A stretch of 64,000 nucleotides of DNA from Bacteroidota bacterium (GTDB taxonomy: Bacteria; Bacteroidota; Bacteroidia; Bacteroidales; PUMT01): positions 67,026-131,025 of the forward strand of contig JBBIHY010000001.1 of NCBI GenBank assembly GCA_037446695.1, in the 5' to 3' direction. The position numbers and the translations under genes were made by a program. The notes under the pieces were generated by a model. That model ran no database searches and was not told the DNA's origin. It was given only the letters and a program-made list of their open reading frames with translations. How positions within the stretch are numbered: the stretch's first letter is position 1; each line of letters begins with the position of its first letter. Shown here piece after piece: positions 1 through 64,000 of this stretch.

Positions 1-3000
1 AGTTCAAAGACCGATATTACCTGCAATGGCCTGACAAACGGAACAATTACCGTAACTGCCACGGGTGGAACAGGTACACTAACCTACACGCTTAATCCGG
101 GTGCTGTTTCGAATACAACGGGTATTTTTACAGGACTTTCAGCAGGTTCATACACGGTTTCAGTAACCGATGCAAAAGGATGCGGGCCGGTTAATACAGC
201 GCTGATTCAGATTGTTGAGCCGAATCCTATTCAAATTACAGGAACTTCCAAAACAGATATTACCTGCAACGGATTAATCAATGGAACAATAACTGTAACA
301 GCTACCGGTGGAACAGGAACTCTCACCTACACATTGAATCCCGGTTCAGTAAGCAACACCACAGGTGTATTTACTGGTCTTTCGGCCAATACTTATTCCG
401 TATCAGTTACCGATGCCAATTCCTGTAATCCTGTTTCCTCAGGCCCAATTCAGGTGATTGAACCACCTGCAATTCAGATCAATACCATTACACCTGTGAA
501 TGTTAGTTGCAACGGAGGAAGTAATGGTTCCATTACTGTTGTTGCCACCGGTGGTACTTCAACCTTAACCTACACCCTGAATCCCGGCTCAGTAAGCAAT
601 ACGACAGGAGTCTTCTCCGGACTGTTTGCAGGCAGCTATACAATTTCGGTGACCGATGTTAACGGTTGTGGGCCTGTTTCCAGTGGTCCGGTTACTATTA
701 CCCAGCCACCTGCAATCAATATAACAGGTGAAACAAAAACCAATATTACATGTTTCGGGGCATCCAATGGTACGATTACAATAACTGCCATAGGTGGAAC
801 AGCACCTCTTTCTTATACCCTGAATCCAGGTGCCGTGAATAATGTTTCAGGTATTTTCACAGGGTTGGGTCCAGGCAGTTATACTGTTTCTGTTACCGAT
901 GCCAACAGTTGCGGACCGGTTGTAAGTAATTCAATTGAAATAACAGAACCAGCCCAGATACAATTTACCGGAATTGTTAAAACAGATGTTTCATGTTTCG
1001 GGCTCACTAATGGTACGGTAACAGCCTCAGCAACCGGAGGTATAGCTCCATTGGTATATACAATTCTTCCCCCGGGAACTTCGAATGCCTCTGGAGTTTT
1101 TACAGGGCTTGCTGCAGGAAGTTATACCATCAGCGTGGATGATTTCAATGGTTGTGGCCCTGTTATAAGTACTCCTGTTAATATCATGGAACCCGTTGAG
1201 ATAACAGCAACGGTTACAGTTACAAATGCAACCTGTAATGGAACTGCAACGGGTACTATTGTAATAATTGCATCGGATGGGGTCCCGCCTTATTCCTATT
1301 CTGTAAACGGCGGGTTGAATTACCAGGCAGGAAATTCATTTATGGCTCTTGCTGCCGGCAGCTATTCTGTTTTTGTGAGAGATGCCAAAGGCTGTACAAA
1401 AAATGCCGGAACATACGTTATCACTGAGCCGGCGCCGGTGACATTTACTTTCAACCATACAGATATTACTTGCTACGGACAGACCAATGGTATCATTGAA
1501 TTTATTGCATCAGGGGGAACACCTCCTTACATGTATTCAATTTACGGGAATGATCCTGCTGAATATCAGGCAGGCAATGTCTTTACTAATTTGGGTCCTG
1601 ACACCTATGAACTTATTGTAAGGGATGTTAACGGATGTGTTTCTGCCTCAGTTTTCTTTACTTTGGACGACCCCGACCAGATTTTTGTCGGGTTCAGCGC
1701 ACCTGCCATTACCACATGTTTTGGAGCTCCAGGCAATATCACATTAACGGGCACAGGAGGTTCAGGCTCACTCGATTATTCCATTTCAACAACACAGTTT
1801 GTTCCCGGAATCTGGCAGGCTTCAGGAGAGTTTACTGGACTTCAGGGAGGAGTTCCTTATTATGGTTTTGTCAGGGATATGGTTACCGGATGTATTGCTT
1901 ATGCCAATGACGGAAACAGTATTACAATCAACCAGCCCTCTGAAATTTTGTATTCGGTGACTTCAGTTGTGCATGTAACGGGCTGCAGCTACAATACGAA
2001 CGGTGTAATCAGGATTTCACTGCCAACCGGTGGCTCCCCGCCCTATACCTATTTCAGGAATGGGGTTTCAAACGGTACTTCCAGAATTTTTACAAATGTT
2101 CCGGTTGGAACACATCTGATTGAGGCCGTTGATTCAAAAGGTTGCCGCAAACCAACCAATGTAATTGTTAATGGGCCGGCCCCCATTGTTTATGATTCCT
2201 TTGTGAAGACCGATGTAACCACCTGTTTTGGAGCAAATACCGGGTCCATTATTGTTTCAGCATCCGGTGGTACGGGAGTGATTACATACTCTCTTAACGG
2301 TGCACCTCCTGTGGGTAGTGGTTCCTTTACCAACCTCACAGCAGGGTTATATAACCTGGTTGTCCGCGATTCGAACGGATGTTTCAGGGATACCACCGTA
2401 ACAATCACACAGCCTCCTATGATGACCATTTCAGTTGCGAAAACCAATGTTACATGCTTTGGTGCAAATGACGGAACAATAACAATATCTATTACAGGTG
2501 GTGTATTGCCCTATCAGTATTCAATCACTAACGGGGCTTCCTATTTCTCCACTGGGGAATTTACCAATCTTGCACCTGGTATATACGGGGTTGTAGCCCG
2601 CGATGCCAATGGATGTATCCAGCATGGCGGAAATATTACGATTTATGAACCGCCCCAGTTAACAATTACCGGTGAAACCACCGTAGACCCAACCAATTGT
2701 CCGGCTGATCCAGGCAATGGCAGTATTACGATAACTGCTGCCGGAGGTACCACTCCACGCCGGTTTTCCATTGACGGAGGGTTGAATTATTTCGCCAATG
2801 GAGGGGTATTTACCGGTTTGCCTGTAGGGACTTACCAGGTTGCTGTGAGGGATGCAAGGGGATGTATTACCATGGGCAGTGAGCTTACCCTGACGGGACT
2901 TTTGCCGGTTACACTGGATATTACCACCTCAAATATTTCATGCAGCGGCGAGGTGGATGGATCGATTATCATTGTTGCATCAGGCGGTAGCGGTACTATT

Positions 3001-3805
3001 GAATACTCCATCAATGGAGGCATTGATTACTTTGCAAGTGGAAGTTTTTCAGCTCTTGCAGCCGGGGATTACGATATTATTGTACGGGATAATTTCGGGT
3101 GCACCCAGGGAGGTGGAACGGTTACCATTGCCGAGCCTTCAGCCTTACTGGTGGATGTACAGATAACCCACGTGATTATTGGTGGTCCGGCAGATGCAGG
3201 TCAACTGGATTTGATTGCATCAGGAGGTACCTCTCCCTATGAATACTCCATTGACGGAGGATTGAATTTTTCGGGAAGCCAGTTGTTTACCGGCCTGACC
3301 ACTGGAGATTACGATGTTGTGGTTCGTGATGCCAGTGGATGTGAATTTGCTTCAACTGTCACAATCCTTGAATTGCCGCCGTTTGATATTGTTTTAAATG
3401 TAACACATCTCAGATGTTTTCAATCAAATGACGGGTCAATTCTAATTAGTGCAAGCAACGGCATTGAGCCTTTTGAATATTCTATTGACGGCGGATTGAA
3501 TTATTTCACCACGGGAATTTTCACTAATCTTCCCGCAGGTGTGTATCCTGTACGCATCAGGGATGCCGGAGGGTACATATATAGTACCAGTGCTGTACTC
3601 AATGAACCCTCCGATATTATTATTACCGGAACAACAAGCAACGCTACCTGCAACCTGTCAACCAATGACGGAAGTATTGTAATCACTGTCAGTGGTGGTA
3701 CCGGTCCCTATAATTTCCTTTGGTCCGACGGCAGTTCAAACCAGGATATCCTTAATGCATATGGAGGAAATTATACCGTAACGGTAACCGATGATAACGG
3801 TTGCT
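1..3805 (+). repeat. Tandem in-frame coding repeats, period about 240-243 bp
   Basis: The first Cys codon of successive units falls at nt 22, 265, 508, 751, 994 and 1234, giving periods of 243, 243, 243, 243 and 240 bp. Units 1 and 2 share long stretches of nucleotide identity (e.g. GATATTACCTGCAA.GG....A.CAA.GGAACAAT.AC.GTAAC.GC.AC.GGTGGAACAGG). Later units diverge. Confidence 0.8.
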
Positions 3806-4596
3806 TTAAAGAGGCCACTTTCTTCGTGAACTCAACACACCAGGTAAATGTTGATTTGGGTGCTGATTTCAGTGTTTGTCCAAATGAAGAAGTTCAGTTA
3901 AACACTGTTTATTCTCAGTCCGGAACTACGGCAGTTTTCTCATGGTTCAGCAATCCTTCCGAGACAATTGCCCCGGTTTCAAATCCGTTTGTCCGTCCGG
4001 TTTATCCTGCATCCATTTACACAGTTACACTTACCGATGAAAACGGTTGTTTTGCAACTTCAACCCTTGAAATCAGTGTATTTGATGTGCCTGAGATTTA
4101 TGCCGGGGAAGATGTTACACTTATGGCCGGTTCATCTGCCACACTTACAGCATCACCTGATGTTTTCGTGAGCTATAGCTGGACACCTGCAGCGGGCCTG
4201 AATACTACGAGTGGAATTTCGGTGATTGCTACACCTGCAGTTGCTACTACCTATTATGTAACGGGTATTACATCTGACGGTTGCCCTTCCACCGATTCAG
4301 TATTTGTTAAGATAGCCCTCCCCATTAAACCTGCATCCGGGTTAACTCCAAATGGTGATGGGATCAATGATTTCTGGGAAATTGAGAATGCGATAGATTA
4401 TCCCGGCATTCTTGTTGAGGTTTTCAACCGCTATGGACAAAAACTCTTTAGTTCCCGTGGATACAGTGACGATAAGCGTTGGGACGGAAACTACAAAGGC
4501 AAACCTCTGCCGGTCGGAACCTATTATTTTGTGATTAATGTGAATGATTCCTCTGGAACGAAACCTATTACCGGACCAGTAACAATTGTAAGATAA
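1..4596 (+). CDS. SprB-repeat cell-surface adhesin with T9SS type-B C-terminal sorting domain (5' partial)
   Basis: Frame 1 is open from nt 1 (SSKTDITCNGLTNGTITVTATGG...), so the ORF-track start at 334 is internal. There are at least 16 copies of a ~80-aa Cys-bracketed unit (TD[IV][TS]C[FN]G..NG[TS]I......GG..P..Y.......G.Y.V.V.D..GC), as in SprB-type repeats. The C-terminus (...LTPNGDGINDFWEIEN...PLPVGTYYFVINV...) matches the gliding-motility / T9SS type-B C-terminal domain. Confidence 0.85.
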   Translation, partial: SSKTDITCNGLTNGTITVTATGGTGTLTYTLNPGAVSNTTGIFTGLSAGSYTVSVTDAKGCGPVNTALIQIVEPNPIQITGTSKTDITCNGLINGTITVTATGGTGTLTYTLNPGSVSNTTGVFTGLSANTYSVSVTDANSCNPVSSGPIQVIEPPAIQINTITPVNVSCNGGSNGSITVVATGGTSTLTYTLNPGSVSNTTGVFSGLFAGSYTISVTDVNGCGPVSSGPVTITQPPAINITGETKTNITCFGASNGTITITAIGGTAPLSYTLNPGAVNNVSGIFTGLGPGSYTVSVTDANSCGPVVSNSIEITEPAQIQFTGIVKTDVSCFGLTNGTVTASATGGIAPLVYTILPPGTSNASGVFTGLAAGSYTISVDDFNGCGPVISTPVNIMEPVEITATVTVTNATCNGTATGTIVIIASDGVPPYSYSVNGGLNYQAGNSFMALAAGSYSVFVRDAKGCTKNAGTYVITEPAPVTFTFNHTDITCYGQTNGIIEFIASGGTPPYMYSIYGNDPAEYQAGNVFTNLGPDTYELIVRDVNGCVSASVFFTLDDPDQIFVGFSAPAITTCFGAPGNITLTGTGGSGSLDYSISTTQFVPGIWQASGEFTGLQGGVPYYGFVRDMVTGCIAYANDGNSITINQPSEILYSVTSVVHVTGCSYNTNGVIRISLPTGGSPPYTYFRNGVSNGTSRIFTNVPVGTHLIEAVDSKGCRKPTNVIVNGPAPIVYDSFVKTDVTTCFGANTGSIIVSASGGTGVITYSLNGAPPVGSGSFTNLTAGLYNLVVRDSNGCFRDTTVTITQPPMMTISVAKTNVTCFGANDGTITISITGGVLPYQYSITNGASYFSTGEFTNLAPGIYGVVARDANGCIQHGGNITIYEPPQLTITGETTVDPTNCPADPGNGSITITAAGGTTPRRFSIDGGLNYFANGGVFTGLPVGTYQVAVRDARGCITMGSELTLTGLLPVTLDITTSNISCSGEVDGSIIIVASGGSGTIEYSINGGIDYFASGSFSALAAGDYDIIVRDNFGCTQGGGTVTIAEPSALLVDVQITHVIIGGPADAGQLDLIASGGTSPYEYSIDGGLNFSGSQLFTGLTTGDYDVVVRDASGCEFASTVTILELPPFDIVLNVTHLRCFQSNDGSILISASNGIEPFEYSIDGGLNYFTTGIFTNLPAGVYPVRIRDAGGYIYSTSAVLNEPSDIIITGTTSNATCNLSTNDGSIVITVSGGTGPYNFLWSDGSSNQDILNAYGGNYTVTVTDDNGCFKEATFFVNSTHQVNVDLGADFSVCPNEEVQLNTVYSQSGTTAVFSWFSNPSETIAPVSNPFVRPVYPASIYTVTLTDENGCFATSTLEISVFDVPEIYAGEDVTLMAGSSATLTASPDVFVSYSWTPAAGLNTTSGISVIATPAVATTYYVTGITSDGCPSTDSVFVKIALPIKPASGLTPNGDGINDFWEIENAIDYPGILVEVFNRYGQKLFSSRGYSDDKRWDGNYKGKPLPVGTYYFVINVNDSSGTKPITGPVTIVR

Positions 4597-4598
4597 TT

Positions 4599-5498
4599 AT
4601 GAGAAAGATACTGATAATAACAGCCCTGGTTATATTGTTTGGCCAAGCCAAAGTGTTTGGCCAACAGGTACCTCATTATACCCAGTTTATGTTTAACGGG
4701 TATGCTATTAATCCGGCCATTGCAGGCACACATAACTACTATCAGATAAGGATGAACGGCCGTTTTCAATGGGCAGGAATCACCGATCCGCCGCAAACCA
4801 ACTCACTAAGTGTTTACGGTCCGCATGCAACCAAGGATATGGGATTCGGGGGTCATCTTTATACCGATGTGACTGGTCCGACCAGCCGAACCGGTATTTA
4901 TGGTTCCTATGCCTACAATTTGATATTAAACGACCTGATGCGTTTGTCGATGGGACTTTCGTTCGGCATGGTTCAGAATAAAATTGATGGCACCAGTATA
5001 ACTGTACTCGACCCAAATGATCCCGCTTTGCTTAATTCTTCTGCCAGCGCATTTGTGCCCGATGCCACATTCGGTTTGTTTCTGTATTCACCTGATTTCC
5101 ATGTTGGATTTTCAGTAAGTCAGCTTTTTAATAACAAGCTGAAATTCTATGATAAACAGATTGGTATCAACAGGTTAAAAAGCCATTTTTACCTAACGGG
5201 AGGCTATAAATACCGAATCAACTATGACTTTGCAATTGAGCCATCTATTATAATAAAAGGCACTGCTCCCGTTCCCATACAGGTGGATTTTAATGTCAGG
5301 GGGATATACCAGGAAATGGTTTGGCTGGGTTTATCCATACGCTCACAGGATGCATTTTCAATTTTACTGGGGTATATGCACCAGAATAAGTTTATTTTTG
5401 GTTATTCCTATGACATCAGTATTTCGGATATCAGAAAATTCAATTCCGGTTCACATGAAATACTTTTGGGCATGAGGTTTAACGCCATAAAAAAATAA
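4599..5498 (+). CDS. PorP/SprF-family type IX secretion system membrane protein (adhesin-cognate copy)
   Basis: It has a signal peptide followed by QQVPHYTQFMFNGYAINPAIAG, the hallmark N-terminal motif of PorP/SprF proteins. The C-terminal region has beta-barrel-like alternating patterns. It starts 2 nt after the stop of the type-B CTD adhesin. Confidence 0.85.
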   Translation: MRKILIITALVILFGQAKVFGQQVPHYTQFMFNGYAINPAIAGTHNYYQIRMNGRFQWAGITDPPQTNSLSVYGPHATKDMGFGGHLYTDVTGPTSRTGIYGSYAYNLILNDLMRLSMGLSFGMVQNKIDGTSITVLDPNDPALLNSSASAFVPDATFGLFLYSPDFHVGFSVSQLFNNKLKFYDKQIGINRLKSHFYLTGGYKYRINYDFAIEPSIIIKGTAPVPIQVDFNVRGIYQEMVWLGLSIRSQDAFSILLGYMHQNKFIFGYSYDISISDIRKFNSGSHEILLGMRFNAIKK

Positions 5499-5515
5499 AA
5501 GTTACAGGATAATTT

Positions 5516-6301
5516 ATGGGGAAGCACGCCATCCTAGCCGCCTGTCTGTTAATTGCAGCATTTTCCTTTGCATGCGGAAGGAAGGAGAGGAATATTATTG
5601 ATAAACAGAAGATGGTAAGTATCATGATTGACCTTCACAAGGTGGATGGAATTATACTTTCAGAATTATTTTTAAAGAATTATCCAAGGGCTGATAGTGT
5701 GGATATTTATAATCCAGTTTTTGAGAAACATGAAGTAACGCGCAGGCAATTTGAAGAATCCCTGCTGTTTTATTCTCAATCACCGCAGATACTTGAAAAA
5801 ATGTATGACAAGGTAATCTCAGAGCTGACAAAGGAACACACCCGTCTTAAGGAAGAAATTGCCGCTGCGGCAAGAGATACAACCGGAAATCTCTGGAAGG
5901 AAAGAACCAACTGGAAATTTCCGGCAGAAAGAAACGATAATTTTGAAGTTAAAATTCCTTTAAAGGGGTTGGGGTTATATACCTTTTCTTCACAAATAAG
6001 ACTTTACAGGAATGACGAATCCGAGAATTCCCGGATTTCCCTTTGGTTTTGGGCTGATAATGGTACCGAAGTGGGGAAAACAGATTCCTTTCCCATTACT
6101 TATTTAAAGAAGGACGGGAAACTCCATTTTTATAAGGTGTCAAAACATCTCTCTGATACCAGTTATACCCACCTCAGGGGGAGACTATTGGACAGCGATC
6201 TGACGGATAGCCGCAGCAGAAGACAGGCCGATTTTTTTCAAATCAGGATTACCTTTGAAGATGTACTGTCCGAGGGGGTGAAACACGACATCGGCCAATA
6301 A
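5516..6301 (+). CDS. Hypothetical lipoprotein (DUF4296-like N-terminus)
   Basis: The signal peptide has a lipobox (...AAFSFAC-G). The segment IIDKQKMVSIMIDLHKVDGII resembles the DUF4296 motif as I recall it. No catalytic motifs were seen. Confidence 0.55.
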   Translation: MGKHAILAACLLIAAFSFACGRKERNIIDKQKMVSIMIDLHKVDGIILSELFLKNYPRADSVDIYNPVFEKHEVTRRQFEESLLFYSQSPQILEKMYDKVISELTKEHTRLKEEIAAAARDTTGNLWKERTNWKFPAERNDNFEVKIPLKGLGLYTFSSQIRLYRNDESENSRISLWFWADNGTEVGKTDSFPITYLKKDGKLHFYKVSKHLSDTSYTHLRGRLLDSDLTDSRSRRQADFFQIRITFEDVLSEGVKHDIGQ

Positions 6302-6312
6302 TTCATTTCTTC

Positions 6313-7083
6313 ATGAGAAAAATTTCCGGAACCTATGTTTTTTCGATAACTTCCGGGGAAATCAGGTTTGGAGTTCTATCACTGAAGAATAACCAGATTT
6401 TAGAAATCATAGATCCTGGTGAAAATTTCAGGGAAATTTCTTCTCTAGAGTACTTTAACGGGATCGTTTTTCCGGGATTTGTTTGTGTACATATCTCATC
6501 GGGACATTCGGAAGAATTTGAACCAAATTCTACCCGGCTGATTTTTGACCGTGGAGCAAATGTCCTTGCCCGCCTGAATTATCAACCAGGAAAGTCGGAA
6601 GCTTTGGTACTTATTGATATTGTTTCTCTGAACAGAAATAAAACAACCGGCTTAAAAGTCAGGCAGGATAAATATGTGCCGGTATTGGAAAAAAATGGGG
6701 GAATGGAATATTTTTTCTCAGTTCAGCACGAGAGAACCGGTGAGAACTGGTATTTCATTACGCCCAATGAACTGAGATGCAGTGAACCGTTAAAACTATT
6801 ACCCATCATACGGAAAATCCGCCACAGGTTAATTTTTTCCTGGGGAGGAGATACCACAGGATTCGGGGAATTATTGGAATTTATGCTGCACCCTGATTCC
6901 GGATTGAAAATAAATGAAGTTCTGGCCACAGTTACCCATAACCCTGCCCAATTTTTGGGTATTCAGGATGAGTTTGGCTCATTAAAAGCAGGGATAAGTC
7001 CGGGCGTATTGCTGCTCGAAGGCATGAACCTGAAAGAAATGAGTGTTATTAAGGGAAAAATCAAACCAAAAAGACTTGCCTGA
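6313..7083 (+). CDS. Amidohydrolase-fold-like protein, short and lacking the HxH metal motif (function unknown)
   Basis: The N-terminus (...YFNGIVFPGFVCVHISSGHS) and C-terminus (ATVTHNPAQFLGIQDEFGSLKAGISPGVLLLEG) resemble the ends of amidohydrolases. However, the PGF[VI]D.H.H metal motif is degenerate and the protein is only 256 aa. Confidence 0.4.
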   Translation: MRKISGTYVFSITSGEIRFGVLSLKNNQILEIIDPGENFREISSLEYFNGIVFPGFVCVHISSGHSEEFEPNSTRLIFDRGANVLARLNYQPGKSEALVLIDIVSLNRNKTTGLKVRQDKYVPVLEKNGGMEYFFSVQHERTGENWYFITPNELRCSEPLKLLPIIRKIRHRLIFSWGGDTTGFGELLEFMLHPDSGLKINEVLATVTHNPAQFLGIQDEFGSLKAGISPGVLLLEGMNLKEMSVIKGKIKPKRLA

Positions 7084-7086
7084 AAA

Positions 7087-7509
7087 TCATGCACCTTTGG
7101 ATTTTAAAAACGCAACGGCATCCTTATCGTATTTAAGGATATGGTTTTCAAACCATTCCTGCAGAAAGTTGTGCATTTCCAAACATACATTTTCCTTTTC
7201 GGCTTCAAAATCTTCCTGAAACCTGCTCAACCGCTGAATAAACAGATTATGACTTTCTTTGTGCTGGCTGAATCCCGGATATTGATAGTCTTTTAAATAA
7301 ATTTCTTCCTGGATTAAGTGATGTTCAGCATAATGAACCAAAGCAAAAAAGAGTTCGGAAGTTTTTTGCCTGCATTCTTTCCCGGCAACCACTAATTTCA
7401 ATTCATTCAGAAGATCAAGGAATTTTCTGTGCTGCTCATCAATAAATGAGATATTCACATTGTAATCATCCTTCCATTGTATCGGCTCTGCTGAAAATTC
7501 TTTCTCCAT
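7087..7509 (-). CDS. Hemerythrin-like metal-binding protein (bacteriohemerythrin)
   Basis: WKDDYNVNISFIDEQHRKFLDLLNEL, HYAEHHLIQEE, HKESHNLF and NHILKYDKD supply the H / HxxxE / HxxxH / HxxxxD ligand pattern of hemerythrins. The length of 140 aa fits. Confidence 0.85.
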   Translation of the reverse strand: MEKEFSAEPIQWKDDYNVNISFIDEQHRKFLDLLNELKLVVAGKECRQKTSELFFALVHYAEHHLIQEEIYLKDYQYPGFSQHKESHNLFIQRLSRFQEDFEAEKENVCLEMHNFLQEWFENHILKYDKDAVAFLKSKGA

Positions 7510-7565
7510 GATTTCCCGGTAATATGTTTTCTAACATACAAAGTTAGCCCGTGTGCATTGCAATA

Positions 7566-7637
7566 CAATGATAATTGTCATTAACACCTGGTTTATGGAA
7601 TTAGATCATTGCCAATGATTTCCCTACTTTTGTAGGG
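7566..7637. promoter_or_regulatory. Divergent promoter region with two ATGAT/ATCAT-type palindromes and a start-proximal hairpin
   Basis: AATGATAATTGTCATT lies at 7567-7582 and contains AATGATAAT, the core 9-mer of the classical Fur box GATAATGATAATCATTATC. ATCATT-gcc-AATGAT lies at 7605-7619. The hairpin CCCTAC-tttt-GTAGGG (7622-7637) is 11 nt upstream of the radical SAM ATG. Confidence 0.3.
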
Positions 7638-7648
7638 CCGAAATTAAT

Positions 7649-8428
7649 ATGGGAACATTTCTTTTTAATGACATTATTTTTGGTCCGGTGCGAAGCCGTA
7701 GACTGGGTGCCTCCCTTGGGGTGAATCTGATTCCTGTGGATTCAAAATGGTGCAGTTTTAATTGCATTTATTGTGAATGCGGCTGGACTAACAGGCGGGA
7801 TTTTGCAGGGGATGGTTTTCCACTTCGCCATGAAGTCAGGGAGGCCCTTCGGGAAAAACTGTGTGAAATGAAGAGTAAAGAGTCTCCTCTGGATGTAATT
7901 ACTTTTGCCGGAAACGGAGAACCCACCCTTCATCCTGACTTCCCGGGTATCATTGATGATACGATAGAATTAAGAAACTTTTTCTGCCCGGAAGTTGAAA
8001 TTGCCGTTCTTTCCAATTCAACCATGCTGCATGATGAAAAGGTAAGAAATGCCCTTGCCTGTATAGAACAGAATATTCTGAAGCTGGATTCGGCCATTGA
8101 AGAAACCTTTCGGCTGCTGAATCAGCCAGCCGGGGAATTCAATTTGGACAGATTGATTGAGGGATTAGAGTTTTTCAGGGGTAAATTTATTTTGCAAACA
8201 ATGTTTGTGAGAGGCACTTTTAAAGGGAAACCTTTTGATAATACTACCGAAAAGGAGCTGGATGCCTGGCAGGACCTTGTAAAACGGCTTCAACCCGGCA
8301 AGGTGATGATTTACACCATTGCCAGAAACACCCCGGCAAATGACATTCAAAAGATTCCCCTGAAGAAATTGAACGAAATTGCTCAAAGGATTGAAAATAT
8401 GGGAATTCCGGTACAGGTTTCTTCCTAA
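7649..8428 (+). CDS. Radical SAM protein
   Basis: The CxxxCxxC cluster motif is present in ...DSKWCSFNCIYCECGW... near the N-terminus. GNGEPTLHP is a typical SAM-binding GGEP-like motif. Confidence 0.85.
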   Translation: MGTFLFNDIIFGPVRSRRLGASLGVNLIPVDSKWCSFNCIYCECGWTNRRDFAGDGFPLRHEVREALREKLCEMKSKESPLDVITFAGNGEPTLHPDFPGIIDDTIELRNFFCPEVEIAVLSNSTMLHDEKVRNALACIEQNILKLDSAIEETFRLLNQPAGEFNLDRLIEGLEFFRGKFILQTMFVRGTFKGKPFDNTTEKELDAWQDLVKRLQPGKVMIYTIARNTPANDIQKIPLKKLNEIAQRIENMGIPVQVSS

Positions 8429-8439
8429 ACAATAATAAT

Positions 8440-9525
8440 TTGGGAAGGCTTAAGAAAATTCTTGTTTGCCCGCTGGACTGGGGACTGGGTCATGCAACCC
8501 GCTGTATACCTGTTATAAATAAATTGCTTGAGCACGATTGTGAAGTGCATATTGCAGGAAATGGGAAATCTCTGAAACTATTAAGGATAACTTTTCCGCA
8601 TTTGAAATGGTATGCCATACCCGGATGGAGAATCAGATATGCTGATAAACCCTTCTTTTTTCTTTTTCTGTTTTTTCAATTGCCATTTTTTATTTTTTCT
8701 GTTTTCAGGGAAAACTATCTGGTCAAAAGAATCCAGAAAAAAGAAGGGTTCCATGTGATTATCTCAGACAACCGCTATGGGCTTTTTACCAGGTTAACCA
8801 AAACAGTTTTTATTTGCCATCAGTTGAAAATAATACTGCCCGGTTGGCTGAAGCTGTTTGAAAAAATTGCTCACTGGTTAACTTCCCGGGTTGTCAGCCG
8901 GTATGATATTTGCTGGATACCTGATATGCCGGGCAGCCCCTGTTCAGGAATTCTTTCCGCTGCCGGAGCAGATTCAGGAAATGCCCGATACACAGGACTT
9001 CTTTCAAGGTTTTCAGATGCGGAAGCCACTACAAACGAAAAATCTGATTATGAGATAGTTGCAGTTTTATCGGGGCCTGAACCATCCAGAAGCCGTTTTG
9101 AGAAAATACTGGAAAAGCAACTTTCGATGAGCAAAAGGAAATCATTATTAATTCGCGGATTGCCTGACAACCAGTCCATTTCGCAAAATGGCAATTTTTA
9201 TAAGGTAAATCATTTGTCAGCAAATGCTTTCTCAGAGGTGGTGCAAAATGCCCGGTATATTATTTGCCGGAGCGGGTATTCCGGTATTATGGATTTGCTG
9301 GTGCTGAAAAAGAGGGCAATACTGGTTCCCACGCCCGGTCAAACCGAGCAGGAATACCTTGCCCGGCATCTTCGGGCACAAGGGCTTTTTCCTTTTATGA
9401 AACAGGAGGAATTTGAACTGGAGAAAGCCTTAGAGCTTCTGGATGCTTCGATGAATGAGTTACCGGAGTTCCAGGGAGATGTTCTGCTTGAGGAAGCAGT
9501 AAGGAGCCTGCTGGAATCAGATTAG
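8440..9525 (+). CDS. Glycosyltransferase (UDP-glycosyltransferase / MurG-like fold)
   Basis: The N-terminal PLDWGLGHATRCIPV motif and the C-terminal ...RSGYSGIMDLL......VPTPGQTEQEYLA... are typical of the GT1/GT28-like family. The start is an apparent TTG at 8440, with no upstream ATG. Confidence 0.7.
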   Translation: MGRLKKILVCPLDWGLGHATRCIPVINKLLEHDCEVHIAGNGKSLKLLRITFPHLKWYAIPGWRIRYADKPFFFLFLFFQLPFFIFSVFRENYLVKRIQKKEGFHVIISDNRYGLFTRLTKTVFICHQLKIILPGWLKLFEKIAHWLTSRVVSRYDICWIPDMPGSPCSGILSAAGADSGNARYTGLLSRFSDAEATTNEKSDYEIVAVLSGPEPSRSRFEKILEKQLSMSKRKSLLIRGLPDNQSISQNGNFYKVNHLSANAFSEVVQNARYIICRSGYSGIMDLLVLKKRAILVPTPGQTEQEYLARHLRAQGLFPFMKQEEFELEKALELLDASMNELPEFQGDVLLEEAVRSLLESD

Positions 9526-10125
9526 CAGGGCAAGTACAACAGGGATTGTCACTAACCCAAGGGTATAGCCCGTAAAAAGCTGTGCGATACTGTGGGCGTT
9601 AAGCACCATTCTTGCTGTTCCGGTAATACCTGCAAGCAGAAAGCTGATTACCACCAGGATGAAAACATCGGCATAAAAATAGTGGGAGATAAAAACCAGA
9701 AGGCCCGTAATACCCCCAATTCCAATCATGTGTATACTAATTTTCCAGAAGACAGTGATAACTGCAGAAAACAGGACGGCGATTCCTGATGCAAATATAT
9801 AATTTACCAGTAGAGCAGGAATTCCAATTCTTTTCAGGAAATACCAGGTAAAAAGGTAGATGAGAGCTGTAATGAAAAAGGGGAGTATCCTGTCACGCCT
9901 TGCGTGCATTTCAATTTCAAAGCCTGTTTTTTTCAACAGGAAGAAGGGGATAAAACTCAGAGGAATTATTAAGGTAGAGAGCAGCACAATTAGAAAGACA
10001 GCTCTTTTTTGCTCCAATGTAAAAAATGTAAAATCCAGCCCTGACTGGTAAATTATTAGAAGCCCAATGGCAGGCATGACCAGCGGGTGGAAAAGGACAG
10101 AAATCAGCCAGGAAGTAATTTTCAT
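9517..10125 (-). CDS. PAP2-like polytopic membrane protein
   Basis: It has about six predicted TM helices. Degenerate PAP2 motifs are present: ARRDRILP, KISIH, and ARMVLNAHSIAQ, which is SRx5Hx3D with D replaced by Q. Its start overlaps the rpoN stop as ATGA. Confidence 0.5.
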   Translation of the reverse strand: MKITSWLISVLFHPLVMPAIGLLIIYQSGLDFTFFTLEQKRAVFLIVLLSTLIIPLSFIPFFLLKKTGFEIEMHARRDRILPFFITALIYLFTWYFLKRIGIPALLVNYIFASGIAVLFSAVITVFWKISIHMIGIGGITGLLVFISHYFYADVFILVVISFLLAGITGTARMVLNAHSIAQLFTGYTLGLVTIPVVLALLI

Positions 10126-11573
10126 TGAAGTTTTTTTCTGAGCCGGGCAACAGGAATATTCAATTGTTCCCTGTACTTTGCAACGGTTCGTCGTGCAATC
10201 TGGTAACCTTTTTCATTCAGGGCTGCAGCAAGCTGGTCATCTGTGACAGGTTTTTTTGAATCTTCAGCAGAAATAATGTCTTCAAGTATTTTTTTTATTT
10301 CGCGTGTGGATACTTCCACCCCGCTTTCTGTTTGCAATCCTTCAGAGAAAAAGAACTTAAGCGAAATAATACCAAAATGAGTCTGAATGTATTTTGAATT
10401 GGCTACCCTGCTGACCGTGGAAATGTCAAGACCTGTCTTTTCTGCTATATCCTTCAGGATCATAGGTTTTAATTTTGTCTCATCCCCATCTGTAAAATAC
10501 TCTTTCTGGTATTCAAGAATGGCATTCATAGTGAGAAGCAATGTATTCTGCCTCTGTATAATAGCATCAATAAACCATTTTGCCGACTCAATTTTTTGTT
10601 TTACAAAAGTCAGGGCTTCCTTATCTTTTTTAGTCTGCCCTTCTTTGGTATGAATCAGGTTTTCATACATTTCGGCATAGGTACGGTTTACCCTTAGTTC
10701 CGGAATATTCCTGGAGTTCAGGTTCAGGGTAAATTCACCATCCTTGTATTCAAGCAAAAAGTCAGGGATAATATGTTCAGCCGTTTTGCTCATCGGGTCA
10801 CTGTAAGAACCTCCGGGCTTTGGATTCAGTTTTAATATCTCGAAAATGGCCTCCTTCAGATCTTCTTCCTCTATGTTTAATCTCTTCAGAATCTTATCAT
10901 AATGTTTTTTGGTGAATTCCTGGAATGAGGTTTTGAGTATTTTTTGAGCAAGAGGAATAGACGGGGATACTGGGCTCTTTCGTTCAAGCTGCAGTAGTAA
11001 ACATTCCTGCAGGTCTCTTGCACCTACTCCGGGGGGATCAAAGTCCTGAATGATTGAAAGGATCTCGATCAATTCTTCTTCTGTGGTAGTGATGTTTTGC
11101 ATGAAAGCCAGGTCATCCACCATGGCATCTATTTTCCTTCTGAGGTAACCGTCATCGTCTATATTGCCAAGAATGTAAAGGGCAAGATTTCTTTGTCTTT
11201 CATCAATTTTCCGCAGGCCAAGCTGGCTTTCCAGTGAAGCAATAAAGGATGTACCCACCGAAAAAGGAATGTCTGTTTTCTTATCATCTTTGCTTTGGTT
11301 GCTTGCGCTCAGGCGATAGGAAGGAATTTCATCTGATTCCATGTAATCTTCCAGGGTAAATTCATCCTGGTTTTCTCCAGAATCTTTTTCATCATCATCA
11401 TAACTGCTTTCAAATTCATTCTCTGATTCTTCTTCCAGAACGGGATTCTCCTCCAGCTCCTTTTTTATTCTCTGTTCCAGTTGCATGGCAGGTATCTCCA
11501 GCAGTTTTATCATCTGAATCTGCTGGGGAGATAACTTTTGCAGAAGTTTTTGTTCTAATTTTTGTTTTAACAT
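10122..11573 (-). CDS. rpoN: RNA polymerase sigma-54 factor
   Basis: The N-terminus is Gln/Leu-rich (MLKQKLEQKLLQKLSPQQIQM), followed by an acidic region. A C-terminal HTH and the RpoN box (ARRTVAKYREQL) are present. Confidence 0.95.
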   Translation of the reverse strand: MLKQKLEQKLLQKLSPQQIQMIKLLEIPAMQLEQRIKKELEENPVLEEESENEFESSYDDDEKDSGENQDEFTLEDYMESDEIPSYRLSASNQSKDDKKTDIPFSVGTSFIASLESQLGLRKIDERQRNLALYILGNIDDDGYLRRKIDAMVDDLAFMQNITTTEEELIEILSIIQDFDPPGVGARDLQECLLLQLERKSPVSPSIPLAQKILKTSFQEFTKKHYDKILKRLNIEEEDLKEAIFEILKLNPKPGGSYSDPMSKTAEHIIPDFLLEYKDGEFTLNLNSRNIPELRVNRTYAEMYENLIHTKEGQTKKDKEALTFVKQKIESAKWFIDAIIQRQNTLLLTMNAILEYQKEYFTDGDETKLKPMILKDIAEKTGLDISTVSRVANSKYIQTHFGIISLKFFFSEGLQTESGVEVSTREIKKILEDIISAEDSKKPVTDDQLAAALNEKGYQIARRTVAKYREQLNIPVARLRKKLQ

Positions 11574-11659
11574 AATAAAGGAACAGATACAGTATGAAAA
11601 TTACAATGTAACAAAAAACAAAGCATTTGATTCATTCTGAACAACATTTTCAACGATTT

Positions 11660-13057
11660 TTAAAACTCAGCTGATCCCGGGGTGCGGGGAAAGGGAATGA
11701 CATCCCTGATATTACTCATCCCGGTCACGAACAGGAGTAGCCTTTCAAAACCCAGGCCGAACCCACTGTGCGGAGCAGTGCCAAACTTCCTGGTATCCAA
11801 GTACCACCAGAGTTCCTCTTCCGGTATGTTCATTTCCCTTATTCTTCTGTAAAGTTTCTCGTAATTTTCTTCACGTTGGGAACCACCAATGATTTCGCCA
11901 ATCTTTGGAAAAAGAACATCCATTGCCCTTACGGTTTTTCCATCGTCGTTCTGCTTCATGTAAAAGGCCTTGATGCTTCTGGGGTAGTCGGTGAGAATCA
12001 CGGGTTTCTTAAAGTGCTTTTCAACGAGGAACCTTTCATGTTCGCTTTGCAAATCGGAACCCCATGTTGTCGGGAACTCAAATTTTTCGCCGGATTTCTG
12101 AAGAATTTCAATTGCCTGCGTATAAGTAAGCCTTTCAAACTTGTTTTCAATCACAAATGCCAACCGTTCAAGCAATTCATTGTCGTACATTTTGTTGAGA
12201 AATTCTAGGTCTTCCCTGCAATTCTCAAGTGCATAGGTTATCAGGTACTTAATGAAATCTTCAGCCAGATCCATGTCATCATGGATGTCATAAAAGGCCA
12301 TTTCAGGCTCAATCATCCAGAATTCTGCCAGGTGCCTTGGCGTATTTGAATTCTCGGCCCTGAATGTAGGTCCAAATGTGTAAATATCCGACAGGGCCAA
12401 AGCAACAAGTTCTCCTTCAAGCTGTCCCGAAACAGTGAGCTTGGTTTCCTTGCCAAAAAAATCCCCGCTGAAATCAATTTTATTAACCCCCTTTAAGGGC
12501 AGGTTTTTTAAATCCAGCGTTGTCACCCTGAACATTTCACCTGCACCCTCCGCGTCGGAGCCGGTAATAATGGGCGTATGTATGTAAAAGAAACCGTTAT
12601 CATTAAAATACTTGTGAATGGCAAAAGCCATAGCATGCCTTATCCTGAGCACAGCCCCAAAGGTATTGGTTCGGGGGCGCAGGTGTGCTATTTCTCTCAG
12701 GAATTCAAGTGAATGTCCTTTTTTCTGAAGAGGGTAAACAGTTGGGTCTGCTGGTCCATATAATTCAATATGATTTGCATGAATTTCAACCGGCTGTTCC
12801 TGTCCGACTGATTTTTCAAGAGTTCCTGTAACGGCAATACATGCACCTGTTGTGATTTCTTTCATCAGTTCTTCTTCAAATCTTGAGATATCAACTACGA
12901 TTTGAATGTTGTGAATAACAGAACCATCGTTCAGGGCTATAAAGGAGATGTTTTTGTTTCCTCTTTTGGTTCTTACCCATCCCTTAAGGGTAAACTCCCC
13001 TCCAATATTTTTTGAATCAAGTACTTGCTTAACCTTTGTTCTGTTTTTTATTGACAT
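11660..13057 (-). CDS. asnS: Asparagine--tRNA ligase
   Basis: The class IIb architecture has an N-terminal OB fold. Motifs FRAE...[12 protein letters not shown] and GGSQRE...[23 protein letters not shown] are present. The 465-aa length is typical of AsnRS. Confidence 0.95.
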
Positions 13058-13289
13058 AAAAATGAATTATTTGAATGAACATGCAAAAATACAATTTTAG
13101 TGCTAATAAATTGTTTCCATTGGCCGGTTCACTCTATGTTTGTATTGTTCATCCTGCATTGGTCGGTTATTATTTCATAAAATCTCACTTTCGTAAAAAA
13201 ATTTGATTGAACCAAAAAATACTTATTTGTAATTTCTTTAAATTAAAATATATCCCTTAAATTTAGTAGCTCTTAAAAAAACCAACAAC

Positions 13290-14135
13290 ATGGAAAAAAC
13301 TACAAAGTATTTACTGGTAACATGGGATTTTACAAAGGTTTCGGAGAATGCTCTGGAGCATGCTCTCCGTATTGCCAAATACGTTGATAATGAGGTAAGA
13401 CTCATTCATATTGTTGAAGAAGGCTCCCTGTCCGCAAAATTGAAGGAAGAGGCGGAAGGAAAACTGGACCTGCTTGTAAAGGAAACTTACGAGAAACACA
13501 GAATTAAGCCAAGCTATGTGGTGCTGGAAGGTACTATCTTTAATACCATTTCCAGGTATGCTTCATCCAATGATGTACAAATGGTAATCATGGGTACTCA
13601 TGGCGTAAAGGGGATGCAGAAACTTACAGGAAGCTGGGCACTGAAGGTGATGATGGGAAGCAAGGTTCCCTTCCTGATTGTGCAGGGTAAGCCAACTGAT
13701 AAAAAACGGTTCACCGATATTGTTTTTCCAATTGATTTTAAAGCCGAATCAAGGGAAAAATTATACTGGGCCATTTACCTTGGAAAATATTTTAGTTCCA
13801 AAATACACCTGTTTAAAACTCCAACAACCGATCAGGGATTCTTAAAAGGGGTTAATACGAATCTCAATTTTGCAATTAAGTTCCTAAAACAGAATGATAT
13901 TGAGTACGAGATTCATACTGCAAAAAAAGGCAGCAACTTTTCAAAGGAGATTATTTCATTCAGTGAGGAAATTGAGGCCGATTTAATTCTTATTATGACA
14001 ACCAAGAATGTTACTATTGGTGATTTTGTGCTGGGAGTACCCGAACAATATGTAATTACCAATTCCGCCCAAATTCCGGTAATGTGTGTAAATCCAAGGG
14101 AAGGCATTGCCAGTGTACACCAGGTGATGTTCTAA
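13290..14135 (+). CDS. Universal stress protein, tandem Usp domains
   Basis: There are two Usp-like halves. The first contains ...VQMVIMGTHGVKGMQKLTGSWALKVMMGSKVPFLIV..., matching the UspA G-x2-G-x9-GS ATP-binding motif. Confidence 0.85.
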   Translation: MEKTTKYLLVTWDFTKVSENALEHALRIAKYVDNEVRLIHIVEEGSLSAKLKEEAEGKLDLLVKETYEKHRIKPSYVVLEGTIFNTISRYASSNDVQMVIMGTHGVKGMQKLTGSWALKVMMGSKVPFLIVQGKPTDKKRFTDIVFPIDFKAESREKLYWAIYLGKYFSSKIHLFKTPTTDQGFLKGVNTNLNFAIKFLKQNDIEYEIHTAKKGSNFSKEIISFSEEIEADLILIMTTKNVTIGDFVLGVPEQYVITNSAQIPVMCVNPREGIASVHQVMF

Positions 14136-14160
14136 AACGCCTGATTGCAGAGAACAACAA

Positions 14161-14189
14161 CTGCCCCGAATCCGGGGCAGTTTATTTTT
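14161..14189 (+). terminator. Rho-independent terminator after the usp gene
   Basis: CTGCCCCG (14161-14168), loop aatc, and CGGGGCAG (14173-14180) are followed by TTTATTTTT. The T tract overlaps the last codons of the convergent PPK2 gene. Confidence 0.6.
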
Positions 14190-15063
14190 CGGCCAGCAGG
14201 GTTTTATGGGCTTCCTCCAACTGTTCTTTCTGTGATTTGGTTAAAACAGGATACCTGAGTTTGAGCGATTTGAGTGTGTTCACAATGATATTGCAAACAG
14301 CCAGCCTGGTATACCATTTATTGTCAGCCGGGATAATATACCATGGAGCCCATTGGGAGGAGGTGTTGGTAATAGCTATTTCGTAAACCTCCCTGTAACG
14401 GTCCCAGTGCTGCCTTTCCCTCACATCATTCATTGTAAATTTCCAGTTCTTTTCCTGGTCATTTATCCTGGAAAGGAATCTTACCTTTTGTTCTTCCTTT
14501 GACACATTGAGGAAAAATTTCAGAATTACGGTACCATTGTCTACCAGGTGTTTTTCAAACTGGTTAATTTGATCATATCTCTTTTGCCAGAAATTTTCGG
14601 GCATATCGTCTGGTGTGTAAATTCCCGGAAGTTGCTGGTTTAATATGAACTCCTTGTGTACCCTGGTTACCAACACTTCTTCGTAATAACTGCGGTTGAA
14701 AATTCCAATCCTGCCTCTTTCAGGCAAGGCTTTATAACTTCGCCACATGTAGTCGTGGTCGAGTTCCTCTTTTGAAGGCTGCTTAAAGCTGTATACCTGG
14801 CACCCCTGTGGGTTTACCCCAGACATTACATTTTTTATGGTACTGTCTTTACCGGCTGAGTCCAGGGCCTGGAAAATAATTAGGAGAGCAAACCTGTTGT
14901 AGGCATAAAACTTATCCTGAAGGTTTGCCAACTCCTTAATTGACTTCTTAAGTTGTTTTGCTGCATCTTTTTTGTCGGTAATTCCTCCTGTATAACGGGG
15001 ATCAAAATCATTCAGGCTGATTAATTTTCCGGGCTTTGCAAGAAGATATTTGTCGTTAACCAT
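14182..15063 (-). CDS. Polyphosphate kinase 2 family protein (polyphosphate:nucleotide phosphotransferase)
   Basis: FQALDSAGKDSTIK is a PPK2 Walker-A-like motif. The conserved ...FNRSYYEEVLVTRVH... and ...APWYIIPADNKW... blocks are characteristic of PPK2. Confidence 0.9.
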   Translation of the reverse strand: MVNDKYLLAKPGKLISLNDFDPRYTGGITDKKDAAKQLKKSIKELANLQDKFYAYNRFALLIIFQALDSAGKDSTIKNVMSGVNPQGCQVYSFKQPSKEELDHDYMWRSYKALPERGRIGIFNRSYYEEVLVTRVHKEFILNQQLPGIYTPDDMPENFWQKRYDQINQFEKHLVDNGTVILKFFLNVSKEEQKVRFLSRINDQEKNWKFTMNDVRERQHWDRYREVYEIAITNTSSQWAPWYIIPADNKWYTRLAVCNIIVNTLKSLKLRYPVLTKSQKEQLEEAHKTLLAEK

Positions 15064-15167
15064 AATGTAATATTGAGGAGGATATTAGGGATGAGCTGAA
15101 ACAGAAACGAAATTGGTATCGAAATGTACAAAAAAATTATGTTCCATCAACACTCACAAGCAGAATT

Positions 15168-16466
15168 TTAAAGGCTGTACAACCATTCCTCCAGCCTGTC
15201 AAAACCCTCCACAACCTGCGGACAAAACTTTTTTATAAAATTTTCACTCAGGTTATTTTCGTGTCCATATTCTTTGTCACCACTTATTGCTTCTTTTCCA
15301 TTGAAATCCACATAGGCGATACGGGCCGATAATTCTTCGGGTTGTCTGCCAAAATCGGCTCCTGGTAAAATAGCTACACCGGTATCCTGCATTAATTTTT
15401 TACACAGTTCCACACTGGTGAGAATCCCTTTTCCGCCAGTTTTAACCTGAAATTCGAAAAATCCGGGAAAAGGTAGAATGCTCCCTGGGGATAGGGTGCG
15501 GTAACATTCATCATTGTGAGCCGGCCCATAAGGTATTTGGCGAGTGTTCTTAAATTTTTTCTTGTAAAATAGAGGTACTCCTTCATTTTGGGGTTTTCAC
15601 TGAAAGTTTCCAACGCAGCATATTGAATTGGTGCGCTGGTTGAGGTAAATGTTTTACTTGCTACTGAAGCCATGGCCTGGAGGAGCCAGGCGAGGTTAGG
15701 AGGGAATGTAAATGTTCCCAGTCTCCATTCGCCGGCACCAAACCATTTGCTTAAACCACTGCTGATAAGGGTTCCTTAAGGATAAAACCTCGCAATGGAA
15801 ACATGCTGTCCTGTATGGTGTATCAACTCATAAATCTTATCAGATATTTGTATAACCCTGTATTTACGTGCCACCTGTGCCGGAAGCTTTAACCTTTCAA
15901 GGGGATAAGTGCAGCCGGTAGGGTATGAAGGTTAGTTTAAATAAAAATTCTTTGTCTTTTGTGATCCATACGGCAAATTAAATCCAGCTTTTCCGGGCTA
16001 AGTCTACAGTTATTATTTCCCGTGGTATGTAAACAATGCACATGCCTACCAATCATTCTTGCCTGAGGCAAATATGAAACCCGGCTTGGAGTGGGGATAA
16101 TCAAATCACCATAATAAACCAGTTGTAAAGGAAAATCAATTCTTTTGAACCCGGGCCAATTAAAACATCATCTACTGTACAACCTATTTTATGCGTGCGA
16201 CAGTTGAATTCAGACACTGAATTTCTCAACTCCCATAATCCTTTAAATGGCAGATAATCTTTTTCTCGGGCATGTTCACTAAGTGCCTGCACAACATGCT
16301 CCGGCACAGGGAAAGGGGATTGTCCCAGTCCGAATTTATAAATAGGCCTGCCTTCCTTTTTTAACTGATTGCATTTTTCATTTATGGCAAGTGTAACCGA
16401 AGGTTCATTGTCCCTGACATTGAGCTTCAGGTCAACATAAAGTTCTTATCTTTTGACTCTTGACAT
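15168..16466 (-). pseudogene. Decayed class I/II (aspartate-type) aminotransferase
   Basis: Fragments in four reading frames reassemble into one aminotransferase: GLGQSPFPVPEHVV..GPGSKELIF / LQLVYYGDLIIPTPS.VSYLPQA / FYLN*PSYPTG...SSGLSKWFGAGEWRLG (PLP-lysine motif) ...APIQYAA / ...VAILPGADFG. In-frame TAA stops lie at 16446-16448, 15932-15934 and 15776-15778 (plus-strand coordinates). There are at least three frame changes. Confidence 0.85.
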
Positions 16467-16529
16467 AAAAAATAGATTATTTTCTGAAAATACAAAATCA
16501 TGTTCTGATTAACAAATAGTTGAAAAGTG

Positions 16530-16537
16530 TAATTTTG
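16530..16537 (+). promoter_or_regulatory. Candidate Bacteroidota -7 promoter box for gldA
   Basis: TAATTTTG matches the TAnnTTTG -7 consensus of Bacteroidetes sigma-A promoters and lies 25 nt upstream of the ATG at 16562. Confidence 0.3.
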
Positions 16538-16561
16538 TTGCCGGCTTTTAAAATATACATT

Positions 16562-17473
16562 ATGTCCATACTTGTAAAAAATGTTTCAAAATATTTTGGC
16601 GCTCAAAAGGCTCTTGATGATGTAAGCTTTGAAATTCATGGAGGTGAAATTGTTGGTTTTCTTGGGCCCAATGGTGCCGGAAAATCAACAATGATGAAAA
16701 TTATCACTGGTTTTATCCCATGTTCAGAGGGTGAGGTTTTTGTGAAAGGTCTGGATGTTATGCAGAATAGCCTGAAGGCGAGGAAGCTTATTGGTTATCT
16801 GCCTGAAAACAACCCTCTTTACCTGGAAATGTATGTGAAGGAATACCTGGCATTTGTAGCTGGCATTTCCGGCATGAAAAATAATATAGCTGAGCAGATC
16901 GAAAGGATTATTACTATTACCGGGCTAGCCCCGGAAAGAAAAAAAACCATTGGTCAGCTTTCCAAAGGCTACAGGCAAAGAGTTGGACTTGCCCAGGCCT
17001 TGTTGCACGATCCGGAGGTACTGGTACTGGATGAACCCACTACGGGGCTGGATCCTAACCAGATAATTGAAATTCGCAACCTGATCAGGGAGGTTGGCAG
17101 CCGCAAAACAGTTATGCTTTCCACGCATATCATGCAGGAAGTAGAGGCAATTTGCGACAGGGTTATCATTATTCACCAGGGGAGAATAGTAATGGACGGA
17201 AAGGCTTTGGATGTGAGAAATAATCTGTTTCAGGAGGAGGAGTTTATTACGGTTGAATTTGACAAACCGGTGGATGGAAACTCCCTGAATTCAATTAAGG
17301 GAATTAAATCTTCAGTCAGGGTTACTGAAACCATCTGGGATATGACCGCAGAATCTGACAAGCAAATCAGGGAAAATATTTTCCGTTTTGCCGTGGAAAA
17401 AAACCTTGTGGTTCTCTCCATGCAGAAAAAGGAGAGGCGGATGGAAGATATTTTCAGGGAGTTAACCAGTTGA
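16562..17473 (+). CDS. gldA: Gliding motility-associated ABC transporter ATP-binding subunit
   Basis: MSILVKNVSKYFGAQKALDDVSFEI..GEIVGFLGPNGAGKSTMMKIITGF... with IGYLPENNPLY.EMYV.EYL is the N-terminal pattern I associate with GldA. The Walker A, LSKGYRQR signature and Walker B (VLVLDEP) are present. The ORF-track start at 16520 is probably too far upstream. Confidence 0.7.
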   Translation: MSILVKNVSKYFGAQKALDDVSFEIHGGEIVGFLGPNGAGKSTMMKIITGFIPCSEGEVFVKGLDVMQNSLKARKLIGYLPENNPLYLEMYVKEYLAFVAGISGMKNNIAEQIERIITITGLAPERKKTIGQLSKGYRQRVGLAQALLHDPEVLVLDEPTTGLDPNQIIEIRNLIREVGSRKTVMLSTHIMQEVEAICDRVIIIHQGRIVMDGKALDVRNNLFQEEEFITVEFDKPVDGNSLNSIKGIKSSVRVTETIWDMTAESDKQIRENIFRFAVEKNLVVLSMQKKERRMEDIFRELTS

Positions 17474-17640
17474 TAAATTTCTAGTCGGGTTTTGATTAGT
17501 ATCAAATAATTAATTAAGTTTGCAGCCATATTTTGGTGGATGGATTTGACTGATTGCAACCACAGAAAAAAATGCTAAAGCAGTTCTTTTCTGCCCATAT
17601 TCACCCACACTTTTGAAAGAACTTTAAATTAAATCCAGTT

Positions 17641-18933
17641 ATGGCCTATTTATTTACATCTGAATCCGTTTCCGAGGGGCATCCTGATAAGGTTGCAGAT
17701 CAGATTTCTGACGCTTTGTTGGATGAATTCCTCAGGCAGGACCCTGATTCAAGGGTGGCATGTGAAACAATGGTAACCACCGGATTGATTGTGTGCAGCG
17801 GCGAGGTGAAAACCCGGGGTTATGTGGATATTCAGCGTGTAGCAAGAGATGTTGTGAAAAAGATTGGATATACAAGGGCGGAACTGAAATTTGAATCAGA
17901 ATCCTGTGGGGTAATTTCAGCCATTCACGAGCAGTCGCCTGATATTAGCAAGGGTATCGATAGGGGAAAGGAGGAAGATCAGGGTGCAGGCGACCAGGGA
18001 ATGATGTTCGGATATGCTACAACGGAGATGGAGAACTATATGCCTCTGCCGGTTGAACTGGCACAGGTTCTCCTGCAGGAACTGGCGGCCATAAGACATG
18101 AGGGGAAGGTTATGAAATACCTGCGCCCCGATTCAAAATCCCAGGTAACCGTGGAATATGGAGAGGATCATATTGCAAGGAGAATTGATACGATAGTTAT
18201 TTCAACCCAACACGATGAGTTTGCTTCCGAAAAAGAGATGCTGGAAGTCATTGAGAAAGACATAAGGGAGCATCTGTTATCCCGCGTAAGGAATACTGAC
18301 ACATTGCCTGACGAGATTAAGGGTTTGTTTGACAACGGATTCAGGTTACTTGTAAATCCAACAGGTAAATTTGTGATTGGTGGCCCTCATGGCGATACAG
18401 GACTAACCGGCCGCAAGATTATTGTGGACACCTATGGGGGCAGAGGAGCACATGGTGGTGGAGCATTTTCAGGGAAAGATGCCTCCAAGGTGGATCGTTC
18501 CGCAGCCTATGCAGCGCGACATATAGCCAAAAATATGGTAGCTGCCGGCCTGGCCAGCGAAGTTCTTGTGCAGGTGGCTTATGCCATTGGTGTTGCTCAA
18601 CCGGTTGGATTGTACATTAATACTTTTGGAACAGCCAGAAAGGGGCTGTCAGATAACGAGATTTCAGGTAAAGTAAAGGAAATTTTTGATTTGCGTCCTT
18701 TTGCCATTATAAAAAGATTTGGACTCAGGAATCCAGTATTTCTCGAAACTTCTACATATGGACATTTCGGGAGGGAGCCTTTTGAAAAAGAGGTTGAGGT
18801 TTATTATGAGGATGAATCGGTAACAACCAGAACAATTGACGGGGTGAAGAAATATTATAAGAAAGTTCAGTTTTTTGCCTGGGAAAAACTGGATTTCGTT
18901 GACAGGATAAGAAAAGAATTCAAACTGGATTAG
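17641..18933 (+). CDS. metK: S-adenosylmethionine synthase
   Basis: [54 protein letters not shown] and [18 protein letters not shown] are canonical MetK motifs. Confidence 0.97.
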
Positions 18934-20507
18934 AAACCCCAGTTAATGCCAGCCGATATGGTTATGGTTTTACCATGAAACAAAGCAGGATTAAATTGCC
19001 GGACATCTCCTTTTGAATTGGCGTAAATCGCCCGGGCAAATACATAAGCATCGTTAACAATTTGATAGCTGCCCCGAAACCCCAGGCTGTTGTTTTCCCA
19101 TTTAACCTTTTCCAAAAAAGGCAAGCCCCTGCGCGCAGTAACATTCAATCCGTATTCATCGCCCTTTGTGGCATAAAGGTAAAACACCTCCAGTTTCATA
19201 GCCCTCATGGGTTTCCAGGAAAAATCCAGGTAAAATTCCTGTGAATTATCTCTCAGGTAATGGCCAAAGTTATATCCTGCAGTTTCAAAAGTTGTGGTTT
19301 CAATAATGTGCTGAAAAACAGCAGGATTTGTTCTCGTGTACTCAAATGTAAAGGATGTGTTTGGAACCAGATTGCTTAGATTCATTCCTGCCTTGGCACT
19401 GAAATAATTTGAGTGCCGTTCCTTGTTGAACATGTCCCTAATAGAAATCTCATCGATAAACCCGGTAACATAAAAATGAAAATGCTTTATCTGTCTTGAG
19501 CTGATGTCAAAAAACATTTGTGCGTTCTGGCCACCATAGTTGTTGGTGGCATAGGTATGATCAAGTGATTTATAGAAAAATACCGGTATAATATATGAAG
19601 GATTGAAACCAGGATCGGAGTAGATGGTCGAATTTCCGGCTGAAATATTGAGATTTTTTAAAGGGGTAAAGGTAAACATATTGGCCACCAGGTACTTGGG
19701 GTGATACACAATGCGTTTTCCGTTCATAATAGTATAGGTTCTTAGGGAGTCTACCACACCTGATGCGAGCCAGGCATGTACATAATTAAATTCAAACCAT
19801 TCAACCGGTTTGATTTGAATTTTCACCTGGCCAACTGAAGGTGCCCTGTCGGAGAAAATATTGGCCCCGTTATAATTATTGCCCCATGTAAAATGGTCTT
19901 TCACCATGGCAATGCTCAGCCAGTTATTTGAGAAAGTAATGCCACCGCGCATTTCGCTGTATTCATTGCCTCCCTTAAAAGAACCACCTGTCATTCTTGT
20001 AAGGTATGGCTTGTCAGAAATTCTTTCCGACTCGACATTGTCCCTCAGGCTGGCGTAAAACCCAAAATGATTGCCTATGTATGCGAATGCCTCCCCTCCG
20101 TTCCACCTGTGAAATGCTGTGCCGTTTTTATTACTGAAAAAGTTAACTCCCAATACCGGGCTAGCTGATAGGAGAAACAAAGAATCCGAATAGTAAAAAA
20201 GATCCAGGCGGGAAGGGGAGTACCTGCTTCTTTTCAGTTCCTTGTTATAATCTTTCAGGTAGAAGCTGAGTTCATTTTTTTGCCTAGGAGTGAGATAATC
20301 TTCATTCTCCTTTGCAATGGCAAGTTGTTGTGCAATGAAAATTCTGGAATAGGGTTTAATGACAGAGTTTAATGAAATAATATGCACCGAAGCCAGCTCA
20401 TCCAAAAACTCATAGATCCCTTTGTTCCCAACATGCTGATAAATGGTTTGAGAGGGAAGAATCTGACTGCTGAAAATTATTAAAATTGACAGGAGGATTT
20501 TTTTCAT
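18930..20507 (-). CDS. Outer-membrane beta-barrel protein, capsule-assembly Wzi-like
   Basis: It has a signal peptide. The N-terminal helical segment ([31 protein letters not shown]) resembles Wzi-family proteins. A long beta-strand-rich body ends in ...[10 protein letters not shown] sugar transferase gene lies next to it. Confidence 0.5.
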
Positions 20508-20571
20508 GAATCAGGAGTTAGGAATGCGGTTGTTAAAATTAGAACATTTTCACAAATTTAACCGCATGGTA

Positions 20572-21606
20572 TTACCTGCTTCTGGCTTTGCGGAAAACAA
20601 TGTTAAAGACTGCCCTGAAAAAATAGCGGAAGTTTGTTATAAAGGGACGCTTTTCATATTGCTCAAGAAAGCGCATTTCAGATGCCATTATTTCGTCAAG
20701 TGTTTTTGGCAAGTCAGCGTAATAGGGAGGAATCAGGCCGGGTTTATATTTCACCCTCTTTTCCTGCAGTTCTTTTGAGTAAAGGCTGAAATAATGTCTG
20801 CTAATGGGGCGAACTCCAACCAGCTTCAAATCACCCTTCAGCAAGTTAAAAAGCATGGGCAATTCGTCCAGCCAGAATTTTCTCATGATCTTCCCCAGGG
20901 TAGTTATCCTGAAATCATTCCTGAATTTTCCACCCGTTTCCAGCCGGTTCTTTTTGTAGATATAATCCTGAAGATATTCTGAAAAAGGATGCATGGTTCT
21001 CATTTTGTAAACAGTAAGTGGTACTCCGTTCTTGCCAATTCTTTCAAGCCTCACAATAAGGCCATAAGTAGGATGTGGATCATGGCTGGGAGCACCATTC
21101 TTTTTTGCAACAAAATACATGTGTTTATTGATAAAAGCCTCTGTGACAATTTCAAAGCCACAGGAAATTAGCCTTCCGAGTGTTTCCGCCCTGGAAATAA
21201 CCCGGTTTTGTCCCCTGGTGAGAAAAAAGTAAATGCTTTTGGTGACAGGAAACTTTGGAAAGACCCTCTTAATGATAAAATCAAAGAAATAGTATATGAA
21301 ATTGAATGGAGGGATAAATTTTTTGAAGATTCTTTGCTTTCTTAAATCTTTCGTTTCAACACAACCGACAAATACACCACCGGTTACCAGTTTCTCATTT
21401 ACCGCGTGGAAAAACTGGTTCACATACCTGATGTCATTTATTCTTGTTAGGTTAACAATATATTCAAGGGAAGTATTCTGATGTTTCTCAATGTTGAACT
21501 GGTTTGTTGTGGAAACAATAAGCTTCCTGCGGCTTTTAAGATTTACAAAATAATTGATAAACCTGTAAACCCTTTCACCAGCTTCCCGTATAATTTGTTC
21601 TCTCAT
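20572..21606 (-). CDS. Bacterial sugar transferase (polyprenyl-phosphate glycosyl-1-phosphate transferase family)
   Basis: The C-terminal half (GKNGVPLTVYKMRTMH......FRNDFRITTLGKIMRKFWLDELPMLFNLLKGDLKLVGVRP) matches the PF02397-type catalytic core. Confidence 0.8.
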   Translation of the reverse strand: MREQIIREAGERVYRFINYFVNLKSRRKLIVSTTNQFNIEKHQNTSLEYIVNLTRINDIRYVNQFFHAVNEKLVTGGVFVGCVETKDLRKQRIFKKFIPPFNFIYYFFDFIIKRVFPKFPVTKSIYFFLTRGQNRVISRAETLGRLISCGFEIVTEAFINKHMYFVAKKNGAPSHDPHPTYGLIVRLERIGKNGVPLTVYKMRTMHPFSEYLQDYIYKKNRLETGGKFRNDFRITTLGKIMRKFWLDELPMLFNLLKGDLKLVGVRPISRHYFSLYSKELQEKRVKYKPGLIPPYYADLPKTLDEIMASEMRFLEQYEKRPFITNFRYFFRAVFNIVFRKARSR

Positions 21607-21995
21607 CTGAAATTCAGATATTTGGCGATTTTACTAAAATACGGGGTTTAACCCCCGCAGTTAAAACCAAATTTAAATTATACGCATAGAAGCACAAGAA
21701 GGTTTGAGAAATTATCCAATTTATTAAATATAAATGCTCCGGTGATATGGGGCCGGAGATTCAGAATTCCATGGGTAGGCGTAATTCAGTTACAGTGTGG
21801 TCCGAAATCGGGCCCATCGGCATTGGTTGTAAGGAAGTACCTTTTTCCGTTCAGAAAATATTTTTGGTCCCTGAATTCAAGGTTGTATCCTCAAACCTGA
21901 AATGACGGAATTTTCAAGGGATAAATTCATTATTTTGATTAATTTGGCTGTAATATTTCAGGTTTCAGCCTGACATATTTCACATTCTTTTAGTT

Positions 21996-22517
21996 TTGGG
22001 TGAATTGGACGAACAACAATTAAAGAATCAATTTGTCGGGACGATTTCCCGGAACCAGGGGATACTTCATAAAATCAGTTCCTTGTATTGCAATGATCCT
22101 GAGGAAAGGAAGGATCTTTTCCAGGAAATACTTTACCAGTTATGGAGAAGCTATCCCTCGTTCAGGAATGAATCCAAGGTGAGTACATGGATTTACAGGG
22201 TGGCACTGAATACTGCCATCACGTTTCTGCGAAAGCAAAAATCCAAAACGGATCCTGGTCTGCTCTCAGAGAAACTTCCCGACCTGGCTGACGATAATGA
22301 GCAGGAATTAAAAGACCGGCAATTCCAGCTGCTTTACAAATCCATAGAAGCATTGGGAAAAGTGGAAAAGGCTATAATAATGCTTTACCTGGAGGGAGCC
22401 AGCTACGAAGAAATTGGTGAAATTATTGGCATCACCAGCAATCATGTGGGTGTAAAGCTGAACAGGATAAAAATAAAACTCAAGTCGCTAATCAATCATT
22501 TGGACAATGAAAACTGA
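21996..22517 (+). CDS. ECF-type RNA polymerase sigma-70 factor
   Basis: Region 2 (DLFQEILYQLWRSYPSFRNESKVSTWIYRVALNTAITFLRKQ) and the region 4 HTH (ASYEEIGEIIGITSNHVGVKLNRIK) are present. The start is an apparent TTG. Confidence 0.85.
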   Translation: MGELDEQQLKNQFVGTISRNQGILHKISSLYCNDPEERKDLFQEILYQLWRSYPSFRNESKVSTWIYRVALNTAITFLRKQKSKTDPGLLSEKLPDLADDNEQELKDRQFQLLYKSIEALGKVEKAIIMLYLEGASYEEIGEIIGITSNHVGVKLNRIKIKLKSLINHLDNEN

Positions 22518-23160
22518 CAAACTTCGTGAGATTTGGAAATTTTTTCCCCTGGGCAAAGAGGGTGCAGTAGAATATACTGAGGAAGAACTCCTTGCAATGC
22601 TAAAGAACAGGGCTGAACTCTCAATTAAAAGGCTTAACAGGAGCATTTTTTTTGAGACTATCTCCACTTTTATAGCTTTTGTTGTTATTGTGATTTTTTT
22701 CTTTCAGTTGAACAGCTTTGTTTTTATAAAATGGGGCGGGGCATTTATCATAGCACTAATTGTTTTGTATTTTGGGCTTTTAGGGTGGCTTTACCAGCAA
22801 TTAAACAGTATAGCACTTTTTTCGGTTGATATGAAGCTTGCATTGGAAAAAAAGGTGCGGATTCTTAAGCGTTTTGTGAACCTCTATTTCTGGATGAATA
22901 TGGCTGTGGCTCCTGTTGTTTTTCCTATAGCAGTTTTCACAGGCCAATTTACTGGCAGAAATGAATCAGAACTGTTCCATGAAAACTTTAGTTTATCTGA
23001 ACCATATTTTTTGATACCGCTTGTAGTATCCTTTGTACTTATTTTATTGTTTTACCCTTTCCTTAAATGGTATATTAAAAAGTTATACGGAAGGCATGTA
23101 AAGGATTTGGAAGAATGCCTGGCGGGATTATCAGAAGGTAATGCCGAAGAAAAATCCTGA
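22507..23160 (+). CDS. Membrane protein translationally coupled to the ECF sigma factor (candidate anti-sigma factor)
   Basis: It overlaps the sigma gene by 11 nt. A cytoplasmic N-terminal ~45 aa is followed by about four TM helices. No recognisable zinc-finger anti-sigma motif is present, so the function is inferred from position only. Confidence 0.4.
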   Translation: MKTDKLREIWKFFPLGKEGAVEYTEEELLAMLKNRAELSIKRLNRSIFFETISTFIAFVVIVIFFFQLNSFVFIKWGGAFIIALIVLYFGLLGWLYQQLNSIALFSVDMKLALEKKVRILKRFVNLYFWMNMAVAPVVFPIAVFTGQFTGRNESELFHENFSLSEPYFLIPLVVSFVLILLFYPFLKWYIKKLYGRHVKDLEECLAGLSEGNAEEKS

Positions 23161-23356
23161 TGAAGTTTTCCGGATATTTTTGGTATACAGGCAGCTATAT
23201 GAGTCACTTGCCTTCCTTTACTAAGCAAAAGACATAGTTGCTCTGAAACAGTTTTCCCAATTATCAAGAGGGCTTGTTGATAACTAAGACCACTGAAGAC
23301 TTGCCGCACACTCCTATTATTTCATAACTTTGAAACTAAGCTTTTTCAATCATTCC

Positions 23357-26131
23357 ATGTTCAGAAAGTTTATTATTTCAGCCGGCGTTGTTCTTAGTTT
23401 GTTTGTGATTGCAACAGCCTATTTTTTTCTGCAAAAGCAAACCATTAAATCTCAAAACCCTCTTTACGCAATTGGACAGGAGGCTGCTCTTGTTTTACAA
23501 ACCGGCAATGGTTACGGATTGATTCATAAATTTTTGAATGAGAATATTTTCTGGGATGAATTTGCCACAACTGTAACATTCAGCGATTTTCACAAAAGAT
23601 TGTTTTTCATAGATTCTGTTTCAAGGAATGATGCGGTGATTTCCGAATGGCTTGCAGGAAGGGAATTACAAATAGCAGTATTCCCTGCCAAAAGAAATAA
23701 GCCAGGGATTTTGATGCTGCTTCAGGCCCCCTCATCTGGCCAGGTTAGAAAGATGACTCAAAAAATTTCGTCACTGGCAGGAAAGGATGCACGGGTTTCC
23801 TCCCGCAATGTTAAGGGGGTAAAAATAAATGATGTAGAATTCAGGGAAGGAAGTCGCATGCGGGATTTTTCATTTGCCTCCTCCAACGGGTTACTTTTAT
23901 TAAGTTCAGACCGAAGCCTGCTTGAGAATTCCCTTGAAGTGATCGATTCTCAAAATTCTATTTTTCATAATGAAGCCTTCAAGAGGGTTTATTCCACAGC
24001 AGGAAAGAATGTGGATGCAAATGTTTTTATCAACTATCGCAACTTCTCAACCCTTGCAGCCCAATCAATTGCAAAAGATAAGAGCAATGTACTTCCGTTT
24101 CTTTCCACCCTCTCTGGTTGGGGAGAGATGGACCTTCATATCAGGAATGACGGAATTTTACTCAATGGGTTTTCATTTGCAAAGAGCATGGATGAAGGAT
24201 ATCTGAATGTTTTTCTTCGTCAGGATCCCCAGAAGATGACAATTGACAGACTTGTTCCTGTTAATGCGGCTGCATTCATTGCTTTGGGAATTAGTAACCC
24301 GGAATTTTTCAGGGCTGATTATCTTGATTACCTGGTATCGGTTGGCAGGATCCAAGCGCAGAACGAAAAACTTGATCAGGTAATTGAAGAATTCAGAATG
24401 GATCTGGATGCCGTATTTTATGAATTCATGGATAAAGAGATTGCTGCCGTATTTTTTGAAACCGGACGGGCAGCTGATAAAATGCAATCGGCATTGATAG
24501 TATCTGTAAAAAGCCGTTCCATGGCACAAACAGCCTTGTCAAACATGCTGGAGCAGTTTGCAAAAAGCAAAAACAGACAGTTGGAAGATTACATAAGAAA
24601 ATTCCAATTTGACAGCGAGACAATATTTGAAATTTATGAAATGCCCGTAAATTATACCGGAGAAATACTATTCGGGGATTTATTTTCGGGCATTGAAACA
24701 CGCTTCTTCACTTTTTTTGATAATTACCTTTTATTTGGAAGCTCATACGAAGGTCTCACATACTTTGTAAGGGAAGCAGCCCTGAACAAAACCCTCCAAA
24801 CCAATATTGCCTACAGAAAGTTCAGCGAGACGATTTCCGGAAAAAGCAACCTTTATTTTTACCTGAACCTCGAAAATGCAAAAGCGCTTTTAAGTGGTTA
24901 CCTCGAAGGAAGTGCGAAGACGATAGTTTCAAAGGATTTTGAAACTTTACGGAAAATTCAGGCTGTTACATTGCAGTTCAGCTCCGGCAGAAACATGATT
25001 TATCAGAATTTGTATGCCGGGTATCGTCCATATCTTGAAAACAAACCCTTAACCACCTGGGAAACTGTATTGGATGCTGCTGTGAATTTTAAGCCCTATC
25101 TTGTCAGAAATCACAATACGGGAGAAAATGAGATCTTTATTCAGGACATTCTCAACAATATTTACCTGATAAACCGAAACGGACAGATCCTTTGGAAAAA
25201 ACAGCTTCCGGAATCCATTCAGGGAGAAGTCTTCCAGATAGACTATTATAAAAACCGCAAACTGCAGTACCTGTTCAACACCAAACACTTTATTTACCTG
25301 GTGGACAGAAATGGCGATTTTGTAGACAGGTTCCCGGTAAGGCTGCCCTCACCGGCCACAAGTCCCCTGGCCGTGTTTGACTACGACAGGACCAGGGATT
25401 ACAGGCTCTTTATTACCAGTGAGGACAGGAATGTTTATGCCTTTACTAAAGAAGGAGCAATTCTGAAAGGCTGGGAGTTTCAGGGCACTGAAAACCTGGT
25501 ATCCACCCCGGTGCAGCATATAAAAATCGGTACGAGGGATTACATAGTTGTTGCCGATAAATACCGCATTTATATTCTGGATCGCAGGGGCAACCACCGC
25601 GTAAAAGTGCAGGGTAATTTTCAGAGATCAGAAAACAACCCTGTAGTGTTTGAACCCAAAACAGCCAGAAGCGACCCAAGACTTGTTACAACCGATGAAC
25701 AGGGGAATGTATGGTTTGTTTACTTTGACGGTAAAATGGATTCTATGCGGCTTGGGAATTATTCTTCAGGTCATTTTTTCGATTACCTGGATATGGATGC
25801 AAACGGTTACAGGGATTTTATATTCATCGATGGAAACAGGCTGAATGTTTATAGGAATAACCGTACTAAATTATTCTCTTACCAGTTTGTACACAATATT
25901 GAAACGGCTCCTGCATATTACCAGTTTAGTGCACACGATCGAAAACTCGGGGTAGTAGACAGAAAGGATAACCAGATCTACCTTTTTAACGGGAACGGAT
26001 CCATTTACAGGGGTTTTCCCCTGAAAGGCCGTTCGCCCTTTACAATCGGATACCTGAAACAACAGGGAGGATCTTTTAACCTTTTAGTGGGCTCTGAAGG
26101 GAACCTTCTGTACAATTATACCGTAAAATAG
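23357..26131 (+). CDS. Large N-terminally anchored protein with C-terminal beta-propeller-like repeats (function unknown)
   Basis: The likely start is MFRKFIISAGVVLSLFVIATAYFFL, an N-terminal TM anchor reached from the ATG at 23357. The C-terminal ~350 aa carry repeated strand motifs (IYLINRNGQILW, IYLVDRNGDFV, VYAFTKEGAILKGW, IYILDRRGNHRV, IYLFNGNGSIYRGFP) typical of PQQ/BamB-like propellers. Confidence 0.7.
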   Translation: MFRKFIISAGVVLSLFVIATAYFFLQKQTIKSQNPLYAIGQEAALVLQTGNGYGLIHKFLNENIFWDEFATTVTFSDFHKRLFFIDSVSRNDAVISEWLAGRELQIAVFPAKRNKPGILMLLQAPSSGQVRKMTQKISSLAGKDARVSSRNVKGVKINDVEFREGSRMRDFSFASSNGLLLLSSDRSLLENSLEVIDSQNSIFHNEAFKRVYSTAGKNVDANVFINYRNFSTLAAQSIAKDKSNVLPFLSTLSGWGEMDLHIRNDGILLNGFSFAKSMDEGYLNVFLRQDPQKMTIDRLVPVNAAAFIALGISNPEFFRADYLDYLVSVGRIQAQNEKLDQVIEEFRMDLDAVFYEFMDKEIAAVFFETGRAADKMQSALIVSVKSRSMAQTALSNMLEQFAKSKNRQLEDYIRKFQFDSETIFEIYEMPVNYTGEILFGDLFSGIETRFFTFFDNYLLFGSSYEGLTYFVREAALNKTLQTNIAYRKFSETISGKSNLYFYLNLENAKALLSGYLEGSAKTIVSKDFETLRKIQAVTLQFSSGRNMIYQNLYAGYRPYLENKPLTTWETVLDAAVNFKPYLVRNHNTGENEIFIQDILNNIYLINRNGQILWKKQLPESIQGEVFQIDYYKNRKLQYLFNTKHFIYLVDRNGDFVDRFPVRLPSPATSPLAVFDYDRTRDYRLFITSEDRNVYAFTKEGAILKGWEFQGTENLVSTPVQHIKIGTRDYIVVADKYRIYILDRRGNHRVKVQGNFQRSENNPVVFEPKTARSDPRLVTTDEQGNVWFVYFDGKMDSMRLGNYSSGHFFDYLDMDANGYRDFIFIDGNRLNVYRNNRTKLFSYQFVHNIETAPAYYQFSAHDRKLGVVDRKDNQIYLFNGNGSIYRGFPLKGRSPFTIGYLKQQGGSFNLLVGSEGNLLYNYTVK

Positions 26132-26168
26132 TAGATATCAGTTAATTCTAAAATCACAAGGCTGTAGT

Positions 26169-26650
26169 TTATAAATGCATTGCTTTTAACATTTGATATT
26201 TTTCTTCAATTGTTCGGTATCGCGTGAGGCTCAAAAGGTTAACTTTTGAGTACTTTACAACTTCTTCTGAAGGTCTAAGCGAACTCTTGACCGATTGCTG
26301 TACTCTGTACCAGGTAAAATAGTTCTGGAGGTATTTTGTGGAAACTCCCCCAAAAGTTGAGTCAATCCCCTTCATCACCCGATTATGCAAAGAGGTTACA
26401 GTTTGTATGTGATAGACACCATTCTTCACATAATGCTAAAGATCTGCACGTAGCAACACCAATGGAAGCTGGTTGTCCTGCGCAAAGACCCCTTATAACT
26501 TACATGCCCTTCAGGGCATAGGATGGAGTCCTTTTCAATTCGGTTCCCTTTGGCGTTTTCGATGTCAACTTTGTTTATGCACCCGAGCGTGGCGACCTGC
26601 ATATCCATTGCCCCCTTTGATGAATCCGGCCTACATGCCCAACTATTCAT
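26169..26650 (-). mobile_element. IS1595/ISXO2-like transposase remnant (C-terminal part only, frameshifted)
   Basis: NGVYHIQTVTSLHNRVMKGIDSTFGGVSTKYLQNYFTWYRV resembles the C-terminal H.N.IE...K....G.....S.K.L..Y..EF.FR block of ISXO2-like transposases as I recall it. The upstream piece (CPEGHVSYKGS...) is in another frame. The N-terminal zinc-ribbon and DDE portion is absent. Confidence 0.5.
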
Positions 26651-27925
26651 TATACCTGGGGTTGCCGGCTCTTGGTGGATTCAATGCAAATCTCAGCAGC
26701 AATTTTATTTCTAATAACGATGTAATTTTTAAGCATCCAACCTATGATTCGCTTATCCTCTTCCTGCATCCCGATGCCGATTTGGATGAGTTCATCGGGA
26801 AACTAAAAGACAGGAACCGTTTAATGCCCGAAGTTTCCGTTAATTCCCTGATGTTTGGATTCAGGACAGGCAAATCTTTCTTTTCTTTTCAGATTGCAGA
26901 AAGAAGCCGCCTTGGGGCCTCCCTGCCAAAGGATATTATTGAACTGGGTTTGAAGGGTAATGAGCAATTTGCCGGAAGAACAGCCGATTTTTCAAAGTTT
27001 GGCATAGAATTTAGTTATTTCAGGAAATATTCTCTGGGTTTTGCCACAAAGGTAAATGACATGATACAGGTGGGAGCAAGGGGGAAGCTATTATTCGGTA
27101 AAGGAAATATTCAGCTTGCCAACCACAATATGAGTATCTATACCGACCCCGATACCTATAATATGCAGTTCAGGGCAAAGTTGGATCTGAATGTTTCTGC
27201 ACCAATAATTTTACAATATGATAATGAAGGAAAACTACGGCCTTGAGTTTGATGAGGATAATTTTGACCCTATGAAATACCTGCTAAGCAATAAGAATAT
27301 GGGTTTTGCCTTCGAGATGGGGATAGTGTTTAAACCTATAAAAAATCTGTCAGTTTCTGTCGCAATTACTGATTTAGGCTGTATCAGATGGAACCGCGAT
27401 GTGAAAAACATTTCCATGGACGGTGAGTTTGAGTTTAACGGATTTGATTTTTCACCCTTCTTTGAATATGGTAATGAAGATGATCCCTTTGATTTGTTGC
27501 TGGATTCTTTAGCGAAGGTTTTTGAGATAAGTGATACACAAAATGAATATACTACGGGACTGGGAACAAAAGTTCAACTGGGTGCCAGTTATCAGCTGAC
27601 CAAGGGAATAAATGCGGGCTTTTTATCAAAGACAGAATTTTACAGAAAAAAATTGATGCAATCCGTTACACTTTCTGCCAATATGGAGGTGGGCCTTGTT
27701 TTATCCACTCATGTAAGTTATTCTATACACCACAACACATATGATAATTTTGGTCTTGGCCTTGGATTCAGGGGAGGCCCCCTTCTTTTGTATCTGTTTT
27801 CTGATAATGTGACCGGCCTCTTTCTCCCCCAACGGGCGCAGACAGCAAATTTGCTTTTTGGATTGAATTTTGTTTTTGGGTACAAAACCGAAAATAAAAA
27901 GGCCGGGAGCCAACCTTTCTTCTAG
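26620..27925 (+). pseudogene. Outer-membrane beta-barrel-like protein gene, 5' truncated and frameshifted
   Basis: Two overlapping ORFs (26473-27246 in frame 1, 27218-27925 in frame 2) read through as one protein (...APIILQYDNEG / ENYGLEFDEDNFDP...). The frame change lies within 27209-27243. No signal peptide is present, because the 5' end abuts the IS remnant. The C-terminus ends ...LLFGLNFVFGYK...QPFF. Confidence 0.6.
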
Positions 27926-27954
27926 TATATTAAGATGTATGGTTAAGAATTCAG

Positions 27955-27987
27955 ACGGCAGGGAAATATTAACCTGCCGTTTTTTTC
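27955..27987 (+). terminator. Rho-independent terminator
   Basis: ACGGCAGG (27955-27962), a 10-nt loop and CCTGCCGT (27973-27980) are followed by TTTTTTT (27981-27987). Confidence 0.7.
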
Positions 27988-28047
27988 AGGATTTCTCTAT
28001 GCTTCCCCAAAAAAACTTAAATTTGTCAATCAGTTTTACAGAATAAA

Positions 28048-28311
28048 ATGGCAGGATTTATAAGATTTCTCCTCATCGTCCTCCTGGTTTACCTTATAAC
28101 CATTCTTTTTTTGAGGTATATTTTCCCTTTTATACTGCGGTTGTTTGTTAAAAGGATGTCTGACCGTGCCCGAAAACAATTTGAAAGGGAGTACAGGAAA
28201 GAAGAAAGGCAAAAAAAAGGGGATGTTTCCATTGATTATCAGCCTCCTGCGAGTAAGAAGATCGACAAGGATGCAGGAGATTATATTCCTTATGAGGAGA
28301 TGAATGAGTAG
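28048..28311 (+). CDS. DUF4834-like small membrane protein
   Basis: An N-terminal TM helix is followed by a Lys/Arg/Glu-rich linker and a C-terminal ...GDYIPYEEMNE, which resembles the GEYVD[FY]EE tail of DUF4834 proteins. Confidence 0.65.
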   Translation: MAGFIRFLLIVLLVYLITILFLRYIFPFILRLFVKRMSDRARKQFEREYRKEERQKKGDVSIDYQPPASKKIDKDAGDYIPYEEMNE

Positions 28312-28396
28312 AGTTATACCAGAACAATAATTCTTTATTATAATATCAGAATTAGCTAAAAAAACAGGCATAACATTTTCAATGGATCAGATACCA

Positions 28397-28506
28397 CATG
28401 ATGAAACACCCATTATAGTGCCCAGGCACAAACACGGATGAACAAACTTTGGGTGTTCCCTGTCTGCCGTCAGGCAGGCATCATACCTTTTAAAACTAAT
28501 TTTAAA
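28397..28506 (+). promoter_or_regulatory. Inverted-repeat leader/operator element, copy A (shared with 39912-40006)
   Basis: ATGAAACACCCAT (28401-28413) and TGGGTGTTCC (28450-28459) are inverted boxes. CACAAACAC lies at 28427-28435. An extra 8-bp hairpin lies at 28461-28480. The segment CATCATACCTTTTAAAACTAATTTTAAA runs into ATGATG at 28507. It aligns block by block with the reverse complement of copy B. Confidence 0.5.
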
Positions 28507-30939
28507 ATGATGAAAAATCTGAATTATAAGTTGTTTGTACCACATCTGGTAGCAATTGTTGCATTTTTGATTATTTCGCTGGTTTATTTCTATCCCCTTG
28601 TTGAGGGAAAAATACTGAAGCAGGGTGACATCATCCAGTTCAGGGGCATGGCCAAGGAAATTGCCGATTTTCGCGAAAAAACCGGGGAAGAGGCCTTGTG
28701 GACGAATTCTATGTTCGGAGGCATGCCAGCCTTTCAGATTTCGGTATATTATTACAACAATTTTGCAAGGTATATTGACACAATTCTTTCATTTAATCTT
28801 CCGGTACCTGCCAAATATCTTTTTCTCAGCCTGGCTGGTTTTTATATTCTTTTGCTGGTCTTCAGGGTGGATCCATGGCTGGCTATTGCCGGTGCCATAG
28901 CCTTTGGATTTTCCACCTATTTTTTCATCATTGAAGCAGCAGGACACAACTCAAAGGCTCATGCAATGGCATTTATGGCCCCTCTTATCGCTGGTATAGT
29001 ATTATCCTACAGGGGAAAATTACTGGCAGGAGCATTGCTTACCGGGGTATTCCTTTCGCTTCAGCTTTATACAAACCACCTGCAGATTACTTATTATACC
29101 CTGATGATTGTTGTTGTGTTTGGTTTGTATGAATTGGTTGCCTATGCAAGAGAAAAGCGAGTTAAAGAGTTTTTCAGAATTACTGCCATTCTTGTGTTGC
29201 CTGTTATTCTGGCAGTTGGCATGAACATTACCAATCTATGGCTTACCTGGGAATACAGCCACTATTCCACCCGGGGAAAATCTGAATTGACCGGTAAGCA
29301 GGAGATTCAAACAACGGGGCTTGACAAGGATTATATTCTGAATGATTACAGCTATGGCATTTCAGAAACAATGAATCTACTGATTCCTGATTTTAAAGGG
29401 AGATCACATAGTTTTTCAAAGGGCAGGCAATCTGAGGTGTACAGGGTTTTGGTTGATAATAAAGTTCCCGGGGCACGTGCCATTGCAGAAGGCCTTCCTA
29501 CTTACTGGGGGCCGCAGCGTTATACTGCAGGCCCCGTTTACATTGGAGCTACGGTAATTTTTCTATTTGTTTTCGGCCTTTTTCTCGTCAAGGGAAGACT
29601 TAAGTGGTGGTTGCTCACAGCGACTATTTTATCTGTCATGCTGGCATGGGGAAATCACCTCTATTGGTTTTCCGAGTTTTTCATTGATTTTGTTCCCGGC
29701 TACAACAAGTTTCGCACTGTTTCGATGATACTTGTAATAGCGCAGTTTACAATACCTTTACTTGGAATGCTTGCAGTCTCAGAATCAGTACAAAAAAAGT
29801 ACGAAAAGAAAGATGTTCTGAGAGCGCTGCAATACAGTATTTTTACACTCGGTGGAGTAGTTTTTCTTCTCTGGCTTATACCAGGGGCCTTTCTGAGCTT
29901 CAGTGGAAGTATTGACAAGGATTTGATTGCAGCAGGATATCCTGATTTTATTATAGATGCCCTCAGGGCTGACCGTCAGGCCATGATGCGCTCCGACACC
30001 TTCAGGTCACTGATTTTTATTCTGCTGACTGCTGCTATACTTCTTGTGTATTTTTATGAAAAGTTGAAATTGCAATTTCTTGTTGTTGGTTTGGCTGTTT
30101 TATTCCTTGCAGATCTTTGGTTGGTTGGAAGAAGATTTTTAAACTCCTCCAATTATGTTTCTAAAAGGGAGAACCAGCTGTTTTTTCAGCCTTCACAGGC
30201 TGATCAGCTTATTTTAAGTGATCCTGATCCGAATTTCAGGGTTCTGAATCTTACCCGCAGTCCATTTAACGATGCTGTAACATCCTACCACCACAAATCG
30301 GTGGGAGGCTATCATGGTGCAAAAATGGGGCGTTACCAGGAAGTGATTGAGAAGTACCTTGGCCGGCATGATATGAATGTTTTAAATATGCTCAACACAA
30401 AATACTTCATACTTCCGTCAGAAAACCAGGGCAATCCTGAGGTTCAGTTTAATGCTAATGCAATGGGGAATGCCTGGTTTGTTGACTCCTACCGGCTTGT
30501 TGAAAATGCCGATGAGGAATTGGAAGCTCTGGGCGCGGTTAATTTCATGGAAGAAATGATAGTTGATCGAAGGTTTAGTGAATTGCTGCCCGAAAATTTT
30601 GCCGGAAGAGATACTTTGGCAATCATTCAACTGGAAAGTTACAGCCCGAATCATCTGGTGTATTCCTATCAGTCAGTTACACCACAGTTGATTGTTTTCT
30701 CAGAAATTTATTACAGTAAGGGATGGGAAGCAAGTATTTCAGGTAAGAAATCGGAGCATTTCAGGGCGAATTATATTTTGAGAGGGATGTTTGTCCCAGA
30801 GGGAGAACATAAAATTGAATTCCGTTTCAGGCCAAGAGGGTATTTTACCGGAGAGAAGATAGCCCTTGCCAGTTCAGTATTATTATTGCTGTTTATTGCA
30901 GGGTTTTTCTTTAGGGAATACAAGGGAGTCATGAAGTAG
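28507..30939 (+). CDS. YfhO-like polytopic membrane protein (putative glycosyltransferase)
   Basis: It is about 810 aa from MMKNLNYKLFVPHLVAIVAFLIISLVYFYP. It has many TM helices in the first two thirds, a soluble C-terminal domain and a final TM helix, which is the YfhO-family architecture. The ORF-track start at 28438 lies inside the conserved upstream element and is probably not used. Confidence 0.7.
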   Translation: MMKNLNYKLFVPHLVAIVAFLIISLVYFYPLVEGKILKQGDIIQFRGMAKEIADFREKTGEEALWTNSMFGGMPAFQISVYYYNNFARYIDTILSFNLPVPAKYLFLSLAGFYILLLVFRVDPWLAIAGAIAFGFSTYFFIIEAAGHNSKAHAMAFMAPLIAGIVLSYRGKLLAGALLTGVFLSLQLYTNHLQITYYTLMIVVVFGLYELVAYAREKRVKEFFRITAILVLPVILAVGMNITNLWLTWEYSHYSTRGKSELTGKQEIQTTGLDKDYILNDYSYGISETMNLLIPDFKGRSHSFSKGRQSEVYRVLVDNKVPGARAIAEGLPTYWGPQRYTAGPVYIGATVIFLFVFGLFLVKGRLKWWLLTATILSVMLAWGNHLYWFSEFFIDFVPGYNKFRTVSMILVIAQFTIPLLGMLAVSESVQKKYEKKDVLRALQYSIFTLGGVVFLLWLIPGAFLSFSGSIDKDLIAAGYPDFIIDALRADRQAMMRSDTFRSLIFILLTAAILLVYFYEKLKLQFLVVGLAVLFLADLWLVGRRFLNSSNYVSKRENQLFFQPSQADQLILSDPDPNFRVLNLTRSPFNDAVTSYHHKSVGGYHGAKMGRYQEVIEKYLGRHDMNVLNMLNTKYFILPSENQGNPEVQFNANAMGNAWFVDSYRLVENADEELEALGAVNFMEEMIVDRRFSELLPENFAGRDTLAIIQLESYSPNHLVYSYQSVTPQLIVFSEIYYSKGWEASISGKKSEHFRANYILRGMFVPEGEHKIEFRFRPRGYFTGEKIALASSVLLLLFIAGFFFREYKGVMK

Positions 30940-31177
30940 GTTAAGGAGGAATAAATTACCGGGTTTTTTACCAATTGTCGGGGAACAGGGTTCTAACAAT
31001 TTGTTTTTGAATTTATTTTTGCTGAGCCTGCATGCCGCAGCAGGGGTTATTGGAGCATCTTTTTAACAGTATAATAGTTACAAACCCCGCCTTTGGCGAG
31101 GTTTGAATGACAAAAAGGATCAGTTGAAATACCTACCCTTGTTTTAGCCATTAAGAAGATAAAACTGCAGTGGATTT

Positions 31178-31798
31178 TCAGCAGCCTCCCTGAACCATTT
31201 GTTTCTTTTCTCTTGGCCTGATAGCAGGCAGAACAGGCTTTATTTTATCTTCTGCTGATGGAACCAACTCAACACCACCCAGTGCCTGACTGGCTCCCAT
31301 GCGAAACTCGTATTTGGCAAACTCCTCATTTGGGCTCAACCTGGAAGGGGGATTAGGATTAACTATTGCTTCCATCCAATAGTTTAAGCCACCCTGCATT
31401 ACATAATTGTTTTTGTATCCAAGTTGCCTGGTAATCATCCAGGCCTGGTTTGCCTTTACGGTTCCATTTGAATAAAATACATTGATTTTAATATCCTGGT
31501 CAAGGTATGGGACCCAGTCATTATTCAGTATATCCTCCAGTGGAATATTCATGGACCCTGGCAGGTTGTATTTTTCATACTCTGCCTGGCTACGTACGTC
31601 AATGAGTTGAAGCACAGGATTTTTTTCAACAATCATCCGGGCGATATCATCGGCCGAAATAAACTGGGTTTCACTTATCACCTCGCTTAGAAGCTGATCG
31701 GCGGTTAACTTATAGGGCTTGGTGGTATTATAGGGAACTGCAGCAATGATCAATCCCAGGGGGATAAGTACAGCGGCAAGTAAAACTCTTGGTTTCAT
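31178..31798 (-). CDS. Membrane-anchored rhodanese-like domain protein without a catalytic-loop Cys, with a C-terminal ...GGC tail
   Basis: It has an N-terminal hydrophobic anchor and a rhodanese fold (LIDVRSQAEYEKYNLPGSMNIP ... VFYSNGTVKANQAW...GY.NNYVMQGGLNYW). The active-site position is Tyr/Ser rather than Cys. The only Cys in the protein is the last residue (...KKQMVQGGC). Confidence 0.8.
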   Translation of the reverse strand: MKPRVLLAAVLIPLGLIIAAVPYNTTKPYKLTADQLLSEVISETQFISADDIARMIVEKNPVLQLIDVRSQAEYEKYNLPGSMNIPLEDILNNDWVPYLDQDIKINVFYSNGTVKANQAWMITRQLGYKNNYVMQGGLNYWMEAIVNPNPPSRLSPNEEFAKYEFRMGASQALGGVELVPSAEDKIKPVLPAIRPREKKQMVQGGC

Positions 31799-31842
31799 AA
31801 TTGTATTTTTTTGTTTTTAAAAATCAAACGAATACATGCCTC

Positions 31843-32433
31843 TTAATATTCTTCCCGCGGAAACTTTTTCTCTGCCCATTCTCCTGCCCAGAACATGGCC
31901 ATAGCGGCAAAAATAATAAGGAGTACCAATATGCCCGGTGCCAATCCAAGCAATTCGCTCATTGTTGGATAACCCATATTGTTTGCTTTATACAGGTTTT
32001 CCCACAAAGGATAACCTTCAGTAAATACGAGTACGCCCAGTAACATTCCCCCGATAAAAACAAAGGCATCAATTTTGCCAATGGCTGCTGCGCAAAAGCT
32101 CGTTCCCGGGCAAAAACCACCCGAAATAAATCCGACACCCATGATAACACCTCCAAGGATGGCAGATGTGAGGAAAGTTGGGTTAATATAGATATATTCA
32201 AGGTTTACCCAGCCAAACAGACTCGAGAAAAGCATTCCCAGCATCGCCACTATGGCTGCCGTGAAAAAAACCTTCAGTACGGTAGTGTCATAACCATAGA
32301 ACATTCCGGCAAGTTTGCGGCTTGATGAAAACCCGCTTTGCTCCAATACAAATCCAAAACCTATTCCAATAATAAATGCAAGGAACAGATTCATATTTTC
32401 TGATATTATTTCGTAAACTACAAGTGGTGCCAT
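31843..32433 (-). CDS. YeeE/YedE-family sulfur-compound transport protein (half-size, subunit B)
   Basis: It has about five TM helices. The GGFCPGTSFCAAAIG motif is typical of YeeE/YedE (sulphur transport, DUF395) repeats. Confidence 0.85.
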   Translation of the reverse strand: MAPLVVYEIISENMNLFLAFIIGIGFGFVLEQSGFSSSRKLAGMFYGYDTTVLKVFFTAAIVAMLGMLFSSLFGWVNLEYIYINPTFLTSAILGGVIMGVGFISGGFCPGTSFCAAAIGKIDAFVFIGGMLLGVLVFTEGYPLWENLYKANNMGYPTMSELLGLAPGILVLLIIFAAMAMFWAGEWAEKKFPREEY

Positions 32434-32445
32434 TGGAACAGGGGT

Positions 32446-32970
32446 TTAAATCCAGTTTTTTCTGAAAAAATATGCCATTATAAAGGCCGTGCCAAAAATA
32501 GCAGCCATGGTAACAAATCCACCCACGGAAAGCACGGCCATGCCACTTAATGCTGAACCACTGGTACAGCCTCTCCCGAGCTGCGATCCAAAGCCAAAAA
32601 GCAATCCGCCTGCCAGGGCAAATATAAGTCTGCGCCTGGAAGAAATCTTTGGGGAATGTTCAACCTTCCACCTGGTTCTGCCTGAGATGATACCCGAGAG
32701 AAATCCTCCGACAATAACACCGAGCACCTGGTAAACAAGCCAGGAGTTCATAGGATGTGTATCAGTGGCATTTTCCTTGTAATATTGGCTGTTCCAGTAA
32801 TGAGTGGGAGCAACCGCTTTAACCGTTGTTACAACGGTGTCTTTGAGTGCCCCGCTGGCTCCCAGGCCCCTCCCTGAAATGAGGTTCGCGGCCAGAAGTA
32901 CCAGGCCAAGCAATACACCCCCAAGATAGGGGTTCATATAATTTCGTGGTTTTCTTCCTTCTGATGACAT
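32446..32970 (-). CDS. YeeE/YedE-family sulfur-compound transport protein (half-size, subunit A)
   Basis: It has four TM helices. The FGFGSQLGRGCTSGSALSG motif is typical of YeeE/YedE repeats. Confidence 0.85.
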   Translation of the reverse strand: MSSEGRKPRNYMNPYLGGVLLGLVLLAANLISGRGLGASGALKDTVVTTVKAVAPTHYWNSQYYKENATDTHPMNSWLVYQVLGVIVGGFLSGIISGRTRWKVEHSPKISSRRRLIFALAGGLLFGFGSQLGRGCTSGSALSGMAVLSVGGFVTMAAIFGTAFIMAYFFRKNWI

Positions 32971-32985
32971 AAAAAAAATTTTTAA

Positions 32986-33927
32986 TTAATATAACCATCT
33001 ACTTTCCTGCCCTGCATAGGCTATTATAAAACGAAGCATCAGGCTTCCAAATAAAACCAGGGATGCTGTAAGGACAACAGGAATTTTATGTTTTCTCAAT
33101 TCAAGGATTTCCAGCACTGCAGGGAATATCATTCCCAAAAATACCACAAAGACCCAGAAGGGCGCGGTATATGGTCCTCCAAGGAAGAGCTTTGCAGCAT
33201 CAATCTGAACCTGTGTGCTCGCAAGAAAACCCATAAACATATGAATAATCAGAAATAGCTCTATACCAATAATAACAAGATCTATTCTGGCAAAAAGTGT
33301 TCTCTCCTGGTGAGATTTTGAAATTAGCATAATTGCAGCAGCACCTGCCGACAAACCGGATGCCAGGAAAAGTGGTCCCAAAATGGAAGTATTCCATAAA
33401 GGCCTTGCGTTAAAAGCAGAAAACAGGATGCCTGTATAAATCCCCAGTATTACTGAGAATACGAGTAATACCCAGGACATTTCAATTTTGTAACGGGTAA
33501 AGAAATTTTCCAGCCATTTCAGCCAATCGTATTTCCAGTCCCATTTTGGCCAAATCTCCCTGATATTGAGTGCACACCAGATAAAAGAGATGGGTGTAAC
33601 AACCATGAGTGTCCAGGCACCCCACGACATGGGAGATTCAAGCCGGATGGTGGTATACAGCTGCCAGAAATAGGGCTTGTTGTTGAGGTCAAGAAATAAC
33701 GCTACAAGTCCTATAACCAGTATGAAAGGGGTGATAAATGGTGCCCATTTAACTGCTGCGGGATATTGTTTTTCTTTTCCCAGGATGGTATACAGGGCAG
33801 CGAAAAACAGAATTCCTGCTGCAAGACCTCCCAGGAATAGGTATAGGGGAATATGCCAGTGCCATATGTGCAGATGGGGATCAATCATTGGATTCATCCT
33901 CCCGCTTATGATTAGTTCTTCTCTCAT
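32986..33927 (-). CDS. Polysulfide reductase NrfD-family membrane anchor (PsrC-like)
   Basis: It has eight predicted TM helices and a conserved N-terminal W..IP.YLFLGGLAAG motif of the NrfD/PsrC family. It lies directly after the 4Fe-4S subunit gene. Confidence 0.85.
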   Translation of the reverse strand: MREELIISGRMNPMIDPHLHIWHWHIPLYLFLGGLAAGILFFAALYTILGKEKQYPAAVKWAPFITPFILVIGLVALFLDLNNKPYFWQLYTTIRLESPMSWGAWTLMVVTPISFIWCALNIREIWPKWDWKYDWLKWLENFFTRYKIEMSWVLLVFSVILGIYTGILFSAFNARPLWNTSILGPLFLASGLSAGAAAIMLISKSHQERTLFARIDLVIIGIELFLIIHMFMGFLASTQVQIDAAKLFLGGPYTAPFWVFVVFLGMIFPAVLEILELRKHKIPVVLTASLVLFGSLMLRFIIAYAGQESRWLY

Positions 33928-33938
33928 TTCATTCAGAA

Positions 33939-34472
33939 TTATATAAGAAAATAGAGATGTGGCTGAGTTCCTGCTTCAGGAATAAGTGTTTTCCATTTGC
34001 GCTTTTTGAGCATGCGGGATACCTCACTATTGGGGTTATCCAGATCGCCAAAGTACATGCACTTTGTGGGACAAACTTCTACACAGGCTGGTTTCATTCC
34101 CTGTATGATGCGGTGCTCACAAAAGGTACATTTGTCAACATATCCATTTGGATGCGGAAACCGCGCATCGTAGGGGCATGATGTTATGCATGCTCCGCAA
34201 CCAATACACTTTTTTGGTTTCACAAGCACTATCCCTCCTGTTGAATAATGGCTTGCACCTGTGGGGCAGCACCTCACGCAGGGAGCATTATTACACTGAT
34301 TGCAACGTTCAGAGCGGATTTCAATTTCAAGTTGCGGATAAGTACCATCCGTAACTTCCACCACCCAGTCGCGGCAATAACCAATAGGGACCTTGTTTTC
34401 AGTCTGGCAGGCGACAACGCAGTCACTGCAGCCCACACATTTTTTCGTATCAACAGCCATTGCGTACCTCAT
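33939..34472 (-). CDS. 4Fe-4S ferredoxin-type electron-transfer subunit (PsrB-like)
   Basis: Four Cys clusters are present: CVGCSDCVVAC, CNQCNNAPCVRCCP, CIGCGACITSCP and CTFC...PACVEVCP. Confidence 0.9.
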   Translation of the reverse strand: MRYAMAVDTKKCVGCSDCVVACQTENKVPIGYCRDWVVEVTDGTYPQLEIEIRSERCNQCNNAPCVRCCPTGASHYSTGGIVLVKPKKCIGCGACITSCPYDARFPHPNGYVDKCTFCEHRIIQGMKPACVEVCPTKCMYFGDLDNPNSEVSRMLKKRKWKTLIPEAGTQPHLYFLI

Positions 34473-36706
34473 ACTTCAACCTCCTTAGCGTTATTTTCAA
34501 ACCTGAAGGTGACAAAATTTCCACGCATTCCGGTTCCTCCCATGATAGGATCATAGTGAACGCGGGTAATCATTTCAGTGTCATTTGCCCCGCGTCCATA
34601 AGCGCGGCTCAGTCTTTTATCGGCATGTCCAAATCCATGTACCATGTAAACCGAATCCCAACGAATCCTTTCGGTAATTCTCACCTTAATAGGGAAGGAA
34701 GTTATAACACCGTCCTGGTTTTCCAGGTAAACATACTGGTCTTGTTTCAGATCCCATATTTTTGCCACTGAGGGATTAACCCACAATGTGTTTTCATCCA
34801 TTAAATCTGTCAGGTTGGGATTATTCGCTGTACGGGAGAACGTATGCATGGGTGCACGGCCGTAATTTAACCGGTAGTAACCTTCGGGTGGCTCTTCGTG
34901 CGCTGTATAAACCGGAATTGGATCAAATCCTGCTTCAGCGAGGGTAGTGGAGTAAAGCTCAATCTTCCCGGTATTGGTATCAAATTCAACATCTTCGCCA
35001 TCAGAGAAATACAAATCATCGTATTCCCTGGGGAATAGTTTTACTCCAATCCTTTTCATTTCTTCCAGGGAAGACCCCATTTGTTTCAACTGCCAGTCCA
35101 GCATCACTTCAATACTTTCCCATGCAAAGAATTCTTCAAGGCCCATTTTTTTTGATAATTCCTTTGCCATCCAGTAGGCTGGTTTGGAATTGTAAAGTGG
35201 CACTGTTGCAGGCATGCGAAGAGCAATGTTTGGCTGCCTGTGAGGGCTGTTTCTGATTAGGTCGTATCTTTCGAGATAGGTACACTCCGGTAAAACCACA
35301 TCGGCCCATCCGGTAATTTCCACCGGCATTGTATCCACAACCACAATGAGATCCAAATTCTGAATTGCTTCCATTGTGTTTTTCTGGTTGGGCAGTGTCA
35401 TGAAAAGATTTGTGCCGTTTACGATCCATGCCTTAAAAATACAATCATTTGCAACTCCGGGGATGGAAGCATCACAGATGCCTGAGGCTAGTGCAAGATC
35501 TGCCAGCGGGTATTTATTGGGGAATGCCGCTTTCCATGTCCTTTTTGGTTTCGGGAAAGGGGGCTGTGGATACCTTGGAATTGTCATCCTGTCGGGCATA
35601 TAAAATCCTCCACGTCTTCCCCAGCTTCCTAGCAGGGCATTAATTATTGCCACCGCCCGCAGCCTTTGCGTGTCATCGCCATACCAGGTAACATGTCTGC
35701 CGGGGTGTACAATAACCGAAGGGGAGGCATTAGCCATCTCCCTAGCAGTTTTCCTGATAACCGATGGCTCAATGGTGGTGATTCCATAAGCCCATTCGGG
35801 TGTCATGTTTTTCACATGCTCTTTTAACTGGTCAAATCCAAATGTGTATTGCTCTACAAATTTTTTATCATACCATTCCTCGTAAATGATAACATGGATC
35901 CATGCCAATAAAAGTGCAAGGTCAGTTGCGGGTTTAATGGGAAGCCAGAATTTTGATTTACTTGCGGCTACAGAAAGCCTGGGGTCAACTGTAATAATAG
36001 CAGTACCCTTGTCGATGGCATCACTCATTTCCTGTACTTGCCCGTTGTGCATATTTTCTCCCAGGTGAGAGCCAATAAGTACAAGGCATTTTGTGTCGCG
36101 TATATCCGTTATTTCGGGGGATTCAAGTCCCTGGCCATATGTGGCAATGAAGGCTGCCTCCCTGGGGCCGCGGCACTGTGCATACGAAGGAGCAGCTATT
36201 GTGGTTGAACCCATTGCCTGCAAAAGAGTGCCAAAATAATCTCCACCAGATCCGTGAGTAAACAGGGCAATACACTCAGGACCGTGCTCTTCTGCAACGG
36301 CTTTCAGCTTTTCGGCAATGTATTCAAATGCCTCATCCCATGTTGCTTCCCTGAATGTCTGATTACCTCTTTCACCAGTACGAATGAGAGGTGTTTTCAG
36401 CCGGTCTTCATCATAGTACATCCCTATACCTCCTGTTCCGCGTGGGCAAAGCCTGCCATTGCAGCAGGGATCATCACTATTACCAATGACTTTCCAGATT
36501 TTACCTTTTTCGTCCTTATAAACCCATCCTGCACATTTCCAGAAACATACTTCACAGTAGGTTGGTGTTCTGGAAAGATCAAGTGACAGGTTGGCGGCAA
36601 AATCTTCGGGCAGCAGATTTTTCAGAGCATTTGTTGTTCCGCCAGCGAGGGCAAAACCTCCTAGTCCCAGGGCTGAGATCTTTATAAAATCCCGTCTTGT
36701 TGCCAT
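34469..36706 (-). CDS. Molybdopterin oxidoreductase catalytic subunit, polysulfide/thiosulfate reductase-like (PsrA/PhsA-like)
   Basis: It has a twin-arginine signal (MATRRDFIKISALGLGG) and an N-terminal 4Fe-4S motif (CEVCFWKCAGW...C..GRLCPRG). The 745-aa length and the Mo-bisPGD family domain order fit. Substrate cannot be assigned from sequence alone. Confidence 0.88.
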   Translation of the reverse strand: MATRRDFIKISALGLGGFALAGGTTNALKNLLPEDFAANLSLDLSRTPTYCEVCFWKCAGWVYKDEKGKIWKVIGNSDDPCCNGRLCPRGTGGIGMYYDEDRLKTPLIRTGERGNQTFREATWDEAFEYIAEKLKAVAEEHGPECIALFTHGSGGDYFGTLLQAMGSTTIAAPSYAQCRGPREAAFIATYGQGLESPEITDIRDTKCLVLIGSHLGENMHNGQVQEMSDAIDKGTAIITVDPRLSVAASKSKFWLPIKPATDLALLLAWIHVIIYEEWYDKKFVEQYTFGFDQLKEHVKNMTPEWAYGITTIEPSVIRKTAREMANASPSVIVHPGRHVTWYGDDTQRLRAVAIINALLGSWGRRGGFYMPDRMTIPRYPQPPFPKPKRTWKAAFPNKYPLADLALASGICDASIPGVANDCIFKAWIVNGTNLFMTLPNQKNTMEAIQNLDLIVVVDTMPVEITGWADVVLPECTYLERYDLIRNSPHRQPNIALRMPATVPLYNSKPAYWMAKELSKKMGLEEFFAWESIEVMLDWQLKQMGSSLEEMKRIGVKLFPREYDDLYFSDGEDVEFDTNTGKIELYSTTLAEAGFDPIPVYTAHEEPPEGYYRLNYGRAPMHTFSRTANNPNLTDLMDENTLWVNPSVAKIWDLKQDQYVYLENQDGVITSFPIKVRITERIRWDSVYMVHGFGHADKRLSRAYGRGANDTEMITRVHYDPIMGGTGMRGNFVTFRFENNAKEVEV

Positions 36707-36963
36707 AAATGTTGCATTGATTTATAAAGAAACCTGATACTTATTTTAAATGTTATTGAATTAACAGTAATATTCACACAATGATAGGAATTTTTTGCAT
36801 CAGATCAAAAAACCACGGGAACCAGGGTTGTTACATAAAGCTCAGATAATCAATTAATAAGAAAACTCGCTTTACAAAGAATAAAAATATATAAATACTA
36901 ACATATTGAGATATAAGGATTAATGTTTTTATTTAGACTGTAAATAAATTAGGATTATCCCTC

Positions 36964-45480: not shown

Positions 45481-46425
45481 TTACTTACGAACCAGGTTCA
45501 TGGCTGACAACATATTGCCATAAATTGAATTCAGTTCAGCAAGGTTTTTCGTAAGCTTGGAAATCTCGTCTCTGTACTTCTCAGTTTCATGAACCGAAGA
45601 ACTCAGGTTGGAAGTAATTTTATGGAAATCGGAATACAGTTCCTTTGCACCTTGCAGGTGTTCGTTAGTATACTGCAATTCGAGTTCATAAACGGCATTC
45701 AGGGAGGAAAGATTTTTATTCATGCCCTCAAGTTTTTCACTTAAGTGCTTGTTTCTTTCAGAAATCACCTCACCGTCCTGGTTTAAGGCGGCAGATAATG
45801 ATTCGTAGGTGGAACCAAGCTTAACTCCGGAGTTTGTAACAACCTCCGCGGTTTTGTGGTAGGAATCAGACAATATCCCAACAGAATCCTGCAGTTTTTC
45901 GTTGGTTTTGTTGTATGTGTCTGTCAGTGAATTAACTGACAGTGCAGCATTTTTCACATTTGCCACATATTCATTTGTTGCGAGTGAAGCGTCGGAAATA
46001 TCGGATAACCTGGCTGTGGTTGTGTTTAGGTTTTTAAGGCCTTCACCCAGTTTTCTGAACAAATCCGGGGTAATTTCGGCGCTTTCAATCATTTGATCGA
46101 ACTTGGCAAGAGCAGCACCGCTGCCCGAAACTACTTCACCACGCTGCCTTTTTGGTGTAATGGCAAACTCATCGGTATCTTCATGCATACCGGCAAGTTC
46201 AGGGTATACAAGCGTCCAGTCGAGTTCTTCATGAAGTGGCTCGAATGCCGAAAAGAAGAAGATGACAGCTTCGGTAAGCAATCCGATTGTCAACATAAGT
46301 CCGGCGAATGGCCAGTGCTGAATTTTAAAAAGCGCTCCGGTGATTACAATTGAAGCACCTATACCATACATTTTGGCCATTAGGTTTTTCCATCCGGCAC
46401 TTTGAACGATTTCGCTGAGGTTCAT
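45481..46425 (-). CDS. gldL: Gliding motility / T9SS protein GldL (PorL)
   Basis: AKMYGIGASIVITGALFKIQHWPFAG... provides the two N-terminal TM helices with conserved motifs. A coiled-coil C-terminus follows. Confidence 0.9.
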   Translation of the reverse strand: MNLSEIVQSAGWKNLMAKMYGIGASIVITGALFKIQHWPFAGLMLTIGLLTEAVIFFFSAFEPLHEELDWTLVYPELAGMHEDTDEFAITPKRQRGEVVSGSGAALAKFDQMIESAEITPDLFRKLGEGLKNLNTTTARLSDISDASLATNEYVANVKNAALSVNSLTDTYNKTNEKLQDSVGILSDSYHKTAEVVTNSGVKLGSTYESLSAALNQDGEVISERNKHLSEKLEGMNKNLSSLNAVYELELQYTNEHLQGAKELYSDFHKITSNLSSSVHETEKYRDEISKLTKNLAELNSIYGNMLSAMNLVRK

Positions 46426-46461
46426 AGTATTGGTTTTTGGTTAATTACTTTTATTTAATTA

Positions 46462-47796
46462 TTACATTCCACCGAGGTATGAACGAACATTACGGAAACC
46501 AACATAGGATTTGGCAGTGTCCTGGTATTCGTAGGCACGGGAACTTACCTGCAGGTAGTAAGCAATATCTTTCCATGATCCACCCCTGGTAACCTTTCTT
46601 TTTAGTACCGGAGGATCATCTGGCAAGGCATTATATTTATAATTGGGATTCATATCATGTGAGAAAGTGTAAAACGACTCATCGTAAGAGTTTTCAGTCC
46701 ATTCTGCAACGTTACCGGACATATCGTAAAGCCCGAAATCATTAGGTTCATAGGATCCAACAGGGGAAGTGTAAAGGAAGCCATCATCGGTATAGTTACC
46801 ACGCATTGGCTTGAAGTTTGCCAGGAAGCAGCCCTGCTTGTTTCTTGTATAGGGGCCTCCCCAGGGATACATGGACAAGGGGATGCCTCCACGTGCGGCA
46901 TATTCCCATTCTGACTCCAGAGGCAGCCTGTACTTTTGAACATATCCAAGATTTTTGCCGGCAAGATATGAATTCAGGAATTGTGTCCGCCAAATGCTGA
47001 AAGCATTTGCCTGTTTCCAGCTTACACCTACTACAGGGTAATTATCAAAGGCCACATGATAGAAATATGCATCTGCCATTGGTTCATTGTAGGAATAAGT
47101 AAAGTCGGCAATCCAACACAGGGTATCAGGATATACATTTACATTATCTCTTAATACAAAGGATGAACGGTCGACAATAGGCCTGGCCTGTCCTTCTAAA
47201 TTGTATACAGTACCTTCGTATTGCCTGGTTTTAAAGTTGTACCTGTTCGATGCACGTGCAGCCTGCTCATAGTCAATCCAGAAATATTCATAATTGAGTT
47301 TTCTGGTATCAATCTCTTTGCGGCCAAAAAATCTTTCATTGGGCGGATAATACATTTCCTCAATGGCTTCATGGACTTGTTCATCCTGGGGATTGATTTT
47401 GGTATTCCAGTTGATCCTTGGTTCGTCTAGGGGATTTCCAAAATCATCCTCTTCGATGGCAAATCCCTCAATACCATTTTCAATAAGCATTTTCCGCATA
47501 ATGGAGTCGCGTACCCAGTATACAAACTGACGGTATTCATTGTTCGTGATTTCAGTTTCATCCATCCAGAAAGCGTCTACTGAAATGGTCCGGGTGAAGG
47601 CATTCCTGGAAAAGAATGCATCCTGGTCGCTTGGACCCATAATAAAGCTTCCCTGGGGAATAAAAAGCATGCCGTATGGATCAGGTTCAAACCATTTTTT
47701 TCGTCCCTGAACTCCAACAAGCTCACCGTTTGGTACTCTGCCGCAACTACTCAAGATAATTGTTGCAATGGTGACTAAAACAAGTAATCGTTTCAT
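46462..47796 (-). CDS. gldK: Gliding motility / T9SS lipoprotein GldK (PorK), SUMF1/FGE-fold
   Basis: It has a lipobox (IILSSC-G). FGE-sulfatase-fold motifs are present (...YRLPLESEWEYAARGG..., ...GLYDMSGNVAEW..., ...RGGSW...). Confidence 0.9.
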   Translation of the reverse strand: MKRLLVLVTIATIILSSCGRVPNGELVGVQGRKKWFEPDPYGMLFIPQGSFIMGPSDQDAFFSRNAFTRTISVDAFWMDETEITNNEYRQFVYWVRDSIMRKMLIENGIEGFAIEEDDFGNPLDEPRINWNTKINPQDEQVHEAIEEMYYPPNERFFGRKEIDTRKLNYEYFWIDYEQAARASNRYNFKTRQYEGTVYNLEGQARPIVDRSSFVLRDNVNVYPDTLCWIADFTYSYNEPMADAYFYHVAFDNYPVVGVSWKQANAFSIWRTQFLNSYLAGKNLGYVQKYRLPLESEWEYAARGGIPLSMYPWGGPYTRNKQGCFLANFKPMRGNYTDDGFLYTSPVGSYEPNDFGLYDMSGNVAEWTENSYDESFYTFSHDMNPNYKYNALPDDPPVLKRKVTRGGSWKDIAYYLQVSSRAYEYQDTAKSYVGFRNVRSYLGGM

Positions 47797-47869
47797 AGTG
47801 TACGTGGTATTAAGTATAAGGCAAATTTCAAATATTTTTTATTATGTGCAAATTGTAACGTAAAAAAAC

Positions 47870-48814
47870 TTATAATATTCTGATACTGCGATATTTCTTT
47901 GGGGATCGGTCTACACTTAAACTAAAACAATAATTCACAACAAATTCATGTGAGCCTTTACTGTATCTCTGTATAGGAGTCGTGGCAAAGTCGTAGGAGT
48001 AACCTACTCTGATACCACTGAAAATTTCAAACCCGGCCATTCCAATGATGGCTGATCCCACCCTGTAGGACAATCCCGCCCAGTACTTTTTATTGTAAAC
48101 AAACATCCCCGACAAATCCAATTGTGTCATTACCCCATCACTTTGAATGAATACTCCGGGTTGAAATTCGAATGCAGGGTTTTTCATTTCAAGGTTGTAA
48201 CCGGCCATAACATAATAGAATCTTGAAAAGAATGGATTCGCTGTTGCAGTGAAATCAATTTCTGGCTCCAGCAAATGGGTGGATGAAATACCCACATACA
48301 GATTTTCAGCGGAATAAAACACACCAAATCCCATGTCAAAGGTCAGTGCACTATTGTCTCCTGATGGAATGGACGGATCGGAGCCGGGAGGAGTATGAAA
48401 ATCAGTGGAGGGTATGCTCCAGGTCGCCTTAAGAGAGCTGTTGATTAAACCACCGTAAAGCCCTATGCCCAGAGTACCTGCCCCAATAGATGTTCTGTAG
48501 GCATAGGCGAGGTTAATACCCAGGTTGGTTTCAAAACCAATCTGGTCATTAAATACAAACATGCCAATGCCGTGATTTTTCCCGAAAAGCCTGAATGGCG
48601 AACTAATGCTGAATGCAGAAGTAACTGGTGCACCTTCGAAACCAACCCACTGCTGCCTGTTAACAGCTGTAACACAAATCACATCATCACTTCCTGCTGA
48701 GCCGGGATTAATCATTACCTTATTAAACATATTTTGACTAAACTTTGGGTCCTGCTGGGAAAACAAAGGCAATACCAGAACAATTGAAAGGATGAAAGCA
48801 ATAAATATTCTCAT
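47870..48814 (-). CDS. porP: PorP/SprF-family type IX secretion system membrane protein (core-cluster copy)
   Basis: It has a signal peptide followed by QQDPKFSQNMFNKVMINPGSAG. It lies immediately upstream of gldK on the same strand, matching the porP-porKLMN arrangement. Confidence 0.85.
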   Translation of the reverse strand: MRIFIAFILSIVLVLPLFSQQDPKFSQNMFNKVMINPGSAGSDDVICVTAVNRQQWVGFEGAPVTSAFSISSPFRLFGKNHGIGMFVFNDQIGFETNLGINLAYAYRTSIGAGTLGIGLYGGLINSSLKATWSIPSTDFHTPPGSDPSIPSGDNSALTFDMGFGVFYSAENLYVGISSTHLLEPEIDFTATANPFFSRFYYVMAGYNLEMKNPAFEFQPGVFIQSDGVMTQLDLSGMFVYNKKYWAGLSYRVGSAIIGMAGFEIFSGIRVGYSYDFATTPIQRYSKGSHEFVVNYCFSLSVDRSPKKYRSIRIL

Positions 48815-49034
48815 ATTTTCCGGTTCCCTGTGCAGTTCTCAATAATTTAGTTCGTAAAAAGTAAAGTAAATAAAAAAATATATCTCAAACAAATAATCTC
48901 TAAAGATAGAAATACGCGGGTACTTATACTGAAAAAACCCGGCGAAAGTTACCTATTCTTTTATCAAAGTGATTTACTTTTTTACCAAAGAATTAAAAAG
49001 TGTGATAAACAGACACAATTGGCTGGTAATGCAA

Positions 49035-50192
49035 TCAGTTGATTTTTTGATATGTTCGCCACCAGCGATCAGGAAGTTCCTGGCCCGATGCTTTTTGATA
49101 ATCTTCATATGTACAGGCTATAAGCACACTGCTGTTGTATTTCGTAGAGGGAACTTCAATCCACCAGCGACTTGTTTCCTGGCTTTTATAAAACACCAGG
49201 TCTTCTCCTTTGCCCTCCAGGGTTACAATGTACTTGGTGAATTTCTTGGGATTGTTAAGCGGATATTCCTTTCTCCTCTGGCTGAAGCCTTCAAAAAAGT
49301 ACCAGATAATTTCTGCTGAGAGACCGATAGTCTGATCCTGAAAATCAAAACCGGGATTGATTTCAAATAAACCAAAACAGGATAGTTTGTCACTAATACC
49401 CGCATACCTTGACAACTGACAAGCCTCTTCGCTGTAAAATCCATTGGGCGAGGGATAATTAGATCCCGGAGCATCCGCTTGTTTCAAAGATGAAATATCA
49501 AATATTAACAAATCAGTATCACGCAATACCGGTTCGGAATCACGCAGGTTATTTCTGACTGTTCCCAGGCGGTATGCATCAAAATTCATTTTTTCAATCA
49601 GGTCAAGTTCCTGCCTGGTAACCATACAGGATTGGTAGCCCAGGCTGGTGTAATTAAAAAAATGGTCTCCCTTAAAATTCAGAATCTTATTGATACAGGT
49701 TTCCTCGGGTTTAAATTCTTCGTGAAGGCTTACCAAGTCAATTCTGGGACTAATGGCAGTAACCGAAACATTCTTTTTTGTAAACTCATAGGCAAGGTAA
49801 GCGGCATATGCATTCTGACTGCTGCCACCAAGAATCACAGGAATTTTGTTTTCTTTTAAGAGGAAGGCAATTACATCCCTAAGGCCAATAAAAGTATCAT
49901 CCAGCGTTTTCCCGTTTAAAAAATTTCCAAGATCAGCTATCTTTTTTTTACCTCCAGGGGAAGAAAGGGTATAAAGTTTTTTTCTAATCAAATCAGGAAT
50001 ATTTTCAACTCCTTTATGGCGGCTGTTTCTGTTTTCAGTTATTCCAATGATTACAGCATCATACCCTGAGAGATCTTCAATTTGTTTTTCTGTTGTGCTG
50101 AACTGAATATGTTCCAGAAAACTTCCTGATTTTTCTTTTCCCCTGAATATTCCTGAAAAGGTTGTTGGTTCAAAATACCCCTGTAACTCCAT
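49035..50192 (-). CDS. Arginase/ureohydrolase-fold protein with degenerate metal-binding signatures
   Basis: The scaffold of the third ureohydrolase signature is preserved (IFDISSLKQADAPGS versus [ST]-x-D-x-D-x3-[PAQ]-x3-P-[GSA]), but the second Asp is Ser. The GG.H motif reads GGSSQ, and no D[AS]H.D motif was found. Confidence 0.6.
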   Translation of the reverse strand: MELQGYFEPTTFSGIFRGKEKSGSFLEHIQFSTTEKQIEDLSGYDAVIIGITENRNSRHKGVENIPDLIRKKLYTLSSPGGKKKIADLGNFLNGKTLDDTFIGLRDVIAFLLKENKIPVILGGSSQNAYAAYLAYEFTKKNVSVTAISPRIDLVSLHEEFKPEETCINKILNFKGDHFFNYTSLGYQSCMVTRQELDLIEKMNFDAYRLGTVRNNLRDSEPVLRDTDLLIFDISSLKQADAPGSNYPSPNGFYSEEACQLSRYAGISDKLSCFGLFEINPGFDFQDQTIGLSAEIIWYFFEGFSQRRKEYPLNNPKKFTKYIVTLEGKGEDLVFYKSQETSRWWIEVPSTKYNSSVLIACTYEDYQKASGQELPDRWWRTYQKIN

Positions 50193-50201
50193 AGTAAGGA
50201 T

Positions 50202-52538
50202 TTAGGTTTTCTTTTTTCTGACTGGTTTTTTCTTTCCTGGATTATTTTCCGAGGCTTTGATGATGTCAAGGCAATCATCCAGGGAAAGCTCTCCGGCCAC
50301 TTTACTTTTTGGAATCTTGTAATTTTTATCCTGAAAACTGATGTAGGGGCCCCATCTGCCATTCAAAACCTGTAATCCAGGTTTTTCAGGATACTGCCTG
50401 ATTATTTTTTCCCCTGCTTTTTTCCTTTTTTCCTCAATAATTTCAACCCCCCTGTCGAAAGTTATGCTGAGAGGATCGTCAAAATCCTTTTTCAGGGAGT
50501 AAAACTGGTTTTTATGCTTGATGAAAGGGCCGAACCTTCCCTGTCCAACTACGATCTCAACCTCTTCGTATTGACCCAGTTGCCTGGGTAGTTTGAAAAG
50601 CGACAGAGCTTCTTCCAGTTGAACTGTTTCCAGCCTCCAGTTTTTTGGAAGTGGCGCAAACCTTGGCTTATTTTCATCCTCAGGATCCCCGATTTGTACC
50701 ATGGGTCCGTACCGGCCAATTTTTACATAAACCGGCTTCCCGCTGGCAGGATCAGTTCCCAGGTTTCGGGTGCCTGTAGATTTTTCGCTTTTATCAGTAG
50801 TTTCCTGCACGCGCTCCCTGAAGGGTTTGTAAAACCTGTCGAGCATCTTGGTCCAGTTCAGTTTTCCTACGGCAATTTCATCGAACTCTTTTTCAACGCT
50901 TGCAGTAAATTGGTAGTCCATGATTTCACTGAAATGCCTGATGAGGAAATCATTCACGACAATTCCTATATCGTTGGGGAATAATTTGGCTTTTTCTGCT
51001 CCGGTATTCTCATACTTGTTTTCAGAATGAATTTTCCCGTTCTCGAGTGTAAGGACTGAATATTTGCGTTTTTCTCCCGGTCTGTCCTCCTTTATTACAT
51101 ACCCTCTTTGCTGGATAGTCGAAATCGTTGGAGCATAGGTGGATGGTCTTCCAATCCCCAGTTCTTCCAGTTTTTTTACCAAACTGGCCTCGGTATACCT
51201 GGGCGGATGGCTGGTGAATCGTTCTGTCGCCTGTATATTTTTGGCTTCAAGCTTGTCCCTTACTTTTACCGGAGGTAATAAAGCCCTTCCCGAATCTTCT
51301 GATTCTTCGTCACTTGATTCAATATAAACTTTTAAGAACCCATCGAATTTTAACACTTCTCCGGTGGCTATAAAATTCTTCTCTTTGGTTGAAATGCTAA
51401 TCGATACAGTTGTTTTTTCAAGCTGTGCATCACTCATTTGAGAAGCAAGGGTCCTTTTCCAGATAAGTTCATACAATCTTTTCTCTGGCGCAGAACCCTG
51501 TATATCTTCTTTTTCCAGGTAAGTGGGCCTGATTGCTTCATGAGCTTCCTGGGCACCCTTTGATTTTGTTTTATAACGCCTTGGCGAATGATAGTCAACT
51601 CCAAATACTTTCTTAATGACATTTCCCGCAGTTTTTATTGCAGTTTCAGAAAGGTTGACTGAATCAGTTCTCATGTAAGTAATTTTTCCTGATTCGTAAA
51701 GCCTCTGTGCCACACTCATGGTTTGTGAAACTGAGAAACCGAGTTTTCTGCTGGCTTCCTGCTGCAGGGTGGAAGTGGTGAATGGTGCAGAAGGAGATTT
51801 CCTGGAAGGTTTTGTGACAACATCAATTACTTCGTATTGTGCATTCACACAACTGTTGAGGAATTTTAATGCTTTTTCTGAGGAGGAAAACTTCTCAGGA
51901 ATTTCTGCCCTGAACTCATGTGTTTGGTTTTTTGCATCCTTTGCAAGGAATATGGCAGTAACCTTAAAGGCAGAAGAAGCCTTAAAATTTGAAATTTCCC
52001 GTTCTCTTTCAACCAACAACCTGACAGCTACTGACTGAACCCTTCCAGCTGACAGGTTTGGCATCACTTTTTTCCACAAGACTGGGGATAGTTCAAAGCC
52101 TACCAGCCGATCAAGAACCCGACGGGCCTGCTGTGAATCAACGAGTTTCTGATCAATGTCCCTTGGATTTTCTATGGCTTTAAGAATTGCGTCCTTTGTG
52201 ATTTCGTGAAATACAATTCTGCGTGTTTTTTCGGCAGGTAACTCCAGCACTTCCGAAAGATGCCAGGCAATTGCCTCCCCCTCGCGGTCCTCGTCAGATG
52301 CTAACCATACAGTTTTAGCACTCTTTGATAGTTTTCTTAGTTCCTCCACAATTTTTTTCTTCTCATCGGGTATAATATATTGCGGGGAATAGTTGTTTTT
52401 TATGTCAATACCAAAGTTCTTTTTAGCCAAATCCCTGATATGCCCCATACTGGATTTTACCAGGAAACCTTTACCAAGGAAATTTTCAATTGTCTTGGCT
52501 TTTGCCGGTGATTCAACTATTACCAGGTTGTCGGACAT
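50202..52538 (-). CDS. topA: DNA topoisomerase I (type IA)
   Basis: The Toprim start (LVIVESPAKAKTI..FLG) is present. The active-site region reads ...GKITYMRTDS.... The C-terminal repeats are Lys-rich. The length is 778 aa. Confidence 0.95.
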   Translation of the reverse strand: MSDNLVIVESPAKAKTIENFLGKGFLVKSSMGHIRDLAKKNFGIDIKNNYSPQYIIPDEKKKIVEELRKLSKSAKTVWLASDEDREGEAIAWHLSEVLELPAEKTRRIVFHEITKDAILKAIENPRDIDQKLVDSQQARRVLDRLVGFELSPVLWKKVMPNLSAGRVQSVAVRLLVEREREISNFKASSAFKVTAIFLAKDAKNQTHEFRAEIPEKFSSSEKALKFLNSCVNAQYEVIDVVTKPSRKSPSAPFTTSTLQQEASRKLGFSVSQTMSVAQRLYESGKITYMRTDSVNLSETAIKTAGNVIKKVFGVDYHSPRRYKTKSKGAQEAHEAIRPTYLEKEDIQGSAPEKRLYELIWKRTLASQMSDAQLEKTTVSISISTKEKNFIATGEVLKFDGFLKVYIESSDEESEDSGRALLPPVKVRDKLEAKNIQATERFTSHPPRYTEASLVKKLEELGIGRPSTYAPTISTIQQRGYVIKEDRPGEKRKYSVLTLENGKIHSENKYENTGAEKAKLFPNDIGIVVNDFLIRHFSEIMDYQFTASVEKEFDEIAVGKLNWTKMLDRFYKPFRERVQETTDKSEKSTGTRNLGTDPASGKPVYVKIGRYGPMVQIGDPEDENKPRFAPLPKNWRLETVQLEEALSLFKLPRQLGQYEEVEIVVGQGRFGPFIKHKNQFYSLKKDFDDPLSITFDRGVEIIEEKRKKAGEKIIRQYPEKPGLQVLNGRWGPYISFQDKNYKIPKSKVAGELSLDDCLDIIKASENNPGKKKPVRKKKT

Positions 52539-52654
52539 GGAATATGAATTATAAATTCAACAAAAATAGCACAAAGTAAACCATTTATAAATTGAATGAC
52601 AAAATCGTTCCCCCAATAATAATTATTAATTTTGGCCAAAGTTTATAAAACCAA

Positions 52655-55015
52655 ATGAAGAAAGAAAGAGATTATTTAAAACTTTATCTCCGTATTTTTT
52701 GGGGAGTATTCCTGTTTCCAATAGTTTTGGTTACACTGCTATTTATACTTATTGGAACCGGAAAGATGGGCTTCATGCCCACTTTTGAGGATTTGGAAAA
52801 TCCGGAAAACAATCTGGCTTCTCAGGTTATTTCAAGCGACGGAGAGCTTTTAGGAACCTATTTTCTGCAAAACAGAACTTTTATAGATTTCAACGAGGTT
52901 TCTCCTAACATGATTAATGCACTTATAGCCACAGAGGACATTCGTTTTCACAGGCATGCAGGCATTGATGCCAGAGGATTGGGCAGGGTTATATTTAAAA
53001 CAATTCTACTGCAGCAATCCGGTGCAGGCGGAGGAAGCACTATTACCCAGCAACTTGCAAAGAATCTTTTTCCGAGGGATACCATTATTTACCGTTTTGG
53101 CTTTTCCAGAAAGCTTAACCTTGTAGTAAACAAATTCAAGGAATGGGTTACAGCAGTGAAGCTGGAAAAAAACTATACAAAGGATGAGATCCTTGTAATG
53201 TATTTGAATACAGTGGATTTTGGACATCAGTCCTTTGGTATAAAAACTGCCTCAAAAACTTTTTTCAATACAACTCCTGACAGTTTAACAGTTGAACAGT
53301 CAGCACTGCTCGTTGGTGTTCTGAAGGCTCCAACCTGGTTCAGTCCGGTTAGGAATCCTGAAAGGTCTATTGTAAGACGGAATGTGGTTTTATCCCAGAT
53401 GAGGAAATATGATTTTCTCAGTCAGGCTGAGTATGATTCGCTCAGCAGACTTCCCATTGAACTCGATTTCCTGCCGCAGGATCACAATATTGGTCTTGCT
53501 ACCCATTTCCGTGAGACCCTCAGGGTAATGATGACAGCGAGGGAACCTGAAAGAAGGAACTATTTCAGTTACGAACGATTTTTTGAGGATTCCATAGAAT
53601 GGCATAATAATCCTTTGTTTGGCTGGTGCAACAGAAACTTTAAACCTGATGGAAGCACATACAACATTTACAGGGATGGGTTAAAAATATATACCACCAT
53701 ACACTCAAAGCATCAAAAATATGCCGAAGAAGCCATGGCAGAACATCTCGGCAATGATTTACAAAAGGCTTTCTGGAATGATATTAGGAGACTGAGAAAA
53801 CCACCTTATTCCAACGATTTAACCGCCGAGCAGGTTTCCAGAAGTCTTGATTTTAGCATGAGACAGTCTGACAGGTATCGCTTCCTACGCAGTGCAGGAG
53901 TTTCACATGACTCTATTGTAAGGGTTTTTAACAAACCAACACAAATGCGGGTTTTTTCCTGGAAGGGAGACAGGGATACTGTTCTCACCCCCATGGACTC
54001 AATCAGGTATTATAAATCGTATTTGCGATCAGGTTTTATGGCCATTCGCCCTGATAACGGGCATGTGACTGCTTATGTTGGAGGGCCAGATATTCGTTAT
54101 TTCAAATACGATCACGTAAGATTGGGTAGAAGGCAGCCAGGATCAACGATAAAACCATTTTTGTATACACTGGCAATGCAGGAGGGTTATAAACCCTGTG
54201 ATTTGGTTGCCAATGTTCAGCAATCATTTATCGTAAATGATTCAGTTTGGACACCAAAAAACAGTGGAAGGAGTGAGTTTGACGGGAAAATGGTTACTTT
54301 GAAGTGGGGTCTTGCGCATTCAGTGAACAACATTTCGGCCTGGTTGATAAAAAGGTTTAATCCGCAATCGGTTATTGAAGTCATGAGGAAAATGGGTATC
54401 AGAAGCAGAATAGACGCAGTTCCCTCCATATTTTTGGGTACTTCTGACATGTCGCTATCAGAAATGGTGGCTGCCTATAATACATATGCGAACAAGGGGG
54501 TTTACAGTGTTCCGATGTTTGTTACCCGCATTGAGGATATTAACGGAAATATACTCGCTGAGTTCAAACCTAATCTGGATGAGGCGATAAGTGAGGAAAC
54601 TGCCTATCTGATGATAAACCTTTTGCAGGGTGCAGTGAATGAGGGTACAGGTCAAAGGTTAAGATTCAGGTACGAAATTAAGGGGCAGGTAGGAGGGAAG
54701 ACCGGAACCACGCAGAACCATGCTGACGGCTGGTTCATTGGTGTGGCACCAAATCTGGTAGCAGGTGTATGGACAGGAGGCGAGGACAGGGGTATCAGGT
54801 TTGAATCCCTTAGTCTCGGTCAGGGTGCTAACATGGCATTGCCAATTTATGGTCTTTTTATGAACAGGATTTATGCCGATAAGAGTCTTGGCATATCCAT
54901 GGATGATGTTTTTGAAAAACCCAGCCGGATTACCTTTAACCTGGATTGTGAAATGGAAACCATGGAGGAAAGAAGAAGAAGATACGATGAAATGGAAATA
55001 CTGGAGGGGGGTTAA
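52655..55015 (+). CDS. Class A penicillin-binding protein (PBP1A-type transglycosylase/transpeptidase)
   Basis: GT51 motifs are present (ATEDIRFHRHAGID, GGSTITQQLAKN). Transpeptidase motifs STIKP, HSVN and KTGTT are also present. Confidence 0.93.
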   Translation: MKKERDYLKLYLRIFWGVFLFPIVLVTLLFILIGTGKMGFMPTFEDLENPENNLASQVISSDGELLGTYFLQNRTFIDFNEVSPNMINALIATEDIRFHRHAGIDARGLGRVIFKTILLQQSGAGGGSTITQQLAKNLFPRDTIIYRFGFSRKLNLVVNKFKEWVTAVKLEKNYTKDEILVMYLNTVDFGHQSFGIKTASKTFFNTTPDSLTVEQSALLVGVLKAPTWFSPVRNPERSIVRRNVVLSQMRKYDFLSQAEYDSLSRLPIELDFLPQDHNIGLATHFRETLRVMMTAREPERRNYFSYERFFEDSIEWHNNPLFGWCNRNFKPDGSTYNIYRDGLKIYTTIHSKHQKYAEEAMAEHLGNDLQKAFWNDIRRLRKPPYSNDLTAEQVSRSLDFSMRQSDRYRFLRSAGVSHDSIVRVFNKPTQMRVFSWKGDRDTVLTPMDSIRYYKSYLRSGFMAIRPDNGHVTAYVGGPDIRYFKYDHVRLGRRQPGSTIKPFLYTLAMQEGYKPCDLVANVQQSFIVNDSVWTPKNSGRSEFDGKMVTLKWGLAHSVNNISAWLIKRFNPQSVIEVMRKMGIRSRIDAVPSIFLGTSDMSLSEMVAAYNTYANKGVYSVPMFVTRIEDINGNILAEFKPNLDEAISEETAYLMINLLQGAVNEGTGQRLRFRYEIKGQVGGKTGTTQNHADGWFIGVAPNLVAGVWTGGEDRGIRFESLSLGQGANMALPIYGLFMNRIYADKSLGISMDDVFEKPSRITFNLDCEMETMEERRRRYDEMEILEGG

Positions 55016-56703
55016 ATTTTTCTGTTCAGGCCTGGAATAGCATCGATTAGTTTTTTTGTCACTTCGGAAGCCGGAGAGGTAAAGATTTTATCCGCCTCTC
55101 CTTTTTCTTCAATTTTCCCATCATTCATAACGATTATCCGGTCGCTCATATACCTGACCACCGCCAGATCGTGAGAAATAAAAATGTAGGTCAGTCCAAA
55201 TTCATTCTTTAAATCGTTGAGAAGGTTTAGAACCTGAGCCTGCACAGATACATCAAGGGAAGAAACAGACTCATCGCATACGATGATTTCCGGTTCCACA
55301 CACAATGCTCGCGCAATGCCAATTCTTTGCCGCTGGCCACCTGAAAATTCATGTGGATAACGGTCAAAATGTCCTTCATGCAGATTGACCTTTTTTAATA
55401 TTTCTATTACCCTTTCTTTTCTTTGAGCAAAATTACTGAGAATGCCATGAAAAGTCATAGGCTCAATCAGGGCCTCTCCCACGGTGAGTTTTGGATTAAG
55501 AGAGGAGAAGGGATTCTGAAAAATGATTTGAAGATTTTTCCGCAGTTTTCTGAACTTGCCTTCCGGCATGCCTGAAATATTGATACCATTATATATTACC
55601 TGACCCGATTGTGCCTTCACAAGATGCAATATTGTACGTCCAAGGGTTGTTTTTCCGCAACCCGACTCTCCGACTATTCCCAGGGTTTCTCCCTTGTAAA
55701 CTTCAAAGCTCACCTTTTTAACTGCTTCAAGTATTTTTTTGGGTTTTCCCCAGAGGCTTCTTTTGGTAACAAAGGCTGTGGTTAGATCCTTTATTTCAAT
55801 TAAAGGGTTTTTAGAAATAACTGATTTTACTGCCGGCCGGGTAAGGGATTTTTTCAGCCCCCGGGGATTTATGAATTCTTCAATGGTTTTCAGCCGGTAT
55901 GGTTTTTCGGTAAGTGGTGGTTGACAGGCAATCAATCCCTTGGTGTACGATTCAGAAGGATTATTTAGAATCCCGATTACCGTTCCATTTTCAATTATTT
56001 TCCCATTATGCATCACCACCACCTGGTCGGCCATTTCAGAAACAATACCAAGATTATGTGTTACGAACAGCAGACTCATTTCATATTTATGTTGTAACTG
56101 CTTCAGGAGGGCAAGAATCGTTTTTTGCACAGTCACATCAAGTGCAGTGGTTGGCTCATCGGCAATAAGCAGCAGTGGATTGCAAATCATTGCCATGGCA
56201 ATCATTACCCGCTGCCTTTGTCCCCCGGAGAGTTGATGCGGGTAACTATCATAAATATCTTTTAGCCGGGGCAGTTGAACTTCCCTGAATTGTTCAAGTA
56301 CCATTTCCCGTGCAGTTTTTTGAGGAACCTTCTTGTGCTGAAGTAAAACTTCGACTACCTGTGTGCCGCATTTCATTGATGGATTAAGTGATGTCATTGG
56401 CTCCTGAAAAATCATACCAATGTGGTTCCCTCTTACCTTCTGGAAATCCCTTTCATGCAGAGAAAGTAAATTTTGGGGAGATGGACCGTTTTTGTAAAAA
56501 TCAATTCTGCCACCTGTAACTTTTGCTTTTGGTGGTAGCAGGTTCATGATTGCCAGTGATGTAAGGGTTTTCCCCGAACCCGATTCACCCACCAGGGCAA
56601 CGGATTCCCCCCTGTGAATAGAAAAGGAAGCATTTTGAATGACCGGTACCTTGTCTTCAAAAGAAATTGAAAGATTATGGATATCTAAAAGCCGGTCATT
56701 CAT
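55012..56703 (-). CDS. ABC transporter ATP-binding protein with duplicated ATPase domains (oligopeptide/YejF-like)
   Basis: There are two complete ABC cassettes: GESGSGKT...LSGGQRQRVMIA...LIADEPTTALD and GESGCGKT...FSGGQRQRIGIA...IVCDESVSSLD. Confidence 0.9.
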   Translation of the reverse strand: MNDRLLDIHNLSISFEDKVPVIQNASFSIHRGESVALVGESGSGKTLTSLAIMNLLPPKAKVTGGRIDFYKNGPSPQNLLSLHERDFQKVRGNHIGMIFQEPMTSLNPSMKCGTQVVEVLLQHKKVPQKTAREMVLEQFREVQLPRLKDIYDSYPHQLSGGQRQRVMIAMAMICNPLLLIADEPTTALDVTVQKTILALLKQLQHKYEMSLLFVTHNLGIVSEMADQVVVMHNGKIIENGTVIGILNNPSESYTKGLIACQPPLTEKPYRLKTIEEFINPRGLKKSLTRPAVKSVISKNPLIEIKDLTTAFVTKRSLWGKPKKILEAVKKVSFEVYKGETLGIVGESGCGKTTLGRTILHLVKAQSGQVIYNGINISGMPEGKFRKLRKNLQIIFQNPFSSLNPKLTVGEALIEPMTFHGILSNFAQRKERVIEILKKVNLHEGHFDRYPHEFSGGQRQRIGIARALCVEPEIIVCDESVSSLDVSVQAQVLNLLNDLKNEFGLTYIFISHDLAVVRYMSDRIIVMNDGKIEEKGEADKIFTSPASEVTKKLIDAIPGLNRKI

Positions 56704-56713
56704 GATGGGTTAA

Positions 56714-57406
56714 TTACTGGCCAAACACTCTTTTTAACAAATCGGTTACCCTGGCGGCCGGGTCGGCACGTATCAGCTTTTCCTCTTCGGCAACCTTGGT
56801 AAAGAGTGCATTCATTGTTTTTTCCGTTACATATTTAGCCAGATCGGTTTCCACTTTTCTCACAAAGGGTATACGGTTATAGGTAGTAGTGATGTCCCCC
56901 CAGTATCTTGTTGCCTCCACTTTGTTGAGGGCAGACTGAACTTCCGGTTTGAACAGTTCGGCGAGCCGTGATGAGGTTTTGGTTCTGAAATATTCTGTGG
57001 CTGCATTATCCGGGCCTTTCAGAATATTACGGGCATCATCAAAAGTCATTTGCTTTATTGCATCAACAAAGATAGGAGCTGCAAGGGTAACGGCGTTTTC
57101 TGCTCCCCTGTTCATAGTTCTTATAAAATCATCCACCAGCCTGTTCATGCCTAATTCTCTGAGTTTCTCTTCCACAACTTTTGCTTCCTCGGGGAAAGGA
57201 ATTTTAAAAAGGGGATTTCGGTAGAAACCATCTGTTTTTCCAAGAAAGCTGACAGAATTATTTGTTCCAATTTCCAGTGCCTGCTTGAGTCCGGCAACAA
57301 TGTCGCCGGTGGTTAACGGTTGCCGCGAGGGCATTTCAATTTGCTTTAGTACCTCACAACCCGCAAGAGAAATAATCAATAATCCAAAAACAATAAAATT
57401 TTTCAT
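56714..57406 (-). CDS. DUF4197-like lipoprotein
   Basis: It has a lipobox (IISLAGC-E). The pattern ...IVAGLKQALEIGTNNSV..L...DGFYRNPLFKIPFPEE...MNRGAENAV... matches my recollection of DUF4197. Confidence 0.65.
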   Translation of the reverse strand: MKNFIVFGLLIISLAGCEVLKQIEMPSRQPLTTGDIVAGLKQALEIGTNNSVSFLGKTDGFYRNPLFKIPFPEEAKVVEEKLRELGMNRLVDDFIRTMNRGAENAVTLAAPIFVDAIKQMTFDDARNILKGPDNAATEYFRTKTSSRLAELFKPEVQSALNKVEATRYWGDITTTYNRIPFVRKVETDLAKYVTEKTMNALFTKVAEEEKLIRADPAARVTDLLKRVFGQ

Positions 57407-57417
57407 AAAAAGTAGTA

Positions 57418-58797
57418 TTAGTTTGACTGATGATTACCTCTAAACAGTATTTTGACCAGGGCCTCAATTTTTCCGGCAAAAAGGATCTCGATTTTAAACT
57501 TGTCCCTGTTTAGTGACTTATGGTGTGCCGAAGAGAGTACAATTCTTTTGAATCCCAGTTTTTCGGCCTCCGTAATTCTCTGTTCAATCCTGTTTACCGG
57601 CCTAATTTCACCTGACAATCCTACTTCACCTGCAAAACACACCTCGCCTCCAAGGGGAATATCACTGCCCGAAGATAAAATTGAAGCAATTACGGCAAGG
57701 TCAATTGCCGGGTCGGTTACTTTTATTCCACCAGCAATATTCAGGAACACATCTTTTACAGCCAGCCTGAAGCCAGCTCTTTTTTCAAGTACCGCAAGCA
57801 ACATATTCAGCCTGCGTGTATCAAAGCCTGTGGAAGATCGCTGAGGTGTTCCATACGCGGCAGTACTGACCAGGGCCTGAGTTTCAATAAGAAAAGGTCT
57901 GATACCGTCAATAGTTGCAGCAATAGCAATTCCGCTTAAATCCTCTTCGTGCTGGTTAATCAATATTTCTGAAGGATTTAGCACCTCCCGCAAACCGCTG
58001 TTCTGCATTTCAAAAATCCCAAGTTCGGAAGTGGCCCCAAAACGGTTTTTGCTTGCACGCAGGATTCTGTAAACATGATTTTGATCTCCCTCAAACTGAA
58101 GAACGGTATCCACGATATGTTCCAATACTTTTGGTCCGGCAAGACTTCCTTCCTTGGTGATATGCCCAATGAGAAAAACCGGAGTTGCAGTTTCTTTTGC
58201 AAACTTCAATAGCCCGGCTGCGCATTCTCTTACCTGTGATACACTTCCAGGGGAGGATTCAATGACATCAGTAAAAAGAGTTTGAATAGAGTCAATAATT
58301 ACAATATCCGGTTCCAGGTCCCTCAGATAGTGATGGATTTTTTCAAAAGATGTTTCGCACAGAATATAACAGTTGGAGTTGGTTTGTCCCAGTCGGTTTG
58401 CCCGCAATTTTATTTGCTGAAGGCTTTCTTCGCCTGAAATATAAAGTGATTTGAATTCTGAAAGTTTCAAAGCAATCTGAAGTGCCAGGGTTGATTTTCC
58501 TATACCAGGCTCTCCACCAATAAGAACAACAGAGCCGGGTACCAAACCACCTCCGAGTATCCTGTTCAATTCAGTGTTTTTAGTATCGATCCTTGTTTCA
58601 GCATCTCCTGATATTTCACCAAGCAGGTGTGGCTTTGCTTCGGTTGTCCTTACCGAAGGTTTCATTGATCCTCCTGATTTCTCAATGATTTCCTCAATAT
58701 AAGTATTCCATTCGCCACAGGAGGGGCAGCGGCCAATCCATTTTGCAGCTTCTGTCCCGCAGTTCTGGCATACATATACTGTTTTTAATTTTGCCAT
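57418..58797 (-). CDS. radA: DNA repair protein RadA
   Basis: It has an N-terminal zinc ribbon (CQNCGTEAAKWIGRCPSCGEWNT), Walker A (GGEPGIGKST), a KNRFG motif and a Lon-like C-terminal domain. Confidence 0.95.
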   Translation of the reverse strand: MAKLKTVYVCQNCGTEAAKWIGRCPSCGEWNTYIEEIIEKSGGSMKPSVRTTEAKPHLLGEISGDAETRIDTKNTELNRILGGGLVPGSVVLIGGEPGIGKSTLALQIALKLSEFKSLYISGEESLQQIKLRANRLGQTNSNCYILCETSFEKIHHYLRDLEPDIVIIDSIQTLFTDVIESSPGSVSQVRECAAGLLKFAKETATPVFLIGHITKEGSLAGPKVLEHIVDTVLQFEGDQNHVYRILRASKNRFGATSELGIFEMQNSGLREVLNPSEILINQHEEDLSGIAIAATIDGIRPFLIETQALVSTAAYGTPQRSSTGFDTRRLNMLLAVLEKRAGFRLAVKDVFLNIAGGIKVTDPAIDLAVIASILSSGSDIPLGGEVCFAGEVGLSGEIRPVNRIEQRITEAEKLGFKRIVLSSAHHKSLNRDKFKIEILFAGKIEALVKILFRGNHQSN

Positions 58798-58897
58798 TAT
58801 GAAGAATTCATGAGAGTTTAACCAAAAGTAATCATAATCTTTTCAATGCAAAAGATATGAATTTTTTTTGAGAGGTATTATTTCAGTCCTTTGACAC

Positions 58898-59917
58898 TCA
58901 ATTGCCTGCAGGAGAATTGGTTTTTTTTGAGGAGAGAAAAATATACAGGAAGGATACCGTTCCCAGAAAGATGGTCATTATTGCCTGTGATTCATGCGAT
59001 ACGGTAGCAAAGATCAGTCCCTCTTCCCTGCTTGTGCCATAAAGAGTGAGTCCAAGCGAAACAATCCAGTGATAGGCACCAATTCCCCCCTGCACCGGCA
59101 AAGACATGCCAATTCCCCCAATCACCATAAGAAAAAGTGCATCTATGGGATTTAGATGACTGGTAAAATCCAGTGCAAAGAACAAAACATAGGTCATTGC
59201 AAAATACATGAACCACATGAGTACAGTATGGGCAAGAAATTTCCACTTTCCTCTCATGGTAATGATAGTTTTCATTCCCGAAAGGATTCCTTTTTTGATA
59301 GAACTCAACTTACGGAAGAACAAATACTTGTGGAGGTAATCCCTGAATAGCCGATAAATAAGGTATAAGGCAGGTAAAATCACCAAGGCGATTAACCAAA
59401 GGAATCCGGGAAGTCCGAAGAAAGAATAAAACCTGCTTAACAGTGGCTCAAAAATATTTTTTGTTAAAAATTCTCCGAAAAACTGGATTTTTGCCACGAA
59501 AATGAATAGTACCATCAGGAAGAGAACGATTAGGTCCGAAACCCTCTCTGCTATTACCGTTCCAAGCAAAGAATCCACCGGTATTTTGTCCGTTTTGTTC
59601 AGGGAACCGCAACGTGTTACTTCTCCAAGCCTTGGAAAAGCAAAGTTTGCCAGGTACCCAGCCATCAGTGCAAAATAAGTATTCAATGCCGATGGTTCAT
59701 AGCCAAGTGGTTTAATCAGCAATCTCCACCTGTACGCCCGGCTGATAGAAGCAATACCCGCAAAAACTAGAGAGAGAAAAACCCAGGATATTCTGGTTGT
59801 TTTCAATCCCTCCCAAAGTTCATGAAATCCAACATCTTTGAAGGCAAAATACAGAAGCAGGCATCCGAGGGAAAGAAAGAATAAGAAGCTAATAACTCTA
59901 AAGATCCGGGATTTCAA
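58898..59917 (-). CDS. Flippase-like (lysylphosphatidylglycerol synthase TM region / UPF0104) membrane protein
   Basis: It has about eight TM helices. The N-terminal segment (RAYRWRLLIKPLGY...) is typical of the UPF0104 family. Confidence 0.65.
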   Translation of the reverse strand: MKSRIFRVISFLFFLSLGCLLLYFAFKDVGFHELWEGLKTTRISWVFLSLVFAGIASISRAYRWRLLIKPLGYEPSALNTYFALMAGYLANFAFPRLGEVTRCGSLNKTDKIPVDSLLGTVIAERVSDLIVLFLMVLFIFVAKIQFFGEFLTKNIFEPLLSRFYSFFGLPGFLWLIALVILPALYLIYRLFRDYLHKYLFFRKLSSIKKGILSGMKTIITMRGKWKFLAHTVLMWFMYFAMTYVLFFALDFTSHLNPIDALFLMVIGGIGMSLPVQGGIGAYHWIVSLGLTLYGTSREEGLIFATVSHESQAIMTIFLGTVSFLYIFLSSKKTNSPAGN

Positions 59918-59922
59918 GGTAA

Positions 59923-60276
59923 TCAGGGAATGAGTGAATTGGTTGCAGTGTCGGGGAAAATAAGGGCAGGTTGAAATTTTTTGGCTTCTTCAAATTCCAT
60001 GATTGCATAAGAAACAATGATGATGATATCGCCTGGTGTTACTTTTCTTGCCGCCGGGCCATTGAGTGAAATTTCCCCTGAACCCCTGGGTCCTTTGATT
60101 ACATAAGTATCAAGCCGCTCACCATTATTAATGTTTAAAACCTGCACTTTTTCGTTTTCGATCAGGTTTGCTGCATCCATCAAATCCTCATCAATCGATA
60201 TACTTCCAACATAATTCAGGTCGGCACCGGTAACTGTTACCCTGTGGATTTTTGACTTAACAATTTCGATCAACAT
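59923..60276 (-). CDS. panD: Aspartate 1-decarboxylase
   Basis: [29 protein letters not shown] contains the Gly-Ser self-processing site. The length is 117 aa. Confidence 0.95.
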
Positions 60277-60291
60277 AACGGGGCAAAAGTA

Positions 60292-61131
60292 TTAAAAAAA
60301 TCTGATATTGTCTATCAATCTGACTTCTCCTGCAAAAACGGCAATGCATCCAACGGGCTTTTCACTATCCTCCCATGAGGAAAGGGGCTGCAGATTTCCA
60401 AAGTCAACAACCTCAAAGTATTCAACCCGTAAGTTACTATCAGAATTCACTTCATTAATTACCCATTGAGTAAGATCATTTAATTGCATGTTTGTTCTTC
60501 TTAATGCTTCAAACAAAGTTTTTGAAATATGGGAAGCACTTTTTCTGTGCCCAAAGCTAAGAAGTTTGTTTCTGGAACTCATTGCAAGACCATCTGCTTC
60601 GCGTATGATGGGGCATGGAATGATTTCAACAGGCTGATTGAGCTGTTTTACAAGGGCCTTAATAATGGCAAGTTGCTGAAAATCCTTTTCTCCAAAATAA
60701 GCTTTATCCGGCTTAACAATTTCAAAAAGTCGGCTTACAACCTGGGCTACACCATTAAAATGCCCGGGCCTGTATTTCCCTTCCATCACTTTATCCAGGT
60801 ATCCAAAATCAAATACTCTTTTGTCGGGTTCCGGGTAGATTTCTTCAGCCCTTGGAACAAATACCAAATCACACCCTGCTTCAGTCAGCAACTTTAAGTC
60901 TTCTTCCAGGGTTCTTGGATATCGTAAGAGATCCTCAGGGTTGTTAAACTGGTTTGGATTAACAAAAATGCTACACACGGTTTTCTCATTATCAGCAAGG
61001 GATTCGTCTATGAGAGAAATATGTCCTTTGTGCAGAGCTCCCATAGTAGGCACGAAACCAATGGATTTTCCTGTCTTGCGGTGGTCAAACAAGCTTCTTT
61101 GTAAACCGGTAATCGTTTCAAATATTTCCAT
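60292..61131 (-). CDS. panC: Pantoate--beta-alanine ligase
   Basis: GFVPTMGALHKGHISL (HxGH motif) and the conserved ...YFGEKDFQQ... and ...READGLAMSSRN... blocks are present. The start is taken at the ATG at 61131 (MEIFETI...) rather than the upstream TTG at 61155. Confidence 0.93.
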   Translation of the reverse strand: MEIFETITGLQRSLFDHRKTGKSIGFVPTMGALHKGHISLIDESLADNEKTVCSIFVNPNQFNNPEDLLRYPRTLEEDLKLLTEAGCDLVFVPRAEEIYPEPDKRVFDFGYLDKVMEGKYRPGHFNGVAQVVSRLFEIVKPDKAYFGEKDFQQLAIIKALVKQLNQPVEIIPCPIIREADGLAMSSRNKLLSFGHRKSASHISKTLFEALRRTNMQLNDLTQWVINEVNSDSNLRVEYFEVVDFGNLQPLSSWEDSEKPVGCIAVFAGEVRLIDNIRFF

Positions 61132-61253
61132 AAATACGGATTGGTATTTACCCAACTGATAATTTCAGAGACAATGAATGTAAGAACCCGGAATTTAAAA
61201 ATAATGATTATTTACTATCTTTGTAGCTTAATTCTACAAATTTAGGTGCCTTA

Positions 61254-62072
61254 ATGGAAAAGACAAAGGTCTTGTATATTTCTCAGGAAATTACTCCTTA
61301 TCTGCCAGAAAGCGAAATGTCTTTAAAAAGCCGTTACCTTCCCCAGGGTATTCAGGAGAGGGGAATGGAAATTAGGACTTTTATGCCCCGGTTTGGATGT
61401 ATCAATGAAAGAAGAAACCAGCTTCATGAAGTTATCAGGCTTTCGGGAATGAATCTCATTATTGATGATACTGACCACCCCCTGATAATAAAGGTTGCTT
61501 CCATTCAATGCGCACGCATGCAGGTTTATTTTATCGATAATGAAGATTATTTTCAGAGGAAGAATTCCCTTGCTGATGAAGAAGGGAATTTTTTTAAGGA
61601 CAATGATGAAAGAGCCATCTTTTTTGCAAGAGGTGTACTTGAAACTGTAAAAAAATTGAGATGGAAGCCCGATATTGTCCATTGCCACGGCTGGTTTTCT
61701 TCCCTGATTCCTCTTTACCTGAAGAAAGCATACAATGAAGATCCCTTATTTGCTGATGCAAGAATTATTTACTCCATTTATCACGATGATTTTTCCGAAA
61801 TTTTCGGGAAATCCTTTAGGAAGAAGATACTGGTGGAGGGAATTAGCGAAAAGGATCTGACCCTTCTTAATACTCCGGATTATCTCAATATCAGTAAGTT
61901 GGCGATAAACAATTCTGACGGAATTATTATCGGCAGTCTTGGCGTTAATCCTGAATTGTTGAATTATTTGAAAAAAAACAAGAAACCATACCTCGATTAT
62001 CAGGAAGACAACGTTTATATTGACGAATATTCCGACTTTTACGACAAAATTCTTAATGATAAAATTGCATGA
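61254..62072 (+). CDS. Glycogen/starch synthase-like protein (short Bacteroidota form)
   Basis: KVLYISQEITPYLPES......RYLPQGIQERGMEIRTFMPRFG.INERRNQLHEVIRLSG resembles the starch-synthase catalytic-domain N-terminus found in ~270-aa Bacteroidota proteins. Confidence 0.7.
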   Translation: MEKTKVLYISQEITPYLPESEMSLKSRYLPQGIQERGMEIRTFMPRFGCINERRNQLHEVIRLSGMNLIIDDTDHPLIIKVASIQCARMQVYFIDNEDYFQRKNSLADEEGNFFKDNDERAIFFARGVLETVKKLRWKPDIVHCHGWFSSLIPLYLKKAYNEDPLFADARIIYSIYHDDFSEIFGKSFRKKILVEGISEKDLTLLNTPDYLNISKLAINNSDGIIIGSLGVNPELLNYLKKNKKPYLDYQEDNVYIDEYSDFYDKILNDKIA

Positions 62073-63388
62073 TCTCAGATAAACTCTCACGCAGGAAGCA
62101 AACCCAATCCTTTTTTAAACGCCGATTTCTTATACTTCTTTCCGGGATACTTTTCAGTCTCATATTCATTTTTGGATGTCACGATGAACCGGGTTTTATA
62201 GGTTTGGAAATCCTACCTGATAATGATAAACCAAGGGTAAACTTTTCAAGATCTACAATCCTGAAAGGGTTTACTTACAGTATAGATTCGCTTCAGTCAA
62301 GCAATTATTCCCTGCAGTTACTTGGAGAGGTTAATGATCCGGTTTTTGGTCATTCACAGCCTAGTTTTTTTTCCAGAATGATAATGTCCAGTTACGGTTA
62401 CAATTTTGGCAGTAATCCAACATTGGATTCGGTATTTCTTTATATGCACTTAGGAGGTATATATGGTAACAAGTCCTCCTCTCTTGAAATAAATATTTTT
62501 GAACTTATTGACACTATTTACTTTGATTCTGCCTATTATGACAATTTTAACCCATCTGGTTTTTATAATCCGGCAAATCCTGTTGCAACTTTTATATACA
62601 CTCCAGGTGAGAATGATACCATTTTAAAAATTCCGATAACAAATTCCCAATTTAATAACCGGCTTTTTGAAATAGATTCAGCCTCAAAGGCCAATGACAG
62701 AAATTTTCAAAAGTATTTTTTAGGCTTATATGTTACAGCTCAGAGCCTGGTTGACCCGGGAATGATATTAACTATAAACCTAAGTTCTTTTAATTCCAGA
62801 ATAGTTCTTCACTATCACAATGATAAAGATCCTACTTTGGCATTTAATTATTTTTTTGGAAGTTTTGTACCCAAGATAAATTTATTCAGGCATGATTATT
62901 CATCCACAGTTTTTTATCCAAAACTCAATCAGGCCGCCATTCAGGACTCTGTAATTTATCTGCAGTCTATGGGTGGGCTATCTGCAAGAATTCAATCTGA
63001 AAATTTGAAAAACTGGAGAGATTCTCTTCCGGTAGCAATTAACCGGGCCAGGTTAATTTTACCTGTTGAGGAATTAGACCTCACCGCTGGTGTCTTTAGC
63101 CGACCTGTTAAATTGGTATTGTTACGAAAGGATGTTGATGGAAAATACCAGGTAATTTCTGATAATGATATTGGATTGAATTATTTTGGAGGTGGTTATA
63201 ATGCGGAGTTAAAAGCATATACTTTTAATATTACCAGAGAAATACAGAAAATTGCCAATGGCACTTCGGATGAATTAAATTTGTATTTACTTGTAAACGA
63301 CCAAATTACTACTCCCAACAGGGTAGTGCTTACCTCTGGAAGTCATTCACGGCCAATTAGACTTGAGATTACTTACCAAAGGTTTTAA
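62069..63388 (+). CDS. DUF4270-like lipoprotein
   Basis: It has a lipobox-like FIFGC-H. The segment ...LLGEVNDPVFGHSQPSFFSR... resembles DUF4270. Its conserved position between the short glycogen-synthase-like gene and glmS also supports the call. Confidence 0.6.
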   Translation: MISDKLSRRKQTQSFFKRRFLILLSGILFSLIFIFGCHDEPGFIGLEILPDNDKPRVNFSRSTILKGFTYSIDSLQSSNYSLQLLGEVNDPVFGHSQPSFFSRMIMSSYGYNFGSNPTLDSVFLYMHLGGIYGNKSSSLEINIFELIDTIYFDSAYYDNFNPSGFYNPANPVATFIYTPGENDTILKIPITNSQFNNRLFEIDSASKANDRNFQKYFLGLYVTAQSLVDPGMILTINLSSFNSRIVLHYHNDKDPTLAFNYFFGSFVPKINLFRHDYSSTVFYPKLNQAAIQDSVIYLQSMGGLSARIQSENLKNWRDSLPVAINRARLILPVEELDLTAGVFSRPVKLVLLRKDVDGKYQVISDNDIGLNYFGGGYNAELKAYTFNITREIQKIANGTSDELNLYLLVNDQITTPNRVVLTSGSHSRPIRLEITYQRF

Positions 63389-63392
63389 TTTT

Positions 63393-64000
63393 ATGTGTGG
63401 CATAGTTGGCTATATTGGAAGGAAAAACGCTTACCCTATTCTGATTAATGGTTTAAAACGGTTAGAATATCGTGGCTATGATTCAGCCGGGATTGCCCTT
63501 CTGAATGGGGAGACATTTGTTTTCAAGAAAAAAGGGAAAGTTTCCGATCTTGAGAATCATGTAAAAGGTAAGAATCTCGAAGGGACAGTGGGTATGGGGC
63601 ACACCAGGTGGGCAACCCACGGAGAACCCAGCGATGTTAACTCCCATCCGCATCTTTCGCAGAACGGTCATTTTGCACTTATTCACAATGGTATAATTGA
63701 GAATTATGCACGACTCAAGAAAAGGCTGGAAGATCGGGGGTATGAGTTCCAAAGCGAAACCGATACCGAAGTACTCGTAAATCTTATTGAATATATTTAC
63801 CTGAAGGGAAATGTTTCAGCAGAGGTAGCTGTTCGACTTGCACTTACCAAGGTTGTAGGGGCATATGGCCTCGTAATTATGTGCAGGGATGAGCCGGAGC
63901 AATTAATTGCTGCCAGAAACAGCAGTCCTTTAGTTGTTGGAATAGGAGATGGAGAATATTTTCTCGCTTCTGATGCCACACCCATTGTAGAATACACAAA
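63393..64000 (+). CDS. glmS: Glutamine--fructose-6-phosphate aminotransferase (3' partial, runs off the window)
   Basis: MCGIVGYIGRKNAYPILINGLKRLEYRGYDSAGIA...GHTRWATHG...SHPH...HNGIIENY is the canonical GlmS N-terminal glutaminase domain. It is not in the ORF track because no stop codon is reached. Confidence 0.95.
   Translation, partial: MCGIVGYIGRKNAYPILINGLKRLEYRGYDSAGIALLNGETFVFKKKGKVSDLENHVKGKNLEGTVGMGHTRWATHGEPSDVNSHPHLSQNGHFALIHNGIIENYARLKKRLEDRGYEFQSETDTEVLVNLIEYIYLKGNVSAEVAVRLALTKVVGAYGLVIMCRDEPEQLIAARNSSPLVVGIGDGEYFLASDATPIVEYT

Follow-up and report, generated by a model that had tools for sequence, protein, structure and literature searches.

A start-codon hairpin repeat of Bacteroidota, with two copies in a 64-kb stretch of one genome

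We examined two look-alike gene leaders of about 100 bases in a 64,000-nt stretch of a Bacteroidota bacterium genome (GCA_037446695.1, contig JBBIHY010000001.1, positions 67,026 to 131,025; hereafter the window) and found them to be two copies of an apparently undescribed repeat that occurs across Bacteroidota. The repeat sits on gene start codons, folds into conserved hairpins, and is present or absent between close relatives, so that it behaves as an inserted element rather than a gene-specific switch. Its architecture is ATGAAA, a conserved stem (P1, AACACCCA/TGGGTGTT) with a variable apex, CAT-NNN, an A/T-rich linker, and then NNN-ATG-AAA, in which the CATNNN/NNNATG helix (P3) contains the start codon of the downstream gene. 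The preliminary description had reported one element shared by the two leaders, and this observation holds, the two copies being homologous. Its interpretation as a shared cis-regulatory leader or operator, rather than a randomly inserted repeat, is only partly supported.

Copy A (28401-28515, plus strand) and copy B (40003-39903, minus strand) lie where they had been placed and align block by block. The blocks ATGAAACACCCAT and TGGGTGTTCC each occur exactly once in each copy, and the 3' block CATCATNCCTTNTAAAANTAATTTT occurs only at the two copies, with none expected in 100 shuffles. The 39-nt block shared by 28479-28517 and 39901-39939 is 85% complementary (33/39) and is the longest inverted repeat in the window, making the earlier hand count of 31 of 37 positions essentially right. 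The ACACCCA/TGGGTGT stem forms in the minimum-free-energy fold of both copies, with z-scores of -2.9 and -2.1, and the additional 8-bp GC-rich hairpin is confined to copy A, as had been described. A covariance model built from other genomes found exactly these two copies in the window, at 41.1 bits for copy A, weakened by the extra hairpin, and 77.2 bits (E = 4e-12) for copy B. We refined the description in two respects. The element runs from a first ATGAAA (28401-28406; 40003-39998) to the ATGAAA that starts the gene (28510-28515; 39908-39903), and it contains a second helix, not named previously, in which CATCAT (28479-84; 39939-34) pairs with ATGATG (28507-12; 39911-06) and thereby includes the start codon.

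In copy A, the 5' ATGAAA, which we read as the ancestral or duplicated start-codon hexamer, opens only a 6-codon upstream ORF (uORF), MMKHPL*, counted from 28398. The P1 hairpin (28405-28457) is formed by AACACCCA (28405-12) and TGGGTGTT (28450-57), and its apex holds a small hairpin at 28418-28429 and the CACAAACAC and GGATGAAC boxes. The GC-rich hairpin (28461-28480, TGTCTGCC-GTCA-GGCAGGCA) is an optional module inserted exactly at the P1/P3 junction; the same module is found at the same junction in copies from other MAGs (L072, L111, and L137, where L numbers denote loci from our scans), with variants in L069, L141, and L110. P3 of copy A (28479-28512) encloses a 22-nt A/T-rich linker and contains the start codon of the YfhO-like gene (28507-30939, plus strand; Pfam YfhO), whose start is supplied by, or embedded in, the element. 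Orthologues begin MKNLNF, so the true start is 28507 or 28510 and not the in-frame ATG at 28438 that lies inside the element.

In copy B, the P1 hairpin (39941-39999, minus strand) is a 12-bp stem in which AACACCCA(TGTT) at 39999-39988 pairs with (AACA)TGGGTGTT at 39952-39941, with the CACAAACAC and AATGATGAC boxes in the apex. P3 (39906-39939, minus strand) again encloses a 22-nt A/T-rich linker and contains the start codon of a Cys/Met-metabolism PLP enzyme gene (38727-39911, minus strand; 394 aa, methionine gamma-lyase-like, PF01053, E = 1e-150), the first gene of the minus-strand sulfur operon. The orthologues of this protein are 393 aa and lack the extra N-terminal Met.

To ask how widely the element occurs, we scanned one genome per species for the pattern TGAAACACCCA-N25-55-TGGGTGTTYC and recovered at least 99 loci. 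Of 99 loci, 93 were from Bacteroidota (about 50 genomes, among Bacteroidales, Marinilabiliales, Flavobacteriales, Saprospiraceae, and others). The six remaining loci lack the rest of the element, four being from other phyla and two being Bacteroidales loci with no P3. Because the scan required exact P1 arms and was not exhaustive, copy numbers and taxonomic spread are lower bounds and the conservation of P1 is partly by construction. A first scan of viral contigs with a looser pattern returned 62 loci, all but one of which (L030) were noise by the covariance model, a metagenome scan with YfhO returned one distant locus only, and a BLAST search of copy B against plasmid and phage collections gave no match.

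The downstream part of the element was not in the search pattern, yet it is present in nearly all hits, and its NNN/NNN pairs are compensated (CATCAT/ATGATG, CATCTG/CAGATG, CATGTG/CACATG, CATACG/CGTATG, CATCCG/CGGATG, and others). RNAalifold identified three covarying pairs. Among 77 distinct copies, 98.8% of cells are paired and 94 cells carry changes on both sides, a count that none of 500 shuffles reached and that compares with at most 16 such cells in slid registers. The covariation score is 0.217, against 0.048 for shuffles (0 of 500 reached it) and at most 0.035 for slid registers. Two copies in one Chryseobacterium genome have different P3 sequences, each compensated. The P1 stem is conserved family-wide and shows a compensated ACATCCA/TGGATGT variant, a C-G to U-A change found in two copies.

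Orthologous loci in close relatives lack the element and read flank-ATGAAA-gene, with conserved synteny, in three independent cases. For the PLP gene, relatives at 93% amino-acid identity read ...TTTATCA|ATGAAAAAAAAGAACATCCG with no element, and relatives at 87% and 86% have only 28-34 nt of intergenic DNA. For YfhO, a 73% relative has a 13-nt intergenic region and a 49% relative has 38 nt. For a Chryseobacterium trans-AT PKS acyltransferase gene, the site is filled in three species and empty in an 82% relative, which reads ...TATAGCAGAT|ATGAAAGTAGTT. In these pairs the upstream flanks are too diverged to align, and because the border hexamer is always the same, true duplication of ATGAAA cannot be told apart from target preference combined with insertion of an element that carries its own ATGAAA immediately upstream of the start codon. 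Copies within a genome also resemble each other much more than copies between genomes. MAG KM4344-07 carries at least 29 copies, which have a mean identity of 0.88, against 0.52 to copies from other genomes, and the similarity between copies starts at (T)ATGAAAC and stops at ATGAAA.

The 5' ATGAAA looks like a former start codon. The 5' flanks of 103 copies are A-rich at -15 to -5, like native initiation regions. In L123 the stop codon of the upstream gene is the TGA of that ATGAAA, a typical ATGA gene overlap, and in L114 and L149 the upstream ORFs read 37 nt into the element. At the other end, 62% (57 of 92) of the element's 3' ATGs open an ORF of at least 70 codons, against 26% for all ATGAAA hexamers in the same loci, and the N-termini coincide with canonical protein N-termini such as MKGIILAGGSGT and MKVVFMGTPEFA. 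ATGAAA is the commonest start hexamer in the window, at 8 of 43 long ORFs.

The downstream genes share no function. They include TonB receptors, efflux proteins, glycoside hydrolases, PKS acyltransferase, ThiC, Fmt, TrkA, RfbA, and others. The 57 downstream proteins hit 112 different Pfam families, of which the largest group is TonB receptors at 5 of 57, so this is not a metabolite riboswitch. At gathering thresholds, a scan of the whole window against Rfam 15 found only SAM-II at 17530-17588, and permissive scans of both copies (E <= 10) gave only noise from eukaryotic snoRNA and miRNA models far below threshold. The preliminary description was thus right that the element is a real, structured, and unnamed sequence, that it has a fixed orientation relative to the downstream gene, and that it runs into the start codon. 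The step from these points to a leader or operator shared by two genes is not supported, given the unrelated downstream genes, the bursts of near-identical copies within single genomes, the empty orthologous start sites, and the copies in one MAG that lie away from any gene start or antisense to the neighbouring genes. The fixed orientation follows from the asymmetric ATGAAA sequence that flanks nearly all copies. This outcome comes close to the dispersed repeat that had been named beforehand as grounds for refuting the regulatory reading, although the repeat is anything but randomly placed.

We consider the best explanation, with a probability of roughly 0.6, to be that both copies belong to a family of short (about 90-170 nt), non-coding, non-autonomous repeats found across Bacteroidota, which insert at the hexamer ATGAAA (Met-Lys), in this view the commonest gene start in these genomes. 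After insertion, ATGAAA would be present on both sides, as flank-ATGAAA-[CACCCA...apex...TGGGTGTTCC-CATNNN-A/U-rich linker-NNN]-ATGAAA-gene, and the gene would therefore keep an intact start codon, now preceded by the element's own Shine-Dalgarno-free, A/U-rich initiation region, while the old start would open only a short dead-end uORF. One internal strand, TGGGTGTTCC-CAT-NNN, pairs with both ends of the element, with the 5' end AAACACCCA to form P1 and with the 3' end NNNATG to form P3. If the two ends were joined (NNNATGAAACACCCA), they would form one continuous helix with that strand. Our analysis shows family membership, the P1/P3 architecture with covariation, placement at start codons, filled versus empty orthologous sites, and lineage-specific bursts. 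We infer from these data that the copies arose by site-specific insertion, which may or may not still be active; that the conserved hairpins serve propagation, for example by holding the ends together for a putative trans-acting enzyme acting on folded single-stranded or circular DNA; and that translation of the host gene starts at the 3' ATG with the linker as the ribosome landing site. A secondary effect on translation is possible, because the start codon lies inside a conserved helix.

Several results weigh against this explanation. An all-against-all clustering of 615 neighbouring ORFs found no transposase, integrase, or other gene family that recurs next to the copies. Unpaired arms that might have marked an autonomous version were chance 10-mers inside genes, within the 8-kb pieces around copies to which this search was limited. 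The element has no terminal inverted repeats, since its 5' end (AAACACCCA) is complementary to an internal segment and not to the 3' end (...NNNATG), and no active insertion or excision was observed. The near-invariant P1 sequence across a whole phylum, together with the strict covariation of P3, could equally reflect selection for a host function such as translation control. Non-Watson-Crick cells in P3 show no strand bias (four G.U-type and five A.C-type), which neither supports nor excludes an RNA-level structure and did not resolve the strand of the functional fold.

The strongest alternative, which we nevertheless consider unlikely, is that the element is a host cis-regulatory RNA leader. 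It would be a generic translational control module in which P3 sequesters the start codon, the internal CAU can pair with either the upstream or the downstream AUG, and P1 with its conserved apex boxes binds a phylum-wide factor (a protein, an sRNA, or temperature); it would have spread by duplication because it is useful, which is compatible with a mobile origin followed by domestication. In its favor are the strong covariation of the helix that holds the start codon, folds more stable than shuffled sequence, the sense orientation and exact placement at gene starts in most copies, conservation of P1 and the apex boxes (CACA.., RATGA) across classes, and the persistence of some copies at the same gene across species, for example the Chryseobacterium PKS gene. 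By inspection, sense-strand G.U pairs also appear in the small apical hairpin of several copies. However, the downstream genes have no common function, and close relatives express the same genes without the element. Within the near-identical bursts of one genome, about 45% of the copies are not at a gene start and some are antisense to both neighbours. P3 is only 6 bp around an A/U-rich loop, which makes it a weak block, and its mismatches give no G.U-over-A.C signal. No promoter motif lies at a fixed distance upstream. The Bacteroidota motif TAnnTTTG was not found in such a position, and a sigma-70 scan of the copy A region also found nothing; the linker of copy B does contain TAATTTTG just before the ATG, but by inspection this is not conserved in the family.

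It is improbable that the element is a DNA operator, in which the 13-nt arms ATGRAACACCCAT would be a split palindrome bound by a dimeric TF that co-regulates the YfhO gene and the sulfur/PLP operon. The arms are inverted, nearly perfect, and highly conserved, and the two copies in the window flank a sulfur-metabolism cluster. The arm spacing, however, varies from 25 to about 110 nt, which does not fit a fixed protein dimer, the arms carry compensated changes typical of a nucleic-acid helix, the second helix covaries with the start codon, the target genes are unrelated, and orthologous operons lack the site.

Still less likely is that the inverted copies are recombination sites for a programmed inversion of the 11.4-kb segment between them, swapping the upstream regions of the two inward-facing transcription units. 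This idea was prompted by an independent assembly of sample SRR11582151, in which contigs end inside both copies (the inner contig corresponds to window 28475-39928 and the outer contigs end at 28444 and 39934); the copies are also in inverted orientation and bracket the segment. Contig breaks are, however, what a multi-copy repeat produces in a de Bruijn graph, family members are overwhelmingly solitary and not paired, and no recombinase gene was seen nearby. Relatives lacking one or both copies have the same gene order and orientation (MlaEF followed by PLP, and DUF4834 followed by YfhO with rhodanese converging).

Membership in a known RNA family (a riboswitch, a leader-peptide attenuator, the FopS/GibS sRNAs, or a self-cleaving ribozyme) was suggested by the 5' leader position, a uORF beginning MKHP, and the resemblance of GAAAC...GUU to part of a hammerhead core, but is very improbable given the Rfam results, the unrelated downstream genes, uORFs of unconserved length and sequence (stops fall anywhere from 0 to 120 nt before the gene start, and 4 of 78 copies have no stop), the absence of a terminator-like site on the sense strand of the copy A region, the absence by inspection of a CUGANGA strand or third stem in the required position, and the nature of FopS as a single-stranded seed plus a terminator that is already in Rfam.

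A more speculative possibility, which we hold only tentatively, is a new class of start-codon-homing element. The roughly 100-nt non-coding unit would carry an internal strand, UGGGUGUU(C)C-AU-NNN, complementary both to its own two ends and to its target, ATGAAA, and this strand would act as a built-in guide, aligning the two junctions or pairing a folded or circular intermediate with gene start sites. A hypothetical enzyme conserved in Bacteroidota would catalyse site-specific integration and excision. Because the element restores the start codon and brings a replacement initiation region, it could colonise the 5' ends of essential genes almost harmlessly and could rewire translation across a genome. 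If the end-pairing geometry reflects the mechanism, it would lead to a new recombination system.

Bacteroidota includes major gut, soil, and marine lineages, yet we found no match to this conserved, structured sequence in Rfam 15 and no description of it in the literature that we could search by sequence strings and by concept, including MITE censuses, REP/RAYT, Bacteroidota translation, FopS/GibS sRNAs, and dCas12f-sigma guide-RNA targets, the last two being different things. The element has practical consequences for annotation, since an ORF list of the window proposes the false start at 28438 and the PLP protein gains an extra N-terminal Met; for assembly, since independent contigs end in both copies; and for comparative analysis of 5' regions, since two unrelated genes appear co-regulated when they are not. 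It also points to an insertion specificity that, to our knowledge, has not been described for bacterial repeats, in which the target is the Met-Lys start of genes and the insertion regenerates it. In organisms that do not use Shine-Dalgarno pairing, it would provide a natural, portable initiation region whose effect on expression is testable.

Among known systems, MITE-like and other small dispersed bacterial repeats (the Correia/CREE elements of Neisseria, ERIC, RUP, and BOX) are likewise short, non-coding, hairpin-forming, and multi-copy with lineage-specific bursts, sit next to genes where they become part of 5' leaders, show presence/absence between relatives, and have a short repeated sequence at both borders. 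The present element differs in that its inverted repeat joins the 5' end to an internal segment, its border repeat is always ATGAAA and is a start codon, it regenerates that start codon and supplies an initiation region, its core is conserved across a whole phylum rather than a genus, and no cognate IS is known. Integron attC sites, and the related single-strand hairpin substrates (CTX-phi attP with XerCD), are imperfect hairpins of about 60-140 nt with a conserved basal stem, an apex of very variable length, and the same short core sequence at both borders of the integrated unit. On the bottom strand, the basal stem of our element reads ATGGAAC...GTTTCAT, which contains the AAC/GTT triplets of attC, and the single conserved mismatch (A.C on top, G.T on the bottom strand) recalls strand-selective features of attC. 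By inspection, the rest of the RYYYAAC/GTTRRRY cores is not matched, copies are solitary rather than in arrays next to an intI gene, and the "cassette" body is a 20-110 nt A/T-rich linker with no ORF.

REP/BIME elements with RAYT transposases, and IS200/IS605-derived PATEs, are also abundant extragenic hairpins that evolve in concert within a genome and are thought to be mobilised in trans by a single-copy enzyme that recognises the folded strand. REPs, however, are 20-40 nt GC-rich palindromes with a GTAG-type head that usually lie at the 3' ends of genes and often occur in alternating pairs, whereas this element is about 100 nt and AT-rich (25-35% GC), has two helices, and sits on start codons, with no RAYT or TnpA found nearby. 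"Stealth" insertions that preserve the host gene, such as Rickettsia palindromic elements (in-frame in ORFs), IStrons/group I introns, and mitochondrial byp translational-bypass elements and T4 gene 60, similarly lie within a gene's expression signals without destroying the gene; the same short sequence flanks the insert on both sides, like the take-off and landing codons of byp elements, and a stable hairpin begins right after the first copy. Here, no splicing or ribosome hopping needs to be invoked, because the downstream copy is itself a complete start codon with its own A/U-rich upstream region, and no ribozyme core is present. Finally, start-codon- or RBS-sequestering RNA elements (ROSE/fourU thermometers and translational operators) share an initiation codon base-paired in a short conserved helix, and here an alternative partner, the upstream AUG, exists for the same CAU strand. 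Those elements are tied to particular gene classes and are not multi-copy insertions, whereas in the present element no signal or ligand is suggested and the paired region encloses the ribosome landing region rather than covering it.

The copies at both loci are real. Copy A lies on the plus strand directly before the YfhO-like gene, while copy B lies on the minus strand directly before a Cys/Met-metabolism PLP enzyme gene, and the two align block by block, as the preliminary description had claimed. The two arm sequences occur exactly once per copy, and the 3' block matches nowhere else in the window, with none expected by chance. The 39-nt block that runs into both start codons is the longest inverted repeat in the 64 kb (85% complementarity). 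Both copies fold with the ACACCCA/TGGGTGT stem (P1; z-scores of -2.9 and -2.1), but only copy A has an extra GC hairpin (28461-28480). To this we add a second helix that had not been described, in which CATCAT, just after the stem, pairs with the ATGATG that contains the start codon (P3). Mechanical ORF calling extends the YfhO frame to an in-frame ATG inside the element (28438, +), giving 833 aa instead of 810; elements of this family can mislead start-codon annotation.

We next asked whether the two copies belong to a wider family. Rfam had nothing at either copy; in the window it placed a SAM-II long-loop riboswitch (17530-17588, +; 71.5 bits against a gathering score of 44) directly upstream of a SAM synthetase (metK-like) gene (17641-18933, +), an ordinary arrangement that is unrelated to the element. 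A scan of one genome per species for TGAAACACCCA-N25-55-TGGGTGTTYC, which required exact arms, returned at least 99 loci. Of these 99, 93 came from about 50 Bacteroidota genomes, including Bacteroidales, Marinilabiliales, Rikenellaceae, Paludibacteraceae, Prevotellaceae, Flavobacterium, Chryseobacterium, Winogradskyella, Moheibacter, Crocinitomicaceae, and Saprospiraceae. Named carriers include Winogradskyella sp. HB-48, Sinomicrobium oceani, and Moheibacter lacus. The six remaining loci (four from other phyla and two Bacteroidales loci with no P3) lack the rest of the element and are chance matches. A full copy (68 bits) was also found in front of a small membrane-protein gene on a contig classified as viral (IMGVR_UViG_3300006226_001713, 7813-7914, +), which could be a vehicle for spread or could be a misclassified bacterial fragment.

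The part of the element that was not in the search pattern is present in nearly all hits, and reads CAT-NNN, an A/T-rich linker, then NNN-ATG-AAA. The linker is usually 19-27 nt, and about 60-110 nt in some subfamilies. The element therefore begins with ATGAAA and ends with ATGAAA. An optional GC hairpin, the same module as in copy A, sits exactly at the junction of the two helices in copies from several unrelated MAGs. The two window copies themselves look modular when compared with the copies at loci L148, L124, and L068 and with those at loci L067, L074, and L099 and in the Bacteroidales MAG KM4344-07. Copy A has the P1 apex of a "short-apex" subfamily that elsewhere carries CATCCG/CGGATG and a 65-nt linker, but nevertheless shares P3 (CATCAT/ATGATG) and the linker type with copy B, which belongs to a "long-apex" subfamily. 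This suggests exchange of the 5' and 3' halves at the P1/P3 junction.

The structure is supported by covariation. In 26 non-redundant copies, the three variable pairs of CATNNN/NNNATG showed 9, 12, and 9 double changes with 2 broken cells. On 77 distinct copies aligned with a covariance model, 98.8% of cells pair and 94 cells carry changes on both sides; no shuffle of 500 reached the observed covariation, and slid registers collapsed. While the P1 stem was fixed by our search pattern, the model nevertheless found extra copies with a compensated ACATCCA/TGGATGT stem. One Chryseobacterium genome carries two copies with different P3 sequences, each compensated. The P1 apex is variable in length (25 to about 110 nt) and in fold but keeps CACA-type and RATGA boxes. 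In one copy (locus L131, 2027-2188, -) the apex is expanded to about 110 nt by two copies of a GC-rich unit (GAGCTCACCGAAGGTAA), so that it tolerates, or attracts, further insertions. Mismatch types in P3 (4 G.U-type against 5 A.C-type) do not distinguish sense RNA, antisense RNA, or single-stranded DNA as the selected fold. One geometric point follows directly from the sequences: the strand TGGGTGTTCC-CAT-NNN pairs with the element's 5' end (P1) and with its 3' end (P3). The two borders therefore meet at the helix junction, and the joined ends would form one uninterrupted helix with a single conserved A.C mismatch (G.T on the other strand).

The element is not a pathway-specific regulator. 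Fifty-seven downstream proteins fall into 112 Pfam families, and include TonB receptors, efflux proteins, glycoside hydrolases, PKS acyltransferase, ThiC, Fmt, TrkA, RfbA, and HydF. The short ORF opened by the 5' ATG has no conserved length, and no Bacteroidota promoter motif sits at a fixed distance upstream. The proposal of a cis-regulatory leader is only partly supported, and the inference to a leader or operator shared by the two genes is not supported.

Instead, the element behaves as an insertion at start codons, as seen in comparisons of filled and empty orthologous sites. With MlaE-MlaF-PLP-NTPase synteny conserved, relatives at 93% protein identity read ...TTTATCA followed directly by ATGAAAAAAAAGAACATCCG, where the window reads ...TTCTCTA ATGAAA[CACCC...GTTATG ATGAAA]AAAAAGAACATCCG. 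Relatives at 87% and 86% have only 28-34 nt between the genes. For YfhO, with DUF4834-YfhO synteny, a 73% relative has 13 nt between the genes and a 49% relative has 38 nt, while an 82% relative has ATGAAACA-GTATTTCA-ATGATGAAAAAT, which looks like an internally deleted remnant. The intergenic region of this 82% orthologue (loci L174/L175, 1150-1215) contains ATTTCAATAATGAAAC followed by AGTATTTCAATGATGAAAAAT, two similar initiation regions in tandem that may be the scar of an internally deleted or excised element. In a different class, the acyltransferase gene of a Chryseobacterium trans-AT PKS cluster carries the element in three species, whereas in an 82% relative it starts 5 nt after the preceding stop. 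The upstream flanks could not be aligned well enough to prove that ATGAAA is duplicated.

Copy number and placement agree with this behavior. MAG KM4344-07 has at least 29 copies with mean identity 0.88, against 0.52 to copies from other genomes, and similarity begins at (T)ATGAAAC and ends at ATGAAA. The 5' ATGAAA looks like the former start: its upstream flank is A-rich like a native initiation region, in one case the upstream gene's stop is the TGA within it, and in two cases upstream ORFs read 37 nt into the element. Of the element's 3' ATGs, 62% open an ORF of at least 70 codons, against 26% for all ATGAAA hexamers in the same DNA, and these starts coincide with canonical protein N-termini. 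In the burst genome, however, about 45% of copies are instead 46-455 nt from a gene, convergent with a gene, or antisense to both neighbors. ATGAAA is the commonest start hexamer in the window.

Other features of the window were recorded alongside the copies. The segment between them (31178-39911, -) is a sulfur-metabolism cluster read from copy B, and encodes a methionine gamma-lyase-like PLP enzyme, an NTPase, a 398-aa protein with no Pfam match, a Psr/Nrf-like molybdopterin oxidoreductase with a 4Fe-4S subunit and an NrfD subunit, two YeeE/YedE-type sulfur transporters, and a rhodanese. DUF5723 is split into two overlapping ORFs of 257 and 235 aa (26473-27246 and 27218-27925, +) that match the N- and C-terminal halves of the Pfam model, while relatives encode one protein of 470-487 aa; because the split is also present in an independent Logan contig, it is a real frameshift or pseudogene rather than an assembly error. 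At the start of the window (147-4051, +) there is a long array of diverged repeats of about 240-246 nt (8 or more units), apparently tandem protein domains of a large surface-protein gene.

What the sequences establish directly is a conserved two-helix element bounded by ATGAAA, located on start codons, polymorphic between relatives, and amplified in some genomes. From this we infer that it arose by site-specific insertion at ATGAAA. We likewise infer that the host gene is then translated from the 3' ATG, using the element's A/U-rich linker as the ribosome landing region, and that the old ATG would open only a short uORF that terminates inside the element. Such use of the linker fits what is established for Bacteroidota, which initiate on A-rich unstructured leaders without Shine-Dalgarno pairing. 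The phylum-wide conservation of P1 (in part a product of the exact-arm search) and the end-pairing geometry suggest that the hairpins are what a trans-acting enzyme recognizes, perhaps on a folded single strand or a small circle, although we found no such enzyme in the 8-kb pieces around copies that were searched.

The main rival, a generic translational control module that is possibly a domesticated one, is not excluded, since the start codon is in a covarying helix and the same CAU could pair with either AUG. A DNA operator is unlikely given the variable arm spacing and helix-type compensation. An invertible 11.4-kb segment was suggested by an independent assembly of one sequencing run (Logan contigs SRR11582151_142790, _133414, and _88681) that is broken inside both copies: the inner 11,454-bp contig spans exactly from copy A to copy B (28475-39928), and 30 nt (28445-28474) are in neither flanking contig. 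This reading is also unlikely because relatives keep the same orientation and family members are solitary. The breaks are expected for a multi-copy repeat and are most simply explained by further near-identical copies elsewhere in the genome, although strain heterogeneity is not excluded. The FopS/GibS sRNAs and the dCas12f-sigma guide targets of Bacteroidota are different entities.

No description of this element turned up in Rfam or in the literature that could be searched. The precedents we have in mind for recognition of a folded strand are integron attC sites or CTX-phi attP, and that the element represents a new, guide-like site-specific insertion system is a possibility we hold only tentatively. 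Small dispersed repeats as such are already known; this one differs in that its inferred target is a start codon, which it regenerates, that it lacks terminal inverted repeats, that its internal strand pairs with both ends, and that it is conserved across a phylum.
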